Source: Patagioenas fasciata (taxonomy: Eukaryota). From it: a DNA stretch of 64,000 bases. This document shows, piece after piece, positions 1 to 64,000 of this stretch. The stretch is taken from contig NC_092556.1 in assembly GCF_037038585.1 (NCBI RefSeq), forward strand, positions 514,619 through 578,618, read 5' to 3'. The notes under the pieces were generated by a model that was not told the origin of the DNA, did no database searches, and saw only the letters and a list, made by a program, of their open reading frames with translations. The position numbers were made by a program, and so were the translations under genes. Each line of letters begins with the position of its first letter. Position 1 is the stretch's first letter.

Positions 1-98
1 GTGGGGCAGGAAATGTGTGGGGCGGGAAATGTGTGGGGCGGGGAGGGGGGGGGGAGGAGACAAAGCAGCCGGAGCCGGGATTGGGGGGCAGAGGGGGC

Positions 99-104
99 TT
101 TATT
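99..104 (-). promoter_or_regulatory. SPNS1: SPNS1 polyadenylation signal AATAAA (minus strand)
   Basis: Plus tttatt at 99-104 is AATAAA on the coding (minus) strand, ~25 nt downstream of the stop at 129-131. Confidence 0.6.
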
Positions 105-128
105 GTGGGGGGGGGGGGCACTTGTGGG

Positions 129-220
129 TCAGCCCAGCACGTGGGCCACGGGCACCTTGGCGGGGCGGCCGCCGTGGGGCACGACCAGGGCGTCGGGGTC
201 GGCGTCGTCGGGGGGGAGGC
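129..220 (-). CDS. SPNS1: SPNS1 (spinster homolog 1, MFS transporter) exon 12 (terminal coding exon, includes stop)
   Basis: Minus-strand acceptor ggttgcccccag|GCC (AG = plus 221-222). Phase-1 exon encodes (G)LPPDDADPDALVVPHGGRPAKVPVAHVLG*, with stop TGA at plus 129-131. It aligns with the human SPNS1 C-terminus STDDRIVVPQRGRSTRVPVASVLI (human sequence recalled from memory). Confidence 0.8.
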
Positions 221-237
221 CTGGGGGCAACCAGGGG

Positions 238-1898
238 TGGTTGGTTAATGGGGGCAATGGGGGCAATGGGGACAATGGGGGTGATGGGGCAATGGGGGTA
301 ATGGGGGCAATGGGGGTAATGGGGCAATGGGGGTAATGGGGCAATGGGGGGAATGGGGGCAATGGGGGCAATGGGGGTAATGGGGCAATGGGGGCAATGG
401 GGGCAATGGGGCAATGGGGGTCAATGGGGCAATGGGGGCAATGGGGGTAATGGGGGCAATGGGGGCAATGGGGGCAATGGGGCAATGGGGGTCAATGGGG
501 GCAATGGGGGCAATGGGGTCAATGGGGGTAATGGGGCAATGGGGGTAATGGGGGCAATGGGGGCAATGGGGGCAATGGGGCAATGGGGGGCAATGGGGCA
601 ATGGGGGCAATGGGGGCAATGGGGCAATGGGGGCAATGGGGGCAATGGGGGCAATGGGGCAATGGGGGCAATGGGGCAATGGGGCAATGGGGTCAATGGG
701 GCAATGGGGCAATGGGGGCAATGGGGGTAATGGGGGCAATGGGGCAATGGGGCAATGGGGGCAATGGGGGCAATGGGGGCAATGGGGGCAATGGGGCAAT
801 GGGGACAATGGGGGCAGTGGGGGCAATGGGGGCAATGGGGGCAATGGGGGCAATGGGGCAATGGGGGCAATGGGGGCAATGGGGCAATGGGGGCAATGGG
901 GGCAATGGGGGTAATGGGGCAATGGGGGCAATGGGGCAATGGGGGCAATGGGGGCAATGGGGCAATGGGGGTGATGGGGACAATGGGGGCAATGGGGGCA
1001 ATGGGGTCAATGGGGCCATGGGGACAATGGGGGCAATGGGGTCAATGGGGCAATGGGGGCAATGGGGGCAATGGGGCAATGGGGCAATGGGGTCAATGGG
1101 GCAATGGGGACAATGGGGGCAATGGGGGTAATGGGGCAATGGGGGCAATGGGGGCAATGGGTATCAATGGGGGGCAATGGGGATCAATGGGGGGCAATGG
1201 GGGCAATGGGGGCAATGGGGACAATGGGGGTAATGCGGACAATGGGGACAATGGGGGTAATGGGGACAATGGGGACAATGGGGGTAATGGGGGTAATGGG
1301 GCAGTGGGGGCAATGGGGGCAATGGGGGGCAGTGGGGGCAATGGGGCAATGGGGGCAATGGGGACAATGGGGCAATGGGGGCAATGGGGCAATGGGGCAA
1401 TGGGGGCAATGGGGACAATGGGGCAATGGGGGCAATGGGGCAATGGGGGCAATGGGGGCAATGGGGACAATGGGGGCAATGGGGGTGATGGGGGCAATGG
1501 GGACAATGGGGGTAATGGGGACAATGGGGACAATGGGGGCAATGGGGCAATGGGGCAATGGGGACAATGGGGACAATGGGGGTAATGGGGGTAATGGGGC
1601 AATGGGGGTCAATGGGGCAATGGGGGCAATGAGGCAATGGGGTCAATGGGATCAATGGATCGATGGGGTCAATGGGGATCAATGGGGATCAATGGGGGTC
1701 AATGGGTCAATGGGGGTCAATGGGGATCAATGGGGGGCAATGGGGGCAATGGGGTCAATGGGGGCAATGGGGGCAATGGGGACAATGGGATCAATGGGTC
1801 AATGGGGTCAATGGGGATCAATGGGGATCAATGGGGGTCAATGGGTCATTGGGGTCAATGGGGTCAATGGGGTCAATGGGGTCAATGGGGGGGGGGTG
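238..1898. repeat. Tandem minisatellite (GGGGCAATGG / GGGGTCAATGG family, ~10-11 bp unit) filling SPNS1 intron 11
   Basis: Direct reading shows hundreds of near-identical units of gggggcaatgg, with variants gggacaatgg, ggggtaatgg and ggggtcaatgg. Confidence 0.9.
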
Positions 1899-1914
1899 GT
1901 CACGTGCCCCTCAC

Positions 1915-2083
1915 CTCGCGCCTCCCGCAGCGCTCGCGCGCGGTCCCGCGGGAGCGTGAGGGCGGATCCCAGGAAGGCCCCGCCCCCCAGGGCGGCCACG
2001 AAGGGGCAGAGCAGCAGCGCGCGGCCCAGCGCCTGCGCAGAGCGCAGCCACGAGGGGGCGGGGCCACGCAGCGCGTCACTCAG
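1915..2083 (-). CDS. SPNS1: SPNS1 exon 11
   Basis: Acceptor ccccgccccttcccccag|CTG (AG = plus 2084-2085). Encodes LSDALRGPAPSWLRSAQALGRALLLCPFVAALGGGAFLGSALTLPRDRARALREAR(G). Donor GCGAG|gtgagg. Matches human ...SEFRALQFSLMLCAFVGALGGAAFLGTAIFIEADRRRAQ. Confidence 0.85.
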
Positions 2084-2780
2084 CTGGGGGAAGGGGCGGG
2101 GTCACGGCGGCGCCGGCCAATCAGAGCGCCCCGGGGAGCCCCCCCTCCCACCCGGGTCCTAGCGCCGCCCGCTGGGGCCCTCCCGGTGCCCCCCAGTTCA
2201 TCCCGGTGCCCCCCAGCTCATCCCAGTGCCCCCCAGTCCCTCCCAGTGCTCCCCAGTTCATCCCGGTGCTCCCCAGTTCATCCCAGTGCCCCCCAGCTCA
2301 TCCCAGTGCCCCCCAGTCCCTCCCAGTGCTCCCCAGTTCATCCCGGTGCTCCCCAGTTCATCCCAGTGCCCCCCAGCTCATCCCAGTGCCCCCCAGTCCC
2401 TCCCAGTGCTCCCCAGTTCATCCCGGTGCTCCCCAGTTCATCCCAGTGCCCCCCAGTTCATCCCAGTGCCCCCCAGTCCCTCCCAGTGCTCCCCAGTTCA
2501 TCCCGGTGCCCCCCAGTTTGGTTCCCGGTCCCTCCCAGTGTCCCCCAGTCCCTCCCAGTGCCTCCCAGTCCCTCCCAGTTCAAACCAGTCCATACCATTC
2601 CCAGCAGGTAGGGGCTCCCCACGTCCCCCAGTCCCTCCCAGTCCCCCCAGTTCAAACCAGTCCCTCCCAGTCCATCCCAGTCCGCACCATTCCCAGCAGG
2701 TAGGGGCTCCCCGCGTCCCCCAGTCCCTCCCAATTCAAACCAGTCCCTCCCAGTTCAAACCAGTCCATCCCAGTCCGCAC

Positions 2781-2879
2781 CATTCCCAGCAGGTAGGGGC
2801 TCCCCGCGTCCCCCAGCAGATGCGACGCCCCCACCTGCAGGGCCGAGGCCGTCGAGCGGCGCCAGGGGGGGACCACGGT
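2781..2879 (-). CDS. SPNS1: SPNS1 exon 10
   Basis: Acceptor ccattgtccccag|ACC. Encodes [33 protein letters not shown]. Donor GGAATG|gtgcgg. Matches human [33 protein letters not shown]. Confidence 0.85.
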
Positions 2880-3420
2880 CTGGGGACAATGGGGACAATG
2901 GGGACAATGGGTCAGGGGGGTCCCCAGGGCCCCCCAATGGCACCCAGCGGGGACCACGGTCTGGGGACAATGGGGACAATGGGGACAATGGGTCAGGGGG
3001 GTCCCCAGGGCCCCCCAATGGCACCCAGGGGGGACCACGGTCTGGGGACAATGGGGACAATGGGGACAATGGATCAGGGGGGTCCCCAGGGCCCCCCAAT
3101 GGCACCCAGGGGGGACCACGCTCTGGGGACAATGGGGACAATGGGGACAATGGGTCAGGGGGGTCCCCAGGGCCCCCCAATGGCACCCAGGGGGGACCAC
3201 GGTCTGGGGACAATGGGGACAATGGGGACAATGGGTCAGGGGGGTCCCCAGGGCCCCCCAATGGCACCCAGGGGGGACCACGCTCTGGGGACAATGGGGA
3301 CAATGGGGACAATGGGTCAGGGGGGTCCCCAGGGCCCCCCAATGGCACCCAGGGGGGACCACGCTCTGGGGACAATGGGGACAATGGGGACAATGGGTCA
3401 GGGGGGTCCCCAGGGCCCCC
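2880..3420. repeat. ~60-bp tandem repeat x9 (gggaccacggtctggggacaatggggacaatggggacaatgggtcaggggggtccccagggccccccaatggcacccag) in SPNS1 intron 9
   Basis: Nine near-identical units are read directly. The satellite abuts the exon 10 acceptor. Confidence 0.85.
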
Positions 3421-4276
3421 AATGGCACCCAGGGGCCCACAAGTGTCCCCATTGCCCCCATTGTCCCCATTGCCCCCATTACCCCCATTGCCCCCCCTGT
3501 CCCCATTGCCCCCCATGTCCCCATCACCCCCATTGTCCCCATTATCCCCATTACCCCCACTACCCCCATTGTCCCCATTGTCCCCGTTACCTCCATCACC
3601 TCCATTGTCCCCAATGCCCCCATTGCCCCCATCGCCCCCATTGCCCCCATTGTCCCCATTGCCCCCATCACCCCCAATGTCCCCATCACCCCCAATGCCC
3701 CCCATTGCCCCCATTGCCCCCCAATGCCCCCAATGTCCCCATTGTCCCCAATGTCCCCATTGTCCCCATCACCCCCAATGTCCCCATCACCCCCAATGCC
3801 CCCCATTGTCCCCATTGCCCACCATGTCCCCACTGCCCCCATTGCCCCATTACCCCCAATATCTCCATTGCCCCCCATGTCCCCATTGTCCCCATTGTCC
3901 CCATTACCCCCATCGCCCCCATCACCCCCCATTGTCCCCATCGCCCCCATTGCCCCCCATGTCCCCATCACCTCCATTGTCCCCATTGTCCCCATTGTCC
4001 CCATCACCCCCAATGTCCCCATCGCCCCCATGTCCCCATTGTCCCCATTGCCCCCCATGTCCCCATCACCCCCATTGTCCCCATTGCCCCCCATGTCCCC
4101 ATCACCCCCATCACTCCCATTGCCCCCAATTCCCCATTGCCCCCCATGTCCCCACCGCCCCCATGTCCCCATTGCCCCCATCACCCCCATTGCCCCCATC
4201 ACCCCCATCGTCCCCATCACCCCCATCGCCCCCACTGCCCCCATGTCCCCATTGTCCCCTGTCCCCCTGTCCCCAC

Positions 4277-4342
4277 CAGCAGGATGTCGGCCACGATGGC
4301 CCAGTTCAGGGACAGCAGCGTCTCCCCCACGAAGATGAAAAC
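4277..4342 (-). CDS. SPNS1: SPNS1 exon 9
   Basis: Acceptor cctgtccccag|GTT. Encodes VFIFVGETLLSLNWAIVADILL. Donor CTGCTG|gtgggg. Matches human IFIFIGETLLSMNWAIVADILL. Confidence 0.85.
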
Positions 4343-5092
4343 CTGGGGACAGGGTCACGGGCTCAGGGGTCACGGGGTCACTGGGGTCACGGGGTCACTG
4401 GGGTCACTGTGTCCCCATAACCCCATAAACACTTCAAACCCCATAACCCCCCATACCCCCCCACCCCCATAACCCCAATACCCCCATGACCCCATAGACC
4501 CCATAACCCCCCATACCCCCATGACCCCCATAACCCCCTATGACCCCCATACCCCCATACCCCCAACACCCCCCATACCCCCATGACCCCCATACCCCCA
4601 ACACCCCCCATACCCCCATGACCCCCATACCCCCAACACCCCCCATACCCCCATGCCCCCCATAACCCCCTATGACCCCCATACCCCCAATACCCCCATA
4701 CCCCCATGCCCCCCATAACCCCCTATGACCCCCATACCCCCAACACCCCCCATACCCCCATGACCCCCATAACCCCCTATGACCCCCATACCCCCAACAC
4801 CCCAATACCCCCCATACCCCCATGACCCCATAACCCCCTATGACCCCCATACCCCCATACCCCCATGACCCCCATAACCCCTATGACCCCCATACCCCCA
4901 ACACCCCAATACCCCCCATACCCCCATGACCCCATAACCCCCTATGACCCCCATACCCCCAACACCCCCCATACCCCCATGACCCCCATGACCCCTATGA
5001 CCCCCATACCCCCAACACCCCCCATACCCCCATGACCCCCATGACCCCCATGACCCCCATGACCCCGCGCCCCCCACGTCCCCCCCACTCAC

Positions 5093-5282
5093 GTATGCGG
5101 CGGGGGGGCAGGGCCGGGCGCACAGCAGCGCCAGCAGCAGGCAGGGGGCGGCCCCCAGCACCCCTCCCCCGCACAGCAGGGGGTCCCCCCGCGGGGTCAG
5201 GGGGCGGAGCTTGCGCGACAGCCCCGCCCCCAACCCCACCCCCAGCACCCCCGACACGCACGTCAGCAGCCCGAACAGCAGG
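5093..5282 (-). CDS. SPNS1: SPNS1 exon 8
   Basis: Acceptor cctttgcccccag|C. Encodes (S)[63 protein letters not shown]. Donor GCATAC|gtgagt. Matches human [39 protein letters not shown]... Confidence 0.85.
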
Positions 5283-6897
5283 CTGGGGGCAAAGGGCAAA
5301 GGTCAGGGGGGGTCATGGGGGTCCAGGGGGTTATGGGGGGTTATGGGGTCACGGGGTTATGGGGCTTATAGGGGGTTATAGGGGTCATGGGGGTTATGGA
5401 GGTCATGGGAGTCAGGGGGGTCATGGGGGTCATAGGGGTCGGGGGGTCATGGGGGTCATAGGGGGTCATGGGGATGTGGGGTTATGGGGTCATAGGGGGT
5501 TATGGGGGTCATGGGGGTCATAGGAGTCAGTGGGTCATGGGGGTCATAAGGGGTCATGGGGGTCATAGGGGGTCATAAGGGTCAGGGGGGTTATGGGGGT
5601 CATGGGGGTCAGGGGGTCATGGGGGTCAGGGGGTCATGGGGGTCATAGGGGGTCATGGGGGTCAGGGGGATGTGGGGTTATGGGGGTTATGGGGGTTATG
5701 GGGGTTATGGGGTCATGGGGATGGGGGTTATAGGGTCATGGGGTCATAGGGGTCACGGGTCACCCCATTATCCCAATGTCCCCATTGTCCCCATTGCCCC
5801 CATTGCCCCCATTAACCCCATTGTTCCCATTACCCCATCACCCCCATCACCCCATTGTCCCTGCTGCCCCCATTGTCCCCATTGACCCCATTATCTCAAT
5901 GTCCCCATTGCCCCCATTGTCCCCATCACCCCCATTATCCCCATCACCCCACTGTCCCCTTGACCCCCATTGTCCCCATTGCCTCCATTGGCCCCATTGG
6001 CCCGATTGTCCCATTAACCCATCATCCCCATTACCCCATTGCCCCCATTATCCCATTGCCCCCATTGTCCCATTGTCCCCATTACCCCAATGTCCCCATT
6101 GCTCCCATTGTCCCATTGCCCCCGTCACCCCCATCCCCCCATCACCCCCATTGTCCCCATCACCCCCATTGTCCCATCACCCCCATTGTCTCATCACCCC
6201 CATCACCCCCATTGTCCCCATCCCCCCCATCCCCCCCATTGTCCCCATCACCCCCATTGTCCCATTGTCCCCATCACCCCCATCACCCCCATTCCCCCAT
6301 CACCCCCATTGTCCCATCACCCCCATCGCCCCCATTGTCCCATCCCCCCCATCACCCCCATCCCCCCCATTGTCCCATCCCCCCCATCACCCCCATTGTC
6401 CCCATCCCCCCCATTGTCCCATCACCCCCATCCCCCCCATTCCCCCATCACCCCCATTGTCCCATCACCCCCATTGTCCCATCACCCCCATTGTCCCCAT
6501 CCCCCCATCACCCCCATCACCCCCATTGTCCCCATCCCCCCCATCCCCCCCATTGTCCCCATCACCCCCATTGTCCCATTGTCCCCATCACCCCCATCAC
6601 CCCCATTCCCCCATTGTCCCATTGTCCCATCACCCCCATTGTCCCATCACCCCCATTGTCCCCATCACCCCCATCACCCCCATTGTCCCATCCCCCCCAT
6701 CACCCCCATTGTCCCATTGTCCCCATCACCCCCATTGTCCCCATCCCCCCCATTGTCCCATCACCCCCATTCCCCCATCACCCCCATTGTCCCCATCCCC
6801 CCCATTGTCCCATCACCCCCATTCCCCCATCACCCCCATTGTCCCCATCCCCCCCATTGTCCCCATCCCCCCCATTGTCCCCCCCCCCCCGTGTCAC

Positions 6898-7053
6898 CTC
6901 TCGTCGCCGTGGCAGCGCGGCCCCCGCTGGCAGGGGGGCAGGGCCCCGGTGGCCACGCGGCAGCGGCGCAGGAACGCGGGGGCCCAGAGGGCGAGGGCCC
7001 CGGTGACAAAGGACACGGCGGTGAAGCCCAGCGAGGACAGCACCAGCGTGCGG
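6898..7053 (-). CDS. SPNS1: SPNS1 exon 7
   Basis: Acceptor ccgtgtcccag|C. Encodes (N)RTLVLSSLGFTAVSFVTGALALWAPAFLRRCRVATGALPPCQRGPRCHGDE(S). Donor GACGAGAG|gtgaca. Matches human NPSFVLSSLGFTAVAFVTGSLALWAPAFLLRSRVVLGETPPC. Confidence 0.85.
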
Positions 7054-9412
7054 CTGGGACACGGGGACACCCCCGTCACACCCTGGGGACACCCTGGGGA
7101 CACCCTGGGGACACCCTGGGGACACCCCCGTCACACCCTGGGGACACCCCCGTCACACCCTGGGGACACCCCCGGTGACAAAGGACACGGCGGTGAAGCC
7201 CAGCGAGGACAGCACCAGCGTGCGGCTGGGGACATGGGGACAGCCCCGTCACACCCTAGGGACACCCTGGGGACACCCTGGGGACATGGGGACACCCCTG
7301 TCACACCCCTGGGGACACCCTGGGGACACCCTGGGGACACCCCTGTCACACCCTGGGGACACCCTGGGGACACCCTGGGGACACCCCTGTCACACCCTGG
7401 GGACACCCTGGGGACACCCTGGGGACACCCCCGTCACACCCTGGGGACACCCTGGGGACACCCCCGTCACACCCTGGGGACACCCTGGGGACACCCCTGT
7501 CACACCCCATGGGACATGGGGACACCCCTGGGGACATGGGGACACCCCCTGGGGACACCAATGAAACCCTGGGGACACCGCATGGGACACGGGGACACCC
7601 CTGGGGACACCCCTGTCACACCCCATGGCACCCCATGGGACATGGGGACACCCCTGGGGACATGGGGACACCCCCAGGGACACCCCATGGGACTCGGGGA
7701 CACCCCATAGGGACACAGGGACACCCCCGGGGATGCCCCATTGCACCCCATGGGACACGAGGACACCCCCAGGGACAACCCTGGGGACATGGGGACACCC
7801 CATAGGGACACAGGGACACCCCCAGGGACACCCCATGGCACCCATGGGACACGGGGACACCCCTGGTGACACCCCATTGCACCCCATGGGACATGGGGAC
7901 ACCCCTGGGGACACCGCATGGCACCCCATGGGACACAGGGACACCCCATGGGACTCGGGGACACCCCTGGGGACACGGGGACACCCCTGGGGACACCAAT
8001 GAAACCCTGGGGGTGCCAGGTCTACCCCATGGGGACACCAGGTCTACCCAGGGGGACCTGTCCCCATGTCCCCCCATGTCCCCATGTCCCCCATGTCCCC
8101 CATTGTCCCCATATCCCCCAATCCCCCCATAGCCCCCAATCCCCCCATATCCCCATAGCCCCCAATGTCCTCACATCCCCATTGTCCCCATATCCCCCAA
8201 TGTCCCCATGTCCCCCCATAGTCCCCCATTGTCCCCGTATCCCCCAATATCCCCAATCCCCCCACATCCCCCCAATGTCCCCACATCCCCCCATGTCCCC
8301 CATTGTCCCCAATGTCCCCACATCCCCCCATGTCCCCCATTGTCCCCAATGTCCCCACATCCCCCCATGTCCCCCATTGTCCCCAATGTCCCCACATCCC
8401 CCCATGTCCCCATAGCCCCCAATGTCCCCATATCCCCCCATATCCCCAATGTCCCCAATGTCCCCCCATGTCCCCCAATCCCCCCATATCCCCCAATGTC
8501 CCCATGTCCCCCATTGTCCCCATGTCCCCATTATCCCCATAGCCCCCAATGTCCCCACATCCCCCCCTGTCCCCCATTGTCCCCATATCGCCTCATGTCC
8601 CCCTATCCCCCAATGTCCCCAATGTCCCCCATTGTCCCCATATCCCCCATTGTCCCCAATCCCCCCACATCCCCCATTGTCCCCATATCCCCCATTGTCC
8701 CCACATCCCCCCATGCCCCCCAATGTCCCCACACCCCCCAATGTCCCCCAATGTCCCCATTGTCCCCAATGTCCCCACACCCCCCAATGTCCCCATTGTC
8801 CCCATTGTCCCCATTGCCCCCATTGTCCCCAATGTCCCCAATGTCCCCAATGTCCCCATTGCCCCCATTGCCCCCAATGTCCCCAATGTCCCCATTGTCC
8901 CCAATGTCCCCAATGTCCCCACACCCCCCAATGTCCCCACACCCCCCATTGTCCCCAATGTCCCCATTGTCCCCAATGTCCCCACACCCCCCAATCCCCC
9001 CACATCCCCCAATGTCCCTCAATCCCCTCAATGTCCCCCATGTCCCCCATTGTCCCCAATCCCCCCATGCCCCCCATTGTCCCCACATCCCCCCATGCCC
9101 CCCATTGCCCCCATTGCCCCATTGCCCCCATTGTCCCCAATGTCCCCACACCTCCCAATGTCCCCATTGTCCCCACTGTCCCCACTGTCCCCAATGTCCC
9201 CATTGTCCCCAATGTCCCCAATGTCCCCAATGTCCCCCATTGTCCCCAATGTCCCCACACCCCCCAATGTCCCCATTGTCCCCACTGTCCCCACTGTCCC
9301 CAATGTCCCCATTGTCCCCGATGTCCCCAATGTCCCCACACCCCCCATTGCCCCCATTGTCCCCATTGTCCCCAATGTCCCCCAATGTCCCCAGTGTCCC
9401 CCCTGTCCTCAC

Positions 9413-9555
9413 TTGGTGGCCAGGCGGCGCAGGTCGCTGGCCCAGTGCGGGTGGGGGAGGGGCGTGGCGGGGGGCAGCTCCAGGCCCCCCCGGGGGGGGT
9501 CGCTCACCAGCGTCACCAACAGCGCCAGGGCCACCAACCCCAGCACCGGGGTCAC
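9413..9555 (-). CDS. SPNS1: SPNS1 exon 6
   Basis: Acceptor cccgtgtccccag|GTG. Encodes VTPVLGLVALALLVTLVSDPPRGGLELPPATPLPHPHWASDLRALAT(N). Donor ACCAA|gtgagg. Matches human VTPGLGVVAVLLLFLVVREPPRGAVERHSDLPPLNPTSWWADLRALAR. Confidence 0.8.
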
Positions 9556-10654
9556 CTGGGGACACGGGGGGGTCACATGGGGTCACATGGGGGGGTCACA
9601 TGGGGACGGGGGGGGCACGTGGGGGGGGGGCACGTGGGGGGGGGTCACCTGGGGACACGGGGGGGTCACCTGGGGTCACATGGGGGGGTCACATGGGGAC
9701 GGGGGGGGCACGTGGGGGGGGGTCACCTGGGGACACGGGGGGGTCACCTGGGGGGGTCACATGGGGACGGGGGGGGCACGTGGGGGGGTCACCTGGGTCA
9801 TCTGGGGACATGGGGGGGGCACGTGGGGTCACATGGGGGGGTCACATGGGGACGGGGGGGGCACGTGGGGGGGGGGTCACCTGGGGTCACCTGGGGACAC
9901 GGGGGGGGTCACATGGGGATGGGGGGGGCACGTGGGGGGGTCACCTGGGGTCACCTGGGGACATGGGGGGGGGCACGTGGGGTCACATGGGGGGGTCACC
10001 TGGGGCCACCTGGGGTCACCTGGGGACACGGGGGGGCACGTGGGGACGGGGGGGGCACGTGGGGGGGTCACCTGGGGTCATCTGGGGACATGGGGGGGGG
10101 CACGTGGGGTCACATGGGGGGGGTCACCTGGGGACATGGGGGGGTCACCTGGGGGCACCTGGGGATGGGGGGGGGGGGCACATGGGGGGGTCACCTGGGG
10201 TCACCTGGGGACATGGGGGGGCACGTGGGGGCACATGGGGACGGGGGGGGCACGTGGGGGGGGCACGTGGGGACTTGGCGGGGTCACCTGGGGTCACATG
10301 GGGACCCTGTTGAGGACACTGGGGGGGTTTGGGGACCCTGCTGGGGACACTGGGGACCCTTTTGGGGACATTGGGGGGGTTTGGGGACCCTGTTGGGGAC
10401 ACTGGGGACCCTTTTGGGGACATTGGGGGGGTTTGGGGACCCTGTTGGGGACACTGGGGGGTTTGGGGTCACTGTTGGGGACACTGATGGGGACACTGGG
10501 GACCCTGTTGGGGACACTGGGGGGGTTTGGGGACCCTGTTGGGGACCCTGTTGGGGTCACTGATGGGGACACTGGGGACACTGGGGGGGTTTGGGGACAC
10601 TGATGGGGACACTGGGGACATTGGGGCCACTGGGGCCGTGGGTCCCGGGCTCAC

Positions 10655-10721
10655 CCTGAGGGCCCAGCGCCAGTCGGAGGCCACGTCCTTCACCTTGGCC
10701 CCGATGATGTAACCGAGCCCG
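10655..10721 (-). CDS. SPNS1: SPNS1 exon 5
   Basis: Acceptor catgtccccag|C. Encodes (S)GLGYIIGAKVKDVASDWRWALR. Donor CTCAGG|gtgagc. Matches human [23 protein letters not shown]. Confidence 0.85.
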
Positions 10722-13134
10722 CTGGGGACATGGGGACAGCATGGGGACATCAGCGGGGACATGGGGACATCAGCGGGGACATGGGGACATCAGCGGGGAC
10801 ATGGGGACATTGGGGACATGGGGACATTGGGGGCAATGGGGACATGGGGACATTGGGGGCAATGGGGACATCAGCGGGGACATGGGGACATTGGGGACAT
10901 TGGGGACATTGGGGACATGGGGACAATGGGGACATTGGGGACACCATGGGGACATCAGTGGGGACACGGGGACCCCACAATCCCCACCCCCGTGTCCCCA
11001 TGTCCCCATCACCCCCATGGCCCCCAACGTCCCCATAGCCCCCATTGTCCCCAATGTCCCCACTGATGTCCCCATCACCCCCCCATGTCCCCACAACCCC
11101 CAATGTTCCCCCATGTCCCCACATCCCCCCACAACCCCCAATGTCCCTCTGTCCCTCAATGTCCCCATGTCCCCCCACATCCCCAATGTCCCCATTGCCC
11201 CCAATGTCCCATCACCGCCATTGTCCCCAATGTCCCCAATGTCCCCATCACCCCCATCACCCCCATTGTCCCCACTGCCCCCATTGTCCCCATTGCCCCC
11301 AATGCCCCCATTGTGCCCAATACCCCCCACCGCCCCCATTGACCCCCATATTCCCCCAATGTCCCCATTGTTCCCGTCACCCCCACCACCCCCAATGTCC
11401 CCAATGCCCCCAATGTCCCCCCTCCCCCATCACCCCCATTGTCCCCATCACCCCATCCCCCCATTGCCCCCACTGCCCCCATCCCCCCCCACCCCCATCC
11501 CCCCCATCCCTCTCACCGCCCCATCCCCCCATTGCCCCCCATCCCCCCCAATGTCCCCACGTCCCCCATCCCCCCCCCATCCCCCCATCCCCCCCACTGC
11601 CCCCATTGCCCCCCCCACCCCCATCCCCCCCCCCACCCCCAATGCCCCCATTGTCCCCATCCCCCCCATCACCCCCATCCCCCCATTGTCCCCATCCCCC
11701 CCACCACCCCCATCCCCCCATTGCCCCCATTGCCCCCATTGTCCCCCATTACCCCCCCACCCCCATCCCCCCATCCCCCCCACTGCCCCCATCCCCCCCC
11801 CACCCCCATCCCCCCCATTGCCCCCATTGCCCCCCATCCCCCCCACTGCCCCCATCCCTCCCCCACCCCCATCCCCCCATTGCCCCCATTGCCCCCCATC
11901 CCCCCCACTGCCCCCATCCCCCCCACCACCCCCATCCCCCCATTGCCCCCATTGTCCCCCATTACCCCCCCACCCCCATCCCCCCCAATGTCCCCATTGT
12001 CCCCATTGCCCCATCCCCCCCCACCCCCATCCCCCCAATGTCCCCAATGCCCCCATCCCCCCATTGCCCCCAATGTTCCCATTGCCCCCCATTACCCCCC
12101 CACCCCCATCCCCCCCAATGTCCCCATGTCCCCCATCCCCCCCCACCCCCATCCCCCCATTACCCCCAATGTCCCCATTGCCCCCTCACCCCCAATGTCC
12201 TCATCCCCCCATTGTCCCCATCCCCCCAATGTCCCCATTGCCCCCAATGTCCCCATCCCCCTCCCCACCCCCATCTCCCCCATTGTTCCCAATGTCCCCA
12301 TCCCCCCCATCCCCCTCCCCCTCCCCCCCATCCCCCCCATTGCACCCCCCACCCCCATCCCCCCATCCCCCCCATTGCCCCCATCCCCCTCAATGCCCCC
12401 ATTGTCCCCATCCCCCCCCCCACCCCCATCCCCCCCAATGCCCCCAATGTCCCCATGCCCCCATCACTCCCATCCCCCCATCCCCCCCATTGCCCCCCCC
12501 ACCCCCATCCCCCCAATGCCCCCAATGTCCCCATCCCCCCCCATCCCCCTCCCCCTCCCCCCCATCCCCCCCATTGCACCCCCCACCCCCATCCCCCCAT
12601 TGTCCCCATTGCCCCCCATTACCCCCCCACCCCCATCCTGCCCAATGTCCCCATCCCCCCCCACCCCCATCCCCCCATTACCCCCAACGTCCCCATTGCC
12701 CCCTCACCCCCATTGCCCCCATCCCCCCCCAACCCCCCCAATGTCCCCCTCCCCCCCCATCACTCCCATCCCCCCATTGCCCCCATTGCCCCCCATTGCC
12801 CCCCACCCCTATCCCCCCCATTGCTCCCAATGTCCCCATCCCCCCCCCCCTCCCCCCCATCCCCCCATTGCCCCCCATCCCCCCCAATGTCCCCACGTCC
12901 CCCATCCCCCCACCACCCCCATCCCCCCCCCCACCCCCATTGCCCCCATTGTCCCCATCCCCCCACCCCCCCCATCCCCCCACCCCCCCCACCGCCCCAT
13001 CCCCCCACCGCCCCCATCCCCCCCATCCCCCCATCCCCCCCATTACCCCCAATGTCCCCCCCCATCCCCACCCCCCCACTGTCCCCATCCCCCCCACTGT
13101 CCCCCATCCCCCCCCCCAATGTCCCCGCTGTCAC

Positions 13135-13286
13135 CTCCCCAGCGGGACCCCCACGTAGAAGGCGGCGAGCGCGGGGGTGCGGGCGGGGCCGGCGCTGACG
13201 TCAGCGATGAGGGCGGGGGCCAGCGTGCTGAACCCCCCCTCCCCCACCCCCACCAGCGCCCGGCCCAGCAGCAGCAGCCAGAACCC
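13135..13286 (-). CDS. SPNS1: SPNS1 exon 4
   Basis: Acceptor ccgccctttgcgcag|GGG. Encodes GFWLLLLGRALVGVGEGGFSTLAPALIADVSAGPARTPALAAFYVGVPLG(S). Donor GGGGAG|gtgaca. Matches human [51 protein letters not shown]. Confidence 0.85.
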
Positions 13287-14745
13287 CTGCGCAAAGGGCG
13301 GGGTCAGCGGGGGCACGGGGGCACGGGGTCACAGGGGGTCATGGGGTCACAGGGGTCATGGGGTCATAGGGGGCGTGGGGGTCACAGGGGGTCATGGGGT
13401 CACAGGGGCTCACAGGGGGTCACAGGGGGTCAGGGGGTCACAGGGGGTCATGGGGTCATAGGGGGGCGTGGGGTCACAGGGGGCATGGGGTCATATGGGG
13501 TCACGGGGGTCATGGGGTCACAGGGGGTCACAGGGGGTCATGGGGTCACAGGGGGTCAGGGGGTCACAGGGGCTCACAGGGGGTGTGGGGTCACAGGGGG
13601 TCACAGGGGTCATGGGGTCACAGGGGGGCGTGGGGTCACAGGGGGTCATGAGGTCACAGGGGGTCACAGGGGGTCATGGGGGGCAGGGGTCACCGGGGTC
13701 ACGGGGTCAGGGGCTCACAGGGGGTCACAGGGGGTCACGGGGGGCAGGGGTCACACGGGTCATGGGGGCAGGGGGTCACAGGGGGTCATGGGGTCACAGG
13801 GGGTCAGGGGGTCACAGGGGGTCATGGGGTCACAGGGGGTCAGGGGGTCACAGGGGGTCACGGGGGGCAGGGGTCACAGGGGACATGGGGTCAAGGGGTC
13901 ACAGGGGGGCACGGGGTCACAGGGGGGCATGGGGTCATATGGGGTCACGGGGGTCATGGGGTCAGGGGGTCAAAGGGGGTCAGGGGATCACAGGGGTCAT
14001 GGGGTCATGGGGTCACAGGGGGGCGTGGGGTCACAGGGGGTCATGAGGTCACAGGGGGTCATGGGGTCACAGGGGGTCATGGGGTCACAGGGGGTCACAG
14101 GGGTCACGGTCAGGGGGTCACAGGGGGTCAGGGGGTCACAGGGGGGTGTGGGGTCACAGGGGGTCACAGGGGGTCATGGGGTCATAGGGGGGCACGGGGT
14201 CACATAGGGTCACAGGGGGTCATGGGGTCACAGGGTGTCAGGGGGTCACAGGGGGTCACCGGGGTCACGGGGTCAGGGGGTCACACCCACCCCACAGCCC
14301 CCCATGTCCTACCCCATTGTGCCCCACACCCACCCCATACCCACCCCATGTCCCCCCATGTCCCGCCCCACTGTGCCCCACACCCACCCCACACCCACCC
14401 CACAGCCCCCCATGTTCCGCCCCATTGTGCCCCACACCCGCCCCACACCCACCCCACAGCCCCCCATGTCCCGCCCCACTGTGCCCCACACCCACCCCAC
14501 ACCCACCCCACAGCCCCCCATGTCCCGCCCCACTGTGCCCCACATCTGCCCCACACCCACCCCATAGCCCCCCATGTCCCGCCCCATTGTGCCCCACACC
14601 CACCCCACAGCCCCCCATGTCCCCCCATGTCCCGCCCCACTGTGCCCCACATCTGCCCCACACCCACCCCATAGCCCCCCATGTCCCCCCATGTCCCGCC
14701 CCACCGTGCCCCACATCTGCCCCACACCCGCCCCACACCCACCTG

Positions 14746-14882
14746 GGGGGGCACGAAGCTGCTGGCCAGGGTGGCCCCGCCCCATAGGGCGCTGGCCCCA
14801 CAGAGCAGGAGCTTCCGGTTCCAGCGATCGCCCAGGAACCCGAAGAGGGGGGCGAGCAGGAGGTAACTGAGGATGAACACTG
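14746..14882 (-). CDS. SPNS1: SPNS1 exon 3
   Basis: Acceptor ccacggattctcag|TG, which lies inside the last unit of the adjacent 46-bp satellite. Encodes (V)FILSYLLLAPLFGFLGDRWNRKLLLCGASALWGGATLASSFVPPQ. Donor CCCCAG|gtgggt. Matches human [44 protein letters not shown]. Confidence 0.8.
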
Positions 14883-17300
14883 AGAATCCGTGGGTCAGAC
14901 CCACACGTGTGGGGCACGAACCCACCCAGCAGCCATGGGTCAGACCCACACGTGTGGGGCAGGAACCGACACTGAGAATCCATGGGTCAGACCCACACGT
15001 GTGGGGCACAAACCCACCCAGCAGCCATGGGTCAGACCCACACGTGTGGGGCAGGAACCCACCCAGCAGCCATGGGTCAGACCCACACGTGTGGGGCAGG
15101 AACCCACCCAGCAGCCATGGGTCAGACCCACACGTGTGGGGCAGGAACCCAAACCCAGCATCCATGGGTCAGACCCACACGTGTGGGGCAGGAACCCACC
15201 CAGCAGCCATGGGTCAGACCCACACGTGTGGGGCAGGAACCGACAGTGAGCAGCTATGGGTCAGACCCACACGTGTGGGGCAGGAACCCAAACCCAGCAT
15301 CTATGGGTCAGACCCACACGTGTGGGGCAGGAACCAACACTGAGAATCCATGGGTCAGACCCACACGTGTGGGGCAGGAACCCAAACCCAGCATCCATGG
15401 GTCAGACCCACACGTGTGGGGCAGGAACCCAAACCCAGCAGCCATGGGTCAGACCCACACGTGTGGGGCAGGAACCGACACTGAGAATCCATGGGTCAGA
15501 CCCACACGTGTGGGGCAGGAACCCAAACCCAGCATCCATGGGTCAGACCCACACGTGTGGGGCAGGAACCCACCCAGCATCTATGGGTCAGACCCACACA
15601 TGTGGGGCAGGAACCAACACTGAGAATCCATGGGTCAGACCCACACGTGTGGGGCAGGAACCCAAACCCAGCAGCCATGGGTCAGACCCACACGTGTGGG
15701 GCAGGAACCAACCCAGCAGCCATGGGTCAGACCCACACGTGTGGGGCAGGAACCCACCCAGCAGCCATGGGTCAGACCCACACGTGTGGGGCAGGAACCG
15801 ACAGTGAGCAGCTATGGGTCAGACCCACACGTGTGGGGCAGGAACCCAAACCCAGCATCCATGGGTCAGACCCACACGTGTGGGGCAGGAACCCAAACCC
15901 AGCATCCATGGGTCAGACCCACACGTGTGGGGCAGGAACCCAAACCCAGCAGCCATGGGTCAGACCCACACGTGTGGGGCAGGAACCGACACTGAGAATC
16001 CATGGGTCAGACCCACACGTGTGGGGCAGGAACCCAAACCCAGCATCCATGGGTCAGACCCACACGTGTGGGGCAGGAACCAACACTGAGAATCCATGGG
16101 TCAGACCCACACGTGTGGGGCACGAACCCACCCAGCAGCCATGGGTCAGACCCACACGTGTGGGGCAGGAACCCAAACCCAGCATCCATGGGTCAGACCC
16201 ACACGTGTGGGGCAGGAACCAAGACTGAGAATCCATGGGTCAGACCCACACGTGTGGGGCAGGAACCAACACTGAGAATCCATGGGTCAGACCCACACGT
16301 GTGGGGCAGGAACCGACACTGAGCAGCTATGGGTCAGACCCACACGTGTGGGGCAGCAACCCAAACCCAGCATCTATGGGTCAGACCCACACGTGTGGGG
16401 CAGGAACCCACCCAGCAGCCATGGGTCAGACCCACACGTGTGGGGCAGGAACCGACAGTGAGCAGCTATGGGTCAGACCCACACGTGTGGGGCAGGAACC
16501 CACCCAGCAGCCATGGGTCAGACCCACACGTGTGGGGCAGGAACCGACAGTGAGTAGCTATGGGTCAGACCCACACGTGTGGGGCAGGAACCCAAACCCA
16601 GCAGCCATGGGTCAGACCCACACGTGTGGGGCAGGAACCGACAGTGAGCAGCTATGGGTCAGACCCACACGTGTGGGGCAGGAACCCACCCAGCAGCCAT
16701 GGGTCAGACCCACACGTGTGGGGCAGGAACCCACCCAGCATCTATGGGTCAGACCCACACGTGTGGGGCAGGAACCCACCCAGCATCTATGGGTCAGACC
16801 CACACGTGTGGGGCAGGAACCGACAGTGAGCAGCTATGGGTCAGACCCACACGTGTGGGGCAGGAACCGACCCAGCAGCCATGGGTCAGACCCACACGTG
16901 TGGGGCAGGAACCCACCCAGCAGCCATGGGTCAGACCCACACATGTGGGGCAGGAACCAACACTGAGAATCCATGGGTCAGACCCACACGTGTGGGGCAG
17001 CAACCCAAACCCAGCATCTATGGGTCAGACCCACACATGTGGGGCAGGAACCAACACTGAGAATCCATGGGTCAGACCCACACGTGTGGGGCAGGAACCA
17101 ACCCAGCATCCATGGGTCAGACCCACACGTGTGGGGCAGGAACCAACACTGAGAGTGCGGGGGTCAGACCCACACGTGTGGGGCAGGAACCCACCCAGCA
17201 TCTATGGGTCAGACCCACACGTGTGGGGCAGGAACCCACCCAGCATCTATGGGTCAGACCCACACGTGTGGGGCAGGAACCAACACTGAGCAGCTACGGG
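14883..17300. repeat. 46-bp palindromic E-box satellite, ~52 copies (cccacacgtgtggggcaggaacccacccagcagccatgggtcagac), in SPNS1 intron 2
   Basis: Every unit contains the perfect 16-bp palindrome CCCCACACGTGTGGGG with a central CACGTG E-box. The array is followed at 17300-17620 by a related ~60-bp repeat carrying the same palindrome. Confidence 0.9.
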
Positions 17301-17619
17301 TCAGACCCACACGTGTGGGGCACTATGGGGCAGAGCTGTCTGCAGGAGCTCTATGGGGGTGATGTGTGGGTCAGCCCCACACGTGTGGGGCGCTATGGGG
17401 CAGAGCTGTCTGCAGGAGCTCTATGGGGGTGATGTGTGGGTCAGCCCCACACGTGTGGGGCGCTATGGGGCAGACCTGTCTGCAGGAGCTCTATGGGGGG
17501 GTGATGTGTGGGTCAGCCCCACACGTGTGGGGCGCTATGGGGCAGAGCTGTCTGCAGGAGCTCTATGGGGGGGTGATGTGTGGGTCAGCCCCACACGTGT
17601 GGGGCGCTATGGGGCAGAC

Positions 17620-17685
17620 CTGTCTGCAGGAGCCCGGATTTCCCGTCATCGATGCCGAAATAATCCTCAATATCCGGGAGAACAC
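17620..17685 (-). CDS. SPNS1: SPNS1 exon 2
   Basis: Acceptor gtctgtgccccccag|GT. Encodes (G)VLPDIEDYFGIDDGKSGLLQT(V). Donor CAGACAG|gtctgc (weak). Matches human GVLPDIEQFFNIGDSSSGLIQT. Confidence 0.8.
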
Positions 17686-18463
17686 CTGGGGGGCACAGAC
17701 CCATAAGTGACCCATAAGTGACCCATAAGTGACCCATAAGTGACCCATAAGTGACCCACAGCGACCCATAGAGACCCATAACCGACCAAAAATTGACCCA
17801 CAAGTGACCCATGAATCTCCCATAGTGACCCCCTGACCCATAAGTGACCCACAGCAACCCCCTAACTGACCCATAGTGACCCATAAGAGACCCATAGTGA
17901 CCCATAAGTAACCCAAAGTGACCCATAACTGACCCATAAGTGACCCATAAGTGACCCAAAGTGACCCATAGCAACCCCATAAGTGACACATAGCGACCCA
18001 TAAGTGACCCATAAGTGACCCAAAGTGACCCATAGCAACCCCATAACTGACCCATAGCAACCCCATAAGTGACCCATAGAGACCCATAAGTGACCCCATA
18101 GCAACCCCATAAGTGACCCATAGTGACCCATAAGTGACCCAAAGTGACCCCATAAGCGACCCATAAGTGACCCATAAGTGACCCATAACTGGCCCTTAGT
18201 GACCCATAAGTGACCTATAGAGACCCCCGTAACTGACCCATAGAGACCCATAAGTGACCCCGTTTTGCCCCCCCTGCCCCACATCTCCCCCCACATCTCC
18301 CCACACCCCGCCCCCCATCTGCCCCATATCTGCCCCACATCCCACCCCACATCTCCCCCATTCTCTCCCCATATCCCACCCCATTTACTCCCCACATCTC
18401 CCCACACCCCGCCCCACACCCCGACCCCCACATCTCCCCACATCCTGCCCCACATCTCCCCAC

Positions 18464-18659
18464 CAGCCAGTGTGAACCGGTCCATGTAGTTGAGCAGGTT
18501 GACGTAGCACAGCACGGCCAGCGTGCGCCGGGGCGCCGTGGGGCCGCTATGGGGCGCTGTGGGGCCGCTATGGGGCGCCGTGGGGCTGGGGGGGGCGCTG
18601 TGGGGCAGCCCCTCCCCCCCCGTGTCGTCCGCGCGGTGAAGGAGCGGCCCCGACGCCAT
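18464..18659 (-). CDS. SPNS1: SPNS1 exon 1 (start codon)
   Basis: ATG is the reverse complement of plus 18657-18659, in the context ccccATGG. Encodes MASGPLLHRADDTGGEGLPHSAPPSPTAPHSGPTAPHSGPTAPRRTLAVLCYVNLLNYMDRFTLA(G). Donor CTGGCTG|gtgggg. Matches human ...RSALIVAVLCYINLLNYMDRFTVAG. There is no in-frame stop upstream, so the start codon is inferred from homology and context. Confidence 0.7.
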
Positions 18660-19430
18660 GGGGCAGCCTGGGGGGAGACCCACAGGGACCACGGGGTGAC
18701 CCATAGGGACCCATAGGGACCCACAGAGTGACCCATAGGGACCATGGGGTGACCCATAGGGACCCATAGGGACCCATAGAGACCATGGAGTGACCCATAG
18801 GGACCATGGGGTGACCCACAGGGACCCATAGAGTGACCCATAGGGACCATGGGGTGACCCACAGGGACCCATAGAGTGACCCATAGGGACCATGGGGTGA
18901 CCCATAGGGACCCATAGGGACCCATAGGGACCATGGGGTGACCCATAGGGATACATAGGGACCCATAGAGTGACCCATAGGGACCATGGGGTGACCCATA
19001 GGGACCCATAGAGACCATGGAGTGACCCATAGGGACCCATAGAGTGACCCATAGGGACCATGGGGTGACCCATAGGGACCCATAAAGACCCACAGAGTTA
19101 CCCATAGGGACCCATAGGGACCCATAGAGTGACCCATAGGGACCATGGGGTGACCCACAGGGACACATAGGGACCCATAGGGACCCACAGAGTTACCCAT
19201 AGGGACCCATAGGGACCCATAGAGACCATAGAGACCCATAGGGACCATAGAGACCCACAGAGACCCATAGGGACCCATAGAGACCCATAGAGTGACCCAT
19301 AGAGACCGATAGAGACCCATAGAGACCCATAGAGTGACCCATAGAGACCGATAGAGACCCATAGAGACCCATAGAGTGACCCATAGAGACCCATAGAGAC
19401 CATAGAGACTCTAGAGACCCAAATTCCCCC
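18660..19430. repeat. Tandem satellite (gggacccatagggaccatggggtgacccatag family) between the SPNS1 start codon and the promoter
   Basis: Direct reading. It probably lies within the SPNS1 5'UTR or an intron, because promoter-like unique sequence only begins at ~19430. Confidence 0.8.
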
Positions 19431-19558
19431 CCCCTTCCCCCGCCCCTCCCCCCACCCCTCTCCCCCCCTCCTCTCCCCCATTTTTGCCCCAAACCCGCGG
19501 TTTTCACCCCAATTTTCCCCCTTTCCCGCCCTCACCGGCCGCCCCGGCCCAGCCGCGG

Positions 19559-19606
19559 CTCACGTGACCTCGCGCTCACGTGACCACCCCCCCTCCACAC
19601 GTGACC
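19559..19606. promoter_or_regulatory. Cluster of three CACGTG E-boxes (two are TCACGTGAC CLEAR-like motifs)
   Basis: gctCACGTGAcctcgcgctCACGTGAccaccccccctccaCACGTGAccgc. The lysosomal CLEAR consensus GTCACGTGAC is matched 9/10 by the first two. Confidence 0.55.
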
Positions 19607-19869
19607 GCCGCTTCCGAGAAGAAGCCGGAAGTGGCGTCCACTCCCCCCCCCCCCCCCCCGCCGCTTTACGAGAGAAATGGTGGCGATTTGGGGCCAAATT
19701 CGGGCCGTTCTGCCCCAAAATGCGACGGGGGGAGGGGAAACAATGGGGGAAATTGGCGGGAAATTCACCAGAGCTGCCTAAAAGAGCCCAAATGGGTCCC
19801 CCCCGAACTCCTGGGTCCGTCCCTCCCCCCGCCCCCCACCGCCGCCCCCGTCCATGGGGCGGGAGGAGG

Positions 19870-20200
19870 CGGGAGAACCAATGGGGGTGGAGGGGGCGGG
19901 GCGAGCGGCGCCTATGAGCCAATGGGAAGCGAGCGGGGGGGCGGGGGAAGCACCGGGGTCAACGGGGAGCGCGGCTGAGCCAATAGGAAGCGAGCGGGCG
20001 GGGCGAACCGCTCCGTGAACCAATGGGAAGCGAGTGGGCGGGGCGAGCTGGCTGTTTCACCGGGGAGCGAGTGGGCGGGGCTCGCGGCGCCGCTGAACCA
20101 ATGGGAACCGAGCGTGCGGGACGCGCGGCGCCCTGAGCCAATAGGGAGGGAGTAGGGGGGGGAGCGGCGGCGCTGAACCAATGGGGATGAAGCGGGGGGG
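19870..20200. repeat. Tandem ~45-60 bp promoter repeat, seven units of CCAAT box + GC box (gagCCAATgggaagcgagcGGGCGGGGCg)
   Basis: CCAATGGG or CCAATAGG occurs at ~19878, 19917, 19978, 20019, 20099, 20138 and 20178, each followed by gaagcgagcgggcggggcg-like sequence. The array lies immediately upstream of the INO80E ATG. Confidence 0.7.
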
Positions 20201-20238
20201 GCTCCCGGCACTTCCGTGAAGGAGCCGGAAGTGCGGCC

Positions 20239-20322
20239 ATGAACGGGGCGGGCGAGGTGGACGGCGGGGGCTACAAACGGCGCTACCGGGCCCTCAAGCG
20301 GCGCCTCAAGCTGCTGCTCTAC
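20239..20322 (+). CDS. INO80E: INO80E (INO80 complex subunit E) exon 1 (start codon)
   Basis: ATG at 20239. Encodes MNGAGEVDGGGYKRRYRALKRRLKLLLY. Donor CTCTAC|gtgagg. Matches human INO80E [27 protein letters not shown]. Confidence 0.85.
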
Positions 20323-20929
20323 GTGAGGGAAAGGGCGGGAAAGGGGGGGGAGGGGGGGCTTGGGGGAGGGGTGGGGGGGAACCCAGAGTGCGGGGGGGGA
20401 TGGGGGCATTGGGGGTTCTGACCCATAAGTGGAGCCATACGTGGCCCCATAGACCCATAAGTGGCCCCATAGATACATAAGTGGCCCCATAGATACATAA
20501 GTGGCCCCATAGACCCATAAGTGGCCCCATAGACTCATAAATGGACCCATAAGTGGCCCCATAGACCCATAAGTGGACCCATGGACCCATAAGTGGCCCC
20601 ATAAGTGGCCCCATAGACCCATAAGTGGACCCATGGACCCAGAACTGGACCCATAGACCCATAAATGGCCCCATAAGTGGATCTTTAGACCCAGAACCTA
20701 CCCCATAGACCCATAAGTGGCCCCATAAGTGGCCCCATAGACCCATAAATGGACCCTTAGACTCGTAAGTGGCCCCATAAGTGGCCCCATAAGTGGACCC
20801 TTAGGCCCATAAGTGGCCCCATAGACCCATAAGTGGCCCCATAAGTGGCCCCATAGACCCATAAATGGACCCATGGACCCATAAGTGGCCCCATAAGTGG
20901 CCCCATAGACCCAGAACTGGACCCATTGT

Positions 20930-22380
20930 GACTTTTGGGTCTGAAATTGGGGATTTTGGGGCCTAAAATGGGGATTTTTGGGCTTAAAATTGTGAATTTG
21001 GGGCCTGAAATTGGGGATTTTGGGGCCTAAAGTGGGGATTTTGGGTCCTAAAATTGTGACTTTGGGGCCTAAAATGGGGATTTTTGGGGCCTAAAATGGG
21101 GAATTTTGTGGCAAAATTGGGGATTTTGGGGCCTAAAATGGGGACTTTTGGGCCTAAAATGGGGAATTTGAGGCCTAAATTGGGTCTTTTTGGATCAAAT
21201 TTGGTGGCTTTTGGGTCAAAATTGGGCCTTTTTGGGTCTGAAATGGAGCATTTTGGGGCCTGGAATTGAGATTTTGGGGTGAAATTGGGGTTTTTGGGGT
21301 GAAATTGGGGTTTTGGGGGTGAAATTGGGGTTTTTGGGGGTGAAATTGGGGTTTTTTGGGGTGAAATTGGGGTTTTTGGGGGTGAAATTGGGGTTTTGGG
21401 GGGTGAAATTGGGGTTTTTTGGGCCTAAAATGGGGATTTTTGGGGTGAAATTGGGGTTTTTGGGGCCTAAAATGGGGATTTTTGGGGGTGAAATTGGGGT
21501 TTTTGGGGTGAAATTGGGGTTTTTGGGGTGAAATTGGGGATTTTGGGGGTGAAATTGGGGTTTTTGGGGGTGAAATTGGGGCTTTTTGGGCCTAAAATGG
21601 GGATTTTTGGGGTGAAATTGGGGTTTTTGGGGCCTAAAATGGGGATTTTTGGGGTGAAATTGGGGATTTTGGGGGTGAAATTGGGGTTTTTGGGGTGAAA
21701 TTGGGGATTTTGGGGTGAAATTGGGGATTTTTGGGGGTGAAATTGGGTTTTTTTGGGGTGAAATTGGGGATTTTGGGGGTGAAATTGGGGTTTTTGGGGG
21801 TGAAATTGGGGCTTTTTGGGCCTAAAATGGGGATTTTTGGGGTGAAATTGGGGTTTTTGGGGCCTAAAATGGGGATTTTTGGGGTGAAATTGGGGATTTT
21901 GGGGGTGAAATTGGGGTTTTTGGGGGTGAAATTGGGGATTTTTGGGGTGAAATTGGGGTTTTTTGGGGGTGAAATTGGGGTTTTTGGGGGTGAAATTGGG
22001 GATTTTTGGGGTGAAATTGGGGATTTTTGGGGGTGAAATTTGGGTTTTTTGGGGTGGAATTGGGGATTTTTGGGGTGAAATTGGGGTTTTTTGGGGGTGA
22101 AATTGGGGTTTTTGGGGGTGAAATTGGGGATTTTTGGGGTGAAATTGGGGATTTTTGGGGGTGAAATTTGGGTTTTTTGGGGTGAAATTGGGGTTTTTGG
22201 GGGTGAAATTGGGGCTTGTTGGGCCTAAAATGGGGATTTTTGGGGTGAAATTGGGGTTTTTTGGGGTGAAATTGGGGATTTTTGGGGGTGAAATTGGGGC
22301 TTGTTGGGCCTAAAATGGGGATTTTGGGGGTGAAATTGGGGTTTTTGGGGTCGTTTCTGGGCGTTTTTCCTCCCGTTTTG
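20930..22380. repeat. Tandem repeats (gggattttggggcctaaaatgggg / ggtgaaattggggtttttgggg family) in INO80E intron 1
   Basis: Direct reading. It is preceded at 20400-20930 by a ccataagtggccccatagaccc family. Confidence 0.85.
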
Positions 22381-22409
22381 CCCAAAATCGCCGTTTTTCG
22401 CCCCGAAAG

Positions 22410-22480
22410 GAGCAGGAATGCTTCCAGGACGAGCTCCGCAGGGCCCAGCGCAAACTGCTCAAGGTCTCGCGCGACAAAAG
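22410..22480 (+). CDS. INO80E: INO80E exon 2
   Basis: Acceptor gccgtttttcgccccgaaag|GAG. Encodes [23 protein letters not shown](S). Donor AAAAG|gtcccg (weak). Matches human [24 protein letters not shown]. Confidence 0.8.
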
Positions 22481-23162
22481 GTCCCGAAACCCCAGAAAAT
22501 CAGCCCAAAATGCACCCGCCCCGCACTCCTGGGTCCCCTGGGGCACTCCTGGGTCCCTTGGGGCACTCCTGGGTCCCCCCCGAACTCCTGGGTCCCTCCC
22601 CGAACTCCTGGGTCCCTCCCGAACTCCTGGGTCCCTCCCCGAACTCCTGGGTCCCTCCCGAACTCCTGGGTCCCTCAGAACTCCTGGGTCCCTTGGGGCA
22701 CTCCTGGGTCCCTCCCCGCACTCCTGGGTCCCTTGGGGCACTCCTGGGTCCCTCCCAAACTCCTGGGTCCCTCCCCGAACTCCTGGGTCCCTCCCCAAAC
22801 TCCTGGGTCCCTCCCGAACTCCTGGGTCCCTCCCCGAACTCCTGGGTCCCCCCCCGAACTCCTGGGTCCCCCCCGAACTCCTGGGTCCCTTGGGGCACTC
22901 CTGGGTCCCTCCCGAACTCCTGGGTCCCTCCCCGAACTCCTGGGTCCCTCCTGAACTCCTGGGTCCCTCCCGCACTCCTGGGTCCCTCCCGAACTCCTGG
23001 GTCCCCCCCGAACTCCTGGGTCCCCTGGGGCACTCCTGGGTCCCTCCCGAACTCCTGTGTCCCCCCCGAACTCCTGGGTCCCTCCCCGAACTCCTGGGTC
23101 CCTCCCGAACTCCTGGGTCCCTCCCGGACGCCTGGGTCCCTCACACCCCCTTTCCCCCCCAG

Positions 23163-23215
23163 TTATTTGCTGGACCGGTTGCTGCTCTATGAGAACGTGG
23201 ATGACGAGACCACAG
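23163..23215 (+). CDS. INO80E: INO80E exon 3
   Basis: Acceptor ccctttcccccccag|T. Encodes (S)YLLDRLLLYENVDDETT(G). Donor CACAG|gtaagg. Matches human SFLLDRLLQYENVDEDSS. Confidence 0.85.
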
Positions 23216-23835
23216 GTAAGGGGGAGGGGGGGCACTTATGGGGCTGGGGGGGGCACTTGGGGGTCACTATGGGGCAGCTATGGGGCACTTATGGGTCAGT
23301 TTGGGGTCACTATGGGGAAGTTGGGGTTCAACGTGGGGCACTGGGGGGGTCCCTATGGGGCAATTTGGGGTCGATTTCAGGCACTTATGGGGCTGGGGGG
23401 GACTTGGGGGTCGCTATGGGTCGCTATGGGGCAGTTATGGGTCAGTTTGGGGCCAATATGGGGAAGTTGGGGGTTAATATGGGGCACTGGGGGGGTCACT
23501 ATGAGGCAGCTATGGGTGGATTTCAGGCACTTATGGGGCTGGGGGGGACTTGGGGGTCGCTATGGGGCAGTTATGGGGCATTTTGGGGCCACTTGGGGGT
23601 CACTATGGGGAAGTGGGGGGGGTCGCTATGGGGCAATTTGGGGTCAATTTCAGGCACTTATGGGGCTGGGGGGCACTTGGGGTTCACTATGGGGCAGATA
23701 TGGGTCACTATGGGGCAGTTATGGGTCAATTGGGGGTCACCGTGGGGCAGTTGTGGGGCTGGGGAAGACACTTGTGGGTCGCTGTGGGTCACGGGGGGTT
23801 GGTCATTGGGTCCCCATTGGCTCCTCCCCCCATAG

Positions 23836-23902
23836 ATTCGGAGGCCACGGCGACGTCCGACAGCGACGGGGACGGGAACAAGGGCAGCGACGGCGGGAAG
23901 AG
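23836..23902 (+). CDS. INO80E: INO80E exon 4
   Basis: Acceptor ctcctccccccatag|AT. Encodes (D)SEATATSDSDGDGNKGSDGGK(R). Donor GAAGAG|gtgggg. Matches human DSDATASSDNSETEGTPK... Confidence 0.75.
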
Positions 23903-23904
23903 GT

Positions 23905-24600
23905 GGGGGCGGGGCCAAGATGGCCGCTGCCAGCATCCAAGATGGCTGCCGGGGGTGTGGGAGGGGTTCCAAGATGGCCGCCAGGGTTCAACATGGCCGC
24001 CCCCAGCATCCAATATGGCTGCCAAAGTCATGGGTGGGGTTCCAATATGGCCGCCAGCATCCAATATGGCCGCCCTCAGCATCCAATATGGCTGCCGGGG
24101 TGGTGGGTGGGGCTCCAATATGGCCACCCCCAACATCCAATATGGCCGCTGGGGTCATGGGAGGGGTTCCAAGATGGCCGCCATCATCCAATATGGCCGC
24201 CTTCAGTATCCAATATGGCCGCCAAGGTCATGGGCGGGGTTTCAAGATGGCTGCCAGAATCCAATATGGCCGTCTCTAGTATCCAATATGGCCGCCAGGG
24301 TCATGGGCCGGGTTTCAATATGGCTGCCATCATCCAATATGGCCGCCTTCAGTATCCAATATGGCCGCCAAGGTCATGGGCGGGGTTCCAATATGGCCGC
24401 CTCGAGTATCCAATATGGCCGCCAGAGTGGTGGGCGGGGCTCCAAGATGGCCGCCAGAATCCAATATGGCCGCCCTCAGTATCCAATATGGCTGCCGGGG
24501 TCATGGGCGGGGTTCCAATATGGCCACCAGAATCCAATATGGCCGCCCTCAGTATCCAATATGGCCGCCAGGGTGGTGGGCGTGGCTCCAAGATGGCCCC
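23905..24600. repeat. Tandem ~90-bp repeat carrying ~24 copies of a YY1-like motif CCAA(G/T)ATGGC(C/T)GCC, in INO80E intron 4
   Basis: Repeated strings include tccaagatggccgcc, tccaatatggccgcc and ttcaacatggccgcc. The YY1 core is AAnATGGCG, and this motif matches it in every position except the final base. Confidence 0.8.
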
Positions 24601-24633
24601 GCCCCCCCCGACCCCGCCCATTTCCCCCCACAG

Positions 24634-24691
24634 GAAGCGCAGCCCCTCCCCCCCCACATCTGCCTTCCAGGCCCCGCCCACTCCATATATG
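24634..24691 (+). CDS. INO80E: INO80E exon 5
   Basis: Acceptor ccatttccccccacag|G. Encodes (R)KRSPSPPTSAFQAPPTPYM. Donor TATATG|gtgagt. Matches human KRKRSPPLGGAPSPSSLSLPP... Confidence 0.75.
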
Positions 24692-25376
24692 GTGAGTGAT
24701 TGTGGCCCCACCCCCTTGTACCCCCCGACCAATTGCAGCTTGGGGGCGTGGCCTGGACCCCTTCCCCCTCCCATTTCCCATGCGGCTCCGCCCCCTTTAC
24801 CCCCAACCAATCCCAATGAGGGGGCGTGGCGTGGACCCCCTTCCCCCTCCCATTTCCCATGCGGCTCCGCCCCCTTTACCCCCAACCAATCCCAATGAGG
24901 GGGCGTGGCCTGCACCCCCTTCCCCCTCCCATTTCCCATGCGGCTCCGCCCCCTTTACCCCCAACCAATCCCAGCGAGGGGGCGTGGCCTGGACCCCCTT
25001 CCCCCTCCCATTTCCCATGCGGCTCCGCCCCCTTTACCCCCAACCAATCCCAGCAAGGGGGTGTGGCCTGCACCCCCTTCCCCCCCATTCCCCTGCAGCT
25101 CCGCCCCCTTTACCCCCCAACCAATCCCAGCAAGGGGGCGTGGCCTGGACCCTCTTCCCCCTCCCATTTCCCATGTGGCTCCGCCCCATTTACCCCCCAA
25201 CCAATCCCAGCAAGGGGGGTGTGGTCTGGACCCTCCCCATTCCCATGTGACTCCGCCCCCTTTACCCCCAACCAATCCCAGCTCAGGGGGGCGTGGTCTC
25301 CCCCCCACCCTCTCCATCCAATGGGAGCTGGGGGGCGTGTCCTCTGCTGACCCCACCCCCCCCATGCCCTTTCCAG

Positions 25377-25502
25377 GTGACCACGCCCCCCTTCAGCCCA
25401 TTGCCCAATGAGCTGCTGGCCCCGCCCGACGGGCCTCGCCCCCCCAGGCCCCGCCCCCCCGGCCCCGCCCGGCGCAGCCGAAGCTCCAACAGGCGCCTGC
25501 AG
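25377..25502 (+). CDS. INO80E: INO80E exon 6
   Basis: Acceptor ccatgccctttccag|GTG. Encodes VTTPPFSPLPNELLAPPDGPRPPRPRPPGPARRSRSSNRRLQ. Donor CTGCAG|gtccgg. Matches human ...[33 protein letters not shown]. Confidence 0.7.
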
Positions 25503-26554
25503 GTCCGGGGGGCGCTATGGGGCGCTATGGGGTGCTATGGGGCACTATGGGGTGCTATGGGGCGCTATGGGGCGCTATGGGGTGCTATGGGGCGCTATGG
25601 GGCGGTGTGGGGCACAGGGGGGCTGGGGTCCTCTATGGGGCCAGGGGGCACTTGGGGGGCTGGGGGGGGGGTCAATATGTGGGGTTGGGGGGGAGTTATG
25701 GGGCACTTGGGGGTCGATGTGTGGGGCTCGGGGGTCTGGGAGGGTCACTTGTGGGTCACTTATGGGTCAGTGTGTGGGTCTGGGGGGTCACTTATGGGTC
25801 TGGGAGGGTCACTTGTGGGTCACTTATGGGTCAATGTGTGGGTCGGGGGTCACTTATGGGTCTGGAGGGTCACTTATGGGTCACTTATGGGTCAACGTGT
25901 GGGTCTGGGGGGGGGGTCACTTATGGGTCTGGGAGGGTCACTTGTGGGTCACTTATGGGTCAATGTGTGGGTTTGTGGTCACTTATGGGTCTGGGAGGGT
26001 CACTTATGGGTCAACGTGTGGGTCTGGGGGGGTCACTTATGGGTCAATGTGTGGGTCCATGGGATCACTTATGGGTCTGGGAGGGTCAGTTATGGGTCTG
26101 AGAGGGTCACTTGTGGGTCAATGTGTGGGTCGGGGGTCACTTATGGGTCAAGGTGTGGGTCTGGGGGGTCTGGGAGGGTCACTTATGGGTCACTTATGGG
26201 TCAGTGTGTGGGTCGGGGGTCACTTATGGGTCTGGGAGGGTCACTTATGGGTCACTTATGGGTCAATGTGTGGGTCTGGGGTCACTTATGGGTCAATGTG
26301 TGGGTCTGGGGTCACTTATGGGTCAACGTGTGGGTCTGGGGGGGTCACTTGCGGGTGAATGTGTGGGTCGGGGATCACTTATGGGTCACCTATGGGTCGA
26401 CGTGTGGGTCTGGGGGGGTCACTTATGGGTCAATGTGTGGGTCTATGGTCACTTACGGGTCCCTTATGTCCCCCCAGCCCCCCCCCGCGCCCCCGTTCCC
26501 CCTCCCCCCGGCCCCTCCCCCGCTGCCCGGTGCCCTCCCCCGGCGGCTGCTGAG

Positions 26555-26644
26555 CCGAGGGGGGGGGAGGGGCCGGGGGGGGAGGGGAGCGGGGACGACG
26601 CCCTGGACGGGGACGACGAGCTGGTGATTGACATCCCCGAGTGA
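26555..26644 (+). CDS. INO80E: INO80E terminal coding segment (conserved C-terminus, stop TGA 26642-26644); 5' boundary ambiguous
   Basis: Encodes PRGGEGPGGEGSGDDALDGDDELVIDIPE*, matching the human C-terminus SGDDALDGDDDLVIDIPE. With acceptor gctgctgag|CCG (AG at 26553-26554) this segment is in frame with exon 6. The stronger acceptor cccttatgtccccccag| at 26476-26477 would instead start the exon at 26478, 2 nt out of frame with this C-terminus. Confidence 0.5.
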   Translation, partial: PRGGEGPGGEGSGDDALDGDDELVIDIPE

Positions 26645-26649
26645 CCTCT

Positions 26650-27310
26650 GACCTCTGACCCCGCCTGACCCCCGGAGTGGCGATGATTGACAGCCCGAGG
26701 GATCCCATGTGACTTCTGAGTGGCGATGATTGACAACCCAAGTGACCCCATGTGACCCCTGGGAGCCCACGTGACCCCAGAGCAAGGATGATTGACAGCC
26801 CAAGTGACCCCATGTGACCCCTGAGTGGCCATTGATTGACAACCCAAGTGACCCCATGTGACCCCTGGGAGCCCACGTGACCCCGGAGCAAGGATGATTG
26901 ACAGCCCAAGTGACCCCATGTGACCCCACGTGACCCCGGAGCAAGGATGATTGACAGCCCAAGTGACCCCATGTGACCCCACGTGACCCCGGAGCAAGGA
27001 TGATTGACAGCCCAAGTGACCCCATGTGACCCCACGTGACCCCGGAGCAAGGATGATTGACAACTGGAGTGACCCCATGTGACCCCTGGGACCTCACGTG
27101 ACCCCCGATTGGCCGTTGATTGACAACCCAAGTGACCCCTGGGACCTCATGACCCCATGTGACCCCGGAGTGGCGATGATTGACAGCCCAAGTGACCCCA
27201 TGTGACCCTGGAGCAAGAATGATTGACAACCCAAGTGACCCCATGTGACCCCCAAGTGGCCATTGATTGACAGCCCAAGTGACCCACGTGATTGATTGAC
27301 AACCCAAGTG
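26650..27310. repeat. ~55-60 bp tandem repeat (~11 units: gtgaccccatgtgacccc...ggagcaaggatgattgacagcccaa) inside the INO80E 3'UTR
   Basis: Each unit contains TGATTGACA(G/A). The array lies between the stop at 26644 and AATAAA at 27353. Confidence 0.8.
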
Positions 27311-27352
27311 ACCTTTGACCCCCCCCCGTGACCCCCAGGGACCCATTTGGGG

Positions 27353-27358
27353 AATAAA
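27353..27358 (+). promoter_or_regulatory. INO80E: INO80E polyadenylation signal AATAAA
   Basis: ggggAATAAAatcgacgttcag. It is the first AATAAA downstream of the INO80E stop codon, on the same strand. Confidence 0.65.
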
Positions 27359-27379
27359 ATCGACGTTCAGACCCCGCCC

Positions 27380-27770
27380 CCTTTTGACTCCGCCCCCTGA
27401 AGCCCCGCCCCCTTCAGACCCCACCCTTCGAGCCCCACCCCTTAGGCCACACCCCATTTAGACCCCACCCCCTTTAAGCTCCACCCCCCTTAGGCCCCAA
27501 CGCCTTTGGTCTCCACCCACTCCTGGCCCCGCCCCTTTAAGCCCCACCCCCGTAGGCCACGCCCCATTTAGACCCCTCCCTCTTTAAGCTCCACCCTTAG
27601 ACCCCTCCCCCTTTAAGCCCCACCCCCTCGGGCCACGCCCATGTAGGCCACACCCATTTAGACTCCACCCCCTTTAAGCCCCACCCCCTTAGGCCACGCC
27701 CCATTTAGACCCCACCCCCTTTAGACCCCCCCACCCCCCTTATCCCTCCATTTAGACCCCACCCCCTTGA
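27380..27770. repeat. ~20-bp GC-box-like tandem repeat (ccccgcccccttcagacc / ccccaccccctttaagctcc family, ~20 units) in the INO80E-MAZ convergent intergenic region
   Basis: Direct reading. Units alternate CCCCGCCCC (Sp1-type) and CCCCACCCC cores. Confidence 0.8.
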
Positions 27771-27830
27771 AGCCCCGCCCCCTCCAGGCCCCTCCCCCCC
27801 AGTGGGCGGAGCCTCGGGCGCCTCTTGCCT

Positions 27831-27836
27831 TTTATT
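27831..27836 (-). promoter_or_regulatory. MAZ: MAZ polyadenylation signal AATAAA (minus strand)
   Basis: Plus ttttattccc at 27830-27839 is gggAATAAAagg on the minus strand, ~150 nt downstream of the MAZ stop at 27987-27989. Confidence 0.6.
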
Positions 27837-27986
27837 CCCCCATTGATACAAAAGGCCCCTCCCCCCCATTCCCCCCCCCTCCACCGCCCGGGGGGCGGAG
27901 CCTCCACGGAAGCCCCGCCCCCTCCCGACCCCGCCCACCCCCCGCCGCCGTCCAAGCCCCGCCCCCCGCCCCCCGCCCCTCCCCCT

Positions 27987-28066
27987 TCACCAGGGCGCCC
28001 CCTCCAGGGGCAGCGCGGGCACAGCGGGGGAGGGGCCGCCCGGGGGCGCCAGGGGGCAGGAACCGC
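27987..28066 (-). CDS. MAZ: MAZ (MYC-associated zinc finger protein) terminal coding exon (includes stop)
   Basis: Acceptor tcccctcccctcccccctccccccccag|GC with a very long polypyrimidine tract. Phase-1 exon encodes (G)GSCPLAPPGGPSPAVPALPLEGAPW*. Human MAZ is ...ELCNK|GTGEVCPMAAAA...SQPLPSQPW*, so the CPLA versus CPMA match and the terminal PW* are both conserved. Confidence 0.6.
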
Positions 28067-28799
28067 CTGGGGGGGAGGGGGAGGGGAGGGGAGGGGAGGG
28101 GGGGTCACCGGGGGGCTGGGGGTGCCCCATGGATCCACCCCATAGATCCACAGATCCACCCCATGGATCCGACCCATAGATCCAGCCCATAGACCTGACC
28201 CATGGGTCTGACCCACGGATCTGACCCATAGATCCACCCCATAGATCCACCCCATAGATCCGACCCATAGATCCAGAGATCCACCCCATGGATCCGACCC
28301 ATAGATCCAGAGATCCACCCCATAGATCCACCCCATAGATCCACCCCATGGATCCACCCCATGGATCCACCCCATGGATCCAGAGATCCACCCCATAGAG
28401 CCGACCCATAGATCCATAGATCCACCCCATAGATCCACCCCATAGATCCACCCCATAGATCTGACCCATAGATCCAGCCCATAGACCTGACCCATGGGTC
28501 TGACCCACGGATCTGACCCATAGATCCATAGATCCACCCCACAGATCCAACCCATAGACCCATAGATCCACCCCATAGACCCATAGACCTGACCCACAGA
28601 TCCAACCCATAGATCCATAGATCCACCCCATAGATCCACCCCATAGATCCATAGATCCACCCCATAGATCCACCCCATAGACCCACAGATCCACCCCATA
28701 GATCCATAGATCCACCCTATAGATCCAACCCATAGACCTGACCCATAGATCTGACCCATAGATCTGGCCCATGGATCTGACCCATGGATCTGTGGGGCT

Positions 28800-31700
28800 G
28801 CCCCATAGATCTGACCCATAGATCCCACCCCACATCCCCACCTCCCCACCCATTTCCCACCCCAAATCGCCCCCAAATCCCCCCCATTTCTGCCCCAATC
28901 GCCCCCATTTTCGCACCCCACACCCCCCACATTGCGCCCCACACCCTGCCCCATAGATCCTGCCCCATAGACCCCACTTCATCACCCATTTCCCACCCAT
29001 TTCCCACCCCAAATCGCCCCCAAATCCCCCACATTTCTCCCCCAATCGCCCCCATTTTCGCACCGTGTGCCCCCCACCCCCTGCCCCATAGATTGTGCCC
29101 CATAGATCCCCACCTTCCCACCCATTTCCCACCCCAAATCGCCCCCAAAACCACCCCAAAATGGCCCCAAATCCCCCCCATTTCTCCCCCAATCTCCCCC
29201 ATTTTCGCACCCCACACCCCCCACATTGCGCCCCACATCCTGCCCCATAGATCCCGCCCCACATCCCGCCCCATAGATCCCACTTCATCACCCATTTCCC
29301 ACCCATTTCCCACCCCAAAACGCCCCCAAATCCCCCCCATTTCTCCCCCAATCGCCCCCATTTTCGCACCCCACACCCTGCCCCACATCCCGCCCCATAG
29401 ATCCCCACCTTCTCACCCATTTCCCACCCCAAATCGCCCCCAAATCGCCCCCAAATCCCCCCCATTTCTCCCCCAATCGCCCCCATTTTCACACCGTGTG
29501 CCCCCCACCCCCTGCCCCATAGATTGTGCCCCATAGATCCCCACCTCCCCACCCATTTCCCACCCCAAATCGCACCCAAAACCACCCCAAAGTGGCCCCA
29601 AATCCCCCCCATTTCTCCCCTGATCTCCCCCATTTTCGCACCCCACACCCCCCACATTGCACCCCACACCCAGCCCCATAGATCCTGCCCCATAGATCCC
29701 CACCTTCCCACCCATTTCCCACCCCAAAACGCCCCCAAATCCCCCCCATTTGTCCCCCAATCGCCCCCATTTTCACTCCAACTGCCCCATAGATCCCACC
29801 CCATAGCTCCCGCCCCATAGCTCCTGTCTGTGTCGTCGATCTCCTGCCCATTGCCCACCCCAAATCGACCCAAATGGCCCCAAATCCCCCCCATTTCTCC
29901 CCCGATCGCCCCCATTTTCGCACCCCACACCCCCCACATTGCGCCCCACACCCTGCCCCACATCCCACCCCATATCCTGCCCCATAGATCCCACTTCATC
30001 ACCCATTTCCCACCCCAAATCGCCCCCAAATCCCCCCCATTTCTCCCCCAATTGCCCCCATTTTCGCACCCCACACCCCCCACATTGTGCCCCACACCCT
30101 GCCCCACACCCTGCCCCATAGATCCCCACCTTCCCACCCATTTCCCACCCATTTCCCACCCCAAAACGCCCCCAAATCCCCCCCATTTCTGCCCCAATCT
30201 CCCCCATTTTCACACCATGTATCCCCCACATTGCGCCCCACACCCTGCCCCATAGATCCTGCCCCATAGATCCCACTTCATCACTCATTTCCCACCCCAA
30301 ATCGCACCCAAAACCACCCCAAAACGCCCCCAAATCCCCCCCATTTCTCCCCTGATCTCCCCCATTTTCGCACCCCACACCCCCCACATTGCGCCCCACA
30401 CCCTGCCCCATAGATCCCGCCCCACATCCCCACCTCCCCACCCATTTCCCACCCCAAATCGCCCCCAAATCCCCCCCATTTCTCCCCCAATCTCCCCCAT
30501 TTTTGCACCCCACACCCCCCACATTGCGCCCCACACCCTGCCCCACATCCCACCCCACATCCCGCCCCATAGACCCCACTTCATCACCCATTTCCCGCCC
30601 ATTTCCCACCCCAAATCGCCCCCAAATCGCCCCCATTTCTCCCCCAATCTCCCCCATTTTCACACCATGTGCCCCCCACATTGCGCCCCACACCCTGCCC
30701 CACATCCCACCCCACATCCCGCCCCATAGATCCCACTTCATCACCCATTTCCCACCCCAAATCTCGGCCGTTTCTGCCCTGATCGCCCCCATTTTTGCAC
30801 CGTGTGCCCCCCACATTGCGCCCCACATCCTGCCCCACATTGTACCCCATAGATCCCGCCCCACATCCCCACCTCCCCACCCATTTCCCACCCATTTCCC
30901 ACCCCAAAACGCCCCCAAATCCCCCCATTTCTCCCCCGATCGCCCCCATTTTCACACCATGTGCCCCCCACATTGCGCCCCACATTGTGCCCCATAGATC
31001 CCCACCTTCCCACCCATTTCCCACCCATTTCCCACCCCAAATCACCCCCAAAACGCCCCCAAATCCCCCCCATTTCTCCCCCGATCTCCCCCATTTTCAC
31101 ACCCCACACCCCTCACATTGCGCCCCACACCCTGCCCCACATCCCACCCCACATCCCGCCCCACAGATCCCACTTCATCACCCATTTCCCACCCCAAATC
31201 GCACCCAAAACCACCCCAAAATGGCCCCAAATCCCCCCCATTTCTCCCCCAATCGCCCCCATTTTCGCACCCCACACCCTGCCCCACATCTCTGCCCCAT
31301 AGATCCCCACCTCCCCACCCATTTCCCACCCCAAATCGCACCCAAAACCACCCCAAAATGGCCCCAAATCCCCCCCATTTCTCCCCCGATCTCCCCCATT
31401 TTCACTCCAACTGCCCCATAGCTCCTGCCCCATAGCTCCTGTCTGTGACGTCAATTTCCCGCCCATTTCCCACCCCAAATTGACCCAAATCGCCCCCAAA
31501 TCCCCCCCATTTCTCCCCCGATCTCCCCCATTTTCGCACCCCACACCCCCCACATTGCGCCCCACACCCTGCCCCACATCTCTGCCCCATAGATCCCCAC
31601 CTCCCCACCTATTTCCCACCCATTTCCCACCCCAAATCACACCCAAAACCACCCCAAAATGGCCCCAAATCCCCCCCATTTCTCCCCCAATCTCCCCCAT

Positions 31701-32160
31701 TTTCGCACCGTGTGCCCCCCACATTGTGACCCACATTGTGCCCCATAGATCCCCACCTTCCCACCCATTTCCCACCCCAAATCGCCCCCAAATCCCCCCC
31801 ATTTCTCCCCCGATCTCCCCCATTTTCGCACCCCACACCCCCCACCCCCTGCCCCATAGATTGTGCCCCATAGATCCCCACCTTCCCACCCATTTCCCAC
31901 CCATTTCCCACCCCAAATCGCACCCAAAACGCCCCCAAATCCCCCCCATTTCTCCCCCAATCGCCCCCATTTTCACTCCAACTGCCCCATAGATCCTGCC
32001 CCATAGCTCCTGTCTGTGATGTCGATCTCCTGCCCATTTCCCACCCATTTCCCACCCATTTCCCACCCCAAATCGCCCCCAAATCCCCCCCATTTCTCCC
32101 CCGATCTCCCCCATTTTCGCACCGTGCGCCCCCCACATTGCGCCCCACACATCGCCCCAC
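28800..32160. repeat. Higher-order tandem repeat (~150-bp unit: cccatttcccaccccaaatcgcccccaaatcccccccatttctcccccaatcgcccccattttcgcaccccacaccccccacattgcgccccacaccctgccccatagatcc), ~20 copies, in the large MAZ intron
   Basis: Direct reading. It is preceded at 28110-28800 by a ccccatagatccacc microsatellite. Confidence 0.85.
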
Positions 32161-32183
32161 ACATCCCGCCCCACAGATCCCAC

Positions 32184-32349
32184 CTTTGCTGCAGAGCTCG
32201 CAGTGGTGCGGGGCCGCGTGCCCCTTGACGTGGTCGCCGACGTAGGCGGCGCTGAGCAGTTTCCCGCACACGTGGCACGGGACCTTCTCCTCGTGCCGCA
32301 CGGCGTGGGCGCGCAGCCGGTCCTTGGTGGCGAACGCCGCCTCGCACGT
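32184..32349 (-). CDS. MAZ: MAZ zinc-finger exon (ZF5-ZF6 region)
   Basis: Acceptor ccccccatgtgcag|ACG. Encodes TCEAAFATKDRLRAHAVRHEEKVPCHVCGKLLSAAYVGDHVKGHAAPHHCELCSK(G). Donor CAAAG|gtggga. Matches human KCEAAFATKDRLRAHTVRHEEKVPCHVCGKMLSSAYISDHMKVHSQGPHHVCELCNKG. Confidence 0.85.
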
Positions 32350-35300
32350 CTGCACATGGGGGGCAATGTGTGGGGCGATGTGTGGGGCAGGGTGTGGGGG
32401 GCACACGGTGCGAAAATGGGGGAGATCGGGGCAGAAACGGCCGAGATTTGGGGCCAATTTGGTGCCGATTTGGGGTGTGAAATGACACCAAAAATGGGGA
32501 TGTGGGGCGGGATCTATGGGGCAGGGTGTGGGGCGCAATGTGGGGGGTGTGGGGTGCGAAAATGGGGGAGATCAGGGAAGAAATGGGGGGGATTTGGGGG
32601 CATTTTGGGGTGGGAAATGGGTGGGAAATGGGTGATGAACTGGGATCTATGGGGCGGGATGTGGGGTGGGATGTGGGGCGCAATGTGGGGGGTGTGGGGT
32701 GCAAAAATGGGGGAGATCGGGGGAGAAATGGGGGGGATTTGGGGCCATTTTGGGGTGGTTTTGGATGCGATTTGGGGTGGGAAATGGGTGGGAAATGGGT
32801 GATGAAGTGGGATCTATGGGGCAGGATGTGGGGCGGGATCTATGGGGCAGTTGGAGTGAAAATGGGGCCAATTGGGGGAGAAATGGGGGGGATTTGGGGG
32901 CGATTTGGGGTGGGAAATGGGTGGGAAATGGGTGATGAAGTGGGATCTATGGGGCAGGATCTATGGGGCAGGGTGTGGGGCGCAATGTGGGGGGTGTGGG
33001 GTGCAAAAATGGGGGAGATCGGGGGAGAAATGGGGGGGATTTGGGGCCATTTTGGGGTGGTTTTGGGTGCGATTTGGGGTGGGAAATGGGTGGGAAATGG
33101 GTGGGAAGGTGGGGATCTATGGGGCAGGATCTATGGGGCTGGGTGTGGGGGGTGTGGGGTGAGAAAATGGGGGCGATTGGGGGAGAAATGGGGGGGATTT
33201 GGGGGCAATTTGGGGTGGGAAATGGGTGGGAAATGGGTGGGAAGGTGGGGATCTATGGGGCAGAGATGTGGGGCAGGGTGTGGGGCGCAATGTGGGGGGT
33301 GTGGGGTGAGAAAATGGGGGAGATCGGGGGAGAAATGGGGGGGATTTGGGGGCATTTTGGGGTGGGAAATGGGTGGGAAATGGGTGGGAAATGGGTGATG
33401 AAGTGGGGTCTATGGGGCAGGATCTATGGGGCTGGGTGTGGGGGGTGTGGGGTGAGAAAATGGGGGCGATCAGGGGAGAAATGGGGGGGATTTGGGCCCA
33501 TTTTGGGGTGGTTTTGGATGCGATTTGGGGTGGGAAATGGGTGGGAAATGGGTGATGAAGTGGGATCTATGGGGCACAATCTATGGGGCTGGGCATGGGG
33601 GGCACACGGTGAGAAAATGGGGGCGATTGGGGGAGAAATGGGGGAGATTTGGGGGCAATTTGGGGTGGGAAATGGGTGGGAAATGGGTGATGAAGTGGGA
33701 TCTATGGGGCGGGATGTGGGGCGGGATCTATGGGGTGGGATCTATGGGGCAGTTGGAGTGAAAATGGGGCCGATTGGGGGAGAAATGGGGGGGATTTGGG
33801 GCCATTTTGGGGTGGTTTTGGGTGCGATTTGGGGTGGGAAATGGGTGGGAAACTGGGGATCTATGGGGCAAGATGTGGGGCAGGATCTATGGGGTGGAGC
33901 TATGGGGCAGAGCTATGGGGCACAGGGAGCAAAATGGGCTCATTTTGGGGCAAAATGGGCTCATTTGGGGGCAATTTGGGCTCATTTTGGGGCGGGATTT
34001 TGACGTCGCGGGCAGGATCTATGGGGTGGGATCTATGGGGCGGAGCTATGGGGCGGATCTATGGGGCACAGAGAGCAATATGGGCTCATTTTGGGGCAAT
34101 TTGGGCTCATTTTGGGGCGTTTTGGGCTCATTTTGGGGCGTTTTGGGGCGGGATTTTGACGTCGCGGGCAGGATCTATGGGGCGGGATCTATGGGGCGGA
34201 TCTATGGGGCGGATCTATGGGGCAGAGGGAGCAATATGGGCTCATTTTGGGGCAAAATGGGCTCATTTTGGGGCGTTTTGGGGCGGGATTTTGACGTCGC
34301 GGGCAGGATCTATGGGGCGGGATCTATGGGGCGGATCTATGGGGCGGATCTATGGGGCAGAGGGAGCAATATGGGCTCATTTTGGGTCAATTTGGGCTTA
34401 TTTGGGGGCAATTTGGGCTCATTTTGGGGCGGGATTTTGACGTCGCGGGCAGGATCTATGGGGCAGGATCTATGGGGCGGATCTATGGGGCCGATCTATG
34501 GGGCAGAGGAAGCAATATGGGCTCATTTTGGGGCAATTTGGGCTTATTTGGGGGCAATTTGGGCTCATTTTGGGGCGGGATTTTGACGTCGCGGGCAGGA
34601 TCTATGGGGCGGGATCTATGGGGCGGATCTATGGGGCGGATCTATGGGGCAGAGGAAGCAATATGGGCTCATTTTGGGGCAATTTGGGCTCATTTGGGGG
34701 CAATTTGGGCTCATTTTGGGGCGGGATTTTGACGTCGCGGGTAGGATCTATGGGGCGGGATCTATGGGGCGGAGCTATGGGGCGGATCTATGGGGCACAG
34801 AGAGCAATATGGGCTCATTTTGGGTCAATTTGGGCTTATTTGGGGGCAATTTGGGCTCATTTTGGGGCGGGATTTTGACGTCGCGGGCAGGATCTATGGG
34901 GCGGGATCTATGGGGCAGGATCTATGGGGCAGAGGGAGCAAAATGGGCTCATTTTGGGGCAATTTGGGCTCATTTTGGGGCGTTTTGGGGCGGGATTTTG
35001 ACGTCGCGGGCAGGATCTATGGGGCGGGATCTATGGGGCAGATCTATGGGGCCGATCTATGGGGCAGAGGGAGCAATATGGGCTCATTTTGGGGCAAAAT
35101 GGGCTCATTTGGGGGCAATTTGGGCTCATTTTGGGGCGGGATTTTGACGTCGCGGGCAGGATCTATGGGGCGGATCTATGGGGCGGAGCTATGGGGCGGA
35201 TCTATGGGGCACAGAGAGCAATATGGGCTCGTTTTGGGGCAATTTGGGCTCATTTTGGGGCGTTTTGGGGCGGGATTTTGACGTCGCGGGCAGGATCTAT

Positions 35301-35377
35301 GGGGCGGGATCTATGGGGCGGGATCTATGGGGCGGATCTATGGGGCGGATCTATGGGGCGGATCTATGGGGCGGTAC

Positions 35378-35441
35378 CTCGCACTTGAAGGGCCGCTCGG
35401 TGGAATGGACCTGCCGGACGTGGCTGTTGAGGTGGTCGGGC
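35378..35441 (-). CDS. MAZ: MAZ zinc-finger exon (linker/ZF4-5)
   Basis: Acceptor ctcccctcccccgcag|G. Encodes (R)PDHLNSHVRQVHSTERPFKCE. Donor TGCGAG|gtaccg. Identical to human RPDHLNSHVRQVHSTERPFKCE. Confidence 0.85.
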
Positions 35442-35463
35442 CTGCGGGGGAGGGGAGAGGGCG

Positions 35464-38400
<2,937 letters not shown>

Positions 38401-38407
38401 CACCCAC

Positions 38408-39096
38408 CTGGAGAAGCTCTTCCCGCAGTGGCTGCACCCGTAGGGCTTGTGCACGGCCCCGTCGTGCGAGCGCACGTGGTGGCTCATCCTGTCCTTACGC
38501 TTGAAGCGCTGCTGGCACACGGGGCACTGGTGGGGCTTCTCGTCCGAGTGGGACAACTGGTGCCTCTTCAGGTGGTAGACGTCCCGAAACGCCTTCCCGC
38601 ACATCTCGCACGCGTGGTTCTTCCTCCCGCGTCCCCCTTTATTCCCTCCCCCCGCCGCCCCCGTCCCCTCCAAGGCGGCGGCCGAGACGCTCAACAGGCT
38701 CAAGGGGACCATGGTTGGCATCTTCATGGCGGCGTTGCCGGCCCCCTGGGGGACGTTGGTGGCCTTGTGGGTGGCCTGGTGGCGTCGGAGGTTGTAGCCG
38801 TTCTTGAACTCCTTGGCGCAAAGGGCGCAGACGTGGGGGCCTTTGGATTTGGATTTGCGGGGGGGGTCCGGGGTGGGGGTGGTGGGGGGTTGGGGTTGGG
38901 CGGGGGGTTGGGGTGGTGGGGGTGGGGGTGGGGGTGGGGGAGGGGAAGGGCCCGGCGGGGGTTTGAGGGCGGCGGCGTCGACGGTGGGGGCGGGGGAGGG
39001 GGTGGGGGAGGGGGAGGGGGGGGCGGGGGGGAGGACGGGGAGGAGGTCGACGGGGAGGGGGGAGGGGTCGGGGGGGGGGGGAGGGGCGGCGGCGGC
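38408..39096 (-). CDS. MAZ: MAZ large exon (proline-rich N-terminal region plus ZF1-ZF3)
   Basis: Candidate acceptor tttcccccccacag|GCC at 39097-39098, with an in-frame TAA 8 codons upstream. Encodes [228 protein letters not shown](R). Donor TCTCCAG|gtgggt. Matches human MAZ ...PLQVDLLPVL...STVDTAALKQPP...KSKGPYICALCAKEFKNGYNLRRHEAIH...AMKMPTMVPLSLLS...HACEMCGKAFRDVYHLNRHKLSHSDEKPYQCPVCQQRFKRKDRMSYHVRSHDGAVHKPYNCSHCGKSFSR. The first coding exon (start ATG) was not located. Confidence 0.75.
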
Positions 39097-39099
39097 CTG

Positions 39100-42580
<3,481 letters not shown>

Positions 42581-42639
42581 GCTGCGCTGTGATGGGCGGA
42601 GAGGGGAGGGGGGGTGGAGAGGCCGCGCCCTCCCTGGAA

Positions 42640-43500
42640 GCCACGCCCCCCCGCCTCAAGCCACGCCCCCTCAAGCCGCGCCGCTTTGGGAAGCCACGCC
42701 CCCCCCCATTGGGAACTACGGCAGCCAAACCACGCCCCTCAGTGGAAGCCACGCCCCTCAGGGGAAGCCACGCCCCTCAGGGGAAGCCACGCCTCCTCAA
42801 GCCGCGCCGCTTTGGGAAGCCACGCCCCCCCATGGGGAACTACGGCGGCCAAACCACGCCCCTCATTGGAAGCCACGCCCCCTAAAGCCACGCCCCCCAA
42901 GCCGCGCCGCTTTGGGAAGCCACGCCCCCCAATTGGGAACTACGACCCCCAAACCACGCCCCTCATTGAAAGCCACGCCCTTCAGTGGAAGCCACGCCCC
43001 CTCAAGCCGCGCCGCTTTGGGAAGCCACGCCCTCGCCATTGGATACTACGGCCCCCAAACCACGCCCCTCAGTAGAAGCCACGCCCCCCGTCAAGCCACA
43101 CCCCCGTCAAGCTGCGTCGCTTTGGGAAGCCACGCCCCCCCAATTGGGAACTACGGCCCCAAACCACGCCCCATTTGGGAAGCCACGCCCCCCTGGGGCA
43201 ACCCATTGGAAACCACGCCCCTCATTGGAAGCCACGTCCCCAAACCACGCCCCGATTGGGGGCCACGCCCCCTGTGGAAGCCACGCCCCCATTGGGAACC
43301 ACGCCCCCCAAACCCCGCCCCCGATTGGTGGCCACGCCCCCTTGACAACCCCATTGGCAGCCACGTTCTCCCCCCCAAGCCACGCCCCCATTGCAAACCA
43401 CGCCCCCTTAGGAGCCCCATTGGAAGCCACGCCCCCTCCTCATTAACCCCGCCCCCTAAGCTCCGCCTATTGCCCACCAAACCCCGCCCATTCCAAACCA
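42640..43500. repeat. Tandem array of ~20-bp units containing CCACGCCC(C) (e.g. gaagccacgcccc, caagccgcgccgctttgg), ~40 copies
   Basis: Direct reading. The core equals the KLF/Sp GT/GC-box consensus CCMCRCCC. Confidence 0.8.
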
Positions 43501-43649
43501 CGCCCCCTTATTTACAATGAGGCCCCCCCAGCCCTTATTGACCAATCAGAGCCCGCCCCTCCCGACCCCGCCCCCTCCACCTTCCCGCCATTTTTTTCCC
43601 GCCATTTTCATGCCAAATCCCCCCCCTCAGTGGGAGAGGGAACCAAGAG

Positions 43650-46600
43650 TCACATTTATTGAGGATTTTGGGTCATTTTGGGGACATTTTGGGGCTTTTG
43701 GGGTTTATTTACAGTTCTAGGGGGTCTTATGGGGGATTTTGGGTCATTTTGGGGCCATTTTGGGTCATTTTGGGTCAATTTTGGGTCCTTTTTGGGTCAA
43801 TTTGGGGTTGGTTCTTCAGTTGAGTTTTGGGCTCATTCCGCTCACATTTTCACCCCAAATTCACCATTTTTGGCCATTTTACCCCATTTTCTCCCCATAG
43901 GCCCCTTCCCCCCATTCCCCAGCCCCACAACCACCTCCCAATGGGGCCATTTTGGGTCATTTTGGGTCAATTTTGGGTCCTTTTGGGTCAATTTTGGGGT
44001 CATTTTCCCCTCTCTTGGGTTGGTTCTTCAGTTGAGTTTTGGGCTCATTCCGCTCACATTTTCACCCCAAATTCACCATTTTTGGCCATTTTACCCCATT
44101 TTCTCCCCATAGGCCCCTTCCCCCCATTCCCCAGCCCCACAACCACCTCCCGATGGGGCCATTTTGGGTCATTTTGGGTCAATTTTGGGTCCTTTTTGGG
44201 TCAATTTGGGGTTGGTTCTTCGGTTGAGTTTTGGGCTCATTCCGCCCACATTTTCACCCCAAATTCACCATTTTTGGCCATTTTACCCCATTTTCTCCCC
44301 ATAGGCCCCTTCCCCCCATTCCCCAGCCCCACAACCACCTCCCAATGGGGCCATTTTGGGTCATTTTGGGTCAATTTTGGGTCATTTTGGGTCAATTTGG
44401 GGTTGGTTCTTCGGTTGAGTTTTGGGCTCATTCCGCTCACATTTTCACCCCAAATTCACCATTTTTGAGCCATTTTACCCCATTTTCTCCCCATAGGCCC
44501 CTTCCCCCCATTCCCCAGCCCCACAACCACCTCCCAATGGGGCCATTTTGGGTCATTTTGGGTCAATTTTGGGTCATTTTGGGTCAATTTGGGGTTGGTT
44601 CTTCGGTTGAGTTTTGGGCTCATTCCGCCCACATTTTCACCCCAAATTCACCATTTTTGGCCATTTTACCCCATTTTCTCCCCATAGGCCCCTTCCCCCC
44701 ATTCCCCAGCCCCACAACCACCTCCCAATGGGGCCATTTTGGGTCATTTTGGGTCAATTTTGGTCCATTTTTGGTCAATTCCGCCCCCCTCAATGTTGAT
44801 CCCTCGGTTGAATTTTGGCTTCGTTCCGCTCACATTTTCACCCCAAATTCACCATTTTTGGCCATTTTACCCCATTTTCTCCCCATAGGCCCCTTCCCCC
44901 CATTCCCCAGCCCCACAACCACCTCCCAATGGGGCCATTTTGGGTCATTTTGGGTCAATTTTGGGTCAATTTTGGTCCATTTTTAGTCAATTCCAACCCT
45001 CTCAGGGTTGATCCCTCGGTTGAATTTTGGCTTCGTTCCGCTCACATTTTCACCCCAAATTCACCATTTTTGGCCATTTTACCCCATTTTCTCCCCATAG
45101 GCCCCTTCCCCCCATTCCCCAGCCCCACAGCCACCTCCCAATGGGGCCATTTTGGGTCATTTTGGGTCAATTTTGGGTCATTTTGGGTCAATTTGGGGTT
45201 GGTTCTTCGGTTGAGTTTTGGGCTCATTCCGCTCACATTTTCACCCCAAATTCACCATTTTTGAGCCATTTTACCCCATTTTCTCCCCATAGGCCCCTTC
45301 CCCCCATTCCCCAGCCCCACAACCACCTCCCAATGGGGCCATTTTGGGTCATTTGGGGTCAATTTTGGGTCAATTTTGGTCCATTTTTAGTCAATTCCAA
45401 CCCTCTCAGGGTTGATCCCTCGGTTGAATTTTGGCTTCGTTCCGCTCACATTTTCACCCCAAATTCACCATTTTTGGCCATTTTACCCCATTTTCTCCCC
45501 ATAGGCCCCTTCCCCCCATTCCCCAGCCCCACAGCCACCTCCCAATGGGGCCATTTTGGGTCATTTTGGGTCAATTTTGGGTCATTTTGGGTCAATTTGG
45601 GGTTGGTTCTTCGGTTGAGTTTTGGGCTCATTCCGCTCACATTTTCACCCCAAATTCACCATTTTTGAGCCATTTTACCCCATTTTCTCCCCATAGGCCC
45701 CTTCCCCCCATTCCCCAGCCCCACAACCACCTCCCAATGGGGCCATTTTGGGTCATTTGGGGTCAATTTTGGGTCAATTTTGGTCCATTTTTAGTCAATT
45801 CCAACCCTTTCAGGGTTGATCCCTCGGTTGAATTTTGGCTTCGTTCCGCCCACATTTTCACCCCAAATTCACCATTTTTGGCCATTTTACCCCATTTTCT
45901 CCCCATAGGCCCCTTCCCCCCATTCCCCAGCCCCACAACCACCTCCCAATGGGGCCATTTTGGGTCATTTTGGGTCAATTTTGGGTCAATTTGGTCCATT
46001 TTTGGTCAATTCCGGCCCTTTCAGGGTTGATCCCTCGGTTGAATTTTGGGCTCGTTCCGCTCACATTTTCACCCCAAATTCACCATTTTTGGCCATTTTA
46101 CCCCATTTTCTCCCCATAGGCCCCTTCCCCCCATTCCCCAGCCCCACAACCACCTCCCAATGGGGCCACTTTGGGTCATTTTGGGTCAATTTTGGGTCAT
46201 TTTGGGTCAACTTTGGTCCATTTTTAGTCAATTCCAACCCTTTCAGGGTTGATCCCTCGGTTGAATTTTGGCTTCGTTCCGCCCACATTTTCACCCCAAA
46301 TTCACCATTTTTGGCCATTTTACCCCATTTTCTCCCCATAGGCCCCTTCCCCCCATTCCCCAGCCCCACAACCACCTCCCAATGGGGCCATTTTGGTCCA
46401 TTTTGGGTCAATTTTGGGTCAACTTGGGGTTGGTTCTTCGGTTGAGTTTTGGGCTCATTCCGCTCACATTTTCACCCCAAATTCACCATTTTTGAGCCAT
46501 TTTACCCCATTTTCTCCCCATAGGCCCCTTCCCCCCATTCCCCAGCCCCACAACCACCTCCCGATGGGGCCATTTTGGGTCAATTTTGGTCCATTTTTGG

Positions 46601-47250
46601 TCAATTTGGGGTTGGTTCTTCGGTTGAGTTTTGGGCTCATTCCGCCCACATTTTCACCCCAAATTCACCATTTTTGGCCATTTTACCCCATTTTCTCCCC
46701 ATAGGCCCCTTCCCCCCATTCCCCAGCCCCACAACCACCTCCCAATGGGGCCATTTTGGGTCATTTTGGGTCAATTTTGGGTCATTTTGGGTCAATTTTG
46801 ATCCATTTTTGGGTCAATTTGGGGTTGGTTCTTCGGTTGAGTTTTGGGCTCATTCCGCCCACATTTTCACCCCAAATTCACCATTTTTGAGCCATTTTAC
46901 CCCATTTTCTCCCCATAGGCCCCTTCCCCCCATTCCCCAGCCCCACAACCACCTCCCAATGGGGCCATTTTGGGTCATTTTGGGTCAATTTTGGGTCCTT
47001 TTTGGGTCAATTTGGGGTTGGTTCTTCAGTTGAGTTTTGGGCTTGTTCCACTCGTTCCGGTCACGTTTTCGCCCCCAAATTCACCATTTTTGGCCATTTT
47101 ACCCCATTTTCTCCCCATAGGCCCCTCCCCCCCATTCCCCAGCCCCACAACCACCTCCCAATGGGGCCATTTTGGGTCATTTTGGGTCAATTTTGGTCCA
47201 TTTTTGGTCAATTCCGCCCCCCTCAATGTTGATCCCTCGCTTGAATTTTG
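43650..47250. repeat. ~200-bp higher-order tandem repeat, ~18 copies (unit: ggttcttcggttgagttttgggctcattccgctcacattttcaccccaaattcaccatttttggccattttaccccattttctccccataggccccttccccccattccccagccccacaaccacctcccaatggggccattttgggtcattttgggtcaattttgggtca)
   Basis: Direct reading. Unit starts recur at ~43816, 44026, 44218, 44414, 44606 and onward. Confidence 0.85.
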
Positions 47251-47296
47251 GCTTCGTTCCGCTCGCGTTTTCACCCCAAATTTCGCCATTTTTGGG

Positions 47297-47488
47297 TCAT
47301 TTCTCCCCATTCCCGCCCCCCAGGAGCCTCCTCTTCAATTCTCCAATCAGCACCTCCCGATCCCTCCGCCCCCCCCCCAAAATGGCGCCGTTTTCTTGAG
47401 CCCTCCGCACCAAATAGGGCAACGCGGTCTCTTCCGATCCCACCGGCACCGATTTGTAGACGTCATATCCGGCTTCTCCTGGCCCCAA
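47297..47488 (-). CDS. PRODH2: Proline dehydrogenase family gene (PRODH2-like) terminal coding segment with stop; 5' boundary and frame uncertain
   Basis: Encodes ...GPGEAGYDVYKSVPVGSEETALPYLVRRAQENGAILGGGRRDREVLIGELKRRLLGGGNGEK*, with stop TGA at plus 47297-47299. This matches the PRODH/PRODH2 C-terminus (human PRODH2 ...AGYVVYKSIPYGSLEEVIPYLIRRAQEN...ELLSQELWRRLL, recalled from memory). An in-frame TGA at plus 47501-47503 bounds the frame upstream. The good acceptor atttcccccttag| at 47548-47552 is in a different frame. Confidence 0.5.
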   Translation of the reverse strand: MGPGEAGYDVYKSVPVGSEETALPYLVRRAQENGAILGGGRRDREVLIGELKRRLLGGGNGEK

Positions 47489-47559
47489 AACCCCCCGAAA
47501 TCACCCCAAAAATCAATGGGGGGCCCCCCAGGGTGGGTTGGTTGGGGCTAAGGGGGAAA

Positions 47560-50500
47560 TAGGGGGAAAAATGGGGGGAATTGAGGGGAGTTTGGTACCC
47601 AAAGCGAGGGAGACGTGGTCGCACATCCCGTAGAGTTGGGCGAAGAAGACGCCGCCGCCAGAGCGGGGGAGGTGCAGGGCCTGCATGCTGGGGGAGGGGA
47701 TTTGGGGGGGTCAGGGGGGGTGGGGGGGGAAATTTGGGGGGAAATTTGGGGGGATTTGGGGGGAATTTGAGGGGATTTGGGGGAAATTTCAGGGGGAATT
47801 TGAGGGGATTTGGGGGGAAAATTTGAGGGGAAATTTGGGGGATTTTGGGGGGAATTTGGGGGGAATTTGGAGGGAAAATTTGAGGGGATTTGAGGGGAAA
47901 TTTCAGGGGAAATTTGGGGGATTTTGGGGGGAATTTGGGGGAAATTTCAGGGGGAATTCAGGGGATTTGGGGGGGAATTTGGGGGGAATTTGTGGGAAAT
48001 TTGAGGGGATTTGGGGGGAATTTGGGGGGAATTTGGGGGGAATTTGAGGGAAATTTCAGGGGGAATTTGGGGGATTTTGGGGGGAATTTGAGGGGGAATT
48101 TGGGGGGAAATTTGGGGGGGGACTTGGGGGAATTTGGGGGGAAAATTTGAGGGGATTTGAGGGGAAATTTGAGGGGATTTGGGGGGAAATTTGAGGGGAT
48201 TTGGGGGGAAATTTCAGGGGGAATTTGGGGGATTTTGGGGGGAATTTGAGGGGGGACTTCGGGGAATTTGGGGGGAAATCTGAGGGGATTTGGGGGGAAT
48301 TTGAGGGGGGATTTGAGGGGAAATTTGGGGGAATTTGGGGGGAATTTGGAGGGAAAATTTGAGGGGATTTGAGGGGAAATTTGAGGGGGGAATTTGGGGA
48401 GAAATTTGAGGGAATTTGGGGGAAATTTCAGGGGGGAATTTGGGGGGAATTTGAGGGGGAATTTGGGGGGGAATTTGGGGGATTTTGGGGGGAATTTGAG
48501 GGGGGACTTGGGGGGAAATTTCAGGGGGAATTTGGGGGATTTTGGGGGGAGTTTGAGGGGGGATTTGAGGGGAAATTTGAGGGGATTTGGGGGACTTGGG
48601 GGGGAATTTGGAGGGAAAATTTGAGGGGAAATTTGGGGGAATTTGAGGGGAATTTGGGGGGATTTTGGGGGAAATTTGAGGGGATTTGGGGTAATTTGGG
48701 GGAAATTTCAGGGGGATTTTGGGGGATTTTGGGGGGAATTTGAGGGGGGAATTTGAGGGGGAATTTGGAGGGAAAATTTGAGGGGATTTGAGGGGAAATT
48801 TGGGGGGGAATTTGGGGGGAATTTGGGGGGAATTTGAGGGGATTTGGGGGGAAATTTGGGGGGGAATTTGGGGGGAATTTGAGGGGATTTGGGGGATTTG
48901 GGGGGAAATTTGGGGGGGAATTTGGGGGGAAATCTGAGGGAATTTGGGGGACTTGGGGGGAAATTTCAGGGGGAATTTGGGGGATTTTGGGGGGAATTTG
49001 AGGGGGGATTTGAGGGGAAATTTGAGGGGATTTGGGGGGAATTTGGGGGATTTTGGGGGGAATTTGAGGGGGGACTTCGGGGAATTTGGGGGGAAATCTG
49101 AGGGGATTTGGGGGGAATTTGGGGGGATTTGGAGGGAATTTGGGGGAAATTTGAGGGGATTTGAGGGGAAATTTGGGGGGAAATTTGGGGTGAATTTGAG
49201 GGGAAAATTTGAGGGGGAATTTGGGGGAATTTGGAGGGAAAAATTGAGGGGATTTGGGGGGAAATTTGAGGGAATTTGGGAGATTTTGGGGGCAATTTGG
49301 GAGGGAAATTTGGGGGAAATTTGAGGGGATTTGGGGGGAATTTGGGGGAAATTTCAGGGGGAATTTGGGGGATTTTGGGGGGAATTTGAGGGGGGATTTG
49401 AGGGGAAATTTGAGGGGATTTGGGGGGAATTTGGGGGATTTTGGGGGGAATTTGAGGGGGGACTTCGGGGAATTTGGGGGGAAATCTGAGGGGATTTGGG
49501 GGGAATTTGGGGGGATTTGGAGGGAATTTGGGGGAAATTTGAGGGGATTTGAGGGGAAATTTGGGGGGAATTTGAGGGGAAAATTTGAGGGGGAATTTGG
49601 GGGAATTTGGAGGGAAAAATTGAGGGGATTTGGGGGGAAATTTGAGGGAATTTGGGAGATTTTGGGGGCAATTTGGGAGGGAAATTTGGGGGAAATTTGA
49701 GGGGATTTGGGGGGAATTTGGGGGAAATTTCAGGGGGAATTTGGGGGACTTTGGGGGGAATTTGAGGGAATTTGAGGGGGAATTTGGGGGGAATTTGGAG
49801 GGAAAATTTGAGGGGATTTGAGGGGAAATTTGAGGGGATTTGGGGGATTTTGGGGGAAATTTCAGGGGGAATTCAGGGGATTTTGGGGGGAATTTGAGGG
49901 GGAGTTTGGGGGAAATTTCAGGGGGGAATTTGGGGGGAATTTGAGGGGATTTGGGGGGATTTTGGGGGAAATTTGAGGGAATTTGGGGAGAAATTTGAGG
50001 GGAAATTTGGGGGATTTTGGGGGGAAAATTTGGGGGAATTTGGGGGAAATTTCGGGGGGATTTTGGGGGGAATTTGGGGGGGAATTTTGAGGGAAATCTG
50101 AGGGGATTTGGGGGGAATTTGGGGGAAATTTCAGGGGGAATTTGGGGGATTTTGGGGGGAATTTGAGGGGGGATTTGAGGGGAAATTTGGGGGGAATTTG
50201 AGGGGGAATTTAAGGGGATTTGGGGGGGATTTGGGGGGAATTTGGGGGAAATCTGAGGGGATTTGGGGGAAATTTGAGGGGATTTGGGGGAAATTTCAGG
50301 GGGAATTTGGGGGATTTTGGGGGGAAATTTGGGGGAATTTGGGGGGAAATTTGAGGGGATTTGGGGGAAATTTCAGGGGGATTTTGGGGGGAATTTGAGG
50401 GAATTTGGGGGGAAATCTGAGGGAATTTGGGGGATTTTGGGGGGAATTTGAGGGGGGACTTGGGGGGATTTGAGGGGAAATTTGGGGGGAATTTGAGGGG

Positions 50501-53500
50501 GAATTTGAGGGGATTTGAGGGGGAATTTGGAGGGAAAATTTGAGGGGATTTGGGGGGAATTTAGGGGGAATTTGAGGGGAAATTTGGGGGAATTTGAGGG
50601 GAAAATTTGAGGGGGAATTTGGGGGAATTTGGAGGGAAAAATTGAGGGGATTTGGGGGGAAATTTGAGGGGGAATTTGGGGGGAAATTTGAGGGAATTTG
50701 GGAGATTTTGGGGGCAATTTGGGAGGGAAATTTGGGGGAAATTTGAGGGGATTTGGGGGGAAATTTGAGGGGAGAATTTGGGGGAATTTGAGGGGAAATT
50801 TGGGGGATTTGGGGGGAATTTGGGGGGAAAATTTGAGGGGATTTGGGGGGAATTTGGGGGAAATTTCAGGGGGAATTTGGGGGATTTTGGGGGGAATTTG
50901 AGGGGAAATTTGGGGGGAATTTGGGGAAATTTAGGGGAAAATTTGGGGTGAATTTGGGGATTTGAGGCCAGATTTTGAGCCCGAATTTTGGGGTTTTGGG
51001 GCAGATTTTGGGGTCAAATTTTCGGGGACAAATTTGGGGATTTTGGGACAGATTTTGAACCCAAATTTTGGGGCTTAGGGGCAGAATTTTGGGGCCAAAT
51101 TTGGAGATTTTGGGGTTGAATTTTCGGGGCCAAATTTGGGATTTTGGGATCAAATGTTTGGGGACAAATTTGGGGATTTTGGGGCCGATTTTTGGGGTGA
51201 ATTGGGGGGATTTTGGGGGGGATTTTGGGGCACGATTTTGGGGATTTCGGGACAGATTTTGAACCCAAATTTGGGGTTTGGGGGCAGAATTTTGGAGCCA
51301 AATTTTGGGCTTTTTGGGGCAGATTTTGAACCCAAATTTGGGGACTTTGGGGCAGATTTTGGGGTCAAATTTTCGGGGCCAAATTGGGGATTTTGGGGTT
51401 GAAGTTTTGGGGCCAAATTTGGGATTTTGGGGGGGATTTTAGGGTCAAAGTTTCGGGGCCAAATTGGGGATTTTGGGGTTGAATTTTCGGGGCCAAATTT
51501 GGGATTTTGGGGGGGATTTTGGGGTCAAATTTTCGGGGCCAAATTGGGGATTTTGGGGTTGAATTTTTGGGGCCAAATTTGGGATTTTGGGGGGGATTTT
51601 GGGGTCAAATTTTCGGGGCCAAATTTGGAGATTTTGGGGTTGAACTTTTGGGGCCAAATTTGGGATTTTGGGGCAGATTTTGAACCCAAATTTTGGGCTT
51701 TTGGGGCAGAATTTTTGGGACAAATTTGGGGATTTTGGGGTTGAATTTTCGGGGCCAAATTTGGGATTTTGGGATCAAATTTTTGGGGATAAATTTGGGA
51801 TTTTGGGCCAGATTTTTGGGGACAAATTTGGGGATTTAGGGGTCGATTTTGGGGGCACAATTTTGGGGATTTCGGGACAGATTTTGAACCCAAATTTTGG
51901 GCTTTTGGGGCAGAATTTTGGGGAGAAATTTGGGGATTTTGGGGTCAAATTTTCGGGGCCAAATTGGGGATTTTGGGGTTGAACTTTTGGGGCCAAATTT
52001 GGGATTTTGGGGGGGATTTTGGGGTCAAATTTTTGGGGCCAAATTTGGAGATTTTGGGGTTGAACTTTTGGGGCCAAATTTGGGATTTTGGGGCAGATTT
52101 TGACCCCAAATTTTGGGCTTTTGGGGCAGAATTTTGGGGAGAAATTTGGGGATTTTGGGGTTGAATTTTCGGGGCCAAATTTGGGATTTTGGGATCAAAT
52201 TTTTGGGGATAAATTTGGGATTTTGGGCCAGATTTTTGGGGACAAATTTGGGGATTTAGGGGCCGATTTTGGGGGGCACAATTTTGGGGATTTCGGGACA
52301 GATTTTGAACCCAAATTTTGGGCTTTTGGGGCAGAATTTTGGGGAGAAATTTGGGGATTTTGGGGTCAAATTTTCGGGGCCAAATTTGGGGATTTTGGGG
52401 CCGATTTTTGGGGTAAATGGGGGGGATTTTGGGGGGGATTTTGGGGTGAATTGGGGGGATTTTGGGGTGGATTTGGGGGCACAATTTTGGGGATTTCGGG
52501 ACAGATTTCAACCCAAATTTGGGATTTTGGGGGGAATTTTGGGGTCAAATTTTCGGGGCCAAATTGGGGATTTGGGGGTTGAAGTTTTGGGGCCAAATTT
52601 GGGATTTTGGGGCAGATTTTGGGGTCAAATTTTTGGGGCCAAATTGGGGATTTGGGGGTTGAATTTTTGGGGCCAAATTTGGGATTTTGGGGGGGATTTT
52701 GGGGTCAAATTTTCAGGGCCAAATTTGGAGATTTTGGGGTTGAACTTTTGGGGCCAAATTTGGGATTTTGGGACAGATTTTGAACCCAAATTTTGGGCTT
52801 TTGGGGCAGAATTTTTGGGACAAATTTGGGGATTTTGGGGTTGAATTTTCGGGGCCAAATTTGGGATTTTGGGATCAAATTTTTGGGTATAAATTTGGGA
52901 TTCTGGGCCAGATTTTTGGGGACAAATTTGGGGATTTAGGGGTCGATTTTGGGGGGCACAATTTTGGGGATTTCGGGACAGATTTTGAACCCAAATTTTG
53001 GGCTTTTGGGGCAGAATTTTGGGGAGAAATTTGGGGGTTTTGGGGTCAAATTTTCGGGGCCAAATTGGGGATTTTGGGGTTGAACTTTTGGGGCCAAATT
53101 TGGGATTTTGGGGGGGATTTTGGGGTCAAATTTTTGGGGCCAAATTTGGAGATTTTGGGGTTGAACTTTTGGGGCCAAATTTGGGATTTTGGGGCAGATT
53201 TTGACCCCAAATTTTGGGCTTTTGGGGCAGAATTTTGGGGAGAAATTTGGGGATTTTGGGGTTGAATTTTCGGGGCCAAATTTGGGATTTTGGGATCAAA
53301 TTTTTGGGGATAAATTTGGGCTTTTGGGCCAGATTTTTGGGGACAAATTTGGGGATTTAGGGGCCGATTTTGGGGGGCACAATTTTGGGGATTTCGGGAC
53401 AGATTTTGAACCCAAATTTTGGGCTTTTGGGGCAGAATTTTGGGGAGAAATTTGGGGATTTTGGGGTCAAATTTTCGGGGCCAAATTTGGGGATTTTGGG

Positions 53501-53940
53501 GCCGATTTTTGGGGTAAATGGGGGGGATTTTGGGGGGCATTTTGGGGTGGATTTGGGGGCACAATTTTGGGGATTTCGGGACAGATTTTGAACCCAAATT
53601 TGGGATTTTGGGGGGGATTTTGACCCCATATTTTGGGCTTTTGGGGCAGAATTTTTGGGAGAAATTTGGGGATTTTGGGGTCAAAATTTCGGGGCCAAAT
53701 TGGGGATTTTGGGGTTGAAGTTTTGGGGCCAAAATTGGGATTTTGGGGCAGATTTTGAACCCAAATTTTGGGCTTTTGGGGCAGAATTTTGGGGCCAAAT
53801 TTTGGACTTTTTGGGCAGATTTCGAACCCAAATTTGGGGATTTTGGGGTCAAATTTTCGGGGCCAAATTTGGGGATTTGGGGCTGATTTTTGGGGTAAAC
53901 GGGGGGGATTTTGGGGTGGATTTTGGGGTGAATTGGGGGG
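47560..53940. repeat. Two consecutive G-rich minisatellite arrays (gggggaatttggggggaatttgaggggatttgg family to ~50950, then ggggccaaatttgggattttgggg family) in the last PRODH-like intron
   Basis: Direct reading. The arrays are G-rich on the plus strand, with GGGG runs every 4-8 nt. Confidence 0.9.
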
Positions 53941-53956
53941 ATTTTGGGTCCCCAAC

Positions 53957-54061
53957 CGTTGCGTCGCCTGCAGCACCGAGGCCTCGTTGTGAGTGGCCAC
54001 CATGAGCTCCGCCCCCTCCCCGGCGACCAATCCCAGCGCCAGCTCCAGGCACCGCCCGTAG
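53957..54061 (-). CDS. PRODH2: PRODH2-like penultimate exon in window
   Basis: Acceptor gtcacgtgcccccag|C. Encodes (S)YGRCLELALGLVAGEGAELMVATHNEASVLQATQ(R). Donor CAACG|gttggg (weak). Matches human PRODH YHRCLDYVLEELKHNAKAKVMVASHNEDTVRFALRR. Confidence 0.7.
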
Positions 54062-55560
54062 CTGGGGGCACGTGACCCATAGATCCCGCCCCATAGATCC
54101 CCAGCCCCATAGATCCCGACCCATAGACCCATAGACCCCTCCCAACCCCATAGACCCATAGATCCCGCCCCATAGATCCCCAGCCCCATAGATCCCGCCC
54201 CATAGACCCATAGACCCCCCCAGCCCCATAGACCCATAGACCCCCCCAGCCCCATAGACCCATAGACCCCCCCAGCCCCATAGACCCATAGACCCCCCCC
54301 AACCCCATAGACCCATAGACCCCCCCAGCCCCATAGATCCCACCCCATAGACCCATAGACCCCTCCCAACCCCATAGACCCATAGATCCCGCCCCATAGA
54401 TCCCCAGCCCCATAGATCCCGCCCCATAGACCCATAGACCCCTCCCAGCCCCATAGACCCATAGACCCCCCCCAGCCCCATAGACCCCGCCCCATAGACC
54501 CATAGACCCCTCCCAGCCCCATAGACCCCGCCCCATAGACCCATAGACCCCTCCCAGCCCCATAGACCCATAGACCCATAGATTCTGCCCCATAGACCCC
54601 CCCAGCCCCATAGACCCTGCCCCATAGACCCATAGACCCCTCCCAGCCCCATAGACCCCGCCCCATAGACCCATAGACCCCCCCAGCCCCATAGACCCTG
54701 CCCCATAGACCCATAGACCCCTCCCAGCCCCATAGACCCATAGACCCCTCCCAACCCCATAGACCCCCCCCAGCCCCATAGACCCTGCCCCATAGACCCA
54801 TAGACCCCTCCCAGCCCCATAGACCCTGCCCCATAGACCCATAGACCCCCCCCAACCCCATAGACCCATAGACCCCCCCAGCCCCATAGACCCTGCTCCA
54901 TAGACCCATAGACCCCTCCTAGCCCCATAGATCCCGCCCCATAGACCCATAGACCCCTCCCAGCCCCATAGACCCATAGACCCCCCCAGCCTCATAGATC
55001 CCGCCCCATAGACCCATAGACCCCTCCCAGCCCCATAGGCCCATAGACCCCCCCCAGCCCCATAGATCCTGCCCCATAGACCCATAGACCCCCCCAGCCC
55101 CAGAGACCCTGCCCCATAGACCCACAGACCCCCCCAGCCCCATAGACCCATAGACCCCCCCAGCCCCATAGATCCATAGACCCACAGCCCCATAGATCCA
55201 TACACTCATAGACCCTCCCAGCCCCATAGATCCCGCCCCATAAACCCTCAGCCCCATAGATCCCAACCCACAGATCCCACCTCATAGACCCCCAGCCCCA
55301 TAGATCCCACCCCATAGACCCATAGACCCCCAGTCCCATAGATCCATAGACCCATAGATCCTGCCCCATAGACCCCACCAGCCCCATAGATCCCGCCCCA
55401 TAGACCCCCAGCCCCATAGATTCTGACCCATAGAACTCCCAGCCCCATAGATCCCACTCCATAGATCCCACCCCATAGATTCCACCCCATAGACCCCCCA
55501 GCCCCATAGATCCCACCCCATAGACCCCCAGCCCCATAGATCCCACCCCACAGCTCCCAC
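54062..55560. repeat. Tandem repeat (cccatagacccatagacccc(t/c)cccagccccatagaccc family) in a PRODH-like intron
   Basis: Direct reading. Confidence 0.85.
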
Positions 55561-55751
55561 TTCCCCCCCCATTTCCCACCCCAAACGCCCCCCATTTCTC
55601 CCCCGATCGCCCCCATTTTCGCCCCCCACCCCCCCCCGATCCCGCCCCATAGATCCCGCCCCATAGATCCCACCCCATAGATCCCGCCCCATAGATCCCA
55701 CCCCATAGATCCCACCCCATAGATCCCGCCCCATAGATCCCGCCCCACAAC

Positions 55752-55900
55752 CTGCGGTGGGTGGCGTCGGCCGTGGGGTGGATCCGCGCCCCTCCCCCCG
55801 CTCTGCGCTCGCTTTCCAAGTAGGCCCCGCGCACCAATTTCACCCCGAACCGCGACCCACGGAGCGCGGCCGCCGAGCCCCACAGACGCTCTGGGGCGCC
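55752..55900 (-). CDS. PRODH2: PRODH2-like exon (catalytic core, VRGAYL motif)
   Basis: Acceptor gatctgtgggtccag|GGC. Encodes [49 protein letters not shown](S). Donor CGCAG|gttgtg. Matches human PRODH ...[44 protein letters not shown]. Confidence 0.75.
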
Positions 55901-57249
55901 CTGGACCCACAGATCCGCGATTTGACCCCAAATCCCAGCTTTTCGGCCCCAAATTCGCCATTTCCAGCCCAAAAATCGCGAATTTCGGCCCAAAATTCGC
56001 CCGGTTAGGCCCAAATTGCATCCAATTAGGCCCAAGATTCATCCATTTAGGCCCCAAATTTCATCAATTTTGACCCCCAAAATCATCAATTTTGACCCAA
56101 AATCATCATTTTTGACCTAAAATTCATCCATTTTGGCACCAAAATCGTGAATTTCGGCCCCAAAATCATAAATTTTGGCCCAAAAATCATCAGTTTAGGC
56201 CCAAATTTCATCCATTTAGGCCCAAGTCTCGTCGATTTAGGCCCAAAAATCATCATTTTAGGCCCCAAATTCGTCCGTTTTGACCCCAAAAATCATCAAT
56301 TTGGACCCAAAATCATCAATTTGGACCCAAAATCATCAATTTTGACCTAAAATTCATTCATTTTGGCCCAAAAATCCTGAATTTTGGCCCAAAATTCGCC
56401 CGGTTAGGCCCAAATTGCATCCAATTAGGCCCAAGATTCATCCATTTAGGCCCCAAATTTCAGCCGTTTTGACCCCAAAAATCATCAATTTTGACCCAAA
56501 ATCATCATTTTTGACCTAAAATCGTAAATTTGGACCTAAAATTCATCCATTTTGGCCCAAAAATCGTGAATTTTGGCCCAAAATTCATCAGTTTAGGCCC
56601 AAATTTCACCCATTTAGGCCCAAATTGCACCCAATTAGGCCAAAGATTCATCCATTTAGGCCCCAAATTTCAGCCGTTTTGACCCCAAAAATCATCAATT
56701 TGGACCCAAAATCATCAATTTTGACCTAAAATTCATCCATTTTGGCCCCAAAATCGTGAATTTCGGCCCCAAAATCATAAATTTTGGCCCAAAAATCATC
56801 AGTTTAGGCCCAAATTTCATCCATTTAGGCCCAAGTCTCGTCGATTTAGGCCCCAAAATCATCAATTTAGGCCCCAAATTTGTCCATTTTGACCCCAAAA
56901 ATCATCAATTTGGACCCTAAATCATCATTTTTGACCTAAAATCGTAAATTTGGACCTAAAATTCATCCATTTTGGCCCCAAAATCGTGAATTTTGGCCCA
57001 AAATTCATCAGTTTAGGCCCAAATTTCACCCATTTAGGCCCAAAAATCATCAATTTAGGCCCCAAATTCGTCCGTTTTGACCCCAAAAATCATCAATTTG
57101 GACCCAAAATTCCTCAATTTCGGACCCAAAATCGTGAATTTCGGCCCCAAATTCATAAATTTCAACCCCAAATTCGTCGATTTTGGCCTCAAAATTCCAC
57201 AATTTTGACCCCAAAAATCCCCTATTTTGACCCCAAAATCCCCAAATTT

Positions 57250-60200
57250 CACCCCAAACCACCTCCCCATCCCCTGCTATGGGGCTGCCCCATAGATCCC
57301 GCCCCACAAGTGACTCCAAAAAGGCCCCAAATCCACCCCAAAACCCCCAATTTCACCCCAAAAAGCCCCAAATTCCACCCCATAGACCCCAAACTCGACC
57401 CCCAGAGGCCGCTATGGGTCGCGCTATGGGGCTGCCCCATAGATCCCGCCCCACAAGTGACTCCAAAAAGGCCCCAAATCGACCCCATAGCCCCCAATTT
57501 CACCCCCCAAAGCCCCAAATTCCACCCCATAGACCCCAAACTCGACCCCCAGAGGCCGCGATGGGTCGCGCTATGGGGCTGCCCCATAGATCCCGCCCCA
57601 CAAGTGACCCCAAAAAGGCCCCAAATCCACCCCAAAACCCCCAATTTCACCCCAAAAAGCCCCAAATTCCACCCCATAGACCCCAAATTCCACCCCCAAA
57701 TGGGTCCCCCTCACAATCTATGGGGCAGCCCCATAGATCCCGCCCCACAAGTGACCCCAAAAAGGCCCCAAATCCACCCCAAAACCCCCAATTTCACCCC
57801 AAAAAGCCCCAAATTCCACCCCATAGACCCCGAATTCCACCCCCAGAGGCCGCTATGGGTCGCGCTATGGGGCAGCCCCATAGATCCCGCCCCACAAGTG
57901 ACCCCAAAAAGGCCCCAAATCCACCCCAAAACCCCCAATTTCACCCCAAAAAGCCCCAAATTCCACCCCATAGACCCCAAATTCCACCCCCAAATGGGTC
58001 CCCTCACAATCTATGGGGCAGCCCCATAGATCCCGCCCCACAAGTGACCCCAAAAAGGCCCCAAATCCACCCCAAAACCCCCAATTTCACCCCAAAAAGC
58101 CCCAAATTCCACCCCATAGACCCCGAACTCCACCCCCAGACGCCGCTATGGGTCGCGCTATGGGGCAGCCCCATAGATCCCGCCCCACAAGTGACCCCAA
58201 AAAGGCCCCAAATCGACCCCAAAACCCCCAATTTCACCCCAAAAAGCCCCAAATTCCACCCCATAGACCCCGAATTCCACCCCCAGAGGCCGCTATGGGT
58301 CGCGCTATGGGGCAGCCCCATAGATCCCGCCCCACAAGTGACCCCAAAAAGGCCCCAAATCCACCCCAAAACCCCCAATTTCACCCCAAAAAGCCCCAAA
58401 TTCCACCCCATAGACCCCGAATTCCACCCCCAAATGGGTCCCCTCACAATCTATGGGGCAGCCCCATAGATCCCGCCCCACAAGTGACTCCAAAAAGGCC
58501 CCAAATCCACCCCATAGGCCCCAATTTCACCCCAAAAAGCCCCAAATTCCACCCCATAGACCCCGAACTCCACCCCCAGAGGCCGCTATGGGTCGCGCTA
58601 TGGGGCTGCCCCATAGATCCCGCCCCACAAGTGACCCCAAAAAGGCCCCAAATCCACCCCAAAACCCCCAATTTCACCCCAAAAAGCCCCAAATTCCACC
58701 CCATAGACCCCGAATTCCACCCCCAAATGGGTCCCTCTCACAATCTATGGGGCAGCCCCATAGATCCCGCCCCACAAGTGACCCCAAAAAGGCCCCAAAT
58801 CCACCCCAAAACCCCCAATTTCACCCCAAAAAGCCCCAAATTCCATCCCATAGACCCCGAACTCCACCCCCGGAGGCCGCTATGGGTCGCGCTATGGGGC
58901 AGCCCCATAGATCCCGCCCCACAAGTGACCCCAAAAAGGCCCCAAATCCACCCCAAAACCCCCAATTTCACCCCAAAAAGCCCCAAATTCCACCCCATAG
59001 ACCCCAAATTCCACCCCCGGAGGCCGCTATGGGTCGCGCTATGGGGCAGCCCCATAGATCCCGCCCCACAAGTGACCCCAAAAAGGCCCCAAATCCACCC
59101 CAAAACCCCCAATTTCACCCCAAAAAGCCCCAAATTCCACCCCATAGACCCCGAATTCCACCCCCAAATGGGTCCCTCTCACAATCTATGGGGCAGCCCC
59201 ATAGATCCCGCCCCACAAGTGACCCCAAAAAGGCCCCAAATCCACCCCAAAACCCCCAATTTCACCCCCAGAAAGCCCCAAATTCCACCCCATAGACCCC
59301 GAATTCCACCCCCAAATGGATCCCCCTCACAATCTATGGGGCAGCCCCATAGATCCCGCCCCACAAGTGACTCCAAAAAGGCCCCAAATCCACCCCAAAA
59401 CCCCCCAAAAACCCCAATTTCACCCCAAAATGGCTCCTCCTTGCATTCTATGGGTCCTGCTCCCCCCCGCTATGGGGCTGCCCCATAGATCCCGCCCCAC
59501 AAGTGACCCCAAAAAGGCCCCAAATCCACCCCAAAACCCCCAATTTCACCCCAAAAAGCCCCAAATTCCACCCCATAGACCCCGAACTCCACCCCCAGAG
59601 GCCGCTATGGGTCGCGCTATGGGGCAGCCCCATAGATCCCGCCCCACAAGTGACCCCAAAAAGGCCCCAAATCGACCCCAAAACCCCCCAAAAACCCCAA
59701 TTTCACCCCAAAATGGCTCCTCCTTGCATTCTATGGGTCCCGCTCCCCCCCGCTATGGGGCTGCCCCATAGATCCCGCCCCACAAGTGACTCCAAAAAGG
59801 CCCCAAATCCACCCCAAAACCCCCAATTTCACCCCAAAAAGCCCCAAATTCCACCCCATAGACCCCGAACTCCACCCCCGGAGGCCGCTATGGGTCGCGC
59901 TATGGGGCAGCCCCATAGATCCCGCCCCACAAGTGACTCCAGAAAGGCCCCAAATCCACCCCAAAACCCCCCAAAATCCCCAATTTCACCCCAAAATGGC
60001 TCCTCCTTGCATTCTATGGGTCCCGCTCCCCCCCGCTATGGGGCTGCCCCATAGATCCCGCCCCACAAGTGACCCCAAAAAGGCCCCAAATCCACCCCAA
60101 AACCCCCAATTTCACCCCAAAAAGCCCCAAATTCCACCCCATAGACCCCGAATTCCACCCCCAAATGGGTCCCCCTCACAATCTATGGGGCAGCCCCATA

Positions 60201-61800
60201 GATCCCGCCCCACAAGTGACCCCAAAAAGGCCCCAAATCCACCCCAAAACCCCCAATTTCACCCCAAAAAGCCCCAAATTCCACCCCATAGACCCCAAAT
60301 TCCACCCCCAAATGGGTCCCGCTCACAATCTATGGGGCAGCCCCATAGATCCCGCCCCACAAGTGACCCCAAAAAGGCCCCAAATCCACCCCAAAACCCC
60401 CAATTTCACCCCAAAAAGCCCCAAATTCCACCCCATAGACCCCGAACTCGACCCCCAGAGGCCGCTATGGGTCGCGCTATGGGGCAGCCCCATAGATCCC
60501 GCCCCACAAGTCACTCCATGAAGGCCCCAAATCCACCCCAAAACCCCCAATTTCACCCCAAAAAGCCCCAAATTCCACCCCATAGACCCCGAATTCCACC
60601 CCCAAATGGGTCCCCCTCACAATCTATGGGGCAGCCCCATAGATCCCGCCCCACAAGTGACCCCAAAAAGGCCCCAAATCCACCCCAAAACCCCCAATTT
60701 CACCCCAAAAAGCCCCAAATTCCACCCCATAGACCCCGAACTCGACCCCCAGAGGCCGCTATGGGTCGCGCTATGGGGCAGCCCCATAGATCCCGCCCCA
60801 CAAGTGACCCCAAAAAGGCCCCAAATCCACCCCAAAACCCCCAATTTCACCCCCAAAAAGCCCCAAATTCCACCCCATAGACCCCAAATTCCACCCCCAA
60901 ATGGGTCCCTCTCACAATCTATGGGGCAGCCCCATAGATCCCGCCCCACAAGTGACCCCAAAAAGGCCCCAAATCCACCCCAAAACCCCCAATTTCACCC
61001 CAAAAAGCCCCAAATTCCACCCCATAGACCCCGAATTCCACCCCCAAATGGGTCCCCCTCACAATCTATGGGGCAGCCCCATAGATCCCGCCCCACAAGT
61101 GACCCCAAAAAGGCCCCAAATCCACCCCAAAACCCCCAATTTCACCCCAAAAAGCCCCAAATTCCACCCCATAGACCCCGAACTCCACCCCCAGAGGCCG
61201 CTATGGGTCGCGCTATGGGGCAGCCCCATAGATCCCGCCCCACAAGTGACCCCAAAAAGGCCCCAAATCCACCCCAAAACCCCCAATTTCACCCCAAAAA
61301 GCCCCAAATTCCACCCCATAGACCCCGAATTCCACCCCCAAATGGGTCCCTCTCACAATCTATGGGGCAGCCCCATAGATCCCGCCCCACAAGTGACCCC
61401 AAAAAGGCCCCAAATCCACCCCAAAACCCCCAATTTCACCCCAAAAAGCCCCAAATTCCACCCCATAGACCCCGAACTCCACCCCCGGAGGCCGCTATGG
61501 GTCGCGCTATGGGGCAGCCCCATAGATCCCGCCCCACAAGTGACCCCAAAAAGGCCCCAAATCCACCCCAAAACCCCCAATTTCACCCCAAAAAGCCCCA
61601 AATTCCACCCCATAGACCCCGAATTCCACCCCCAAATGGGTCCCTCTCACAATCTATGGGGCAGCCCCATAGATCCCGCCCCACAAGTGACCCCAAAAAG
61701 GCCCCAAATCCACCCCAAAACCCCCAATTTCACCCCCAAAAGCCCCAAATTCCACCCCATAGACCCCGAACTCCACCCCCGGAGGCCGCTATGGGTCGCG
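57250..61800. repeat. ~145-bp higher-order tandem repeat, ~30 copies, two alternating subvariants (ctatggggcagccccatagatcccgccccacaagtgaccccaaaaaggccccaaatccaccccaaaacccccaatttcaccccaaaaagccccaaattccaccccatagaccccgaa...) in a PRODH-like intron
   Basis: Direct reading. Subvariants end either ...ttccacccccaaatgggtccccctcacaat or ...ctccacccccagaggccgctatgggtcgcg. An AT-richer ~100-bp repeat occupies 55930-57250. Confidence 0.85.
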
Positions 61801-61821
61801 CTATGGGGCAGCCCCACGGAC

Positions 61822-61968
61822 CCGCCTGTAGGCCTGGATGGTGCCCCAGACCCACGGCCGCTCCGGGTTGTGGCGCCGCGCGAGCGCCCAGGTCACCGTG
61901 GCCAATGGGGGGTCCAGGGCGCTGAGCTCGGCGTCCAATAGGAGGCGGACGCCCCGCCCCACGGCGGC
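61822..61968 (-). CDS. PRODH2: PRODH2-like exon
   Basis: Acceptor ccaccgaccaatcccag|GCC. Encodes [49 protein letters not shown]. Donor CAGGCGG|gtccgt. Matches human PRODH [48 protein letters not shown]. Confidence 0.75.
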
Positions 61969-61979
61969 CTGGGATTGGT

Positions 61980-63440
61980 CGGTGGGGGAGCAGAGGGGGC
62001 AATGGGAGACGGTGACCCATAGAGACCCATAGAGACCCATAGAGACCATAGAGACCCATAGGGACCCATAGAGACCCATAGGGACCCATAGAGACCCATA
62101 GAGACCCATAGGGACCCATAGGGACCCATAGGGACCCATAGAGACCCATAGAGACCCATAGGGACCCATAGAGACCATAGAGACCATAGAGACCCATAGA
62201 GACCATAGAGACCCATAGGGACCCATAGAGACCATAGAGACCATAGAGACCCATAGAGACCATAGAGACCCATAGAGACCATAGAGACCCATAGGGACCC
62301 ATAGAGACCCATAGAACGCCATAGAGACCCATAGAGACACATAGGGACCCATAGGGACCCATAGAGACCCATAGAGACCCATAGAGACCCATAGGGACCC
62401 ATAGAGACCCATAGAGACCCATAGAGACCCATAGGGACCCATAGAGACCCATAGAGACCCATAGGGACCATAGAGACCCATAGAGACCATAGAGACCCAT
62501 AGGGACCCATAGAGACCCATAGGGACCCATAGGGACCCATAGGGACCCATAGAGACCCATAGAAGACCATAGAGACCTATAGAGACCCATAGAGACCATA
62601 GAGACCCATAGAGACCCATAGAGACCCATAGGGACCCATAGGGACCCATAGAGACCCATAGGGACCATAGAGACCCATAGGGACCCATAGAGACCCATAG
62701 AGACCCATAGGGACCCATAGAGACCCATAGGGACCCATAGAGACCCATAGAGACCATAGAGACCCATAGAGACCATAGAGACCATAGAGACCATAGAGAC
62801 CCATAGGGACCCATAGAGACCCATAGAGACCATAGAGACCCATAGAGACCCATAGAGACCCATAGGGACCCATAGAACCCCATAGAGACCCATAGAGACC
62901 ATAGAGACCCATAGAGACCCATAGGGACCCATAGAACCCCATAGAGACCCATAGGGACCCATAGAGACCCATAGGGACCCATAGGGACCCATAGAGACCC
63001 ATAGAACCCCATAGAGACCATAGAGACCCATAGAGACCCATAGAGACCCATAGGGACCATAGAGACCCATAGAGACCCATAGAGACCCATAGAGACCATA
63101 GAGACCCATAGGGACCATAGAGACCCATAGAGACCATAGAGACCCATAGAGACCCATAGGGACCCATAGGGACCCATAGAGACCCATAGAGACCATAGGG
63201 ACCCATAGAGACCCATAGGGACCCATAGAACCCCATAGAGACCCATAGAGACCCATAGGGACCCATAGAACCCCATAGAGACCCATAGAGACCCATAGGG
63301 ACCCATAGAACCCCATAGAGACCCATAGAGACCATAGTGACCCATAGGGACCCATAGAGACCCATAGGGACCCATAGGGACCCATAGAGACCCATAGGGA
63401 CCCATAGGGACCCATAGAGCCCCATAGCTCCCACCCAGCC
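61980..63440. repeat. Tandem repeat (gacccatagagacccataggg family, 10-11 bp units) in a PRODH-like intron
   Basis: Direct reading. Confidence 0.9.
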
Positions 63441-63469
63441 CCATAGCTCCTGCCCCATAGATCTCTCAC

Positions 63470-63550
63470 CTTGGCCACCTCCTCAAGGCGCCTCAGCGCG
63501 ACCCCCAAGTGCCGGTTCTGGTTGGGGGTCAGAGCGGGAAGAGCCGCCTC
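63470..63550 (-). CDS. PRODH2: PRODH2-like exon (5'-most in window; gene continues beyond 64000)
   Basis: Acceptor catcccccccacag|GAG. Encodes EAALPALTPNQNRHLGVALRRLEEVAK. Donor GCCAAG|gtgaga. Matches human PRODH ...EEEELQMTRMLQRMDVLAKK. It is directly consecutive with exon 61822..61968 in the protein alignment. Confidence 0.65.
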
Positions 63551-64000
63551 CTGTGGGGGGGGATGTGGGGCAGGACCCACACATTGGGATCTATGGGGCT
63601 GGCCCCACACATCTGAGCTGTGGGGCACTGGAGCCATCGAAAGGGGATCTATGGGGTTCTATGGGGTTCTATGGGGTTCTATGGGGCTGGGTGACACATG
63701 GGGGGGTTCTATGGGGCGCTATGGGGCAGAGGGACCCATAGAGTTGGGTTCTATGGGGCAGAGGGACCCATAGATTGGGCCGCTATGGGGCAGAGAGAAC
63801 CATACAATGGGTTTCTATGGGGCGGGGTGACCCATACATTGGGGCTCTATGGGGCGCTATGGGGCAGGGGGACCCCGCCATGGGTCAATATGGGGTGGGA
63901 CCCACAGATGAGGTTTCTATGGGGCAGGGGGATCCATATAAATGGGGGGTCTATGGGGATCTATGGGGCTGGGAGCCATAGATTGGGGTTCTATGGGGCG

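Follow-up and report, generated by a model that had tools for sequence, protein, structure and literature searches.

Tandem repeat arrays fill the introns of the SPNS1 gene of the band-tailed pigeon, a probable instance of avian sequence stuttering

The analysed window, a stretch of 64 kb from the band-tailed pigeon Patagioenas fasciata, carries on its minus strand (18659-129) a gene of 12 exons, the introns of which are all of the GT-AG type. Our independently rebuilt model comprises a coding sequence of 1533 nt that is translated into 510 amino acids and terminated by TGA, and its product is identical in 510 of 510 residues to RefSeq XP_071657412.1 (isoform X1, P. fasciata). The locus is the SPNS1 gene of the band-tailed pigeon, which is already annotated in RefSeq. 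Isoform X2 differs from X1 only by the absence of exon 10, which is removed exactly. The rebuilt model confirms the original prediction of twelve exons of 66-196 nt with canonical splice sites that encode 510 amino acids.

Exon 1 (18464..18659, minus strand as all features below; 196 nt) begins with the ATG at 18659-18657 and contains an in-frame 21-bp tandem repeat within its coding sequence (18530-18586). Its reading frame stays open between the ATG and the donor (18463), with no intron inside. A 13-exon model, in which exon 1 was split at the repeat (18530-18606), was dropped because of this open frame and because isoform X1 encodes the same 510 amino acids. The gene continues with exon 2 (17620..17685, 66 nt), exon 3 (14743..14879, 137 nt), exon 4 (13135..13286, 152 nt), exon 5 (10655..10721, 67 nt), exon 6 (9413..9555, 143 nt), exon 7 (6898..7053, 156 nt), exon 8 (5093..5282, 190 nt), exon 9 (4277..4342, 66 nt), exon 10 (2781..2879, 99 nt encoding 33 amino acids), exon 11 (1915..2083, 169 nt) and exon 12 (129..220, 92 nt). 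The stop codon TGA is located at 131-129, followed downstream by an AATAAA signal at 104-99.

The predicted protein matches human SPNS1 with 575 bits (E 1e-171, residues 32-493 including the C-terminal tail) and SPNS2 with 426 bits, and SPNS2 and SPNS3 rank only far down its match list. Among the best 120 database matches listed a few are unnamed, and all others are called spinster homolog 1 or equivalent; the top match in the PDB is human SPNS1 (PDB 9BOI). The pigeon protein aligns with human SPNS1 and the vertebrate orthologs over its full length including the C-terminal tail VVPxxGRxxKVPVAxVL, which is missing from SPNS2, and it shares with them the Pfam MFS_1 domain (E 1.9e-37, 129.5 bits with a cut-off of 33.4, residues 51-411). 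The comparison with the paralogs SPNS2 and SPNS3 thus places it nearest to SPNS1, as had been predicted for a complete ortholog of that gene. However, it is only about 57% identical to the mammalian proteins, and an amino acid identity of only 88% between two pigeon genera indicates fast evolution. The ratio dN/dS between Patagioenas and Caloenas is 0.26 (410 codons), and GC3 of the pigeon coding sequence is 0.93. SPNS1 is a lysosomal lysophospholipid transporter of the major facilitator superfamily (MFS); the same activity is predicted for the pigeon protein, purifying selection as expressed by this ratio being its sole computational support.

The pigeon junctions rest on homology, on the RefSeq model and on a full-length mRNA contig assembled from RNA-seq of another bird, which is 67% identical and spans all 11 junctions colinearly. 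When the C-terminal 205 amino acids were searched, identity did not exceed 88% in any fragment and peaked at 71% among RNA-seq (Logan) fragments; none of the fragments originated from Patagioenas or Columba.

The eleven introns measure 778, 2740, 1456, 2413, 1099, 2359, 1615, 750, 1397, 697 and 1694 nt (introns 1-11). Tandem Repeats Finder (TRF) covers 0.86-1.00 of each of them, which bears out the earlier description of introns of 0.7-2.7 kb made almost wholly of tandem arrays. In eight of the exons the coverage is 0.00-0.06; the values of 0.21-0.51 in exons 1, 2 and 10 are due to arrays extending into them. The arrays end at the exon edges or at most about 35 nt from them.

Intron 1 (17686..18463) contains in its sense strand a G-rich array of the GGAGATGTGGGG type followed by 52 copies of GGGTCACTTAT, an 11-mer unit holding a branch-point-like CTTAT. 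Intron 2 (14880..17619) consists of a 72-bp array of 4.7 units, which copies the edge of exon 2 together with its donor, and of a 47/92-bp satellite (x52/26). The acceptor of exon 3 (ggattctcag|) is located in the terminal unit of this satellite, so that its predicted position within the last unit and the more general claim of splice sites inside repeat units both stand, whereas the period of 46 bp has to be replaced by 47/92 bp. In intron 3 (13287..14742) a sense G-rich 54-bp array precedes 55 copies of the C-rich TGTGACCCCCTGACCCCC with CTGAC/TGAC motifs, and in intron 4 (10722..13134) sense G-rich 9-mers (GGGGGGGAT/ATGGGGGCA) fill about 2 kb ahead of a C-rich 38-bp unit with CTGAT. Intron 5 (9556..10654) is C-rich along its whole sense strand and includes at least 12 near-copies of the acceptor of exon 6, CCCCAG|GTGACCCC; the first 8 nt of exon 6 (GTGACCCC) and the preceding CCCCAG themselves belong to the repeat unit of this intron.

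Intron 6 (7054..9412) is made up of 148 copies of GGGGACATT and then of GGGTGTCCCCA-type arrays, intron 7 (5283..6897) of 127 copies of GGGGGCAAT and then of a C-rich CCCCATAACCCC array, and intron 8 (4343..5092) of a 53-bp higher-order array of GGGGTTATGGGGGTCAT and then of (GTGACCCC)n. Intron 9 (2880..4276) combines 90 copies of GGGGGCAAT with seven 81-bp units that are 98% alike (2866-3435), while intron 10 (2084..2780) combines a 92-bp array of 2.8 units (2555-2816) with a ACTGGGAGGGACTGGG-type array. Intron 11 (221..1914) carries 186 copies of CCCCCATTG in the sense strand and has only two AG dinucleotides in 1694 nt.

The claim of a different repeat family in nearly every intron applies to introns 1, 2, 5, 8 and 10, which have private families, but not to five others: introns 4, 6, 7 and 9 have one 9-mer family in common (17-52% of 11-mers shared), and intron 11 carries this family as its reverse complement (60-70% of its 11-mers). 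A single 9-mer family thus occupies five introns in both orientations. This departs from a strictly local origin and may be due to convergence on a G4-type motif or to exchange between introns. In 8 of the 11 introns the arrays begin G-rich in the sense strand, and the other three are C-rich or neutral. The sense strand of the introns carries 199 G4 motifs and the antisense strand 118.

A yTnAy or TGAC branch-point-like motif is located 13-38 nt upstream of the AG at 11 of 11 acceptors, which provides a candidate for every intron to the branch-point question left open by the original prediction. A rule combining such a motif, a pyrimidine-rich AG-free tract and an AG recovers 10 of the 11 true acceptors, and under this rule the true acceptor is the sole complete module in introns 1, 4, 10 and 11 (up to 2.4 kb). 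Splice sites have also been copied. The donor of exon 2 occurs in four copies in intron 2 (17335..17547, context TCCTGCAGACAG|GTCTGCCCCA, first intron bases 17547, 17475, 17405 and 17335), and only the copy at 17475 retains GT, the other three reading CT.

Exon 10 has both of its edges copied into the flanking introns. Each 81-bp unit of intron 9 reproduces the start of exon 10 (its first 12-14 nt, or about 20 nt if a one-base gap is allowed) together with CTGAC, a pyrimidine tract and CAG, resulting in six near-perfect decoy acceptors in frame with decoy exon starts at 2960, 3041, 3122, 3203, 3284 and 3365. The 92-bp array of intron 10 copies the last approximately 33 nt of exon 10 and its donor, with decoy first intron bases at 2687 and 2595. 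That the six decoys are in frame and free of stop codons does not indicate selection, since one stop-free GC-rich unit of 27 codons repeated six times gives this automatically. The original view that intron definition depends on the splice sites alone therefore fails: introns 2, 5, 9 and 10 hold near-perfect site copies that include the exon edge as well as the branch-point motif and the pyrimidine tract, so splice sites alone cannot define the exons and information in the exon bodies must contribute.

We compared SPNS1 of six species, namely Patagioenas, Columba, Caloenas, Grus (crane), Struthio (ostrich) and Alligator. All 12 exons are colinear in the other five species. The alligator gene shares the 12 exons; its introns measure 80-596 nt, 2.4 kb in total as opposed to 17.0 kb in the pigeon, and their tandem repeat coverage is 0.00 in ten cases and 0.08 in intron 7. 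Judged by this sequence comparison the repeat pattern of the pigeon introns is far beyond chance, the alligator ortholog with the same exons being almost free of tandem repeats. The motifs of the bird arrays were searched for in the alligator introns, where 9-mer sharing between orthologous introns equals the background (0.011 vs 0.011).

Expanded introns number about 8 of 11 in ostrich, 8-9 of 11 in crane and 10-11 of 11 in the pigeons. Orthologous introns share 0.37 (Columba) and 0.25 (Caloenas) of their 11-mers with Patagioenas, compared to 0.04 and 0.03 for non-orthologous introns, and the array of intron 10 is also common to crane (0.34) and ostrich (0.09). Array lengths of orthologous introns differ 2-9 fold among the three pigeon genera. 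Since the same introns, sometimes with the same motifs, are expanded across pigeon genera, crane and ostrich, the seeds and some of the arrays seem to be old while their lengths are labile. Individual introns have remained unexpanded in birds with an intact SPNS1, such as intron 5 of Caloenas (185 nt) and introns 1, 2 and 6 of crane (87-146 nt). Crane intron 2 (87 nt) can be aligned with the last unit of the 47-bp satellite of the pigeon, CTGAC included. As far as the alignment tells, the 47/92-bp satellite is the amplified 3' half of an ancestral intron of about 90 nt, comprising the CTGAC branch point and the acceptor region. The exon-edge copies occupy different exon edges in different lineages and are apparently recent and lineage-specific.

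The surroundings of the gene are similar in composition. Tandem repeats detected by TRF make up 90% of the entire window of 64 kb, the intergenic DNA is as repetitive as the SPNS1 introns, and the abundance of repeats is not peculiar to this gene. The window is gene-dense with a GC content of 46-71% in 2-kb bins (above 58% in most). We infer a location on a dot chromosome; the RefSeq contig measures 2.1 Mb, and the chromosome records of the orthologs 775 kb (Caloenas) and 490 kb (Columba).

Satellite-filled introns are also found in the Y-linked fertility genes of Drosophila, the gigantic introns of which consist largely of simple satellite arrays that are transcribed through and spliced out. 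These are likewise working genes, but their introns reach megabase scale, are AT-rich or of simple sequence, and are heterochromatic and specific to the testis, whereas those of SPNS1 are 0.7-2.7 kb long, GC-rich and euchromatic and take their seeds from neighbouring intron or exon sequence. G-rich minisatellites and immunoglobulin switch regions carry G-runs on the non-template strand and are prone to G4 formation, R-loops and length instability. Both resemble the pigeon introns that begin sense G-rich in being intronic tandem repeats with G-runs; programmed recombination, AID targeting and R-loops are without evidence in SPNS1, three introns of which are moreover C-rich or neutral.

The closest counterpart is the sequence stuttering of introns described for chicken dot chromosomes, e.g. 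in PHF8, by Hron et al. 2026 (Genome Biol Evol, PMC12954441), who also cite Fingerhut & Yamashita 2022 on satellite-filled introns. The SPNS1 introns are very probably an instance of this known phenomenon of avian dot chromosomes and not a new one. As in chicken, introns of GC-rich genes are nearly filled with imperfect tandem arrays bounded by exons, with units of tens to hundreds of bp, and the arrays are absent from non-avian outgroups, here from alligator SPNS1. The repeat blocks between the exons are local, with the caveats of the 9-mer family in five introns and of the repeat in exon 1. An exon edge with its splice site is sometimes copied into the adjacent intron, in SPNS1 six extra times for the exon 10 acceptor, twice for its donor, four times for the exon 2 donor and in many near-copies for the exon 6 acceptor. 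The medians of tandem repeat content on chicken dot chromosomes are 7-93%, compared to 0.86-1.00 in the pigeon SPNS1 introns. Length variation of introns between individuals is part of the definition of stuttering in Hron et al. 2026 (PMC12954441); the SPNS1 lengths represent one haplotype, and the 2-9 fold difference between pigeon genera serves as a proxy for such variation.

SPNS1 differs from the chicken cases in the species concerned, the gene being unmentioned in the main text of PMC12954441, and in that several arrays are common to pigeon genera, one of them reaching crane and ostrich. It also has an in-frame repeat within coding exon 1, whereas Hron et al. saw none crossing into exons. 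According to a preprint on non-B DNA in zebra finch (bioRxiv 10.1101/2025.10.17.683159), more than 70% of the intron sequence of dot chromosomes is tandem repeat, with an excess of G4 motifs on the coding strand. The intronic minisatellites of bird dot chromosomes share with SPNS1 the predominance of tandem repeats, units of about 9-11 bp and multiples thereof, and this G4 excess. In contrast to the present work, the preprint provides genome-wide statistics without the anatomy of single genes, splice decoys or a comparison of orthologous introns. The chromosome-wide and already published nature of the repeat pattern had not been recognised in the original prediction.

Taken together, the locus very probably represents a functional pigeon SPNS1 whose introns were inflated from a compact gene by local tandem amplification, i.e. 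sequence stuttering. The ancestral gene would have been about 4 kb in size with short GC-rich introns similar to those of alligator, and in birds every intron would have been inflated by tandem amplification of its own pieces, about seven-fold overall. The amplified pieces presumably were G-run-rich sequence just 3' of the donor, sequence with branch point and C-rich tract 5' of the acceptor and, occasionally, an exon edge with its splice site. The arrays would halt at the exons owing to purifying selection on the coding sequence. As to the mechanism, slippage during replication, unequal exchange or gene conversion would be the likeliest routes, acting in DNA that is prone to G4 formation and recombines strongly. 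Splicing would proceed by exon definition, with true sites keeping GT/AG, the upstream branch-point-like motif and a C-rich tract, and with most arrays devoid of a complete decoy 3' splice module. At the near-perfect decoys of exons 2, 6 and 10 the choice would depend on the unique exon body and a nearby partner site. The annotated isoform without exon 10 suggests that around this exon the choice may be leaky.

The arrays might instead be selected functional elements (G-run splicing enhancers, G4/R-loop regulators or recombination hotspots) rather than a tolerated by-product of instability. All five birds agree in the polarity of every intron (sense C-rich for introns 5 and 11, G-rich at the beginning for most others), and the sense-strand excess of G4 motifs, the four introns without a complete decoy 3' splice module and the disabling of three of the four exon 2 donor copies by GT->CT are in line with such a role; roles in splicing or recombination have also been raised as a possibility for zebra finch (bioRxiv 10.1101/2025.10.17.683159). 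However, unit sequence and period change along with array length among the three pigeon genera, some birds keep individual introns unexpanded with the gene intact, the alligator gene does without any arrays, and repeats are just as abundant between the genes of the window. Moreover, the unexpanded alligator introns are already G-rich and then C-rich, so local amplification reproduces the polarity without selection. Taking this into account, a selected function of the arrays seems rather unlikely. The same holds for a more specific and admittedly speculative scenario, in which the arrays are amplified splicing-signal modules (G-runs by the donors, branch point and pyrimidine tract by the acceptors) kept "splice-silent" by selection such as the GT->CT changes, their orientation and the intron 10 motif having been retained since the palaeognath-neognath split, and exon 10 being a recent competition experiment. 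If this doubtful scenario were true, the seven near-identical in-frame 3' splice modules that precede exon 10, together with the additional donors that follow it, would constitute a natural splice-site competition, the cost of which would be visible as the annotated isoform lacking exon 10.

It is very unlikely that the arrays or their sizes are assembly artefacts of GC-rich, G4-prone long reads and that the true introns are short. Dot-chromosome sequence is indeed hard to sequence, HiFi coverage drops at non-B DNA (bioRxiv 10.1101/2025.10.17.683159) and the pigeon array lengths come from a single assembly, but five independent bird assemblies place arrays with related motifs in the same introns, the SPNS1 arrays have structured higher-order periods and clean exon junctions, and such arrays were verified in chicken by raw nanopore reads (Hron et al., PMC12954441). 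We consider it extremely improbable that the locus is a decaying or non-functional copy whose splice signals are being overrun, as would fit the heavy gene loss reported for dot chromosomes. The fast evolution of the protein, the decoy splice sites flanking exon 10 and the loss of a conserved 33-aa segment in the exon-10-skipped isoform would agree with decay; the intact reading frame of 510 amino acids, the 22 of 22 canonical splice sites, the low dN/dS, the colinearity of the 12 exons from alligator to pigeon and the full-length spliced mRNA contig of another bird argue against it, and a second SPNS1 copy was not found among the database protein matches. With the frame intact and purifying selection apparent, a pseudogene was dropped as a candidate.

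As a functional gene very probably inflated by stuttering, SPNS1 extends beyond chicken and zebra finch, as a clean worked example, a phenomenon that was published in 2025-2026. At the resolution of a single gene, it suggests how an archosaur gene of about 4 kb may have grown to about 18.5 kb purely by tandem amplification of its own introns while the 12 exons stayed intact. The exon 10 locus with its six decoy acceptors, two decoy donors and skipping isoform could suit the study of spliceosome choice among identical sites, its value depending on transcript data.

A scan of the whole 64-kb window against Rfam detected no RNA family. In the window the upstream neighbour of SPNS1 resembles INO80E and is followed by a MAZ-like gene; the downstream side lies off the window edge. 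INO80E and MAZ are genes of human 16p11.2, as is SPNS1. LAT and NFATC2IP were taken as the expected neighbourhood of SPNS1. In ostrich and alligator SPNS1 is followed by LAT, and in crane it is preceded by a Rad60-SLD gene.

The initial 19 kb of the window have a GC content of 60-71%; in this part the arrays reported by Tandem Repeats Finder (TRF) extend almost from wall to wall, and the open reading frames of the minus strand are located in the short gaps between them. Based on conserved peptide cores and the enumeration of frame-compatible GT/AG sites around these cores, a single consistent model was obtained for SPNS1, the gene encoding the lysosomal lysophospholipid transporter spinster homolog 1. 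It comprises 12 exons on the minus strand (18659-18464, 17685-17620, 14879-14743, 13286-13135, 10721-10655, 9555-9413, 7053-6898, 5282-5093, 4342-4277, 2879-2781, 2083-1915 and 220-129), introns that are all of the GT-AG type and a coding sequence of 1533 nt specifying 510 amino acids, with an AATAAA signal 25 nt beyond the stop codon. The rebuilt model agrees with the original prediction in the number and size of the exons (66-196 nt), the length of the protein and the sizes of the introns, which range from 697 to 2740 nt. A split of exon 1 into two, at the 10/21-bp repeat that it contains, was considered and rejected, since the reading frame is open across the repeat; exon 1 is therefore regarded as one exon of 196 nt. 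Within this exon an in-frame 21-bp tandem repeat of 2.7 copies (18530-18586, minus strand) codes for APHSGPT repeats; this part of the protein, the N-terminal tail, is poorly conserved. As six of the repeat residues are missing from a full-length SPNS1 mRNA contig of another bird, the tandem expansion has reached coding sequence where constraint is weak.

The 510-aa protein matched human SPNS1 (PDB 9BOI) with 575 bits (E-value 1e-171) in an alignment that spans residues 32-493 and takes in the C-terminal tail, compared to 426 bits for SPNS2 chains, and contains a Pfam MFS_1 domain (1.9e-37). In a search against 5.8 billion proteins every named entry among the best 120 matches listed was a spinster homolog 1. 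The top match was the Patagioenas fasciata isoform X2 (XP_071657413.1), which differs from the model solely by the absence of the 33 residues encoded by exon 10, while isoform X1 (XP_071657412.1, 510 aa), the other member of its cluster, equals the model at every residue. The predicted assignment to SPNS1 is thus correct, the window derives from the band-tailed pigeon, and the gene is already annotated in RefSeq. Over 410 codons shared with the ortholog of the Nicobar pigeon, Caloenas nicobarica, dN was 0.072 and dS 0.276; the resulting dN/dS of 0.26 indicates that SPNS1 is probably functional and under purifying selection, yet apparently fast-evolving. The proteins of these two pigeon genera share 88% amino acid identity, and the identity to mammalian proteins is about 57%. 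This pace is unusual for a conserved lysosomal transporter. Together with the GC3 of the coding sequence (0.93), it is in line with the accelerated, GC-biased evolution that has been reported for genes on dot chromosomes.

The TRF coverage of each intron amounts to 0.86-1.00, so that the predicted filling of the introns with tandem repeats is real and accurately measured. The corresponding values are 0.00-0.06 in eight exons and 0.21-0.51 in exons 1, 2 and 10, into which the arrays extend. Including the intergenic DNA and the neighbouring genes, 90% of the 64-kb window consists of tandem repeats. The further assumption of a different repeat family in nearly every intron applies only in part according to the sharing of 11-mers. 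Introns 1, 2, 5, 8 and 10 indeed have private arrays, but a GGGG(N)CAAT/GACATT 9-mer family is common to introns 4, 6, 7 and 9 (17-52% of 11-mers shared), and in intron 11 the reverse complement of this family accounts for 60-70% of the 11-mers. A reverse-complement relation also exists between the C-rich 3' array in intron 7 and the G-rich array in intron 8.

The SPNS1 loci of Caloenas, Columba, Grus, Struthio and Alligator were compared with the window, and all 12 exons could be mapped colinearly in each of them. The alligator introns are short (80-596 nt, 2.4 kb in total within a coding span of 3.9 kb) and none is filled with tandem repeats (coverage 0.00; 0.08 in intron 7). Repeats fill about eight of the 11 introns in the ostrich (100-2502 nt), eight to nine in the crane (87-2665 nt) and ten to 11 in the three pigeons (185-4376 nt; the SPNS1 introns of the window sum to 17.0 kb). 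Array lengths vary 2-9 fold among the species, and single lineages have unexpanded introns, namely intron 5 in Caloenas (185 nt) and introns 1, 2 and 6 in the crane (87-146 nt). The 11-mer sharing between the window and Columba was 0.37 on the diagonal of the intron-by-intron matrix versus 0.04 off the diagonal, with the diagonal value being maximal in ten of 11 rows; the corresponding values for Caloenas were 0.25 and 0.03. On this measure orthologous introns appear to carry related arrays. Intron 10 has a ACTGGGAGGGACTGGG-type array in common with the crane (0.34) and, faintly, with the ostrich (0.09), while motif sharing between the window arrays and the alligator introns did not exceed the background. 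Furthermore, the 87-nt intron 2 of the crane aligns to the terminal unit of the satellite in the pigeon intron 2, over both the CTGAC branch-point motif and the region of the acceptor. This indicates that the 47/92-bp satellite (52 or 26 copies) arose by amplification of the 3' half of a formerly short intron. In Caloenas nicobarica intron 10 is extended to 4376 nt, compared to 697 nt in the window, by a 4-kb array (GGCGGCTCTAGGACCCGGTG)x193 at about 15650-19690 of the locus, which is without counterpart in the other pigeons.

On the sense strand eight of the 11 introns start G-rich and become C-rich towards their ends. This polarity is already present in the short alligator introns and is the same for each intron in all five birds; the parsimonious reading is that amplified local pieces of a short GC-rich intron reproduce its composition. 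G4 motifs were counted 199 times on the sense strand versus 118 times on the antisense strand.

All SPNS1 donors are GT, followed by G in ten of 11 cases, and match the U1 consensus at four to seven of nine positions. Upstream of every acceptor, at a distance of 13-38 nt, a yTnAy (eight introns) or TGAC motif (three introns) was detected, and the tract preceding each acceptor contains 60-80% pyrimidines, chiefly C. Judged by motif, putative branch points are hence present in all 11 introns. In most introns the motif is part of the repeat unit, for instance CACTTAT in intron 1, CTGAC in introns 2 and 3, CTGAT in intron 4 and GTGAC in introns 5 and 8. A rule demanding a branch-point-like motif, 8-38 nt of AG-free sequence with at least 60% pyrimidines and a terminal AG recovered ten of the 11 true acceptors. 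It revealed no further module in introns 1, 4, 10 and 11, and between one and 16 decoys in each of the remaining introns.

Some arrays have furthermore duplicated exon ends together with their splice sites. The 3' end of intron 9 consists of seven 81-bp units (98% alike), each of which combines CTGAC and a pyrimidine tract with CAG and 12-14 nt from the start of exon 10, or about 20 nt when one gap of a single base is tolerated. The six upstream units provide decoy acceptors (exon starts at 2960, 3041, 3122, 3203, 3284 and 3365), all of which preserve the reading frame without a stop codon and add 27 amino acids each. At the start of intron 10 the terminal ~33 nt of exon 10 and its donor are repeated twice more, with the first intron bases at 2687 and 2595; one of these copies, at +93, is exact and in frame. 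At the start of intron 2 the final 14 nt of exon 2 recur four times together with the donor; the use of the exact copy at +144 (first intron base 17475) would bring in a stop codon, and the other three have GT changed to CT. Sequences close to the exon 6 acceptor CCCCAG|GTGACCCC recur many times in intron 5. Copied edges were also detected at exons 3 and 4 in Caloenas, exons 3 and 4 in Struthio and exon 7 in Columba, but a search of the crane and alligator SPNS1 revealed none. Since the affected edges differ between the lineages, the copies appear to be recent and lineage-specific.

The original prediction held that intron definition rests on the splice sites alone. This seems untenable, because true and decoy positions carry identical sets of splice signals and the sites by themselves are insufficient to define the exons. 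We infer that the exon body and the nearness of the partner site (exon definition) would have to contribute to SPNS1 splicing. Exon 10 is the only exon flanked by copied splice sites at its two ends, and the sole annotated alternative isoform, X2, skips exactly this exon (2781-2879, minus strand; junction 4277|2083), which is suggestive of a link between the skipping and the decoys flanking it. Among the 33 amino acids lost is the SHLLGDAGSPYL segment, a stretch that hardly varies between human SPNS1 and SPNS2.

In the chicken, introns on dot chromosomes have been described as filled with imperfect tandem expansions of local origin that end at the exons, a phenomenon termed sequence stuttering; exon edges and splice sites are sometimes copied as well, the introns differ in length between individuals, and the expansions are missing in other vertebrates. 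G4-associated replication stress or meiotic gene conversion were suggested as causes (Hron et al., Genome Biol Evol 2026, PMC12954441; preprint September 2025). According to a zebra finch T2T preprint, more than 70% of the dot-chromosome intron sequence is tandem repeat with units in multiples of 10-11 bp and an excess of G4 motifs on the intron coding strand, a pattern holding in eight birds (10.1101/2025.10.17.683159). The main text of neither publication contains SPNS1 or a pigeon locus. The repeat-filled SPNS1 introns are a new instance of a recently published phenomenon, to which the present analysis adds the reconstruction of a single gene from alligator to pigeon, evidence that the exon-edge copies are young in contrast to some arrays, which are old and orthologous, branch-point candidates in every intron and the decoy-rich exon 10.

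The ATG codons of SPNS1 (minus strand) and of a neighbouring gene (plus strand, 20239 to about 23230) are separated by a CpG-rich gap of ~1.6 kb (CpG o/e 0.79). Upstream of the neighbour's ATG at 20239 this gap contains seven CCAAT boxes (19878-20201, plus strand), each followed by the GC-box-like GGGCGGGG. These tandem modules, about 40-60 bp apart, look like a duplicated promoter module in a bidirectional promoter. The neighbouring gene seems to resemble INO80E: its exon 1 codes for MNGAGEVDGGGYKRRYRALKRRLKLLLY, with a weak Pfam INO80E match below the cut-off (E-value 4e-4), and a later exon (23143-23230, plus strand) for SYLLDRLLLYENVDDE. Its introns are arrays as well, e.g. (TTTTGGGGGTGAAATTGGGGA)x67 at 20933-22350. 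The region 43750-57216 is AT-richer (46-53% GC) with a strong strand skew (GC skew up to +0.94). It is made of units of the TTTTGGGG/ATTTGGGG type, among them (GGGGGGAATTT)x290 at 47725-50959, and also holds higher-order repeats of 400-440 bp; no coding segment was recognised in it. Exons of a C2H2 zinc-finger gene were identified by Pfam zf-C2H2 matches on the minus strand at 38407-38856 and 35375-35477. The gene presumably resembles MAZ, and the intron between these exons consists of (CCAAC)x312 and (GACCAGTAT)x157.

What the first reader, a model, noticed from the sequence alone, without database searches (positions are those of the whole stretch)
2590..2830. Exon 10 3' end plus its splice donor is triplicated as part of a ~92-bp satellite unit
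The sequence cattcccagcaggtaggggctcccc(a/g)cgtcccccag occurs three times in tandem, at ~2592, 2689 and 2781. On the minus strand each copy reads ...[11 protein letters not shown] followed by the donor |gtgcgg. Only the copy adjacent to the rest of exon 10 (2781-2879) is in a complete-exon context. The satellite has therefore amplified across an exon-intron boundary and created two extra donor-bearing pseudo-exon ends immediately downstream in the intron. This could drive cryptic splicing, and it is a snapshot of satellite expansion seeded from genic sequence.
Basis: seen in the sequence. Interest (0 to 1): 0.55.

Follow-up and report, generated by a model that had tools for sequence, protein, structure and literature searches.

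The report
Exon-edge copies in pigeon SPNS1 intron
In a pigeon's SPNS1 gene, an intronic tandem repeat has copied the last 36 bases of exon 10 and its splice donor twice into the next intron; this is a real and recent event, but it belongs to a kind already described in birds ("exon stuttering") and in human minisatellites.

Summary
The last 36 nt of a 99-nt minus-strand exon (2781-2879), plus its GT donor, occur three times at 92/93-nt spacing. None are expected by chance.

The exon is coding exon 10 of SPNS1. RefSeq isoform X1 of Patagioenas fasciata (band-tailed pigeon) maps at 100% identity to 12 GT-AG exons in the window.

- An 81-nt array reiterates exon 10's acceptor module and first 17 nt seven times.
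- The exon 2 donor is reiterated five times.
- The exon 7 acceptor is present twice.

Columba livia and Caloenas nicobarica have single-copy exon 10 junctions, yet they carry the same 10-nt G-rich satellite at the start of intron 10. The event is therefore specific to the Patagioenas lineage. The exon edge was captured into an existing satellite. The units are bounded by a 9-nt motif (CTGGGGGAC) shared by the exon and the satellite monomer.

This matches "exon stuttering" on chicken dot chromosomes (Hron et al. 2026), whose gene list includes chicken SPNS1. It also matches human boundary-spanning minisatellites such as F7 IVS7.

Use of the decoy sites in splicing could not be tested. Human precedents differ, but those with long monomers favour mostly silent decoys.

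Verdict: new member of a known kind, modest interest.

The parts
129..18659 (-). SPNS1 (protein spinster homolog 1) coding region with 12 coding exons. E1 18659-18464, E2 17685-17620, E3 14879-14743, E4 13286-13135, E5 10721-10655, E6 9555-9413, E7 7053-6898, E8 5282-5093, E9 4342-4277, E10 2879-2781, E11 2083-1915, E12 220-132, then the stop codon at 131-129.
   Evidence: XP_071657412.1 (P0121, Patagioenas fasciata SPNS1 isoform X1, 510 aa) maps at 100% identity. Each of the 11 introns has a unique GT-AG solution.
2781..2879 (-). Exon 10: 99 nt, 33 codons, phase 0-0. It encodes [33 protein letters not shown], including the conserved Spinster GDAGSPY motif. The acceptor AG is at 2880-2881 and the authentic donor GT at 2779-2780 (ATG|GTGCGG).
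   Evidence: (PDB SPNS1 9boi, E 4.6e-8; SPNS2 structures).
2724..2816 (-). Unit C of the 92/93-nt array (93 nt). It holds the real last 36 nt of exon 10 (2781-2816), the authentic donor, and 55 nt of intron 10 satellite. It begins with CTGGGGGAC.
2632..2723 (-). Unit B (92 nt), the first decoy. The exon-like 36 nt lie at 2688-2723 and are identical to exon 10's end. The decoy donor GT is at 2686-2687 (ATG|GTGCGG). It is identical to the authentic junction over 52 nt. Splicing here would add 93 nt, or 31 codons, in frame with no stop ([31 protein letters not shown]).
   Evidence: (71.9 bits).
2549..2631 (-). Unit A (83 nt), the second and distal decoy. The exon-like 36 nt lie at 2596-2631 with one mismatch (Ala to Val). 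The decoy donor GT is at 2594-2595 (ATG|GTATGG). Read-through to this site meets a TGA stop.
   Evidence: (63.9 bits).
2540..2548 (-). Terminal CTGGGGGAC, a satellite monomer that closes the array. The same 9-mer starts every unit (+ strand GTCCCCCAG at 2540, 2623, 2715 and 2808). This gives an A-X-A-X-A-X-A layout, where A is a microhomology shared by exon codons Leu-Gly-Asp and the satellite.
   Evidence: The sequence following this 9-mer matches the exon at 15 of 18 positions by my reading of the output.
2181..2582 (-). Remainder of the intron 10 satellite, with a 20/80-nt periodicity built from 10-nt monomers of the type GGGACTGGGR on the gene strand. It is G-rich on the sense strand.
   Evidence: period 80, 5.0 copies, 93% matches; period 20, 20 copies. 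(15 G4-type motifs on the sense strand of intron 10 and 0 on the antisense strand).
2866..3435 (-). 81-nt array of 7.0 copies at 98% identity that starts inside exon 10's 5' end. On the gene strand each unit carries a CTGAC (one unit CTGAT) branch-site-like motif, a ~28-nt pyrimidine tract, CAG, and then the first 17 nt of exon 10 (ACCGTGGTCCCCCCTGG). The authentic acceptor is the last of the seven. Decoy exon-like 17-mers lie at 2944-2960, 3025-3041, 3106-3122, 3187-3203, 3268-3284 and 3349-3365. The unit is 27 codons long and open in the exon frame. The array is bounded by CCCCTGG.
   Evidence: (7 matches, 0 expected).
17298..17633 (-). 72-nt array of 4.7 copies at 97% identity that reiterates the last 14 nt of exon 2 plus its donor. 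The authentic copy is followed by 4 decoys. Three of the decoys have GT changed to CT.
7170..7225 (-). Exact 56-nt copy of exon 7's 5' end, preceded by a CAG acceptor. It lies 172 nt upstream of the real exon 7.
   Evidence: (111 bits, 100% identity).

Best explanation
This is a lineage-specific case of "exon stuttering" in the SPNS1 gene of a pigeon, almost certainly Patagioenas fasciata, in a satellite-filled region of dot-chromosome type.

**Shown.**
- Exon 10 is intact.
- Its last 36 nt, its donor and about 56 nt of the adjoining intronic satellite form a 92/93-nt unit present three times.
- The first unit is the real exon end. The other two lie in intron 10.
- The two other columbid species examined have one copy.

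**Inferred origin.** The ancestral intron already began with a G-rich 10-nt satellite. Misaligned pairing occurred between the exon motif CTGGGGGAC and an identical satellite monomer about 92 nt downstream. The mechanism would be replication slippage, or unequal exchange or gene conversion. This duplicated the interval, and a second round gave three units. Such a duplication cannot damage the exon, because the extra partial copies necessarily fall inside the intron. The same process, bounded by CCCCTGG, built the 81-nt array that reiterates exon 10's acceptor seven times. It also acted at the exon 2 donor and the exon 7 acceptor.

**Inferred consequence, by precedent only.** The spliceosome uses the innermost sites, as in annotated isoform X1. 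The decoys are silent or used at a low level. If the first decoy donor were used, it would add 31 residues in frame.
For: **Copies and chance.**

**Gene identity and an intact coding sequence.**

**Formal re-run of the published exon-stuttering screen.** With blastn-short, hits of at least 20 nt and at least 42.1 bits, the results were E10->I10 at 71.9 and 63.9 bits and E7->I6 at 111 bits. All three sources lie at the exon border. The best hit against shuffled introns was 26.3 bits.

**Single-copy orthologous junctions over a shared satellite.**

**Recurrence at other junctions and in other birds.** Window E2, E7 and E10; Caloenas E3 donor x11, E3 acceptor x5 and E4 acceptor x3; Columba E7 acceptor x3; ostrich E3 acceptor x4 and E4 acceptor x10; none in Grus or Guaruba.

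**Microhomology at unit boundaries.**

**Published description of the phenomenon.** PMC12954441 describes it and lists chicken SPNS1 on chr38.

**Precedents for reiterated donors.** PMC1557585 reports only the authentic site used at F7, LMNB2 and PDGF, and the proximal pseudo-sites also used at IFI 6-16 and CBS.
Against: - No transcript data were available, so silence of the decoys is an assumption. Decoy 1 is indistinguishable from the real donor over 52 nt. All six decoy acceptors keep the CTGAC/CTGAT branch-like motif, the pyrimidine tract and the AG (one has CTGAT in place of CTGAC).
- RefSeq isoform X2 skips exon 10 exactly. That could be an effect of the decoys, although zebra finch isoform X2 skips it too.
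- The microhomologies (9, 7 and about 5 nt) lie in low-complexity G/C runs and could be coincidental.
- The identity of decoy 1 to the exon may reflect ongoing conversion rather than recency.
- No reads were available to verify repeat copy numbers in the assembly.
Confidence: 0.8

Rival explanations
1. The decoy sites are used. The reiterated donors and acceptors act as alternative splice sites giving in-frame insertions (+31 aa from decoy donor 1, +27 aa per 81-nt unit), or they compete for U1/U2AF and promote exon 10 skipping (isoform X2).
For: - Decoy donor 1 equals the authentic junction over 52 nt.
- The 93-nt and 81-nt read-throughs are open in frame.
- All decoy acceptors retain the branch-like motif, pyrimidine tract and AG.
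- Isoform X2 lacks exactly exon 10.
- Pseudo-sites are used in human IFI 6-16 and CBS (PMC1557585).
Against: - RefSeq lists only X1 (authentic sites) and X2.
- No protein in 5.8 billion clusters carries the insertion. This is a weak negative.
- Human arrays with long monomers (LMNB2 100 bp, PDGF 81 bp, F7 37 bp) use only the authentic donor.
- Exon 10 skipping is also annotated in zebra finch.
- An insertion next to the conserved GDAGSPY motif would probably be harmful (inference).
Confidence: 0.12
2. Assembly artefact: the copy number or the chimeric exon-satellite units were produced by mis-assembly of a difficult GC-rich repeat.
For: Only 32% of the window is unique at the 11-mer level. Hron et al. 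caution that local variation in such regions can be technical.
Against: - The three units are distinguishable: one substitution in the exon-like part, GTGCGG versus GTATGG, and 10-nt monomer indels.
- The same architecture recurs at four junctions here and in independent assemblies of three other species.
- The coding sequence is perfect.
Confidence: 0.05
3. The whole intron 10 satellite was born from exon 10 sequence, which is the first reader's "seeded from genic sequence" taken in the strong sense.
For: - In Columba and Caloenas the exon ends ...CTGGGACTG|GT, which resembles the monomer GGGACTGG.
- Exon codons CTGGGGGACGCGGGGAG resemble two monomers, matching at 15 of 18 positions by my reading.
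- Hron et al. argue that these repeats originate locally.
Against: - The monomer family also fills 39.9-42.2 kb of the window, far from SPNS1.
- The satellite is present in species where the exon end is single copy.
- An 8-nt resemblance in G-rich DNA is weak evidence.
Confidence: 0.1

Closest known systems
Exon stuttering / sequence stuttering on avian dot chromosomes (Hron et al. 2026, Genome Biol Evol, PMC12954441)
   Same: - Direct tandem copies of the lateral part of a coding exon, with its splice site, lie in the adjacent repeat-filled intron.
- The source lies at the exon border and the exon itself is untouched.
- The exon part here is 36 nt, equal to their median of 36.
- There are 2 to 6 extra copies here. 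Their range is 1-44 with a median of 4.
- Expansions are species-specific.
- Chicken SPNS1 (chr38) is on their list of 115 genes.
   Different: - This is a different species (a columbid) and a specific junction not described there.
- Both ends of one 99-nt exon are overrun here.
- Two of the four arrays carry exon parts below their 20-nt detection limit (17 and 14 nt).
- Short motifs shared by exon and satellite bound the units here, whereas that paper leaves the mechanism open and never uses the word microhomology.
- Intraspecific length polymorphism, one of their three main features, could not be tested.
Human minisatellites whose first monomer spans an exon-intron boundary: F7 IVS7 (37 bp), IFI 6-16 intron 2, CBS IVS13, LMNB2 (100 bp), PDGF intron 4 (81 bp) (Borensztajn et al. 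2006, PLoS Genet, PMC1557585)
   Same: The authentic donor is followed by pseudo-donors that are identical or nearly identical, because the repeat unit includes the exon end. The authentic site is the most upstream one.
   Different: - Only 2 decoys are present here, and 36 nt of exon are included, against 4 nt in F7.
- An acceptor-side array is also present.
- No splicing data or allele series are available.
- The context is a GC-rich avian microchromosome.
Tandem exon duplication giving mutually exclusive or alternative exons (from my own knowledge: Kondrashov & Koonin 2001; Letunic et al. 2002)
   Same: A tandem duplication involves exon sequence and splice signals within a gene.
   Different: Whole exons with both splice sites are duplicated in that class. 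Here only 36 of 99 nt plus one splice site are copied, so no complete extra exon exists.

Membership tests
Exon stuttering (Hron et al. 2026) | [quoted passage not shown] | tested here: met
   Two extra direct copies of exon 10's last 36 nt lie in intron 10 at 92/93-nt spacing.
Exon stuttering (Hron et al. 2026) | BLASTn-short hit of exon in the proximal intron, at least 20 nt long, with a bit score above the shuffled-intron control (their threshold is 42.1) | tested here: met
   Hits of 71.9 and 63.9 bits for E10->I10. The best hit against shuffled introns was 26.3 bits.
Exon stuttering (Hron et al. 2026) | Source sequence within about 1 nt of the exon border, so that the copy carries the splice site | tested here: met
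   The hits cover exon positions 64-99 of 99. GT follows each copy.
Exon stuttering (Hron et al. 2026) | The exon itself is unaltered and the coding region intact | tested here: met
   The 510-aa RefSeq protein maps at 100% identity with GT-AG introns.
Exon stuttering (Hron et al. 2026) | Intron heavily covered by simple or tandem repeats; gene on a dot chromosome | tested here: inconclusive
   Repeat coverage is met. Dot-chromosome location is only inferred: chicken SPNS1 is on chr38, and the SPNS1 sequences found here lie on contigs or chromosome records of 0.49, 0.77 and 2.1 Mb. The window's own chromosome is not given.
Exon stuttering (Hron et al. 2026) | Extensive intron length variation among individuals | not testable with these tools
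   No population or read data were available. Between species, the arrays differ completely.
Boundary-spanning minisatellite with reiterated donor (F7 IVS7 type) | The first monomer consists of the exon end plus the intron start, so the donor sequence recurs in the intron | tested here: met
   Unit C is 36 nt of exon plus 57 nt of intron. The donor 9-mer ATG|GTGCGG is repeated exactly once, and once more as ATG|GTATGG.
Boundary-spanning minisatellite with reiterated donor (F7 IVS7 type) | Only the most upstream (authentic) donor is used physiologically | not testable with these tools
   RefSeq isoform X1 uses it and no decoy isoform was found in protein databases, but no RNA data were available.
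Tandem exon duplication (alternative or mutually exclusive exons) | A complete second exon copy with its own acceptor and donor | tested here: not met
   The donor-side copies hold 36 of 99 nt and no acceptor. The acceptor-side copies hold 17 nt.

The most novel reading that the evidence does not exclude
The arrays on both sides of exon 10 affect splicing. Seven complete acceptor modules lie upstream and three donors lie downstream. Under this reading, decoy sites are used at a measurable level and yield in-frame 27-aa and 31-aa modular insertions, a route from intronic repeat to new coding sequence. Alternatively, they sequester splicing factors and cause the exon 10 skipping seen in isoform X2. 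This locus would then be a natural vertebrate test bed for choice among identical 3' and 5' splice sites around one exon.
Probability: 0.12. Interest if true: 0.55.

Novelty: new member of a known kind. Interest (0 to 1): 0.3.

Why it matters
**What it adds.** This is a clean, dated example from outside chicken of a recently named form of avian genome instability.
- The ancestral single-copy state is preserved in two related pigeons.
- The unit boundaries are readable, which points to misalignment between an exon motif and an existing satellite monomer as the initiating step. The paper that described the phenomenon left the mechanism open.
- The process recurs at different SPNS1 junctions in pigeons and ostrich.

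**Practical consequences.**
- Such arrays create perfect decoy splice sites that can mislead gene annotation. The Columba livia LOW QUALITY model uses a decoy acceptor as an extra exon.
- They also provide natural constructs for studying splice-site choice.

**Limits.** The finding does not reveal a new kind of element, and no functional effect was shown.

Tried and rejected
I used a drafted spliced protein instead.
2. Exact look-ups of Patagioenas isoforms X2 and X1 and of zebra finch isoform X2 in the contig index found no record. The window's own public locus and the finch locus could therefore not be fetched.
3. A search of the 5.8-billion-cluster protein database with a hypothetical decoy isoform (81-nt unit + E10 + 93-nt read-through + E11) found only ordinary SPNS homologues. 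None carried the insertion. This gives no support for cryptic isoforms and no independent genomic confirmation.
4. Tandem exon duplication was rejected because the copies are partial.
5. Strong "satellite born from the exon" was rejected, or at least demoted. The satellite predates the event and also occurs at 40-42 kb.
6. Frame preservation as a sign of selection was rejected. Periods of 81, 93 and 72 nt are multiples of 3, but 92, 83, 70 and 172 nt here and about 124 nt in Caloenas are not.
7. The Columba livia model containing a decoy exon was considered as evidence of real decoy use and rejected. It is a LOW QUALITY model in which the decoy is read in another frame. My reading is that it was recruited to compensate for a frame shift.

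Full report
**1. Observation**

The + strand 25-mer CATTCCCAGCAGGTAGGGGCTCCCC occurs exactly three times in the window, at 2596, 2688 and 2781.

A 47-nt gene-strand pattern, CTGGGGGACGCGGGGAGCCCCTACCTGCTGGGAATG|GTGCGGACTGG, matches three places:
- 2770-2816, 0 mismatches
- 2677-2723, 0 mismatches
- 2585-2631, 3 mismatches

No matches appeared in 100 dinucleotide-preserving shuffles. TRF reports 2555-2816 as period 92, 2.8 copies, 86% matches. The finding is real and is not due to chance.

Two minor corrections apply to the distal copy. It is followed by GTATGG rather than GTGCGG, and it carries GCG>GTG, an Ala-to-Val change.

**2. What the exon is**

The minus strand of 2781-2879 translates to [33 protein letters not shown]. 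This matches the same segment of solved SPNS1 and SPNS2 structures (9boi, E 4.6e-8).

A drafted spliced protein found SPNS1 of Patagioenas fasciata as the best hit. Caloenas nicobarica and Columba livia came next.

RefSeq isoform X1 (XP_071657412.1, 510 aa) maps to the window's minus strand at 100% identity. It has 12 coding exons, and each of the 11 introns has a unique GT-AG solution. Exon 10 is 2879-2781, flanked by ...TTGTCCCCAG| and |GTGCGG.

The window is therefore band-tailed pigeon SPNS1 or something indistinguishable from it. "Exon 10" is correct.

Isoform X2 (XP_071657413.1, 477 aa) lacks exactly these 33 residues.

Only 32% of the window is unique at the 11-mer level. The introns are filled with satellites.

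**3. Anatomy of the array**

On the gene strand the array consists of three units. Each unit begins with CTGGGGGAC.

| Unit | Coordinates | Length | Content |
|---|---|---|---|
| C | 2816-2724 | 93 nt | Real exon end and real donor |
| B | 2723-2632 | 92 nt | First decoy |
| A | 2631-2549 | 83 nt | Second decoy |

A further CTGGGGGAC follows at 2548-2540 and runs on into ordinary satellite.

Each unit is made of three parts:
- 36 nt of exon sequence (codons [12 protein letters not shown])
- a GT donor
- about 56 nt of GGGACTGGGR-type 10-nt monomers; the units differ from one another by 10-nt monomer indels

Upstream of the 36 nt, the exon (GCATCTG) and the copies (GGAGGGA) share nothing. The layout is therefore A-X-A-X-A-X-A, where A is a 9-nt motif common to the exon and the satellite monomer. 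The satellite that follows the last A matches the exon at 15 of 18 positions. That count is my reading of the output.

Decoy 1 is identical to the real junction over 52 nt.

**4. The finding extends beyond its coordinates**

I scanned a 24-mer from every splice junction of the gene, allowing up to 3 mismatches. Four junctions are reiterated:

| Junction | Copies |
|---|---|
| E10 donor | 3 |
| E10 acceptor | 7 |
| E2 donor | 5 |
| E7 acceptor | 2 |

*E10 acceptor.* The 81-nt array at 2866-3435 (7.0 copies, 98% matches) begins inside exon 10. Read on the gene strand, each unit carries:
- CTGAC (one unit has CTGAT)
- a pyrimidine tract of about 28 nt
- CAG
- the first 17 nt of exon 10

A 29-nt pattern for this junction gives 7 matches against 0 expected. 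The array is bounded by CCCCTGG, which is present both in the exon and just upstream of the first unit. As a result, 53 of exon 10's 99 nt belong to flanking arrays.

*E2 donor.* The 72-nt array at 17298-17633 repeats the last 14 nt of exon 2 plus its donor. Three of its four decoys have GT changed to CT.

*E7 acceptor.* An exact 56-nt copy of exon 7's 5' end, with its acceptor, lies 172 nt upstream of the real exon 7.

**5. Comparison with relatives**

I fetched the SPNS1 loci of Caloenas nicobarica (L001) and Columba livia (L002).

In both species, exon 10, its donor junction and its acceptor junction are single copy. Yet intron 10 starts with the same G-rich ACTGGG satellite in both. That satellite aligns with the pigeon window over the first ~55 nt of the intron. 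In both species the part of intron 9 upstream of the acceptor is filled with a GGGGACAATGGGG-type satellite.

Three conclusions follow:
- The satellite predates the event.
- The triplication and the 81-nt array arose in the Patagioenas lineage.
- The exon edge was captured into a higher-order unit of an existing satellite.

The same monomer family also fills 39.9-42.2 kb of the window. This argues against the idea that the satellite was born from exon 10.

Other junctions are reiterated in other species:

| Species | Reiterated junctions |
|---|---|
| Caloenas nicobarica | E3 donor x11, E3 acceptor x5, E4 acceptor x3 |
| Columba livia | E7 acceptor x3 |
| Ostrich | E3 acceptor x4, E4 acceptor x10 |
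| Grus japonensis | none |
| Guaruba guarouba | none |

The process is recurrent, local and species-specific.

**6. Mechanism**

*Shown.* The evidence gives the structure, the intact coding sequence, the lineage specificity and the shared boundary motifs.

*Inferred.* Misaligned pairing occurred between an exon-internal G-run motif and an identical satellite monomer. The mechanism would be replication slippage, or unequal exchange or conversion. This duplicated the interval, and further rounds added units. Intron 10 has 15 G4-type motifs on the sense strand and none on the antisense strand. This fits the replication-stress idea raised by Hron et al. but does not test it.

By simple geometry, a tandem duplication with one breakpoint in an exon and the other in the adjacent intron leaves the exon whole. 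The partial copies necessarily fall in the intron. This explains why such events are tolerated.

**7. Consequences for splicing (not tested)**

- Use of decoy donor 1 would add 93 nt, which is 31 codons with no stop.
- Reading on to decoy donor 2 meets a TGA.
- Each upstream 81-nt unit is 27 open codons in the exon frame.

RefSeq lists only X1, which uses the authentic sites, and X2, which skips exon 10. No database protein carries a decoy-derived insertion. Zebra finch isoform X2 also skips exon 10, so the skipping cannot be attributed to the arrays.

Human precedents point both ways (PMC1557585):
- F7, LMNB2 and PDGF use only the most upstream, authentic donor.
- IFI 6-16 and CBS also use the first pseudo-sites.

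I judge mostly silent decoys to be the most likely outcome.

**8. Comparison with what is known**

Hron et al. 2026 (PMC12954441) described "sequence stuttering" and "exon stuttering" on chicken dot chromosomes:
- Lateral exon parts, with their splice sites, are copied in tandem into repeat-filled adjacent introns.
- The screen found 115 genes and 236 introns.
- The exon part has a median length of 36 bp.
- The median number of copies is 4.
- The source sequences lie at the exon border.
- The authors note independent expansions in other birds.
- Chicken SPNS1 (chr38) is on their list.

I re-ran their screen criteria on the window. This gave E10->I10 hits of 71.9 and 63.9 bits and an E7->I6 hit of 111 bits, against a shuffled-intron maximum of 26.3 bits. 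The feature meets every criterion I could test. Two criteria are left open: dot-chromosome location is only inferred, and population polymorphism could not be tested.

It is also a member of the older class of minisatellites that span an exon-intron boundary. It is not a tandem exon duplication.

**9. Verdict**

The finding is real and correctly read, but it is an instance of a known phenomenon.

The increments over what is published are:
- a columbid example with the ancestral state preserved in relatives
- both edges of one small exon overrun by arrays
- readable short-homology boundaries
- recurrence at different SPNS1 junctions across birds

Interest is modest (0.3).

Noticed in passing
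window 17298-17633 (minus strand): A 72-nt array reiterates the last 14 nt of exon 2 plus its donor: the authentic copy and 4 decoys. Three decoys carry GT>CT at the donor and one keeps GT. This may reflect decay or selection against decoy donors, or simply a two-unit higher-order repeat (TRF also reports period 142).
   Followed up: partly
window 7170-7225 (minus strand): An exact 56-nt copy of exon 7's 5' end, preceded by a CAG acceptor, lies 172 nt upstream of the real exon 7. Columba livia has three copies of the same junction (L002 ~18744, 18981, 19285), so this event may be older or recurrent.
   Followed up: partly
window 2881-3478, inversion junction ~3436-3447: The pyrimidine tract of each 81-nt unit (3x CCATTGTCC on the gene strand) is the inverted orientation of the 9-nt satellite GCAATGGGG that fills the rest of intron 9 (3447-4259). 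The arms are 31 nt long and 90-94% complementary. In pre-mRNA these segments could pair and mask acceptors. The inversion may also bear on how the unit arose.
   Followed up: no
L002:18989-19063 (Columba livia): The RefSeq LOW QUALITY model XP_064900342.1 uses a decoy copy of exon 7's acceptor as an extra exon, read in a different frame (QPHAGAVLGLHGHGLCDRGCPYRYTG). This is probably an annotation artefact caused by exon stuttering.
   Followed up: partly
L001:10001-10450 (Caloenas nicobarica): The RefSeq SPNS1 model XP_065511351.1 (667 aa) has an N-terminal extension of about 150 aa (MGRSMGRIYGSALWV...). It is translated satellite upstream of the conserved start MASGPLL.
   Followed up: no
Protein P0065 (Taeniopygia guttata SPNS1 isoform X2): Zebra finch isoform X2 lacks exactly exon 10 (ADILL|LSDALGG), like Patagioenas isoform X2. 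Exon 10 skipping may be a general avian SPNS1 event or a shared annotation behaviour.
   Followed up: no
window 32156-32502 and 38364-39137 (minus strand): Unique islands encode C2H2 zinc fingers (e.g. HVCALCAKEFKNGYNLRRHQATH, HACEMCGKAFRDVYHLKRHQLSH). From memory these look like MAZ, which would fit a region syntenic to human 16p11.2. No search was run.
   Followed up: no
window ~53874-55996 (minus strand): Islands encode peptides such as LMVATHNEASVLQATQRLG and KLVRGAYLESERR. From memory these resemble proline dehydrogenase. No search was run.
   Followed up: no
window 39867-42192: A 2.3-kb array of CCCAGTCCC-type 9-10-nt monomers belongs to the same family, and lies on the same strand, as the intron 10 satellite of SPNS1. 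The monomer is therefore not private to intron 10.
   Followed up: partly
L005 ~4208-4687 and 5001-6129 (Struthio camelus); L001 ~11345-13371 (Caloenas): There are large exon-stuttering arrays at SPNS1 exons 3 and 4 in ostrich (4 and 10 acceptor copies with up to 63 nt of exon) and in Nicobar pigeon (11 donor copies with 55 nt of exon 3). In Caloenas, 3 of the 4 decoy E3 acceptors have lost the AG.
   Followed up: partly

Follow-up and report, generated by a model that had tools for sequence, protein, structure and literature searches.

Exon stuttering at the 5' border of SPNS1 exon 7 in the pigeon Patagioenas fasciata

In the band-tailed pigeon, Patagioenas fasciata, SPNS1 exon 7 has its first 56 nt repeated once, together with the splice acceptor, in the satellite DNA of the adjacent intron. 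This copy is a clear example of the exon stuttering already known from chicken and does not represent a new kind of element. It was found in a window of 64,000 nt (RefSeq assembly GCF_037038585.1, contig NC_092556.1, positions 514,619 to 578,618 of the forward strand), to which all coordinates below refer unless another locus is named. The account that we favour, i.e. exon stuttering as an expression of local repeat instability, with a recent, homology-driven copy that persists as a neutral by-product, appears very probable as a whole. What is new here is the base-level junction of the copy, a break shared by two pigeon genera and a passerine, most likely through independent events, evidence for neutral decay of the copies and the misuse of one of them in a Columba livia gene model; the phenomenon itself has been known since 2026, and the gene was already listed for chicken.

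The gene in the window is P. fasciata SPNS1, located on the minus strand and composed of 12 coding exons with AG/GT at every boundary. Exons 1 to 6 lie at 18659-18464, 17685-17620, 14879-14743, 13286-13135, 10721-10655 and 9555-9413, and exons 7 to 12 at 7053-6898, 5282-5093, 4342-4277, 2879-2781, 2083-1915 and 220-129. These exons are almost the sole non-repeat islands between 1 and 19 kb. The best match of the protein search was [quoted passage not shown], to which the exons of the window are about 100% identical. The spliced translation of the 12 exons is identical to RefSeq isoform X1 (XP_071657412.1), and the same model minus exon 10 is identical to isoform X2 (XP_071657413.1). The true exon 7 (6898-7053, minus strand) comprises 156 nt between an acceptor AG at 7055-7054 and a donor GT at 6897-6896, and encodes (N)RTLVLSSLGFTAVSFVTGALALWAPAFLRRCRVATGALPPCQRGPRCHGDE(S). 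Its peptide has human SPNS1 as the best hit among solved structures (9boi_A, E = 7.6e-15), the SPNS2 chains reaching about 1e-6. The gene and exon had been named as SPNS1 exon 7 in an earlier sequence-only reading, and this identity is borne out by the structure match and by the rank of the exon (7 of 12) in the matching model. Exon 7 has remained intact as a coding exon despite its copy, since the spliced model gives exactly XP_071657412.1.

We searched for the longest exact direct repeat within 6850-7300 and obtained a repeat of 61 nt, present at 6998-7058 and at 7170-7230 with an offset of 172 nt. On the minus strand, the source copy (6998-7058) consists of the 5-nt acceptor cccag followed by nt 1-56 of exon 7, and the stuttered copy, or pseudo-exon (7170-7230), consists of ccccag, with its AG at 7226-7225, followed by nt 1-56 of exon 7, 100% identical to the source. 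The minus-strand reading common to both is (c)cccag/C CGC ACG ... GTC ACC GGG G (a slash marks a border or a break, here and below), which encodes an acceptor and (N)RTLVLSSLGFTAVSFVTG. The sequence-only reading had placed the two copies at about 7005-7058 and 7171-7228, right within a few bases, and had expected them to be nearly identical; the repeat search gives 61 identical positions out of 61. Its main proposal, a duplicated 5' part of exon 7 with its acceptor inside the flanking intronic satellite, is thus supported by an exact repeat. It had also called the pseudo-exon "downstream", which is correct in plus-strand coordinates only: SPNS1 being a minus-strand gene, its transcript carries the copy (7230-7170) in intron 6, upstream of the true exon. 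In a blastn-short comparison of exon 7 with intron 6, the copy scored 111 bits (56 nt, 100% identity), while the best score in a chance control of 20 shuffles of every intron was 38.2 bits. The copy is therefore not a chance match. Using blastn-short and nhmmer on the whole 64-kb window, we found exactly two occurrences of the 52-nt exon-specific core and no further copy of the exon 7 start, i.e. one extra copy only.

In chicken, "sequence stuttering" includes a subset termed "exon stuttering", in which a lateral piece of an exon, including its splice site, has been copied into the neighbouring intron (Hron et al., Genome Biol Evol 2026, PMC12954441). This concerns 115 genes and 236 introns, 190 on dot chromosomes, and PHF8 intron 18 is one of the examples given (PMC12954441). 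[quoted passage not shown] The stuttered introns combine heavy repeat cover with high length polymorphism (PMC12954441). Chicken SPNS1, on the dot chromosome chr38, has its own supplementary panel, and the 115 exon-stuttering genes are placed in Fig. S5 (PMC12954441). From this location of the chicken orthologue and the 2.1-Mb size of the contig, P. fasciata SPNS1 would also lie on a dot chromosome.

We replicated the published screen (blastn-short, at least 20 nt, more than 42.1 bits according to the shuffled-intron control of that paper, search in the adjacent intron) on pigeon SPNS1. It recovered the exon 7 copy (111 bits) and two copies of the 3' end of exon 10. The copy of exon 7 nt 1-56 is on the same strand as its source, 172 nt upstream and in the adjacent intron 6; the source starts at exon nt 1, i.e. 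at the exon border, and the block spans the acceptor. In addition, the score is above the control, the intron is covered with repeats and the coding exon is intact. The number of extra copies, one, is the lowest value in the published range of 1-44, and single copies were flagged in the chicken study as a possible early stage or the outcome of another process (PMC12954441).

Other exon edges of pigeon SPNS1 are stuttered too. Exon 10 has its final 36 nt, with the donor, repeated at 2723-2688 (100% identity) and at 2631-2596 (97%). The exon 10 acceptor with 12-20 exon nt shows six recurrences at a spacing of 81 nt, the exon 2 donor with 16 exon nt shows four, and the exon 6 acceptor with 8 exon nt shows 14, these three stutters being below the threshold of the screen.

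The copy is embedded in an array of GGGGACACCCT satellite in intron 6 (7063-7612; TRF: period 11, 50.9 copies), which has a higher-order period of 44 nt over 7089-7496 (TRF). The gene lies in GC-rich DNA. According to TRF, tandem repeats represent 97% of intron 6 (7054-9412), 86-100% of each of the 11 introns and 90% of the window. The spacer that separates the copy from the true exon (7059-7169, minus strand, 111 nt) is made of 11-nt (GGGTGTCCCCA) and 22-nt (GGGTGTGACGGGGGTGTCCCCA) units and ends with the acceptor-proximal tract gacGGGGG/TGTCCCCGTGTCCCAG. Counted with the 5-nt acceptor, the spacer of 116 nt decomposes into TGTCCCC, nine times 11 nt and GTGTCCCAG, which corresponds to the 16-nt tract and to nine units, each of 11 nt, of the array around it. 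This spacer contains six acceptor-like GTGTCCCCAG units. The sequence-only reading rightly saw satellite between the copies (111 nt, 11-nt GGGGACACCCT units), but its suggestion that the repeat unit had captured the exon start does not hold, since there is a single extra copy and a larger unit, made up of the acceptor tract and 56 exon nt, was duplicated inside the array or beside it. The intact acceptor to which it drew attention is indeed present in the copy, but is less special than it seemed, the spacer itself being made of acceptor-like units.

Canonical G4 motifs occur on the plus strand between the copies (7085-7121) and just beyond them (7259-7291). Moreover, a G4 scan detected a G4-prone tandem array of about 700 nt with G-runs on the minus strand at 6197-6890, at the start of intron 7 and directly after the exon 7 donor, in a region covered by the TRF rows 6010-6890. 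This array provides a context for instability.

In such a region, 90% tandem repeat and prone to form G4, a perfectly identical second copy might be a false local duplication introduced by the assembly of a satellite that is difficult to sequence. A caution in the chicken study is that sequencing and assembly can themselves create local variation (PMC12954441), and the C. livia assembly of SPNS1 does contain frameshifts. However, an artefact should duplicate exactly, whereas the two 172-nt units, without any difference in their exon part (0/61), differ outside it (8 mismatches, 3 indels). Similar copies at the same exon are also present in the independent assemblies of two other species, and a feature of 172 nt is far below the length of long reads. 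We consider an assembly artefact to be scarcely credible.

A simple recent tandem duplication of 172 nt was also considered and found no direct support. The satellite beside the copy (7231-7341) scores 82-83 of 111 against the satellite beside the true exon (7059-7169), compared with 87 for another position of the array; the two flanks are therefore no more alike than the flank of the copy and the rest of the array, a comparison of low power given the homogeneity of this array.

The junction of the copy is informative about its origin. The copy breaks off at ACCGGGG/GTGTCCCC, and past exon nt 56 it runs on as GTGTCCCCAGGGTGTGA. At the break, the exon reads gtcaccGGGG/CCCTCG and the copy gtcaccGGGG/GTGTCCCC, while the intron just before the true acceptor has gtgacGGGGG/TGTCCCCGTGTCCCAG. 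The unit composed of TGTCCCC...CAG and exon nt 1-56 is flanked by near-identical direct repeats, gACGGGGG before the tract and cACCGGGG at exon nt 50-56. We propose that this unit, i.e. the acceptor-proximal pyrimidine tract and exon 7 nt 1-56, was duplicated in direct orientation into intron 6. As these repeats bracket the unit, out-of-register pairing of ACGGGGG with ACCGGGG would create exactly the junction that is observed, ACCGGGG/GTGTCCCC. Replication slippage, unequal exchange and misaligned strand invasion during repair are candidate routes to this pairing. Three courses of events would fit: a duplication of about 72 nt followed by expansion of the spacer, a short-patch misaligned repair, or a duplication of 172 nt followed by fast turnover of the array.

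We infer a recent duplication via short sequence homology as the most likely origin of the copy. As the copy is identical to its source at 61 of 61 positions and carries Patagioenas-specific bases, the duplication was probably recent and specific to this lineage. For chicken, the published mechanisms are speculative and invoke repair linked to G4 or replication stress, or else misaligned gene conversion in meiosis; replication slippage and polymerase-theta end joining at G4 sites are named as candidates (PMC12954441).

Orthologous SPNS1 loci were collected by exact protein look-up from Caloenas nicobarica, Columba livia, Ammospiza caudacuta, Grus, Guaruba and ostrich. Tandem repeats make up 71-87% of each of these six loci. 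No extra copy of the exon 7 start was detected in the loci of Caloenas nicobarica, Grus and Guaruba, where this sequence is single-copy. Two upstream copies with the same break are present in C. livia. Copy B (positions 11989-12041 of that locus) breaks at gtgaccggg/ggtgtccc and has lost 3 nt and undergone two CpG-to-TpG/CpA changes, copy A has an internal deletion, and the units of 237 and 304 nt share 95% identity, which extends through unique spacer sequence. The sparrow Ammospiza caudacuta has at least three copies, two full and mutually identical and one truncated, in addition to older degenerate copies. The full copies have diverged from the true exon of the same genome at 10 of 55 positions, and their junction, gtcacggg/tgtccccaaaccc (ACGGG/TGTCCCC), is at most one base from the pigeon break. 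A break at GGG(G)/(G)TGTCCC is common to Patagioenas, C. livia and Ammospiza. Elsewhere in the gene, the 3' end of exon 3 has eight extra copies in Caloenas, and the 5' part of exon 3 has three in ostrich.

Finding the same break (nt 55-56) followed by the same (G)TGTCCC in three lineages could mean that a single old duplication, dating from the common ancestor of Columba and Patagioenas or as far back as that of Neoaves, has been kept similar by gene conversion and lost in some lineages. The Patagioenas copy, with 0 differences over 61 nt and then 4 in the next ~35 nt, does resemble the edge of a conversion tract. However, the copy of each pigeon species bears its own derived exon bases, TCC/ACC/GTC in Patagioenas and ACG>ATG, GCC and GTG in C. 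livia, and the spacers differ as well: the C. livia unit contains a 21-mer array of GGTAGACC, a motif that in Patagioenas lies about 1 kb upstream (8009-8048), outside the 172-nt unit, and the sparrow spacer is AT-rich. Because of these species-specific bases and different spacers, we rate a single ancestral origin lower, as rather unlikely. The absence of the copy in Caloenas, Grus and Guaruba also speaks against it, and conversion driven by the exon cannot maintain the non-exon side of the junction for tens of millions of years. Direct GGGG repeats account for a recurrent break at this site of exon 7, and expansions that are independent in each species and polymorphic within populations are reported in the chicken study (PMC12954441). 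The sequences thus point to independent origins of the Patagioenas, C. livia and sparrow copies as the most likely history.

Both annotated isoforms of P. fasciata splice at the true exon 7 acceptor, and neither of these two RefSeq isoforms uses the copy. The acceptor contexts are near-identical, ggggctgtccccatgtccccag/C for the copy and gggggtgtccccgtgtcccag/C for the true exon. Reading through the copy gives RTLVLSSLGFTAVSFVTGGVPRV*, with a stop after 23 codons. When the copy acceptor is combined computationally with the true donor, the transcript gains 172 nt and the protein is truncated at residue 277. Use of the copy acceptor would presumably lead to nonsense-mediated decay. Within the 172 nt, only three GT dinucleotides keep the frame before the stop, and just one of the three has a donor-like intron side (GGT/GTGACG); it would yield a pseudo-exon of 69 nt, a mini-intron of 103 nt and an in-frame insertion of 23 aa. 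The other two are very weak (lengths 15 and 39). The sole plausible activity of the copy would be, at most, that of one more decoy 3' splice site.

It could be argued that the copy has a function, either as an alternative or poison exon or as a regulatory decoy acceptor by which SPNS1 expression is tuned. Its acceptor context, its exon part unchanged at 61 positions and the in-frame 23-aa insertion offered by the GGT/GTGACG site would be compatible with this idea, as would the C. livia model XP_064900342.1, which includes copy B as an exon of 74 nt at 11989-12062 of its locus. However, this model is labelled LOW QUALITY PROTEIN and uses copy B in a shifted frame, which compensates a frameshift in exon 6. 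Default read-through of the pigeon copy meets a stop, and the two RefSeq isoforms of P. fasciata skip it. The lack of change in the exon part (0/61, against ~11/111 in the satellite) is not a significant signal of selection or conversion, since constraint acts on the true exon and mutations accumulate faster in satellites; about 2 changes would be expected (P ~ 0.1, an estimate). A poison exon that is conserved does not fit the distribution of the copies: they are decaying in C. livia and sparrow, with CpG transitions, a 3-nt deletion, truncations and a divergence of 10/55, and the three birds Caloenas, Grus and Guaruba have none, which argues that the copy is not under purifying selection. 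A functional role therefore seems very improbable to us. The exon 7 copies of C. livia and Ammospiza appear to decay neutrally, and the P. fasciata copy is, in all likelihood, a neutral by-product as well.

A more far-reaching proposal, which we regard as doubtful, may also be considered. The start of SPNS1 exon 7 would be a sequence-programmed hotspot, where a unit of about 72 nt has been duplicated repeatedly and independently in pigeons and passerines. The direct repeats involved would be the conserved G-run of the Thr-Gly codons (ACC/ACG GGG) and the G-run before the TGTCCCC tract. The satellite might then be a collapsed remnant of exon stutters, its 11/22-nt units (CAG-GGTGTGAC-GGGGGTGTCCCC-AG) possibly deriving from earlier stuttered units that decayed by internal deletion, as in copy A of C. 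livia and the older copies of the sparrow. The decoy acceptors, in turn, may measurably reduce productive splicing of SPNS1.

Beyond this locus, the present results give exon stuttering outside chicken a base-resolved case, with a junction between two G-run direct repeats and with the same edge of exon 7 affected in another pigeon genus and also in a passerine. The published statement of an unknown mechanism can thereby be replaced by a testable hypothesis, the misalignment of short homologies. SPNS1 is saturated with repeats in the loci sampled from ostrich, crane, parrot, pigeon and sparrow. Gene prediction is misled by stuttered exon pieces that retain intact splice sites, as the C. livia SPNS1 model illustrates.

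Several known systems are related to this copy. Like cryptic or duplicated 3' splice sites and pseudo-exons subject to nonsense-mediated decay, it places a second acceptor of equal strength upstream of the true one, with an insert of 172 nt that carries a premature stop. Pigeon intron 6, however, already contains dozens of acceptor-like GTGTCCCCAG units, so that the copy is one decoy among many. With tandem exon duplication it shares a local origin and the direct orientation of the exon sequence. Unlike the alternative or mutually exclusive exons produced in this way, it comprises only 56 of 156 nt, lacks a cognate donor and loses the frame; it is not a usable exon. A whole-exon tandem duplication was rejected for the same reasons, i.e. 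the partial length, the missing matching donor and the stop after 23 codons.

The copy also resembles the products of microhomology-mediated duplication and of unequal exchange in minisatellites, its junction falling in a G-run common to the exon (ACCGGGG) and the intron (ACGGGGG). The G4 motifs that flank the site and the changes of the array by whole 11-nt units are further points of resemblance. Compared with microhomology-mediated duplication, the mechanism in pigeon is deduced from sequence alone.

The closest likeness is with exon stuttering in chicken. In both cases, a lateral part of an exon and its splice site are found in direct orientation in a repeat-saturated intron, next to an intact exon, and the same gene is concerned. 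The 56 nt of the copied exon part fall within the chicken range of 20-187 nt, and the source starts at the exon border. The pigeon differs by its single extra copy, compared with a median of 4 in chicken. The screen of Hron et al. was restricted to chicken and mentioned other birds in passing, whereas the present case comes from a pigeon. In contrast to the chicken cases, the pigeon junction can be read to the base, and it recurs in three lineages.

The copying of exon edges in SPNS1 of Patagioenas fasciata extends to the donor side of exon 10 (2879-2781, minus strand). The 3' end of this exon is present together with its donor in two extra copies downstream of the exon, within 2596-2723 of the window. 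Both copies comprise the last 36 nt of the exon plus the donor and lie on the minus strand, the first at 2723-2688 (100% identity) and the second at 2631-2596 (97% identity). With the donor of the first copy, the transcript would gain 93 nt (31 aa) and stay in frame; with that of the second, translation would reach a stop. RefSeq isoform X2 skips exon 10, i.e. the exon whose 3' end is repeated.

Tandem repeats detected with TRF cover 90% of positions 1-64000, and only 34 non-repeat islands of at least 60 nt are found. In the first 19 kb, these islands match the SPNS1 exons almost one-to-one. Another island, at 38407-38856 on the minus strand, contains an open frame encoding a C2H2 zinc finger (...KSKGPHVCALCAKEFKNGYNLRRHQATH...AMKMPTMVPLSLLSV), a match confirmed by a search of solved structures; this frame may resemble MAZ. 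Within exon 1 of SPNS1, the N-terminal coding part carries a short in-frame tandem repeat of the PTAPHSG type (18530-18606), which is 80-84% similar to an array located outside SPNS1 at a distance of about 7 kb (25505-25628). This similarity hints that coding DNA in the window also harbours repeat sequence.

High repeat content is also found across the six SPNS1 loci, with tandem repeats representing 71-87% of each, and different exon edges are stuttered in different birds. The 3' end of exon 3 (SALWSGATLASSFVPRQ) has eight extra copies in Caloenas (locus L001, 5288-6386), the 5' part of the same exon has three in ostrich (L005, 2215-2596), and the sparrow locus (L006, 4366-5063 and 9447-10225) contains copies of the 3' end of exon 3 and of the 5' end of exon 7. 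In Columba livia, the SPNS1-like model XP_064900342.1 (flagged as LOW QUALITY PROTEIN) takes in the stuttered copy of exon 7, which it treats as an exon of 74 nt (11989-12062 of the L002 locus, GCA_036013475.2) and translates in a shifted frame, giving QPHAGAVLGLHGHGLCDRGCPYRYTG. This copy-derived exon is preceded by a frameshift within exon 6, and exon 4 shows an indel relative to the XP_064900342.1 protein. These oddities are likely annotation or assembly problems due to repeats.

Finally, shorter stutters were observed at other SPNS1 exon edges in Patagioenas. The exon 10 acceptor with 12-20 exon nt recurs six times at 2949-3377 (period 81), the exon 2 donor with 16 exon nt four times at 17323-17561 (period about 70), and the exon 6 acceptor with 8 exon nt 14 times at 9641-10221. 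All three fall short of the minimum of 20 nt that the published screen for exon stuttering requires.

Follow-up and report, generated by a model that had tools for sequence, protein, structure and literature searches.

A palindromic tandem array in SPNS1 intron 2 of the pigeon Patagioenas fasciata, a probable product of sequence stuttering

Intron 2 of SPNS1 in Patagioenas fasciata is occupied throughout by a tandem array of short units with a palindromic CACGTG core. This array is probably a lineage-specific local expansion of the intron on a repeat-filled avian dot chromosome, of the type described as "sequence stuttering with exon stuttering" (Hron et al. 2026). Its units derive from the splice region of a very small ancestral intron, in which the palindrome adjoined the branch site.

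The array and its host gene

The window, i.e. the whole stretch of 64,000 nucleotides that was analysed, contains an SPNS1 gene model on the minus strand with 12 exons, 510 amino acids and GT-AG boundaries at every intron. Exons were mapped by tblastn with human SPNS1 as a probe, and the model was afterwards validated independently against PDB, Pfam and NCBI proteins. The coding sequence is that of NCBI isoform X2 of Patagioenas fasciata SPNS1, with an identity of 477/477 to the gene model and the same exon 2/3 junction, and the idea that the window might be from chicken was rejected on this identity; coding exon 2 also gave hits to spinster homolog 1. The array lies in SPNS1 intron 2, as an earlier note on this DNA had proposed, and fills the whole interval between coding exons 2 and 3; a search of the window found its 14-mer and its 31-mer core in this interval alone.

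14743..14879, minus strand: SPNS1 coding exon 3, VFILSYLLLAPLFGFLGDRWNRK... (tblastn and gene model)
14880..17619, minus strand: SPNS1 intron 2, 2740 bp, array throughout (GT-AG boundaries; TRF coverage 1.00)
17620..17685, minus strand: SPNS1 coding exon 2, GVLPDIEDYFGIDDGKSGLLQT (tblastn match and gene model)
14892..17297, unstranded: 52 short units of 45/47 bp, each a constant 31-bp block GGGTCAGACCCACACGTGTGGGGCAGGAACC and a 14-16-bp spacer of four main types (unit list)
17298..17633, unstranded: 5 long units of 70-72 bp (TRF, unit list)

TRF delimited the array at 14886-17633 and described it with a period of 47 (52.7 copies, 88% match), a higher-order period of 92 (26.4 copies, 90%) and, for the long unit, a period of 72 (4.7 copies, 97%). 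Unit by unit it resolves into 57 repeats, the short ones measuring 45 or 47 bp rather than the fixed 46 bp given by the earlier note, and the long ones exceeding the ~60 bp given there. The same note had counted about 55 perfect palindromic E-boxes in 14883-17620, and more than 50 core sites of the bHLH-ZIP class. The array is real and contains 54 such cores, compared to 30 in the remainder of the window, but in three units (15585, 16928 and 17022) the core has decayed to CACATG. The palindrome centred on CACGTG is indeed perfect, but not of 16 bp in every unit: the 16-mer CCCCACACGTGTGGGG was found in only four copies, all in long units at 17375-17604, where the perfect palindrome extends to 18 bp (GCCCCACACGTGTGGGGC), while the remaining 50 copies read ACCCACACGTGTGGGG, so that the perfect palindrome there is 14 bp long. 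This 14-mer, CCCACACGTGTGGG, is present 54 times in the window, always in the array, and did not appear in 100 shuffles.

The 31-bp constant block is centred on the dyad of the palindrome and the common variants are all located in the spacer. Among the short units of Patagioenas, 9 of 1612 cells in columns 1-31 are minority cells, and all 9 dimorphic columns fall within columns 32-45.

According to TRF, 90% of the window consists of tandem arrays, which occupy between 86 and 100% of every one of the 11 SPNS1 introns. Each intron has its own private array bounded by exons, with neighbouring introns built of different units, and intron 2 consists entirely (100% coverage) of locally expanded repeats, which is the pattern expected of sequence stuttering. 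Orthologous SPNS1 loci in other species sit on records of 0.49-0.84 Mb, and the Patagioenas record is presumably a dot chromosome. We also considered whether palindromes are a general trait of the arrays of the window. This was rejected, as among 55 arrays only that of intron 2 (two TRF rows) reaches 14-18 bp (shuffle P of 0.003 or less); the next longest array palindrome is 10 bp (P about 0.01), and a 10-bp palindrome is shared by three arrays at 51-54 kb. A G-quadruplex array was rejected by inspection, the G-runs of the unit being too widely spaced for a canonical motif. The half-site GCCCCACAC is nothing unusual locally: it recurs 24 times outside the array, including 10 times within that of the adjacent intron 3. 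A scan of metagenome contigs gave no exact match to the 31-bp core, and a protein search with the ORF read through the array gave no candidates from other assemblies.

Intron 2 in other species

Intron 2 was compared between crane, eagle, parrot, ostrich, sparrow, alligator and three pigeons, Patagioenas being represented by one sequence. Its length varies from 84 nt to 2.7 kb and the number of palindrome copies from 0 to 54.

Crane: 84 nt; CTGCCCCACACTTGTGGGGCTGACCCACGG, without CACGTG
Eagle: 101 nt; palindrome element as in crane (CTGCCCCACACTTGTGGGGCTGACCCACGG, without CACGTG)
Parrot: 972 bp; a single 18-bp palindrome, the parrot's own array units being without CACGTG
Ostrich: 974 bp; related GGCCCCACACGTCGGGG units
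Sparrow: 1.8 kb; AT-rich units, no palindrome element
Alligator: 93 nt; no palindrome element
Three pigeons: 0.65-2.7 kb; 5 palindrome copies in Caloenas, 25 in Columba and 54 in Patagioenas

These comparisons show that the ancestral intron 2 was a mini-intron of about 85-100 nt, whose 3' half comprised the palindrome GCCCCACAC(G/T)TGTGGGGC, a CTGAC branch-site consensus directly abutting it and the 3' splice site; this juxtaposition of palindrome and CTGAC is the ancestral core of the element. Crane and eagle have retained the arms around a CACTTG core and therefore have no E-box. CACGTG is nevertheless probably the ancestral state, since it is present in pigeons and parrot and ostrich has CACACGTC. 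In the three pigeons, a common block of about 30 nt heads the units and CACGTG is intact in 25/25 copies of Columba livia and 5/5 of Caloenas nicobarica.

The expansion in pigeons began with duplication of the core along with pieces of the adjoining splice junctions. The short units combine core and 3' splice site, and in the long ones the core is joined to 13 nt of exon 2 and the 5' splice site; the copies were then amplified to their present numbers, with a different unit design in each of the three species. The 54 CACGTG cores would most likely be passengers in this process, found in the array because the ancestral intron, which any unit must copy, was small and consisted in good part of the palindrome.

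Splice-site copies and pairing between units

Both splice junctions of the intron have left copies within the array (a slash marks the position of the splice junction).

17474..17475, minus strand: decoy 5' splice site, the sole one retaining GT, 144 nt into the intron (gene-model boundary reading)
14972..17057, minus strand: decoy 3' splice modules, branch-site consensus CTGAC followed by ATGGATTCTCAG/TGT (sequence search)
14882..14921, minus strand: array unit nearest exon 3, serving the real 3' splice site, gene strand GTGCCCCACACGTGTGGGTCTGACCCACGGATTCTCAG/ (alignment A1)

Every long unit repeats the final 13 nt of exon 2 together with the 5' splice site, the last unit being the real exon 2/intron junction. 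The exon 2 edge, CTCCTGCAGACAG and then GT or CT, is present four times, the three non-GT decoys reading CAGACAG/CT, and readthrough from exon 2 into intron 2 encounters a stop after 11 codons. On the other side, the unit at 14882..14921 aligns as the counterpart of the element conserved in parrot, crane and eagle, and GGATTCTCAGTGT is found in nine exact copies (at 14972, 15340, 15481, 15620, 15992, 16086, 16272, 16963 and 17057). TCAG/T (TCAG/TGT at the exon 3 edge) is retained in 13 of the 52 short units, and translation from three decoy acceptors (14972, 15340 and 15481) adds about 10 codons before meeting a stop. In Patagioenas only short stretches of exon have been copied, with about 4 nt for exon 3, possibly joined to GGTTCCTG from deeper within this exon; longer exon-3 copies are present in intron 2 of Caloenas, ostrich and sparrow. 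Copies of exon edges with their adjacent splice site are thus found within the neighbouring intron, as in exon stuttering, with exon parts below the 20-bp screen of Hron et al. Other SPNS1 exon edges are copied as well, the head of exon 7 at 7165-7225 and the tail of exon 10 at 2575-2631.

The earlier note had suggested that the palindromes could extrude as cruciforms or hairpins. Both inverted repeats, of 14 and 18 bp, are perfect, and the 18-mer hairpin reaches -7.1 kcal/mol (z -2.4). The 14-mer hairpin is weak, with -3.1 kcal/mol and a z of -0.26 for the whole unit, and cruciform extrusion is therefore probably not favoured. Pairing between units is strong, with z -3.7 for three DNA units and z -5.6 for 471 nt of RNA, and the fold of the whole intron was calculated at -1505 kcal/mol compared to -1019 kcal/mol with local hairpins only. 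Across species, 91% of the hairpin cells are paired, with one double change and three invariant pairs, a score equalled by 48 of 500 shuffles. A search of Rfam 15 at a permissive E-value gave only miRNA and snoRNA noise, the best matches scoring 20-30 bits for gathering thresholds of 43-136. Most likely the array has no transcription-factor function and would act mainly on splicing: the true splice sites would be the outermost ones, most decoys having lost GT or AG, use of the decoys that were translated would end in a premature stop, and pairing of the self-complementary units with one another is predicted for the pre-mRNA.

E-box type, competing readings and known systems

MiT/TFE (CLEAR) sites require TCACGTGA, as in the CLEAR box GTCACGTGAC, MITF-bound sites carrying a 5'T and/or a 3'A (PMC7427332), and USF prefers a 5' GT flank on CACGTG, GTCACGTGAC (PMC8431614). 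In the array, 54 of 54 sites are flanked as A-CACGTG-T, i.e. ACACGTGT, within the context ...CCACACGTGTGG...; none is of the CLEAR type, which was found three times elsewhere in the window, and none has the GT flank, its place being taken by CA. The sites consequently do not qualify as the high-affinity USF or TFE/MITF sites that they had been taken for. A class B E-box (MYC/MAX-type) has a CACGTG core without a flanking T and is unmethylated and bound in vivo; the array sites have such a core and a flank other than T, and may be candidates for this class. A GTCACGTGA cluster is present in the SPNS1 promoter at 19560-19606, in the context GGTCACGTGAG, and is conserved from alligator to birds. 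In the literature on SPNS1, TFEB and CLEAR regulation, we found nothing about an intronic E-box.

It seems to us quite improbable that the array works as a cluster of bHLH-ZIP sites, whether as a sink titrating USF, MYC/MAX or MiT/TFE or as an enhancer within an intron of SPNS1, a lysosomal gene. Such a role would agree with the 54 intact cores for three decayed ones, with the integrity of every Columba and Caloenas copy, with the probably ancestral CACGTG, with the position of the ancestral single copy a few hundred bp downstream of the start codon and with the centring of the constant block on the dyad. Yet the array sites have neither the MiT/TFE nor the USF flanks, the conserved CLEAR-type cluster sits in the promoter, crane and eagle have kept the arms but not the E-box, and sparrow and alligator are devoid of the element. 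Conservation also extends about 8-9 bp past the palindrome on each side, and a bHLH-ZIP site is narrower than such a block. The tenfold spread in copy number among pigeons, and copy numbers of 1, 5, 25 and 54 in related birds, fit a stuttering array and not a constrained enhancer. The three CACATG units share their spacer type and are thus probably the descendants of one CpG transition that was then copied; as a single independent decay event, they are uninformative either way on protection of the sites. The stuttering reading has its own difficulty, in that an invariant core beside a variable spacer is not predicted by a purely neutral passenger model. This contrast points to constraint on the core or to its preferential homogenisation, and the block common to the three pigeon arrays and the palindrome length unique among 55 arrays likewise count against mere passengers. 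The 18-bp palindrome next to the branch site might have been a functional element since early neoavian evolution, either as an RNA hairpin aiding the splicing of a very short GC-rich intron or as a promoter-proximal class B E-box, and the amplified pigeon array might then be a working one, a possibility that we regard as unlikely. In the first case, RNA duplexes between units would fold the 2.7-kb intron so that the true outer splice sites meet and the decoys are hidden; in the second, 54 non-CLEAR E-boxes would buffer factors of the MYC/MAX/MXD type beside a TFEB-type promoter. Either version would account for a 31-bp core that does not vary within or between the pigeon arrays, next to diverging spacers.

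The palindrome could also be the motor of the expansion, its hairpins or inter-unit pairing stalling replication or causing misalignment, so that the core would be both the cause of stuttering at this locus and the centre of homogenisation. The symmetry of the invariant block around the dyad, the presence of the core in all three pigeon arrays and the strongly favoured pairing between units, in DNA as in RNA, are consistent with this, and DNA secondary structure is one possible cause of stuttering according to Hron et al. We nonetheless give it little credence, as the other arrays of the window have expanded without a significant palindrome, as has intron 2 of sparrow, and that of ostrich with a merely related, imperfect motif; the amplified units of parrot have lost the perfect palindrome, crane and eagle have nearly the same stem in an unexpanded intron, and the hairpin of a single unit has little stability. 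That the array is a misassembly or an inflated repeat is extremely unlikely. Dot-chromosome repeats are hard to assemble and the exact copy number could be wrong, but the palindrome is also arrayed in intron 2 of independent assemblies of Columba livia and Caloenas nicobarica, and the array is thus not the artefact of a single assembly. In addition, the 16 spacer variants of the Patagioenas array follow a non-periodic order, and the exons on either side, like the splice sites, are undamaged and agree with the NCBI protein model.

The array is thus best read as a pigeon-specific case of the stuttering instability already known on bird dot chromosomes. Hron et al. 2026 (Genome Biol Evol, PMC12954441) described sequence and exon stuttering on avian dot chromosomes with a screen for matches of 20 bp or more, wide within-species variation in intron length being one mark of the phenomenon, and list chicken SPNS1 (chr38) in their supplementary exon-stuttering catalogue; their main text makes no mention of palindromes. 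As in their cases, each intron is occupied by an imperfect tandem array of its own whose units measure tens to hundreds of bp, arrays are confined by exons, copies of exon edges and splice donors or acceptors are scattered in the intron, and array length changes quickly, here as compared between species. The present case differs in being from pigeon and not chicken, in its copied exon pieces shorter than their screen, and in an amplified core that combines a palindrome and a branch site conserved across bird orders. [quoted passage not shown] That study is genome-wide and centred on G4 and 10-11-bp units, whereas the SPNS1 array is one locus with a 45-72-bp unit and a 14-18-bp perfect palindrome.

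Taken as an E-box "satellite", the array is in itself of little importance, being just another of the stuttering introns of bird dot chromosomes. Its value lies in being a clean, datable example of the onset of stuttering, since both the seed sequence, made up of palindrome, branch site and splice junctions, and the succession of events can be read off directly from the unexpanded introns of crane and eagle, the single palindrome of parrot and the three differently built pigeon arrays. It also raises a testable question beyond the published description, namely why the core of a stuttering unit can stay invariant while its spacer diverges. A further question is how correct splicing is achieved in a gene whose own branch site and splice sites are repeated dozens of times.

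GGAA microsatellites bound by EWS-FLI1 are a transcription-factor-binding repeat array, and the SPNS1 array resembles them in its many tandem copies of a short motif in or near a gene, with sites that are putative here. With CLEAR elements (TFEB, TFE3, MITF) it has in common a CACGTG core in a lysosomal gene, but its sites depart from the CLEAR box, and the true GTCACGTGA sites are those of the promoter, also in other species. In Drosophila Y-linked genes, intronic satellite DNA is transcribed within the intron (Fingerhut and Yamashita 2022, as cited by Hron et al.); unlike these megabase introns, the SPNS1 array is far smaller and derived from the intron's own splice-region sequence.

The palindromic array of SPNS1 intron 2

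Twelve coding exons of SPNS1 were located on the minus strand with a human SPNS1 probe, and their refinement by hand gave a 510-aa open reading frame in which every intron is GT-AG. The best solved-structure match of this gene model was human spinster homolog 1 (E 1.5e-175) and its Pfam match was MFS_1. It was identical at 477/477 residues to NCBI Patagioenas fasciata SPNS1 isoform X2, except for exon 10 (33 aa), which is skipped in that isoform; the window is therefore from the band-tailed pigeon. The array occupies the entire intron 2, where the earlier note had placed it:

14880-17619, minus strand: SPNS1 intron 2, array throughout
14886-17322: TRF array 1, period 47, 52.7 copies, 88% match, with a higher-order period of 92 at 90%
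17298-17633: TRF array 2, period 72, 4.7 copies, 97%

Splitting at the anchor GGGTCAG yielded 52 short units (45 or 47 bp) and 5 long ones (70-72 bp). The array of E-box palindromes described from the sequence is real, with 54 CACGTG in the array region compared to 30 in the rest of the window, but the 16-mer quoted for it is present in 4 copies only, all in long units. The remaining 50 core copies read ACCCACACGTGTGGGG, so that the perfect palindrome there is 14 bp long, and four long units hold an 18-bp perfect palindrome, GCCCCACACGTGTGGGGC. The 14-mer CCCACACGTGTGGG was found in 54 copies, all in the array, and 0 times in 100 shuffles. Three units carry CACATG in place of CACGTG; as all three have one spacer type in common, they are probably descendants of a single CpG transition that was copied afterwards.

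In the short units a 31-bp block, GGGTCAGACCCACACGTGTGGGGCAGGAACC, is nearly invariant (minority cells 9/1612) and has the palindrome dyad at its centre. The common dimorphic columns all fall within the 14-16-bp spacer (9/9), a clustering with a chance of ~7e-5 by our simple combinatorial estimate. Spacers are of four main types plus several recombinants, and their order along the array is irregular. On reading the sequence, a second, odd palindrome, GGGTCAGACCC (GGGTCTGACCC on the gene strand), was seen in each unit from 14892 to 17297; it overlaps the branch-site consensus and has CCC in common with the E-box palindrome, so that the core could fold in two alternative ways.

The units also carry splice signals of the intron itself. 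The constant block, read along the gene strand, is GGTTCCTG-CCCCACACGTGTGGG-TCTGACCC, the palindrome being directly followed by the branch-site consensus CTGAC, and in 13/52 units the spacer runs on as ATGGATTCTCAG/TGT, which copies the true 3' splice site CCCACGGATTCTCAG/TGTTCATCC. In the long units it is the 5' splice site that is copied, together with the final 13 nt of exon 2 (CTCCTGCAGACAG/GTCTGCCCC); one copy has kept GT and three have CT. Translation continued past exon 2 runs into an intronic stop after 11 codons, and three decoy acceptors that were translated meet one ~10 codons into the added sequence; selection may act against such decoy sites. Elsewhere in SPNS1, exon 7 has its first ~57 nt copied at 7165-7225 along with its 3' splice site, and a partial copy of the tail of exon 10 lies at 2575-2631. 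Both are further exon stuttering within the gene.

Stuttering introns in the window and across species

Sequence stuttering was described on chicken dot chromosomes by Hron et al. 2026 (PMC12954441) as imperfect, locally expanded repeats, tens to hundreds of bases long, that fill introns, the length of which differs strongly between individuals. In a subset, exon stuttering, a lateral exon part is copied through the intron together with its splice site; chicken SPNS1 (chr38:738846-790781) is listed in the supplementary catalogue of such genes, and the main text does not mention palindromes (PMC12954441). In zebra finch, tandem repeats make up >70% of dot-chromosome introns (bioRxiv 10.1101/2025.10.17.683159). 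Here, 90% of the 64-kb window lies in tandem arrays, and for the 11 SPNS1 introns the share is 86-100% each, with a unit that differs from one intron to the next. The intron-2 array is a further example of this already known kind, a stuttering intron, and its E-boxes are most likely passengers.

Among 55 arrays tested, only that of intron 2 has a 14-18-bp palindrome, a 10-bp one being common to three arrays at 51-54 kb; with palindromes this rare, they are not the cause of intron expansion. Copies of the half-site GCCCCACAC are common locally: 24 lie beyond the array, of which 10 belong to the adjacent intron-3 array. CACGTG was also seen in the units of arrays 9616-10264 and 26768-27285 (GGGGGCACGTGG and CACGTGAC); in these GC-rich arrays the E-box cores recur without palindromic flanks. 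In most arrays one strand is strongly enriched in G or in C; the intron-2 array is mixed. Over positions 1-20000, successive arrays are G-run-rich or C-run-rich, their polarity flipping many times and sometimes inside one intron (intron 7 at ~5760); intron 2 is among the few mixed-polarity stretches there.

SPNS1 loci of eight further species, fetched via proteins from a protein search, were compared.

Table. SPNS1 intron 2 in Patagioenas and eight further species
Alligator: 93 nt; no palindrome element
Crane: 84 nt; CTGCCCCACACTTGTGGGGCTGACCCACGG, then the 3' splice site; core CACTTG, not CACGTG
Eagle: 101 nt; element as in crane (core CACTTG)
Parrot (Guaruba): 972 bp; one 18-bp palindrome, 17 nt past the 5' splice site
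Ostrich: 974 bp; related 20-mers (GGCCCCACACGTCGGGGTCC) and exon 3 head three times
Sparrow: 1.8 kb; no palindrome element; AT-rich units, nine copies of 3' splice site and exon 3 head
Caloenas: 653 bp; 5 copies; ~150-bp units including ~35 nt of exon 3
Columba livia: ~1.25 kb; 25 copies; 50-52-bp units including the 5' splice-site sequence GTCTGCCCC
Patagioenas: 2740 bp; 54 copies

The parrot array units (GCCCCACACTGATGGGGC, GCCCCACACATAGGGCTCT) are without CACGTG, and in Patagioenas and Caloenas the copy closest to the 5' splice site has kept the 18-bp form of the parrot. This series indicates that the core is old, that conservation of the E-box is not universal and that the arrays are lineage-specific; it also ruled out an artefact of a single assembly. 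The ancestral state of intron 2 was presumably a mini-intron. A purely neutral passenger reading does not predict one contrast: the 31-bp core is invariant within and between the pigeon arrays while the spacers diverge. For this reason a functional core, or homogenisation centred on the palindrome, is retained as a minority reading beside that of passenger E-boxes.

In Caloenas, intron 3 (5279-6386 of the fetched locus) holds ~ten copies of the final 20 codons of exon 3 (aa 114-133), here in the downstream intron. Intron 2 of the sparrow Ammospiza (1583-3395 of its locus) is expanded by AT-rich, T-run units of ~200 bp; in each, the end repeats the 3' splice site with the head of exon 3 (CAG/TGTTCATCAGCAG, ~9 copies); stuttering in intron 2 is thus not tied to GC-rich or G4-type sequence.

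E-box flanks, promoter and folding

All array sites are flanked as A-CACGTG-T. For MITF and CLEAR the site is TCACGTGA, its 5'T/3'A being called key (PMC7427332); USF prefers a 5' GT flank and MYC-MAX poorly tolerates a flanking T (PMC8431614). Against these preferences the array sites are neither CLEAR- nor USF-optimal, which argues against the high-affinity USF and TFE-MITF sites proposed in the earlier note. Judged from their sequence, they would be compatible with MYC/MAX-class binding if unmethylated. Other E-boxes lie upstream of the gene:

19560-19606: CLEAR-type E-box cluster ~0.9 kb upstream of the SPNS1 start codon, two TCACGTGA and one half-site ACACGTGACC
Caloenas locus (L001) 1463-1507: GTCACGTGA cluster upstream of SPNS1, 3 sites
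Crane locus (L003) 249-389: the same, 5 sites
Parrot locus (L004) 458-539: the same, 3 sites
Alligator locus (L008) 270-444: the same, 6 sites

The pigeon cluster lies in the promoter region that separates SPNS1 from an INO80E-like gene. If MiT/TFE factors regulate lysosomal SPNS1, it would be the likely place of their control, and for MiT/TFE or USF control it is a better candidate than the intron array. About seven CCAAT boxes were seen at 19880-20330, in a ~40-bp repeat (GAACCAATGGGAAGCGAG...), a region that looks like a bidirectional SPNS1/INO80E promoter. GGAAGTG (ETS-like) motifs occur at 19629-19642 and 20220-20233, and an ATG at 20239 opens an exon whose match to INO80E is weak (Pfam E 2.4e-4, below cutoff).

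Cruciform extrusion, also suggested from the palindromes, is not favoured at single units: the hairpin of the 14-mer reached -3.1 kcal/mol (whole unit z -0.26) and that of the 18-mer -7.1 kcal/mol (z -2.4). Pairing between units is strong because the cores are self-complementary (z -3.7 for three DNA units, -5.6 for 471 nt of RNA). The whole-intron fold of -1505 kcal/mol became -1388 with pairs restricted to <=120 nt and -1019 with local hairpins only. Covariation of the stem across the compared species gave no significant signal. RNA pairing may have a role in this intron.

Beyond SPNS1, C2H2 zinc-finger exons were observed on the minus strand at 32187-32359 and 38407-38856 (Pfam zf-C2H2, E 1e-15), which we take to resemble MAZ, and here too tandem arrays fill the introns that separate the exons.

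Follow-up and report, generated by a model that had tools for sequence, protein, structure and literature searches.

The SPNS1 locus

The window, by which we mean the whole 64,000-nt stretch of Patagioenas fasciata DNA that was analysed, carries on its minus strand a gene of 12 exons with an intact open reading frame (ORF) of 510 aa, interrupted by GT-AG introns only (GC 0.75, GC3 0.93). The encoded protein matches XP_071657412.1 (Patagioenas fasciata, protein spinster homolog 1 isoform X1) with 100% identity, and the sole difference between isoforms X1 and X2 is that exon 10 is skipped in the latter. Pfam MFS_1 covers residues 51-411 (1.9e-37), and the best match in the PDB is the SPNS1 construct 9boi (1.5e-175), with SPNS2 at ~1e-130. 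By these comparisons the gene is SPNS1, an MFS lysosomal lysophospholipid transporter: the predicted protein has the MFS fold and is closer to SPNS1 than to SPNS2 or SPNS3. The original prediction had made the same gene call, which the identity to XP_071657412.1, the Pfam domain and the structure match confirm. The database record probably derives from the same assembly as the window.

The exons were initially placed with a human SPNS1 sequence, and the splice sites were then set by hand; all statements on mammalian SPNS1 made below rest on database sequences and not on that human one. In other bird loci the neighbours of SPNS1 include genes for Rad60-SLD (Grus), LAT (Struthio) and syntaxin or EF-hand domains (kakapo).

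The coding part of the ATG exon (18659-18464 on the minus strand) translates to MASGPLLHRADDTGGEGLPHSAPPSPTAPHSGPTAPHSGPTAPRRTLAVLCYVNLLNYMDRFTLA and contains the repeat that is the subject of this analysis. The exon and the parts of the repeat are as follows.

18464..18659, minus strand: SPNS1 ATG exon, coding part, 196 nt; ATG at 18659-18657, donor GT at 18463-18462
18530..18586, minus strand: 21-bp tandem repeat, 2.7 copies, CCCCATAGCGG + CCCCACRGCG, encoding PHSGPTA twice and then P(RR)
18576..18605, minus strand: first, older 30-bp unit, CCC CAC AGC GCC CCC CCC AGC CCC ACG GCG, encoding PHSAPPSPTA
18530..18606, minus strand: entire 10/11-nt periodic tract (TRF period 10 bp, 7.5 copies), with six exact CCCCAYRGCG units

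A coding minisatellite with a 10/11-nt substructure

TRF reports the repeat at 18530-18586 with a period of 21 bp, 94% matches and a score of 107, and the 21-bp repeat also gives blastn self-matches. Read in codons, the tract consists of one 30-bp unit, then two 21-bp units CCC CAT AGC GGC CCC ACR GCG (PHSGPTA), then CCC CGG CGC, and it makes up residues 19-45 of SPNS1. The codon listing and the DNA alignment identify the 30-bp unit as the counterpart of one that is exactly duplicated in Caloenas. The 21-bp repeat, which alters the protein, is interior to the exon, 70-130 nt away from either splice site. The 44-mer quoted in the original prediction is indeed found on the minus strand (18575-18532), and the in-frame, translated repeat that it described is borne out by the 21-bp period of 2.7 copies within the 12-exon ORF. 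The units are in frame, head to tail and longer than 10 bp (21 bp x 2.7, 94%), which places the repeat among coding minisatellites.

Beneath the 21-bp period lies a shorter one. Against codon shuffles, the autocorrelation of the coding tract is high at lag 21 (z = +4.7) and also at two lags that are off the codon step, lag 10 (z = +3.7) and lag 11 (z = +3.4). Lag-10 periodicity against codon shuffles is likewise found in the tracts of Caloenas (z = +2.6) and Strigops, the kakapo (z = +3.3). Neither of these lags is divisible by three, so repetition of amino acids cannot yield them, and the DNA of the tract is thus made of satellite-type 10/11-nt units. In a G-quadruplex (G4) regex scan, the template (plus) strand of the tract forms a single continuous motif of 76 nt (18530-18605), the longest among the SPNS1 exons. 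A codon-usage sign of imported satellite was also sought in the tract and not found (AT-ending codons, such as CAT and ACA, 3/27 vs 30/483, p=0.41).

Start codon and a probable 5' UTR intron

Three further features upstream of the ATG bear on whether the tract is translated, and on where a large tandem array beside it is located.

18668..19535, minus strand: probable 5' UTR intron, 868 nt; donor CGGCCG/GTGAGG, last exon base 19536; contains the upstream array
18698..19421, unstranded: upstream tandem array, plus-strand unit GACCCATAGG, sense-strand CCTATGGGTC; TRF periods 10/22/43/84 bp; inverted relative to the coding motif
19561-66, 19577-82 and 19598-603, minus strand: three GTCACGTG E-boxes from a motif scan

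The acceptor of the putative intron reads ccccccag/GCTGCCCCATG (also cag/GCTGCCCC), with 18667 as the first exon base. The GTCACGTG E-boxes, which we take to be CLEAR/TFEB-type elements by the consensus GTCACGTGAC, are likely to mark the promoter and first non-coding exon of SPNS1 at 19561..19603. A similar layout occurs in all of the bird loci examined: three to five GTCACGTG E-boxes sit 580-2340 nt upstream of the ATG in 8/8 loci, and the arrays of these eight fall between the E-boxes and an acceptor-like site that is conserved 8-9 nt ahead of the ATG. In four transcript-like contigs from another bird, the E-boxes are in a 5' UTR of 68-155 nt that is joined directly to gcagccccATG, with no upstream ATG. 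Splice motifs, conservation and the transcripts of this other bird together indicate that the upstream array is probably intronic. The homology to a spliced 5' UTR supports the start codon and hence the translation of the tract.

Some bird SPNS1 models begin at MDRFT (Columba livia P0040, Ammospiza P0048 and Lonchura P0049), as would be expected if Met59 were the true start and the tract were untranslated; alternatively, the repeat number could be an assembly error. We regard an artefact of either kind as barely conceivable. Met59 falls within TM1 of the MFS core, whereas the residues MASGP.L.RADD at the start of the longer protein align to reptile and mammal N-termini, and in the transcripts from another bird the start is the homologous ATG, followed in frame by the counterpart of the tract. 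The NCBI model has the same start. As for assembly, a 57-bp repeat is much shorter than a read, and similar repeats occur in the independent assemblies of other species.

The flanking arrays are inverted relative to the coding repeat

The original prediction derived the coding repeat from the satellite immediately upstream of the exon. This satellite exists (18698-19421, units of 10/22 bp in TRF), and the intron on the other side of the exon is also occupied by arrays.

17698..18463, unstranded: downstream-intron arrays, GACCCATAAGT at 17698-18260 and CCCCACATCTCC at 18277-18461 (TRF)

The plus strand of these arrays is rich in C and their sense strand is rich in G, so that they too are inverted relative to the coding motif. 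In 18668-19430, the heptamer CCCATAG has 43 plus-strand copies and 0 minus-strand copies, compared with 0 and 2, respectively, in the CDS. In local alignments of the 57-nt repeat, the upstream array scores 11 in gene orientation and 23 when inverted (shuffled queries 8.3 +/- 1.1, maximum 11), and the downstream-intron arrays score 5 and 24, respectively. A search of both strands found no word of at least 11 nt common to the tract and either flanking array. The motif match on which the original prediction relied had been read from the minus strand in the CDS and from the plus strand in the array. Its statement that the two share a motif is therefore correct only when opposite strands are compared (43/0 vs 0/2), and in the same orientation the score is at shuffle level.

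Between the array and the tract lie ~60 nt of unique sequence that is conserved among birds, comprising the acceptor-like site cccccag/gctgcccc, the ATG and the codons for MASGP.L.RADDTGG. The pyrimidine run, cag/gctgcccc, the ATG and the MASGP.L.RADDTGG codons are kept in 8/8 bird loci examined.

Could the upstream 770-bp satellite nevertheless have grown across the start codon into the ORF by 3-nt steps? Array and tract are merely ~75-110 nt apart, they have a 7-mer in common (CCCATAG or CCCACAG), and the inverted score of 23 is far above that of the shuffles. The two motifs are on opposite strands, however, same-orientation alignment is no better than shuffling, and long shared words are absent, while the interval that such growth would have had to cross (acceptor-like site, ATG and 17 codons) is unique and conserved. 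These observations lead us to reject the idea that the array literally spilled over into the ORF. The crane already has the core of the tract and yet no duplicated coding unit, the kakapo shows the same inverted arrangement as the pigeon, and the array is probably within the 5' UTR intron. Expansion of the adjacent array into the ORF is thus very improbable; the mechanism originally proposed fails if taken literally and holds only as a statement about a motif family. We also considered whether the G-rich intronic array might pair with the C-rich coding tract as a hairpin in the pre-mRNA, and set the idea aside: complementarity in this species amounts to just 7 bp per unit.

A motif family dispersed over the window

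The kinship with satellites does hold at the DNA level, as the 10/11-nt unit CCCCAYRGCG also builds non-coding arrays in the window. It occurs 42 times, compared with 1.56 expected, and none of 100 shuffles reaches this number. All but one of the matches (41/42) are on the minus strand, in the orientation of the CDS, and six are in the coding tract. The others are in a 72-bp array (17391-17614), at 25513-25602, and in arrays at 23.4, 57-62 and 63.7 kb. Two of these arrays are of particular relevance.

17298..17633, minus strand: 72-bp array at the start of the next intron (TRF), with GCCCCATAGCGCCCCACA in each unit; same orientation as the coding repeat
25507..25605, minus strand: pure (CCCCATAGCG)n array, plus-strand GGGGCGCTAT; same orientation as the coding repeat

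The GCCCCATAGCGCCCCACA of the 72-bp array is one indel away from the coding GCCCCATAGCGGCCCCACA, with k-mer or pattern matches at 17391, 17461, 17533 and 17605 and support from blastn. The array at 25507..25605 is the nearest non-coding relative of the coding repeat, with 89-93% identity over 30-36 nt (blastn) and an alignment score of 39 of 57 (shuffles 12.8 +/- 2.0). The closest satellite relatives of the coding motif are accordingly at 25507-25605, 17298-17633, 23.2-23.7 kb and 57-63 kb, and not in the adjacent upstream array. Satellite 10-mers in the region of the N-terminal tail are 6-8x as frequent as in the mean 77-nt CDS window.

The variant of the motif found in the coding tract changes between lineages together with the variant that prevails in the arrays. 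Where the CDS has CAT AGC, in Patagioenas, Caloenas and Strigops, the arrays contain 103, 89 and 201 copies of CCCATAG and 3, 5 and 4 copies of CCCACGG, respectively. Where the CDS has CAC GGC, in Haliaeetus and Grus, CCCACGG occurs 96 and 26 times in the arrays, although in Grus CCCACAG (30) is about equally common. The flanking arrays contain inverted copies of the species' own coding variant, an exact 18-mer in kakapo and 22 of 23 nt in crane. In pigeons and parrots alike, the first unit has CAC AGC and the later units have CAT AGC. A cross-species matrix showed no preference of the CDS tract for the arrays of its own species, only a generic family resemblance.

These observations are relevant to a second possible origin, in which dispersed CCCCATAGCG-family arrays would have seeded the tract or repeatedly converted it, by ectopic gene conversion or template switching, in concert with the variant of each lineage. 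The co-oriented (CCCCATAGCG)n array at 25507-25605, the shared orientation of 41 of the 42 motif copies, the co-variation of CDS and arrays (CATAG in pigeons and kakapo; CACGG in eagle and, less clearly, crane), the common order of CAC AGC and CAT AGC units in pigeons and parrots, and the inverted kakapo and crane copies would all fit such exchange. On the other side, the matches extend over at most about two units and form no demonstrable conversion tract, the coding tract is no closer to the arrays of its own species than to those of others, and its codon usage is normal (p=0.41). The co-variation comes from about four independent lineages, and lineage-specific CpG decay acting on both compartments could explain it. 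The co-variation may thus reflect either a mutational regime shared within each lineage or exchange of sequence with satellites, and we consider an origin or upkeep of the tract by exchange unlikely, though clearly less so than growth from the adjacent array.

Comparison across birds and other vertebrates

We compared N-termini of SPNS1 from two protein searches, which covered 17 bird species and many outgroups, and genomic DNA from seven birds; the repeats of the cuckoo and zebra finch are known here from proteins alone. No such repeat was found in database orthologues from mammals (primate and marsupial), crocodilians, turtles, tuatara, lizards, frog or fish, and the tails of non-bird SPNS1 end in ..TG[IV]S..RA ahead of TM1. 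In these database orthologues the repeat is restricted to birds, in line with the absence from human SPNS1 that was originally claimed; a repeat outside birds would have spoken for an ancestral origin.

Within birds, the tract differs widely, with 1 to 4.5 copies of units of 21 or 30 bp, as is characteristic of a minisatellite compared between species.

Patagioenas: one 30-bp unit (PHSAPPSPTA), then two 21-bp units (PHSGPTA)
Caloenas: exact 30-bp duplicate, PHSDPPGPTA x2
Parrots: SCPTAPHSD[GA], 2.5 to 4.5 copies
Accipiter and Haliaeetus: RPTALPHGV x2
Cuculus: three copies
Rhea, ostrich (Struthio), Grus (SCPTAPHGIS) and the transcript-derived P0045: single copy
Woodpecker, and Zonotrichia and Chamaea (passerines with an N-terminus): no repeat
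Zebra finch: an unrelated 7-aa repeat, ATPPAGK x3

When five species (the pigeons, kakapo, eagle and crane) are aligned at the DNA level, two 10-mers, GCCCCACRGC-GCCCCAYRGC, form an invariant core with indels of 3, 9, 15 and 18 nt around it. Because this core is common to the pigeons, parrot, eagle and crane, it predates the split of these lineages. The expansions, by contrast, differ in unit, register and number, even inside Columbidae. A shared core combined with lineage-specific units and registers indicates an old hot spot that evolves in place, and not a recent invasion. Independent expansions and an ancestral array with concerted evolution and losses are incompletely separable on this pattern; we read it as independent expansion, as part of the explanation set out below.

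The repeat lies in an unstructured tail

The alignment to the PDB structure of SPNS1 begins at residue 46, beyond the repeat tract. An AlphaFold2 model was made on the database protein P0038, which has an N-terminus identical to that of the window, from an alignment of 31 sequences (mean pLDDT 72.8). In this model, pLDDT is below 50 over residues 1-37 and helix 1 starts at residue 42. The coding tract is thus predicted to occupy an unstructured N-terminal tail ahead of TM1, and this agrees with the original placement of the repeat before the first transmembrane helix, given that the PDB alignment starts at 46, MFS_1 at 51 and the first helix at 42. By analogy with the MFS architecture, the tail would be cytosolic.

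P(T/S)AP is the late-domain consensus bound by the UEV domain of TSG101 in ESCRT-I. The tetrapeptide PTAP occurs three times in the tail, at residues 26-29, 33-36 and 40-43, so that the P-[TS]-A-P pattern is present on a segment with pLDDT below 50, with exposure to the cytosol expected from the MFS architecture. Caloenas, parrots and Grus share the motif and have it multiplied. Pigeon SPNS1 therefore resembles known late-domain proteins in having three exact PTAP motifs on a presumably cytosolic tail; it differs from them in that the motif is not conserved among birds, and binding of TSG101 is here purely putative. The raptors and the cuckoo have PTAL, and no PTAP was found in the woodpecker, passerines, ratites or the transcript-derived P0045. 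Searching the literature for a known sorting motif in the N-terminus of SPNS1 returned nothing specific.

One could hypothesize that the repeat was selected for multiplying TSG101-binding P(T/S)AP motifs on the tail of a lysosomal protein, affecting its sorting or turnover. The number of motifs in the pigeon, their multiplication in Caloenas, parrots and Grus, and the accessibility of an unstructured tail (from pLDDT) are in line with this idea. Given that many birds have PTAL or no PTAP, that other vertebrates lack the motif, and that PTAP readily arises by chance in tracts rich in Pro, Thr and Ala, we consider selection of this kind highly doubtful.

Relation to dot-chromosome instability

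Two recent reports describe repeat instability on avian dot chromosomes. In the first (PMC12954441, Genome Biol Evol 2026), 'sequence stuttering' denotes the filling of dot-chromosome introns with local tandem repeats while coding regions stay intact, and 'exon stuttering' denotes the copying of exon edges and splice sites into the adjacent intron; chicken SPNS1 (chr38, a dot chromosome) is among the per-gene exon-stuttering plots of its supplement. The second (bioRxiv 10.1101/2025.10.17.683159) finds that the units of dot-chromosome intronic minisatellites are multiples of 10-11 bp, and reports for G4 motifs a preference for the template strand within CDS and for the coding strand within introns.

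The introns of pigeon SPNS1 show the features of sequence stuttering: TRF arrays are present in every intron, and 94% of intron bases belong to 10-mers that the same intron contains three or more times. The edges of two exons are copied as well. Specifically, the exon 10 acceptor with the first 14 nt of the exon recurs at 2885, 3047 and 3209, the donor end of exon 10 recurs at 2801, 2708 and 2616, and the 5' part of exon 7 recurs at 7218-7192. Exon stuttering is thus found for exons 10 and 7 and not for the coding repeat. The likeness to the published system (PMC12954441) is that pigeon introns consist almost entirely of imperfect local tandem repeats, with copied edges of exons 10 and 7; unlike the published repeats, which stay in introns, the pigeon repeat is inside a coding exon and in frame. 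Because it is interior to the exon, the coding repeat is not stuttering by the published definition, although the type of unit is shared.

The 10/11-nt sub-period, the G4 motif on the template strand of the CDS and the G-rich coding strand of the arrays flanking the exon all resemble what is described for dot-chromosome minisatellites (10.1101/2025.10.17.683159), whereas that work covers non-coding minisatellites and G4 statistics and the array here is translated. The G4 asymmetry has exceptions inside SPNS1: in introns 5 and 11 it is the sense strand that is C-rich.

Coding minisatellites, or VNTRs, in disordered regions are a known class that includes the 48-bp repeat in exon 3 of human DRD4 and the 54-bp repeat of PER3. 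The pigeon repeat has in common with these its in-frame units of tens of bp, its lineage-variable copy number and its unstructured region. It differs in that its unit is a composite of a satellite-type 10/11-nt motif with a length that is not a multiple of three, and in that the variation described here is between species. Coding minisatellites in disordered tails and regional instability are both known phenomena, and this locus is a further instance.

Proposed origin of the repeat

The explanation that we favour, with a probability of roughly 0.75 for the whole, is that avian SPNS1 carries, in the unstructured cytosolic tail at its N-terminus, a small coding minisatellite that evolves fast and stays in frame, and that the upstream array was not its donor. 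It would be a minisatellite of an ordinary kind, shaped by the stuttering known from avian dot chromosomes and filtered by the reading frame. The building block would be the 10/11-nt C-run unit CCCCAYRGCG on the sense strand, of a type found in dot-chromosome intronic minisatellites. C-runs on the sense strand imply GGGG runs, and hence a predicted G4 motif, on the template strand. The alignment shows that the common ancestor of pigeons, parrots, eagle and crane already had two such units, GCCCCACRGC-GCCCCAYRGC (PTA-PH[GS]). Slippage or unequal exchange on this structure-prone 10/11-nt repeat may then have duplicated larger blocks around the core.

A 10-nt step would shift the frame, and presumably a product is retained only if its length is a multiple of three. 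Patagioenas has a unit of 21 bp (11+10), whereas the unit of Caloenas, parrots, raptors and cuckoo is 30 bp long (3x10), and selection against products that are not multiples of three would explain these lengths. The tract itself probably has no function of its own, neutrality being assumed; it may act as a length-tolerant spacer between the conserved P-x-L-x-x-ADD motif and TM1. The consequence for SPNS1 biology of a spacer in a disordered tail is probably nil. The upstream array would be a separate, oppositely oriented and probably intronic product of the same regional instability.

Against this explanation, a purely isolated history in situ does not predict that the coding motif tracks the array variant, and the three PTAP motifs of the tract also count against it. 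Potentially, the 10-11-bp instability of dot chromosomes acts in exons too, in frame-preserving steps (21 = 11+10 and 30 = 3x10), with exchange with the arrays keeping the coding variant current. We hold this combination to be improbable; if it were true, satellites would directly write the protein sequence of a conserved housekeeping gene.

The favoured explanation, that of a minisatellite evolving in place, would make the locus a concrete and checkable case of avian dot-chromosome repeat instability reaching protein-coding sequence. The stuttering report (PMC12954441) states that exons are spared, and here the same type of 10/11-nt unit is inside an exon of a gene that is plotted there. The locus can also be viewed as a small natural experiment that sets mutation (G4-prone slippage) against selection (reading frame).

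A practical implication concerns annotation, as the upstream array can be misread as additional protein sequence. This array is open and rich in ATG, and one pigeon gene model mistranslates it as a spurious N-terminal extension of 150 aa.

Coding and non-coding repeat variants among birds

The motif variant carried by the coding tract of SPNS1 (18530-18606, unit CCCCAYRGCG) varies together with the one that predominates in the non-coding arrays at the same locus, both in the window and at the SPNS1 loci of other birds (L001 and L004-L007). Pigeons and kakapo have CATAG in tract and arrays alike; for the eagle the variant is CACGG, as it is, though less clearly, for the crane. Pigeons and parrots alike have CAC AGC in the first coding unit and CAT AGC in the subsequent units.

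The SPNS1 protein of Taeniopygia guttata (P0067) carries, at the same position of the N-terminal tail, three copies of a 7-aa repeat, ATPPAGK, that is absent from the SPNS1 tails of Chamaea and Zonotrichia. Because this motif is unrelated to that of the pigeon tract, the tail site seems to be prone to in-frame expansion regardless of motif.

A putative 5'UTR intron containing the upstream array

Within 18667-19640 on the minus strand, the features listed below make it probable that SPNS1 starts with a non-coding exon and has a 5'UTR intron of 868 nt.

Features of the putative first exon and 5'UTR intron
19561-66, 19577-82 and 19598-603, minus strand: three E-boxes, GTCACGTG
near 19626, minus strand: ETS-like motif, CCGGAAGT
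after 19536, minus strand: donor of the putative intron, G/GTGAGG
before 18667, minus strand: acceptor of the putative intron, cag/

The E-box cluster, which we take to be of the CLEAR/TFEB type, and the acceptor-like site are both conserved at 8 bird loci, and in transcripts of another bird the E-box stretch is joined directly to the acceptor-site sequence.

The upstream array forms an open reading frame continuous with that of SPNS1, extending over 146 codons in the window (18660-19097), with numerous in-frame ATGs. At the Caloenas nicobarica locus (L004, 2952-3456) the array has been translated as an N-terminal extension, 'SMGRIYGSLWV...', of the 667-aa database protein P0039; this extension is spurious. 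If the putative 5'UTR intron were retained, SPNS1 would gain an equivalent N-terminal extension.

Distribution of the motif in the window

Across the 64 kb searched, 41 of the 42 occurrences of CCCCAYRGCG lie on the minus strand, in arrays that belong to separate genes or lie between genes. One instance of the motif is the conserved context of the SPNS1 start codon, CCCC ATG GCG (18654-18663).

Elsewhere, at 25380-25610, a promoter-like stretch with a GC-box and CCAAT ends in ...cctgcag/gtccgg, and a (GGGGCGCTAT)n array follows directly. This arrangement resembles the first exon of a neighbouring plus-strand gene and the beginning of its intron.

Repeats within SPNS1 introns and at exon edges

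The introns of SPNS1 (129-18463) are built largely of repeats, 94% of their bases falling within 10-mers that are present three or more times in the intron concerned. The units form a separate family in each intron, mainly 9-11 nt motifs with C4/G4 runs, and G4 motifs cover 42% of the intron sequence on the sense strand and 26% on the template strand.

Some arrays include exon edges. Exon 10 (2879-2781, minus strand), precisely the exon skipped in NCBI isoform X2, is enclosed at its two ends by tandem arrays that span 2555-3435. The first, an 81-bp array of seven copies (98% matches), has a unit comprising the acceptor and the exon's initial 14 nt, exact copies of which end at 2885, 3047 and 3209; with a unit length of 27 codons, it is free of stops across all copies in the exon 10 reading frame. 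In the second, a 92-bp array, the 3' end of the exon and its donor recur at 2801, 2708 and 2616. Exon 7 has a second copy of its 5' part (CTGGTGCTGTCCTCGCTGGGCTTCACC, TLVLSSLGFTAVSFVTG) in the intron before it, 172 nt upstream (7192-7218 versus 7020-7046).

Follow-up and report, generated by a model that had tools for sequence, protein, structure and literature searches.

The 817-bp CpG island separating SPNS1 from INO80E in Patagioenas fasciata is probably made of two promoters of independent ancestry, placed back to back and joined by a lineage-specific rearrangement. In the window, by which we mean the whole 64,000-nucleotide stretch analysed, the first of the two (about 19536-19830, minus strand) would comprise the SPNS1 promoter with exon 1, and the second (about 19857-20238, plus strand) the INO80E promoter. 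The rearrangement would have taken place in this dove's lineage and joined the two modules near 19831-19857, so that MYLPF was displaced as the neighbour of SPNS1 and PAGR1 as that of INO80E. The outcome would be a head-to-head pair whose putative transcription start sites (TSSs) fall within the distance used to define bidirectional promoters.

Locus layout and the CpG island

SPNS1 (minus strand) and INO80E (plus strand) form a head-to-head pair. The first coding exon of SPNS1 (18462..18667, minus strand; exon 2 in the model proposed here) was placed by tblastn to SPNS1, by protein identity and by its acceptor context. It encodes MASGPLLHRADD...NYMDRFTLAG from a start codon at 18659..18657 and follows the acceptor tctccccccAG/GCTGCCCC, whose context is that of the exon-2 start in bird mRNA contigs. 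INO80E exon 1 (20239..20322, plus strand; MNGAGEVDGGGYKRRYRALKRRLKLLLY) starts with the ATG at 20239-20241 and is followed by the donor GTGAGG; further exons lie at 22410-22478 and from 23161 onwards, and the last exon ends at 26644. Both gene names proposed in the first-pass annotation are correct: the assembled SPNS1 protein has 92% identity to Patagioenas SPNS1, and INO80E matches PF24237 (Pfam) and is closest to parrot INO80E (88%). Rfam and tRNA scans of 17000-23500 gave no matches, and an entropy-filtered scan for open reading frames over 26-64 kb detected MAZ-like exons only.

The two ATGs, announced as about 1.6 kb apart on opposite strands, are separated by 1,580 bp (18659, minus strand, to 20239, plus strand), and the roughly 800 bp of unique promoter-like sequence reported between them correspond to a non-repetitive segment of 817 bp (19422-20238) with minisatellites on either side. 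This segment has a GC content of 0.70 and a CpG observed/expected ratio of 0.77, against 0-0.15 in the flanking minisatellites, and across it the GC skew switches from -0.48 (19350-19649) to +0.40 (20100-20399). A motif scan of the 817 bp found no TATAWA and no NRF1, YY1 or ZNF143 sites. Bidirectional promoters are described as having head-to-head TSSs less than 1 kb apart, as CpG-rich and TATA-poor, and as enriched in GABPA, NRF1, NF-Y and YY1 sites (PMC3082894). A CpG island, the lack of a TATA box and a mirrored base composition are all found at 19422-20238, which by its composition is a CpG-island promoter region.

Motif counts in the island were compared with 5,000 dinucleotide shuffles of the same 817 bp. 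CACGTG is present three times (shuffled mean 0.05, P<2e-4), CCGGAAGT twice (0.05, P=0.001), plus-strand CCAAT eight times (0.84, P<2e-4) and GGGCGGGGC four times (0.31, P=6e-4), the CCAAT and GC-box counts being non-independent because the array units are copies of each other. The motifs of the island are real and far more numerous than chance would give. Island-only shuffles were adopted because intronic minisatellites distort counts over the whole window; shuffles of the entire window (CACGTG, RRCCAATSR) proved a misleading null, since 66 of its 84 CACGTG copies are in intronic minisatellites and CCAAT is not enriched window-wide. The three copies of the island are in unique sequence.

It is very improbable that these clusters are by-products of GC-rich micro-duplication with no regulatory role. 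The region readily undergoes tandem duplication, motifs multiplied in this way are not independent counts, and the CCAAT/GC units and even the E-boxes (spaced by 16 and 21 bp) resemble local duplications. However, in pigeon alignments the motifs are invariant while the spacers are not, the same motif classes stand at orthologous positions in birds, alligator, turtle and macaque even though the surrounding sequence has been entirely replaced, and the flanking minisatellites are CpG-depleted relative to the island.

Non-coding exon 1 of SPNS1

Alignment with Columba, Caloenas, Grus, Struthio and the mRNA contig L010 places a putative non-coding exon 1 of SPNS1 at 19536..19616 (minus strand), with all three E-boxes inside it. 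Its 5' end is approximate: it was taken from the homologous bird mRNA that reaches furthest 5' while remaining colinear, and that mRNA begins in the CGGAAG ETS site. Bird mRNA 5' ends put the probable TSS near 19616. Transcription would start at or just upstream of the ETS/GC-box site and the transcript would cross a short exon with three T-flanked GTCACGTG(A/G) E-boxes, to be spliced as GCCG/GTGAGG ... CCCCCCAG/GCTGCCCCATG over an 868-nt minisatellite-bearing intron. This predicted 5'UTR intron 1 (18668..19535, minus strand, GTGAGG...CCCCCCAG) is delimited by the conserved donor, the bird mRNA junction and TRF, which reports within it a 720-bp minisatellite (18698-19421) with a 10-11-bp unit, GACCCATAGG.

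The donor GT is at the identical aligned column in Columba, Caloenas, Grus and Struthio, and bird mRNA leaves genomic sequence precisely there. Nine bird RNA-seq contigs join '...GGTCACGTG..GGTCACGTG..GCCGGGGGCGGCG' directly to 'GCCGAGGCAGCCCCATG' at the conserved genomic GT, the exceptions being L012, with a different 5' end, and L018, with an alternative junction. The unspliced leader would contain 60 upstream ATGs and the spliced one none. By homology to bird mRNA, SPNS1 has a 5'UTR intron. An alternative in which the 720-bp minisatellite belongs to an unspliced 5'UTR was rejected, given those 60 ATGs, the conservation of the splice sites and the junction found in bird mRNA.

The ATG-to-ATG distance of 1.6 kb is misleading because the E-boxes are in non-coding exon 1 and the minisatellite in the 5'UTR intron. 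Since the latter is spliced out, and with an INO80E TSS that we infer between the last CCAAT (20178) and the ATG (20239), no more than some 60 bp from the start codon, the distance between TSSs would be about 0.6 kb.

Upstream of SPNS1 the promoter flank (19634..19831, minus strand) is homologous to the upstream sequence of SPNS1 in Columba livia and Caloenas (blastn; window 19418-19831 aligned to L009 6138-5710 and window 19418-19763 to L004 8653-8274). The flank contains a C17 run at 19643-19659. Two minisatellite families that are expanded in the other pigeons have one seed each here (about 19740-19770 and 19793-19829).

The E-box cluster of SPNS1

Three T-flanked E-boxes occupy 19560..19605, TCACGTGAC at 19560-19568 and at 19576-19584 and ACACGTGAC at 19597-19605. 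Their CACGTG cores at 19561, 19577 and 19598 span 43 bp, in agreement with the earlier claim of three CACGTG boxes within 48 bp. Read in the SPNS1 sense the boxes are GTCACGTGAG, GTCACGTGAG and GTCACGTGTG, and they match the CLEAR motif GTCACGTGAC (PMC9562866, PMC11864625) at 9/10, 9/10 and 8/10 positions. The claim that two of them match the CLEAR element holds as a likeness, both TCACGTGAC boxes reaching 9/10, but the perfect 10-mer is found in none of the window's three E-boxes.

All three boxes are kept in the alignment with Columba and Caloenas, each of the three pigeons having three copies of GTCACGTG in the same orientation at the SPNS1 5' end. Same-orientation clusters are present at this position in Grus (five copies), Struthio (five) and Alligator (six), and the Macaca SPNS1 5' end has one or two copies (one GTCACGTG, plus GTCACATGAC). 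The perfect palindrome GTCACGTGAC is found in only three boxes across the archosaur loci, in Grus and Struthio. The E-boxes are very probably functional elements of SPNS1 and may constitute the conserved regulatory core of its promoter.

T-flanked E-box half-sites disfavour MYC/MAX, and such a half-site is present in every box, which makes MYC/MAX a disfavoured candidate. The boxes would rather be bound by T-flank-preferring bHLH-Zip factors, either MiT/TFE (TFEB/TFE3) or USF1/2 or both, and binding of MiT/TFE would link SPNS1 to the lysosomal CLEAR programme. By sequence, TFEB is not distinguishable from USF, TFE3, MITF or BHLHE40. CLEAR genes are recognised by GTCACGTGAC-type E-boxes near the TSS and by a product of lysosome or autophagy. 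Here three such boxes lie within the putative exon 1 and within about 80 nt of the probable SPNS1 TSS, and the product is of the lysosomal kind: the earlier remark that SPNS1 is a lysosomal transporter is borne out in that the protein is the SPNS1 orthologue, which PMC12404768 describes as a lysosomal lysophospholipid transporter. CLEAR/TFEB control of SPNS1 is plausible.

It is quite possible, if rather on the doubtful side, that the boxes are instead constitutive USF1/2 (or BHLHE40, MAX) housekeeping sites and not TFEB/TFE3-responsive CLEAR elements. The recurrent GGTCACGTGR is the USF consensus, the perfect GTCACGTGAC is limited to the Grus and Struthio boxes and is missing in the window, NF-Y/USF co-occurrence is common at promoters (PMC4889920), and our literature search found no statement of SPNS1 as a TFEB/CLEAR target, only co-mentions or reference-list entries. 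On the other hand, several T-flanked E-boxes in tandem, no more than about 100 bp from the TSS of a gene for a lysosomal membrane protein and found in the birds, alligator and macaque sampled, are the pattern described for CLEAR genes, and two of the window's boxes carry TCACGTGA on both flanks. The USF and CLEAR readings are moreover compatible, given that the factors are competitors for one set of sites.

The CCAAT/GC array of INO80E

Repeat and motif scans, together with cross-species comparison, delimit an array at 19857..20205 (plus strand) that comprises some 8.5 units, each about 40 bp long. It has seven plus-strand CCAAT boxes (19878, 19919, 19980, 20020, 20098, 20138 and 20178) with spacings of 41, 61, 40, 78, 40 and 40, the two long gaps holding degenerate CCAAT-less units at about 19957 and 20058. 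The NF-Y flank RRCCAATSR fits five of the seven boxes, and the other two read RRCCAATAG. The final box is 61 bp before the INO80E ATG, comparable to -56 in parrot and -69 in goose; an RRCCAATSR-type CCAAT within some 60-100 bp of the start is, as far as sequence goes, the pattern of NF-Y promoters. While a GGGCGG core is present in four of the seven CCAAT units, the four exact copies of GGGCGGGGC are in only three of them and in one CCAAT-less unit, with GGGCGGGGG in one further unit, and the three units nearest INO80E have degenerate G-runs only. The units are 60-82% alike, and TRF reports only 20084-20201 within the array (period 40, 3 copies, 70% matches). Where seven tandem units of 45-60 bp, each with CCAAT plus an Sp1 site, had been described, the seven CCAAT boxes stand, but the period is about 40 bp and GGGCGGGGC is in three of the seven. 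The promoter would be composed of the NF-Y-type boxes, interleaved Sp1-type GC boxes and then an inverted ETS pair.

The comparison of INO80E promoters took in goose, parrot and turtle, and no mammalian INO80E promoter. Multi-CCAAT arrays in INO80E orientation are present upstream of the ATG in all three, the box nearest the ATG lying at -56 to -109, and the number of CCAAT boxes is seven in the dove, four in parrot, four (plus one degenerate) in goose and four in turtle. The turtle array consists of four 55-57-bp units that are 100% identical, by which they are a recent duplication. Similarity of CCAAT units is 0.73 within species and 0.67 between species, a slight excess only. Head-to-tail units varying between genomes, as in a promoter VNTR, are observed here between species, and the suggestion that copy number changes by unequal exchange fits these differences among lineages. 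The array may expand and contract via tandem duplication.

ETS pairs

Two inverted ETS pairs of the form CTTCCG-N8-CCGGAAGTG are present, one proximal to SPNS1 (19605..19633, with CTTCCG at 19611-19616 and CCGGAAGTG at 19625-19633) and one proximal to INO80E (20205..20233, with CTTCCG at 20211-20216 and CCGGAAGTG at 20225-20233). Two head-to-head pairs had indeed been noted, one abutting the INO80E ATG; the second stops 5 nt before it. In a repeat search the pairs emerged as two copies of a 29-nt cassette, 25/29 identical and exactly 600 bp apart; none of 300 shuffles reached 24/29.

CCGGAAG does not vary between the window and Columba, Caloenas, Grus or Struthio, and the mRNA contig begins inside it; ACTTCCGG is kept in all three pigeons. 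The spacer of the pair is 8 nt in both window copies versus 21 nt in the other pigeons. The INO80E-proximal pair is absent from goose and turtle, and parrot has only GGCCGGAG there. Two CGGAAG cores lie close together, an arrangement permitting a GABP alpha2-beta2 tetramer. The pairs fit GABPA, and other ETS factors (ELK, ELF) are also candidates.

Synteny and the junction

The modules were compared with nine other loci, the pigeon-family comparison covering three loci only. In the rock pigeon (Columba livia) and the Nicobar pigeon (Caloenas) SPNS1 faces MYLPF: the module of ETS site and GTCACGTG boxes is found with SPNS1, MYLPF exon 1 lies upstream and INO80E is absent. In goose and parrot the order is PAGR1(+) INO80E(+), with MAZ(-) downstream found in goose only, and in turtle INO80E faces HIRIP3 across a CCAAT array. 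MAZ(-) still lies downstream of INO80E in the window, and therefore only the upstream side of INO80E has changed. Columba, Caloenas, Grus, goose, parrot and turtle all lack the SPNS1-INO80E pairing, so that the conserved pairing looked for in bidirectional promoters is not found here. As SPNS1 and INO80E have other neighbours elsewhere, the pairing in the window is derived, and on the loci compared it is lineage-specific.

Homology to the pigeon SPNS1 loci stops at 19831, while the CCAAT/GC array and the homology to sequence upstream of INO80E in goose, parrot and turtle start at about 19857-19971. These limits place the putative rearrangement breakpoint between SPNS1-linked and INO80E-linked sequence at 19832..19856, a resolution of about 25 bp. 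Of the single bidirectional promoter proposed by the first-pass annotation, the head-to-head pair on a CpG island remains, but the island comprises two separable modules, each accompanying its own gene elsewhere.

One integrated promoter, in which E-boxes, ETS and CCAAT/Sp1 sites jointly drive and co-regulate both genes, seems to us unlikely. In its favour, the genes have one CpG island in common, less than 1 kb probably separates their TSSs, bidirectional promoters typically show such a set of motifs, transcription in both directions is reported for GABP-type sites (PMC3082894), and the same 29-nt ETS cassette stands at both ends, which could mean exchange of sequence since the fusion. Yet in related species each module accompanies its own gene while the other module is absent; each therefore suffices on its own there, and the pairing is of recent date. 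In addition, the modules lie about 250 bp from one another and no common element is found between them, and there is no evident reason to co-regulate a lysosomal transporter and a chromatin-remodeller subunit.

An assembly mis-join of two loci on a minisatellite-rich microchromosome is less probable still. Two other pigeon assemblies put MYLPF beside SPNS1, minisatellite arrays are classic points of mis-assembly, and the junction adjoins a CCCGAACTCCTGGGTCC unit, arrays of which are found in INO80E intron 2 in the window and by the SPNS1 promoter of Columba and Caloenas. Nevertheless the sequence at the junction is unique, has no N run and contains only about 1.5 repeat units, 19400-20300 has no gap or long array, and the window is contiguous through many far longer arrays, as in a long-read assembly. 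A local rearrangement is furthermore plausible given that SPNS1, MYLPF, INO80E, PAGR1 and MAZ all correspond to genes which we take to be on human chromosome 16p11.2.

Two promoters joined by rearrangement thus remain our preferred reading, and to it an extension may be added only speculatively: after a recent rearrangement on a minisatellite-rich dove microchromosome had joined the CLEAR-type SPNS1 and the NF-Y-array INO80E promoters within about 25 bp, the 29-nt ETS cassette would have been copied between TSS-proximal sites. If true, this would be the birth of a bidirectional promoter followed by homogenisation, caught in the act.

Significance

As a promoter the island is ordinary, its motif set being that of the textbook CpG-island bidirectional promoter, a known class. 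What it offers beyond this is, on the SPNS1 side, a tandem GTCACGTG cluster in a non-coding first exon as a conserved feature of birds and alligator, with one or two copies in macaque, and with it a testable link of a lysosomal lysophospholipid transporter to MiT/TFE (or USF) control. On the INO80E side the CCAAT/GC array may exemplify a regulatory-site array turning over through tandem duplication on GC-rich avian microchromosomes. The locus as a whole would be a natural experiment: other birds have the modules separately, this dove has them fused, and a comparison could address if proximity by itself is enough to bring about co-regulation.

Comparison with known systems

With CLEAR-network promoters the SPNS1 module shares a lysosomal gene and three tandem T-flanked E-boxes, matching at 8-9/10, near the probable TSS; unlike them it has no perfect 10-mer.

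Arrays of spaced CCAAT boxes are occupied by NF-Y in company with Sp1/Sp2 (PMC4889920), and the mouse Mrps12/Sarsm bidirectional promoter is, as cited in PMC3082894, regulated by a CCAAT-box array (Zanotto et al.). The INO80E module resembles such promoters in its same-strand CCAAT boxes, NF-Y-type flanks, intervening GC boxes and a last box about 60 bp from the gene start. It differs in that its seven boxes follow a 40-bp period in a degenerate tandem repeat, whereas distances of 24-27 and 36 bp are those reported as preferred between CCAAT boxes.

Human INO80E forms a head-to-head overlapping pair with HIRIP3, for which PMC11890862 emphasises RARG, RNA duplexes and R-loops; neither CCAAT nor NF-Y appears in that paper. 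INO80E in the window is likewise head-to-head over a CpG-rich region, and turtle retains HIRIP3 as the partner; in the window, in contrast, the partner is SPNS1 and no evidence of transcript overlap was seen.

In contrast to vertebrate CpG-island bidirectional promoters, the island shows no NRF1, YY1 or ZNF143 sites, and its motifs are split into two halves instead of being shared. The gene pair is also non-conserved and would have been assembled recently from promoters with other neighbours elsewhere. The locus is like them in its head-to-head coding genes, TATA-less island, mirrored GC skew and ETS, CCAAT and GC boxes.

Genes and sequence setting

The window is vertebrate DNA of high GC content, packed with minisatellites. 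By translated searches, SPNS1 occupies the minus strand, from a start codon at 18659..18657 to a last exon near 135. INO80E is read from the plus strand; its start codon is at 20239, and its exons include 20239-20322, 22410-22478, one from 23161 and one ending at 26644. The assembled SPNS1 protein shares 92% identity with Patagioenas fasciata SPNS1, compared with 86% for Caloenas nicobarica and 83% for Columba livia. The N-terminus of INO80E matches INO80E proteins only (Pfam PF24237), the best being 88% to a parrot. Downstream of INO80E are found MAZ-type C2H2 zinc-finger exons on the minus strand (32182-32346 and ~38464-38619).

Two SPNS1 coding exons, ..LVLSSLGFTAVSFVTG.. and ..LGDxGSPYLLGMV.., have partial extra copies within repeat arrays of the adjacent introns (7171-7221 vs 6900-7049; 2593-2631 vs 2760-2876). 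In the SPNS1 intronic minisatellites at 14900-17630 the palindrome CCCACACGTGTGGGG occurs in the units of 45-47 bp as well as in those of 72 bp, and these arrays account for 66 of the 84 CACGTG sites of the window, the boxes there being without T flanks. The Caloenas SPNS1 locus has 14 CACGTG in 37 kb, and both Caloenas and Columba are far below the density of the window.

The intergenic CpG island

The ~800 bp of unique promoter-like sequence noticed in the first-pass annotation was confirmed as a non-repetitive block of 817 bp (19422-20238) with a GC content of 0.70 and a CpG observed/expected ratio of 0.77, i.e. a CpG island, the ratio in the flanks being 0-0.15. It has a minisatellite of GACCCATAGG (18698-19421) on the SPNS1 side and a related one (20420-20907) on the INO80E side. 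GC skew changes across the block from -0.48 to +0.40, the pattern expected of divergent transcription. Relative to 5,000 dinucleotide shuffles of its sequence, every motif class is over-represented, including CACGTG (3 vs 0.05 expected) and plus-strand CCAAT (8 vs 0.84 expected). Overall, this is a CpG-island promoter region of an ordinary kind.

The motifs described earlier are real, with two small errors. The three clustered CACGTG boxes span 43 bp and two of them read TCACGTGAC; both inverted ETS pairs have the form CTTCCG-N8-CCGGAAGTG, the second stopping 5 nt before the INO80E ATG; and the seven plus-strand CCAAT boxes between the genes are present. The errors concern the CCAAT units, whose period is ~40 bp (spacings 41, 61, 40, 78, 40, 40) instead of 45-60 bp, and the GGGCGGGGC box, which had been assigned to every unit and is found as an exact copy in three of the seven. 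A fourth exact copy sits in a CCAAT-less unit, and the two long gaps are occupied by two degenerate units without CCAAT.

The SPNS1 half

Homology to sequence upstream of SPNS1 covers 19418-19831 in Columba and 19418-19763 in Caloenas. Aligning the three pigeons shows variable spacers but no change in the three E-boxes, in either ETS core or in a GT located 35-40 nt past the last E-box. An E-box cluster is present at the SPNS1 5' end in every archosaur locus compared, all boxes reading GTCACGTG(N) in SPNS1 sense, with three boxes in each of the three pigeons, five in the crane Grus, five in the ostrich Struthio and six in alligator; the Macaca 5' end has one GGTCACGTG and one GTCACATGAC variant. 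Cluster and ATG are ~60 bp apart in alligator and as much as ~2.3 kb in ostrich, owing to the expansion of different minisatellites in the interval.

The mRNA evidence comes from nine RNA-seq contigs of bird SPNS1 (Logan assemblies), in which a 5'UTR of the form '...GAAGGGGCGG..GGTCACGTG..GGTCACGTG..GCCGGGGGCGGCG' is fused directly to 'GCCGAGGCAGCCCCATG'. Aligned to genomic sequence, the mRNA diverges exactly at the conserved GT, which shows that bird SPNS1 has a non-coding exon 1 holding the E-boxes and, after it, a 5'UTR intron. By homology, exon 1 of the window ends with base 19536 at the minus-strand donor GCCG|GTGAGG, and the next exon begins with base 18667 at the acceptor CCCCCCAG|GCTGCCCCATG. 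The resulting intron of 868 nt encloses the entire 18698-19421 minisatellite, and the leader would contain 60 upstream ATGs if unspliced and none if spliced. Given this structure, the SPNS1 TSS would lie near 19616-19640, ~0.95 kb from the SPNS1 ATG.

Just upstream of this putative start, in SPNS1 sense, is a run of C17 (19643-19659); assemblies are likely to misjudge its length, which probably also varies within populations. Two of the nine contigs have deviant 5' ends: L012 starts with ~85 nt of unrelated sequence, and in L018 a different E-box-containing segment (GTCACGTGAGG) is spliced to exon 2. Alternative first exons or start sites are possible in both.

The INO80E half

From ~19860-19971 onward the window aligns with the INO80E loci of parrot, goose and turtle, all three of which carry multiple plus-strand CCAAT boxes immediately 5' of the ATG. 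Swift parrot has four (-178 to -56), swan goose four plus one CCAAC (-251 to -69) with interspersed GGGGCGGGGC boxes, and flatback turtle four tandem units with a period of 55-57 bp in the HIRIP3/INO80E intergenic region (9690-9940 of the turtle locus). With arrays in three birds (dove, parrot and goose) and a turtle, the multi-CCAAT, GC-box promoter is an old trait of INO80E. The number of copies (seven in dove, four in the others, besides the goose CCAAC) changes by local tandem duplication, which supports the earlier idea of unequal exchange. The closest match of each dove unit is another dove unit, and the 40-nt cores compared among the turtle units are 100% identical, which points to a very recent tandem duplication of a promoter element there.

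Origin of the gene pair

Elsewhere the two genes have other neighbours. In Caloenas, the sequence past the SPNS1 promoter leads through expanded minisatellites to the promoter and first exon of MYLPF; in Columba livia similar expansions are followed, on the opposite strand, by a gene called as EF-hand (MYLPF-like). In Grus, NFATC2IP is positioned between MYLPF and SPNS1, and the NFATC2IP-SPNS1 order is also that of human. PAGR1 lies upstream of INO80E in the same orientation (+) in goose and parrot, MAZ(-) follows INO80E(+) in goose as in the window, and HIRIP3 faces INO80E in turtle, as it does in human (PMC11890862). Only the sides upstream of INO80E and upstream of SPNS1 have changed.

Crane (8790-9170 of that locus) and ostrich (7050-7600) have arrays of CRE-like palindromes, GTGACGTCAC / GTGACATCAC, throughout the stretch from the NFATC2IP stop codon to the SPNS1 promoter. 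Such arrays are absent at the pigeon SPNS1 loci, where NFATC2IP is also missing from that place.

Within the island the SPNS1-linked and INO80E-linked homology tracts meet at ~19831-19857, giving the two halves a modular ancestry. Together with the differing neighbours, this argues that the island is a fusion of two promoters and the pairing derived, and speaks against an anciently shared regulatory unit. Less probably, the junction is an assembly mis-join: 1.5 units of the CCCGAACTCCTGGGTCC minisatellite family adjoin it (19793-19829), and further members of this family make up an array in INO80E intron 2 (22515-23000+) and, next to the SPNS1 promoter, arrays of kb scale in Columba (4700-5600 of its locus) and Caloenas (5377-6276). 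The family could be the substrate of rearrangement or of mis-assembly; the junction itself, however, is unique sequence with no gaps.

The ETS pairs belong to two copies of a 29-nt cassette (19605-19633 and 20205-20233), identical at 25 of 29 positions and exactly 600 bp apart; none of 300 shuffles reaches 24/29. The spacer within the pair is 8 nt in both copies vs 21 nt at SPNS1 of Columba and Caloenas, and the cassette is absent at INO80E of goose and turtle. This suggests a lineage-specific duplication or gene conversion, and sequence may have been exchanged once the two promoters were fused. A reading in which a bidirectional pair arose recently and the cassette was copied afterwards is, taken as a whole, unlikely.

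Predicted regulation and comparison with bidirectional promoters

In the regulation that we infer from these motifs, ETS/GABP-type and GC-box sites would position SPNS1 initiation, and MiT/TFE and/or USF would bind the three T-flanked E-boxes just downstream of the start. NF-Y and Sp1-family factors would bind along the CCAAT/GC array, and the INO80E transcription that they drive would begin no more than ~60 bp from the start codon. SPNS1 encodes a lysosomal lysophospholipid transporter (PMC12404768), and the E-boxes match the CLEAR motif GTCACGTGAC (PMC9562866, PMC11864625) at 9, 9 and 8 of 10 positions. The recurrent GGTCACGTGR fits USF equally well, so MiT/TFE and USF are indistinguishable by sequence, and our literature search found no paper naming SPNS1 as a TFEB target. 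The proposed lysosomal link gains support from the deep conservation of the cluster.

Of the compact bidirectional promoter originally proposed, the CpG-island promoter region stands. The locus is more aptly seen as a pair of independent promoters that were recently set back to back, the putative SPNS1 start lying across a minisatellite-bearing 5'UTR intron. Bidirectional promoters have head-to-head TSSs <1 kb apart and a CpG-rich, TATA-poor sequence of mirror base composition; sites for GABPA, NRF1, NF-Y and YY1 are enriched in them, and a mouse example run by a CCAAT-box array is already described (PMC3082894). NF-Y commonly binds spaced CCAAT-box arrays along with Sp1/Sp2 (PMC4889920). Unlike such promoters, the SPNS1/INO80E locus does not join a conserved pair of genes; like them in composition and motifs, and with predicted TSSs that would also lie at such a distance, it joins an already known promoter class.
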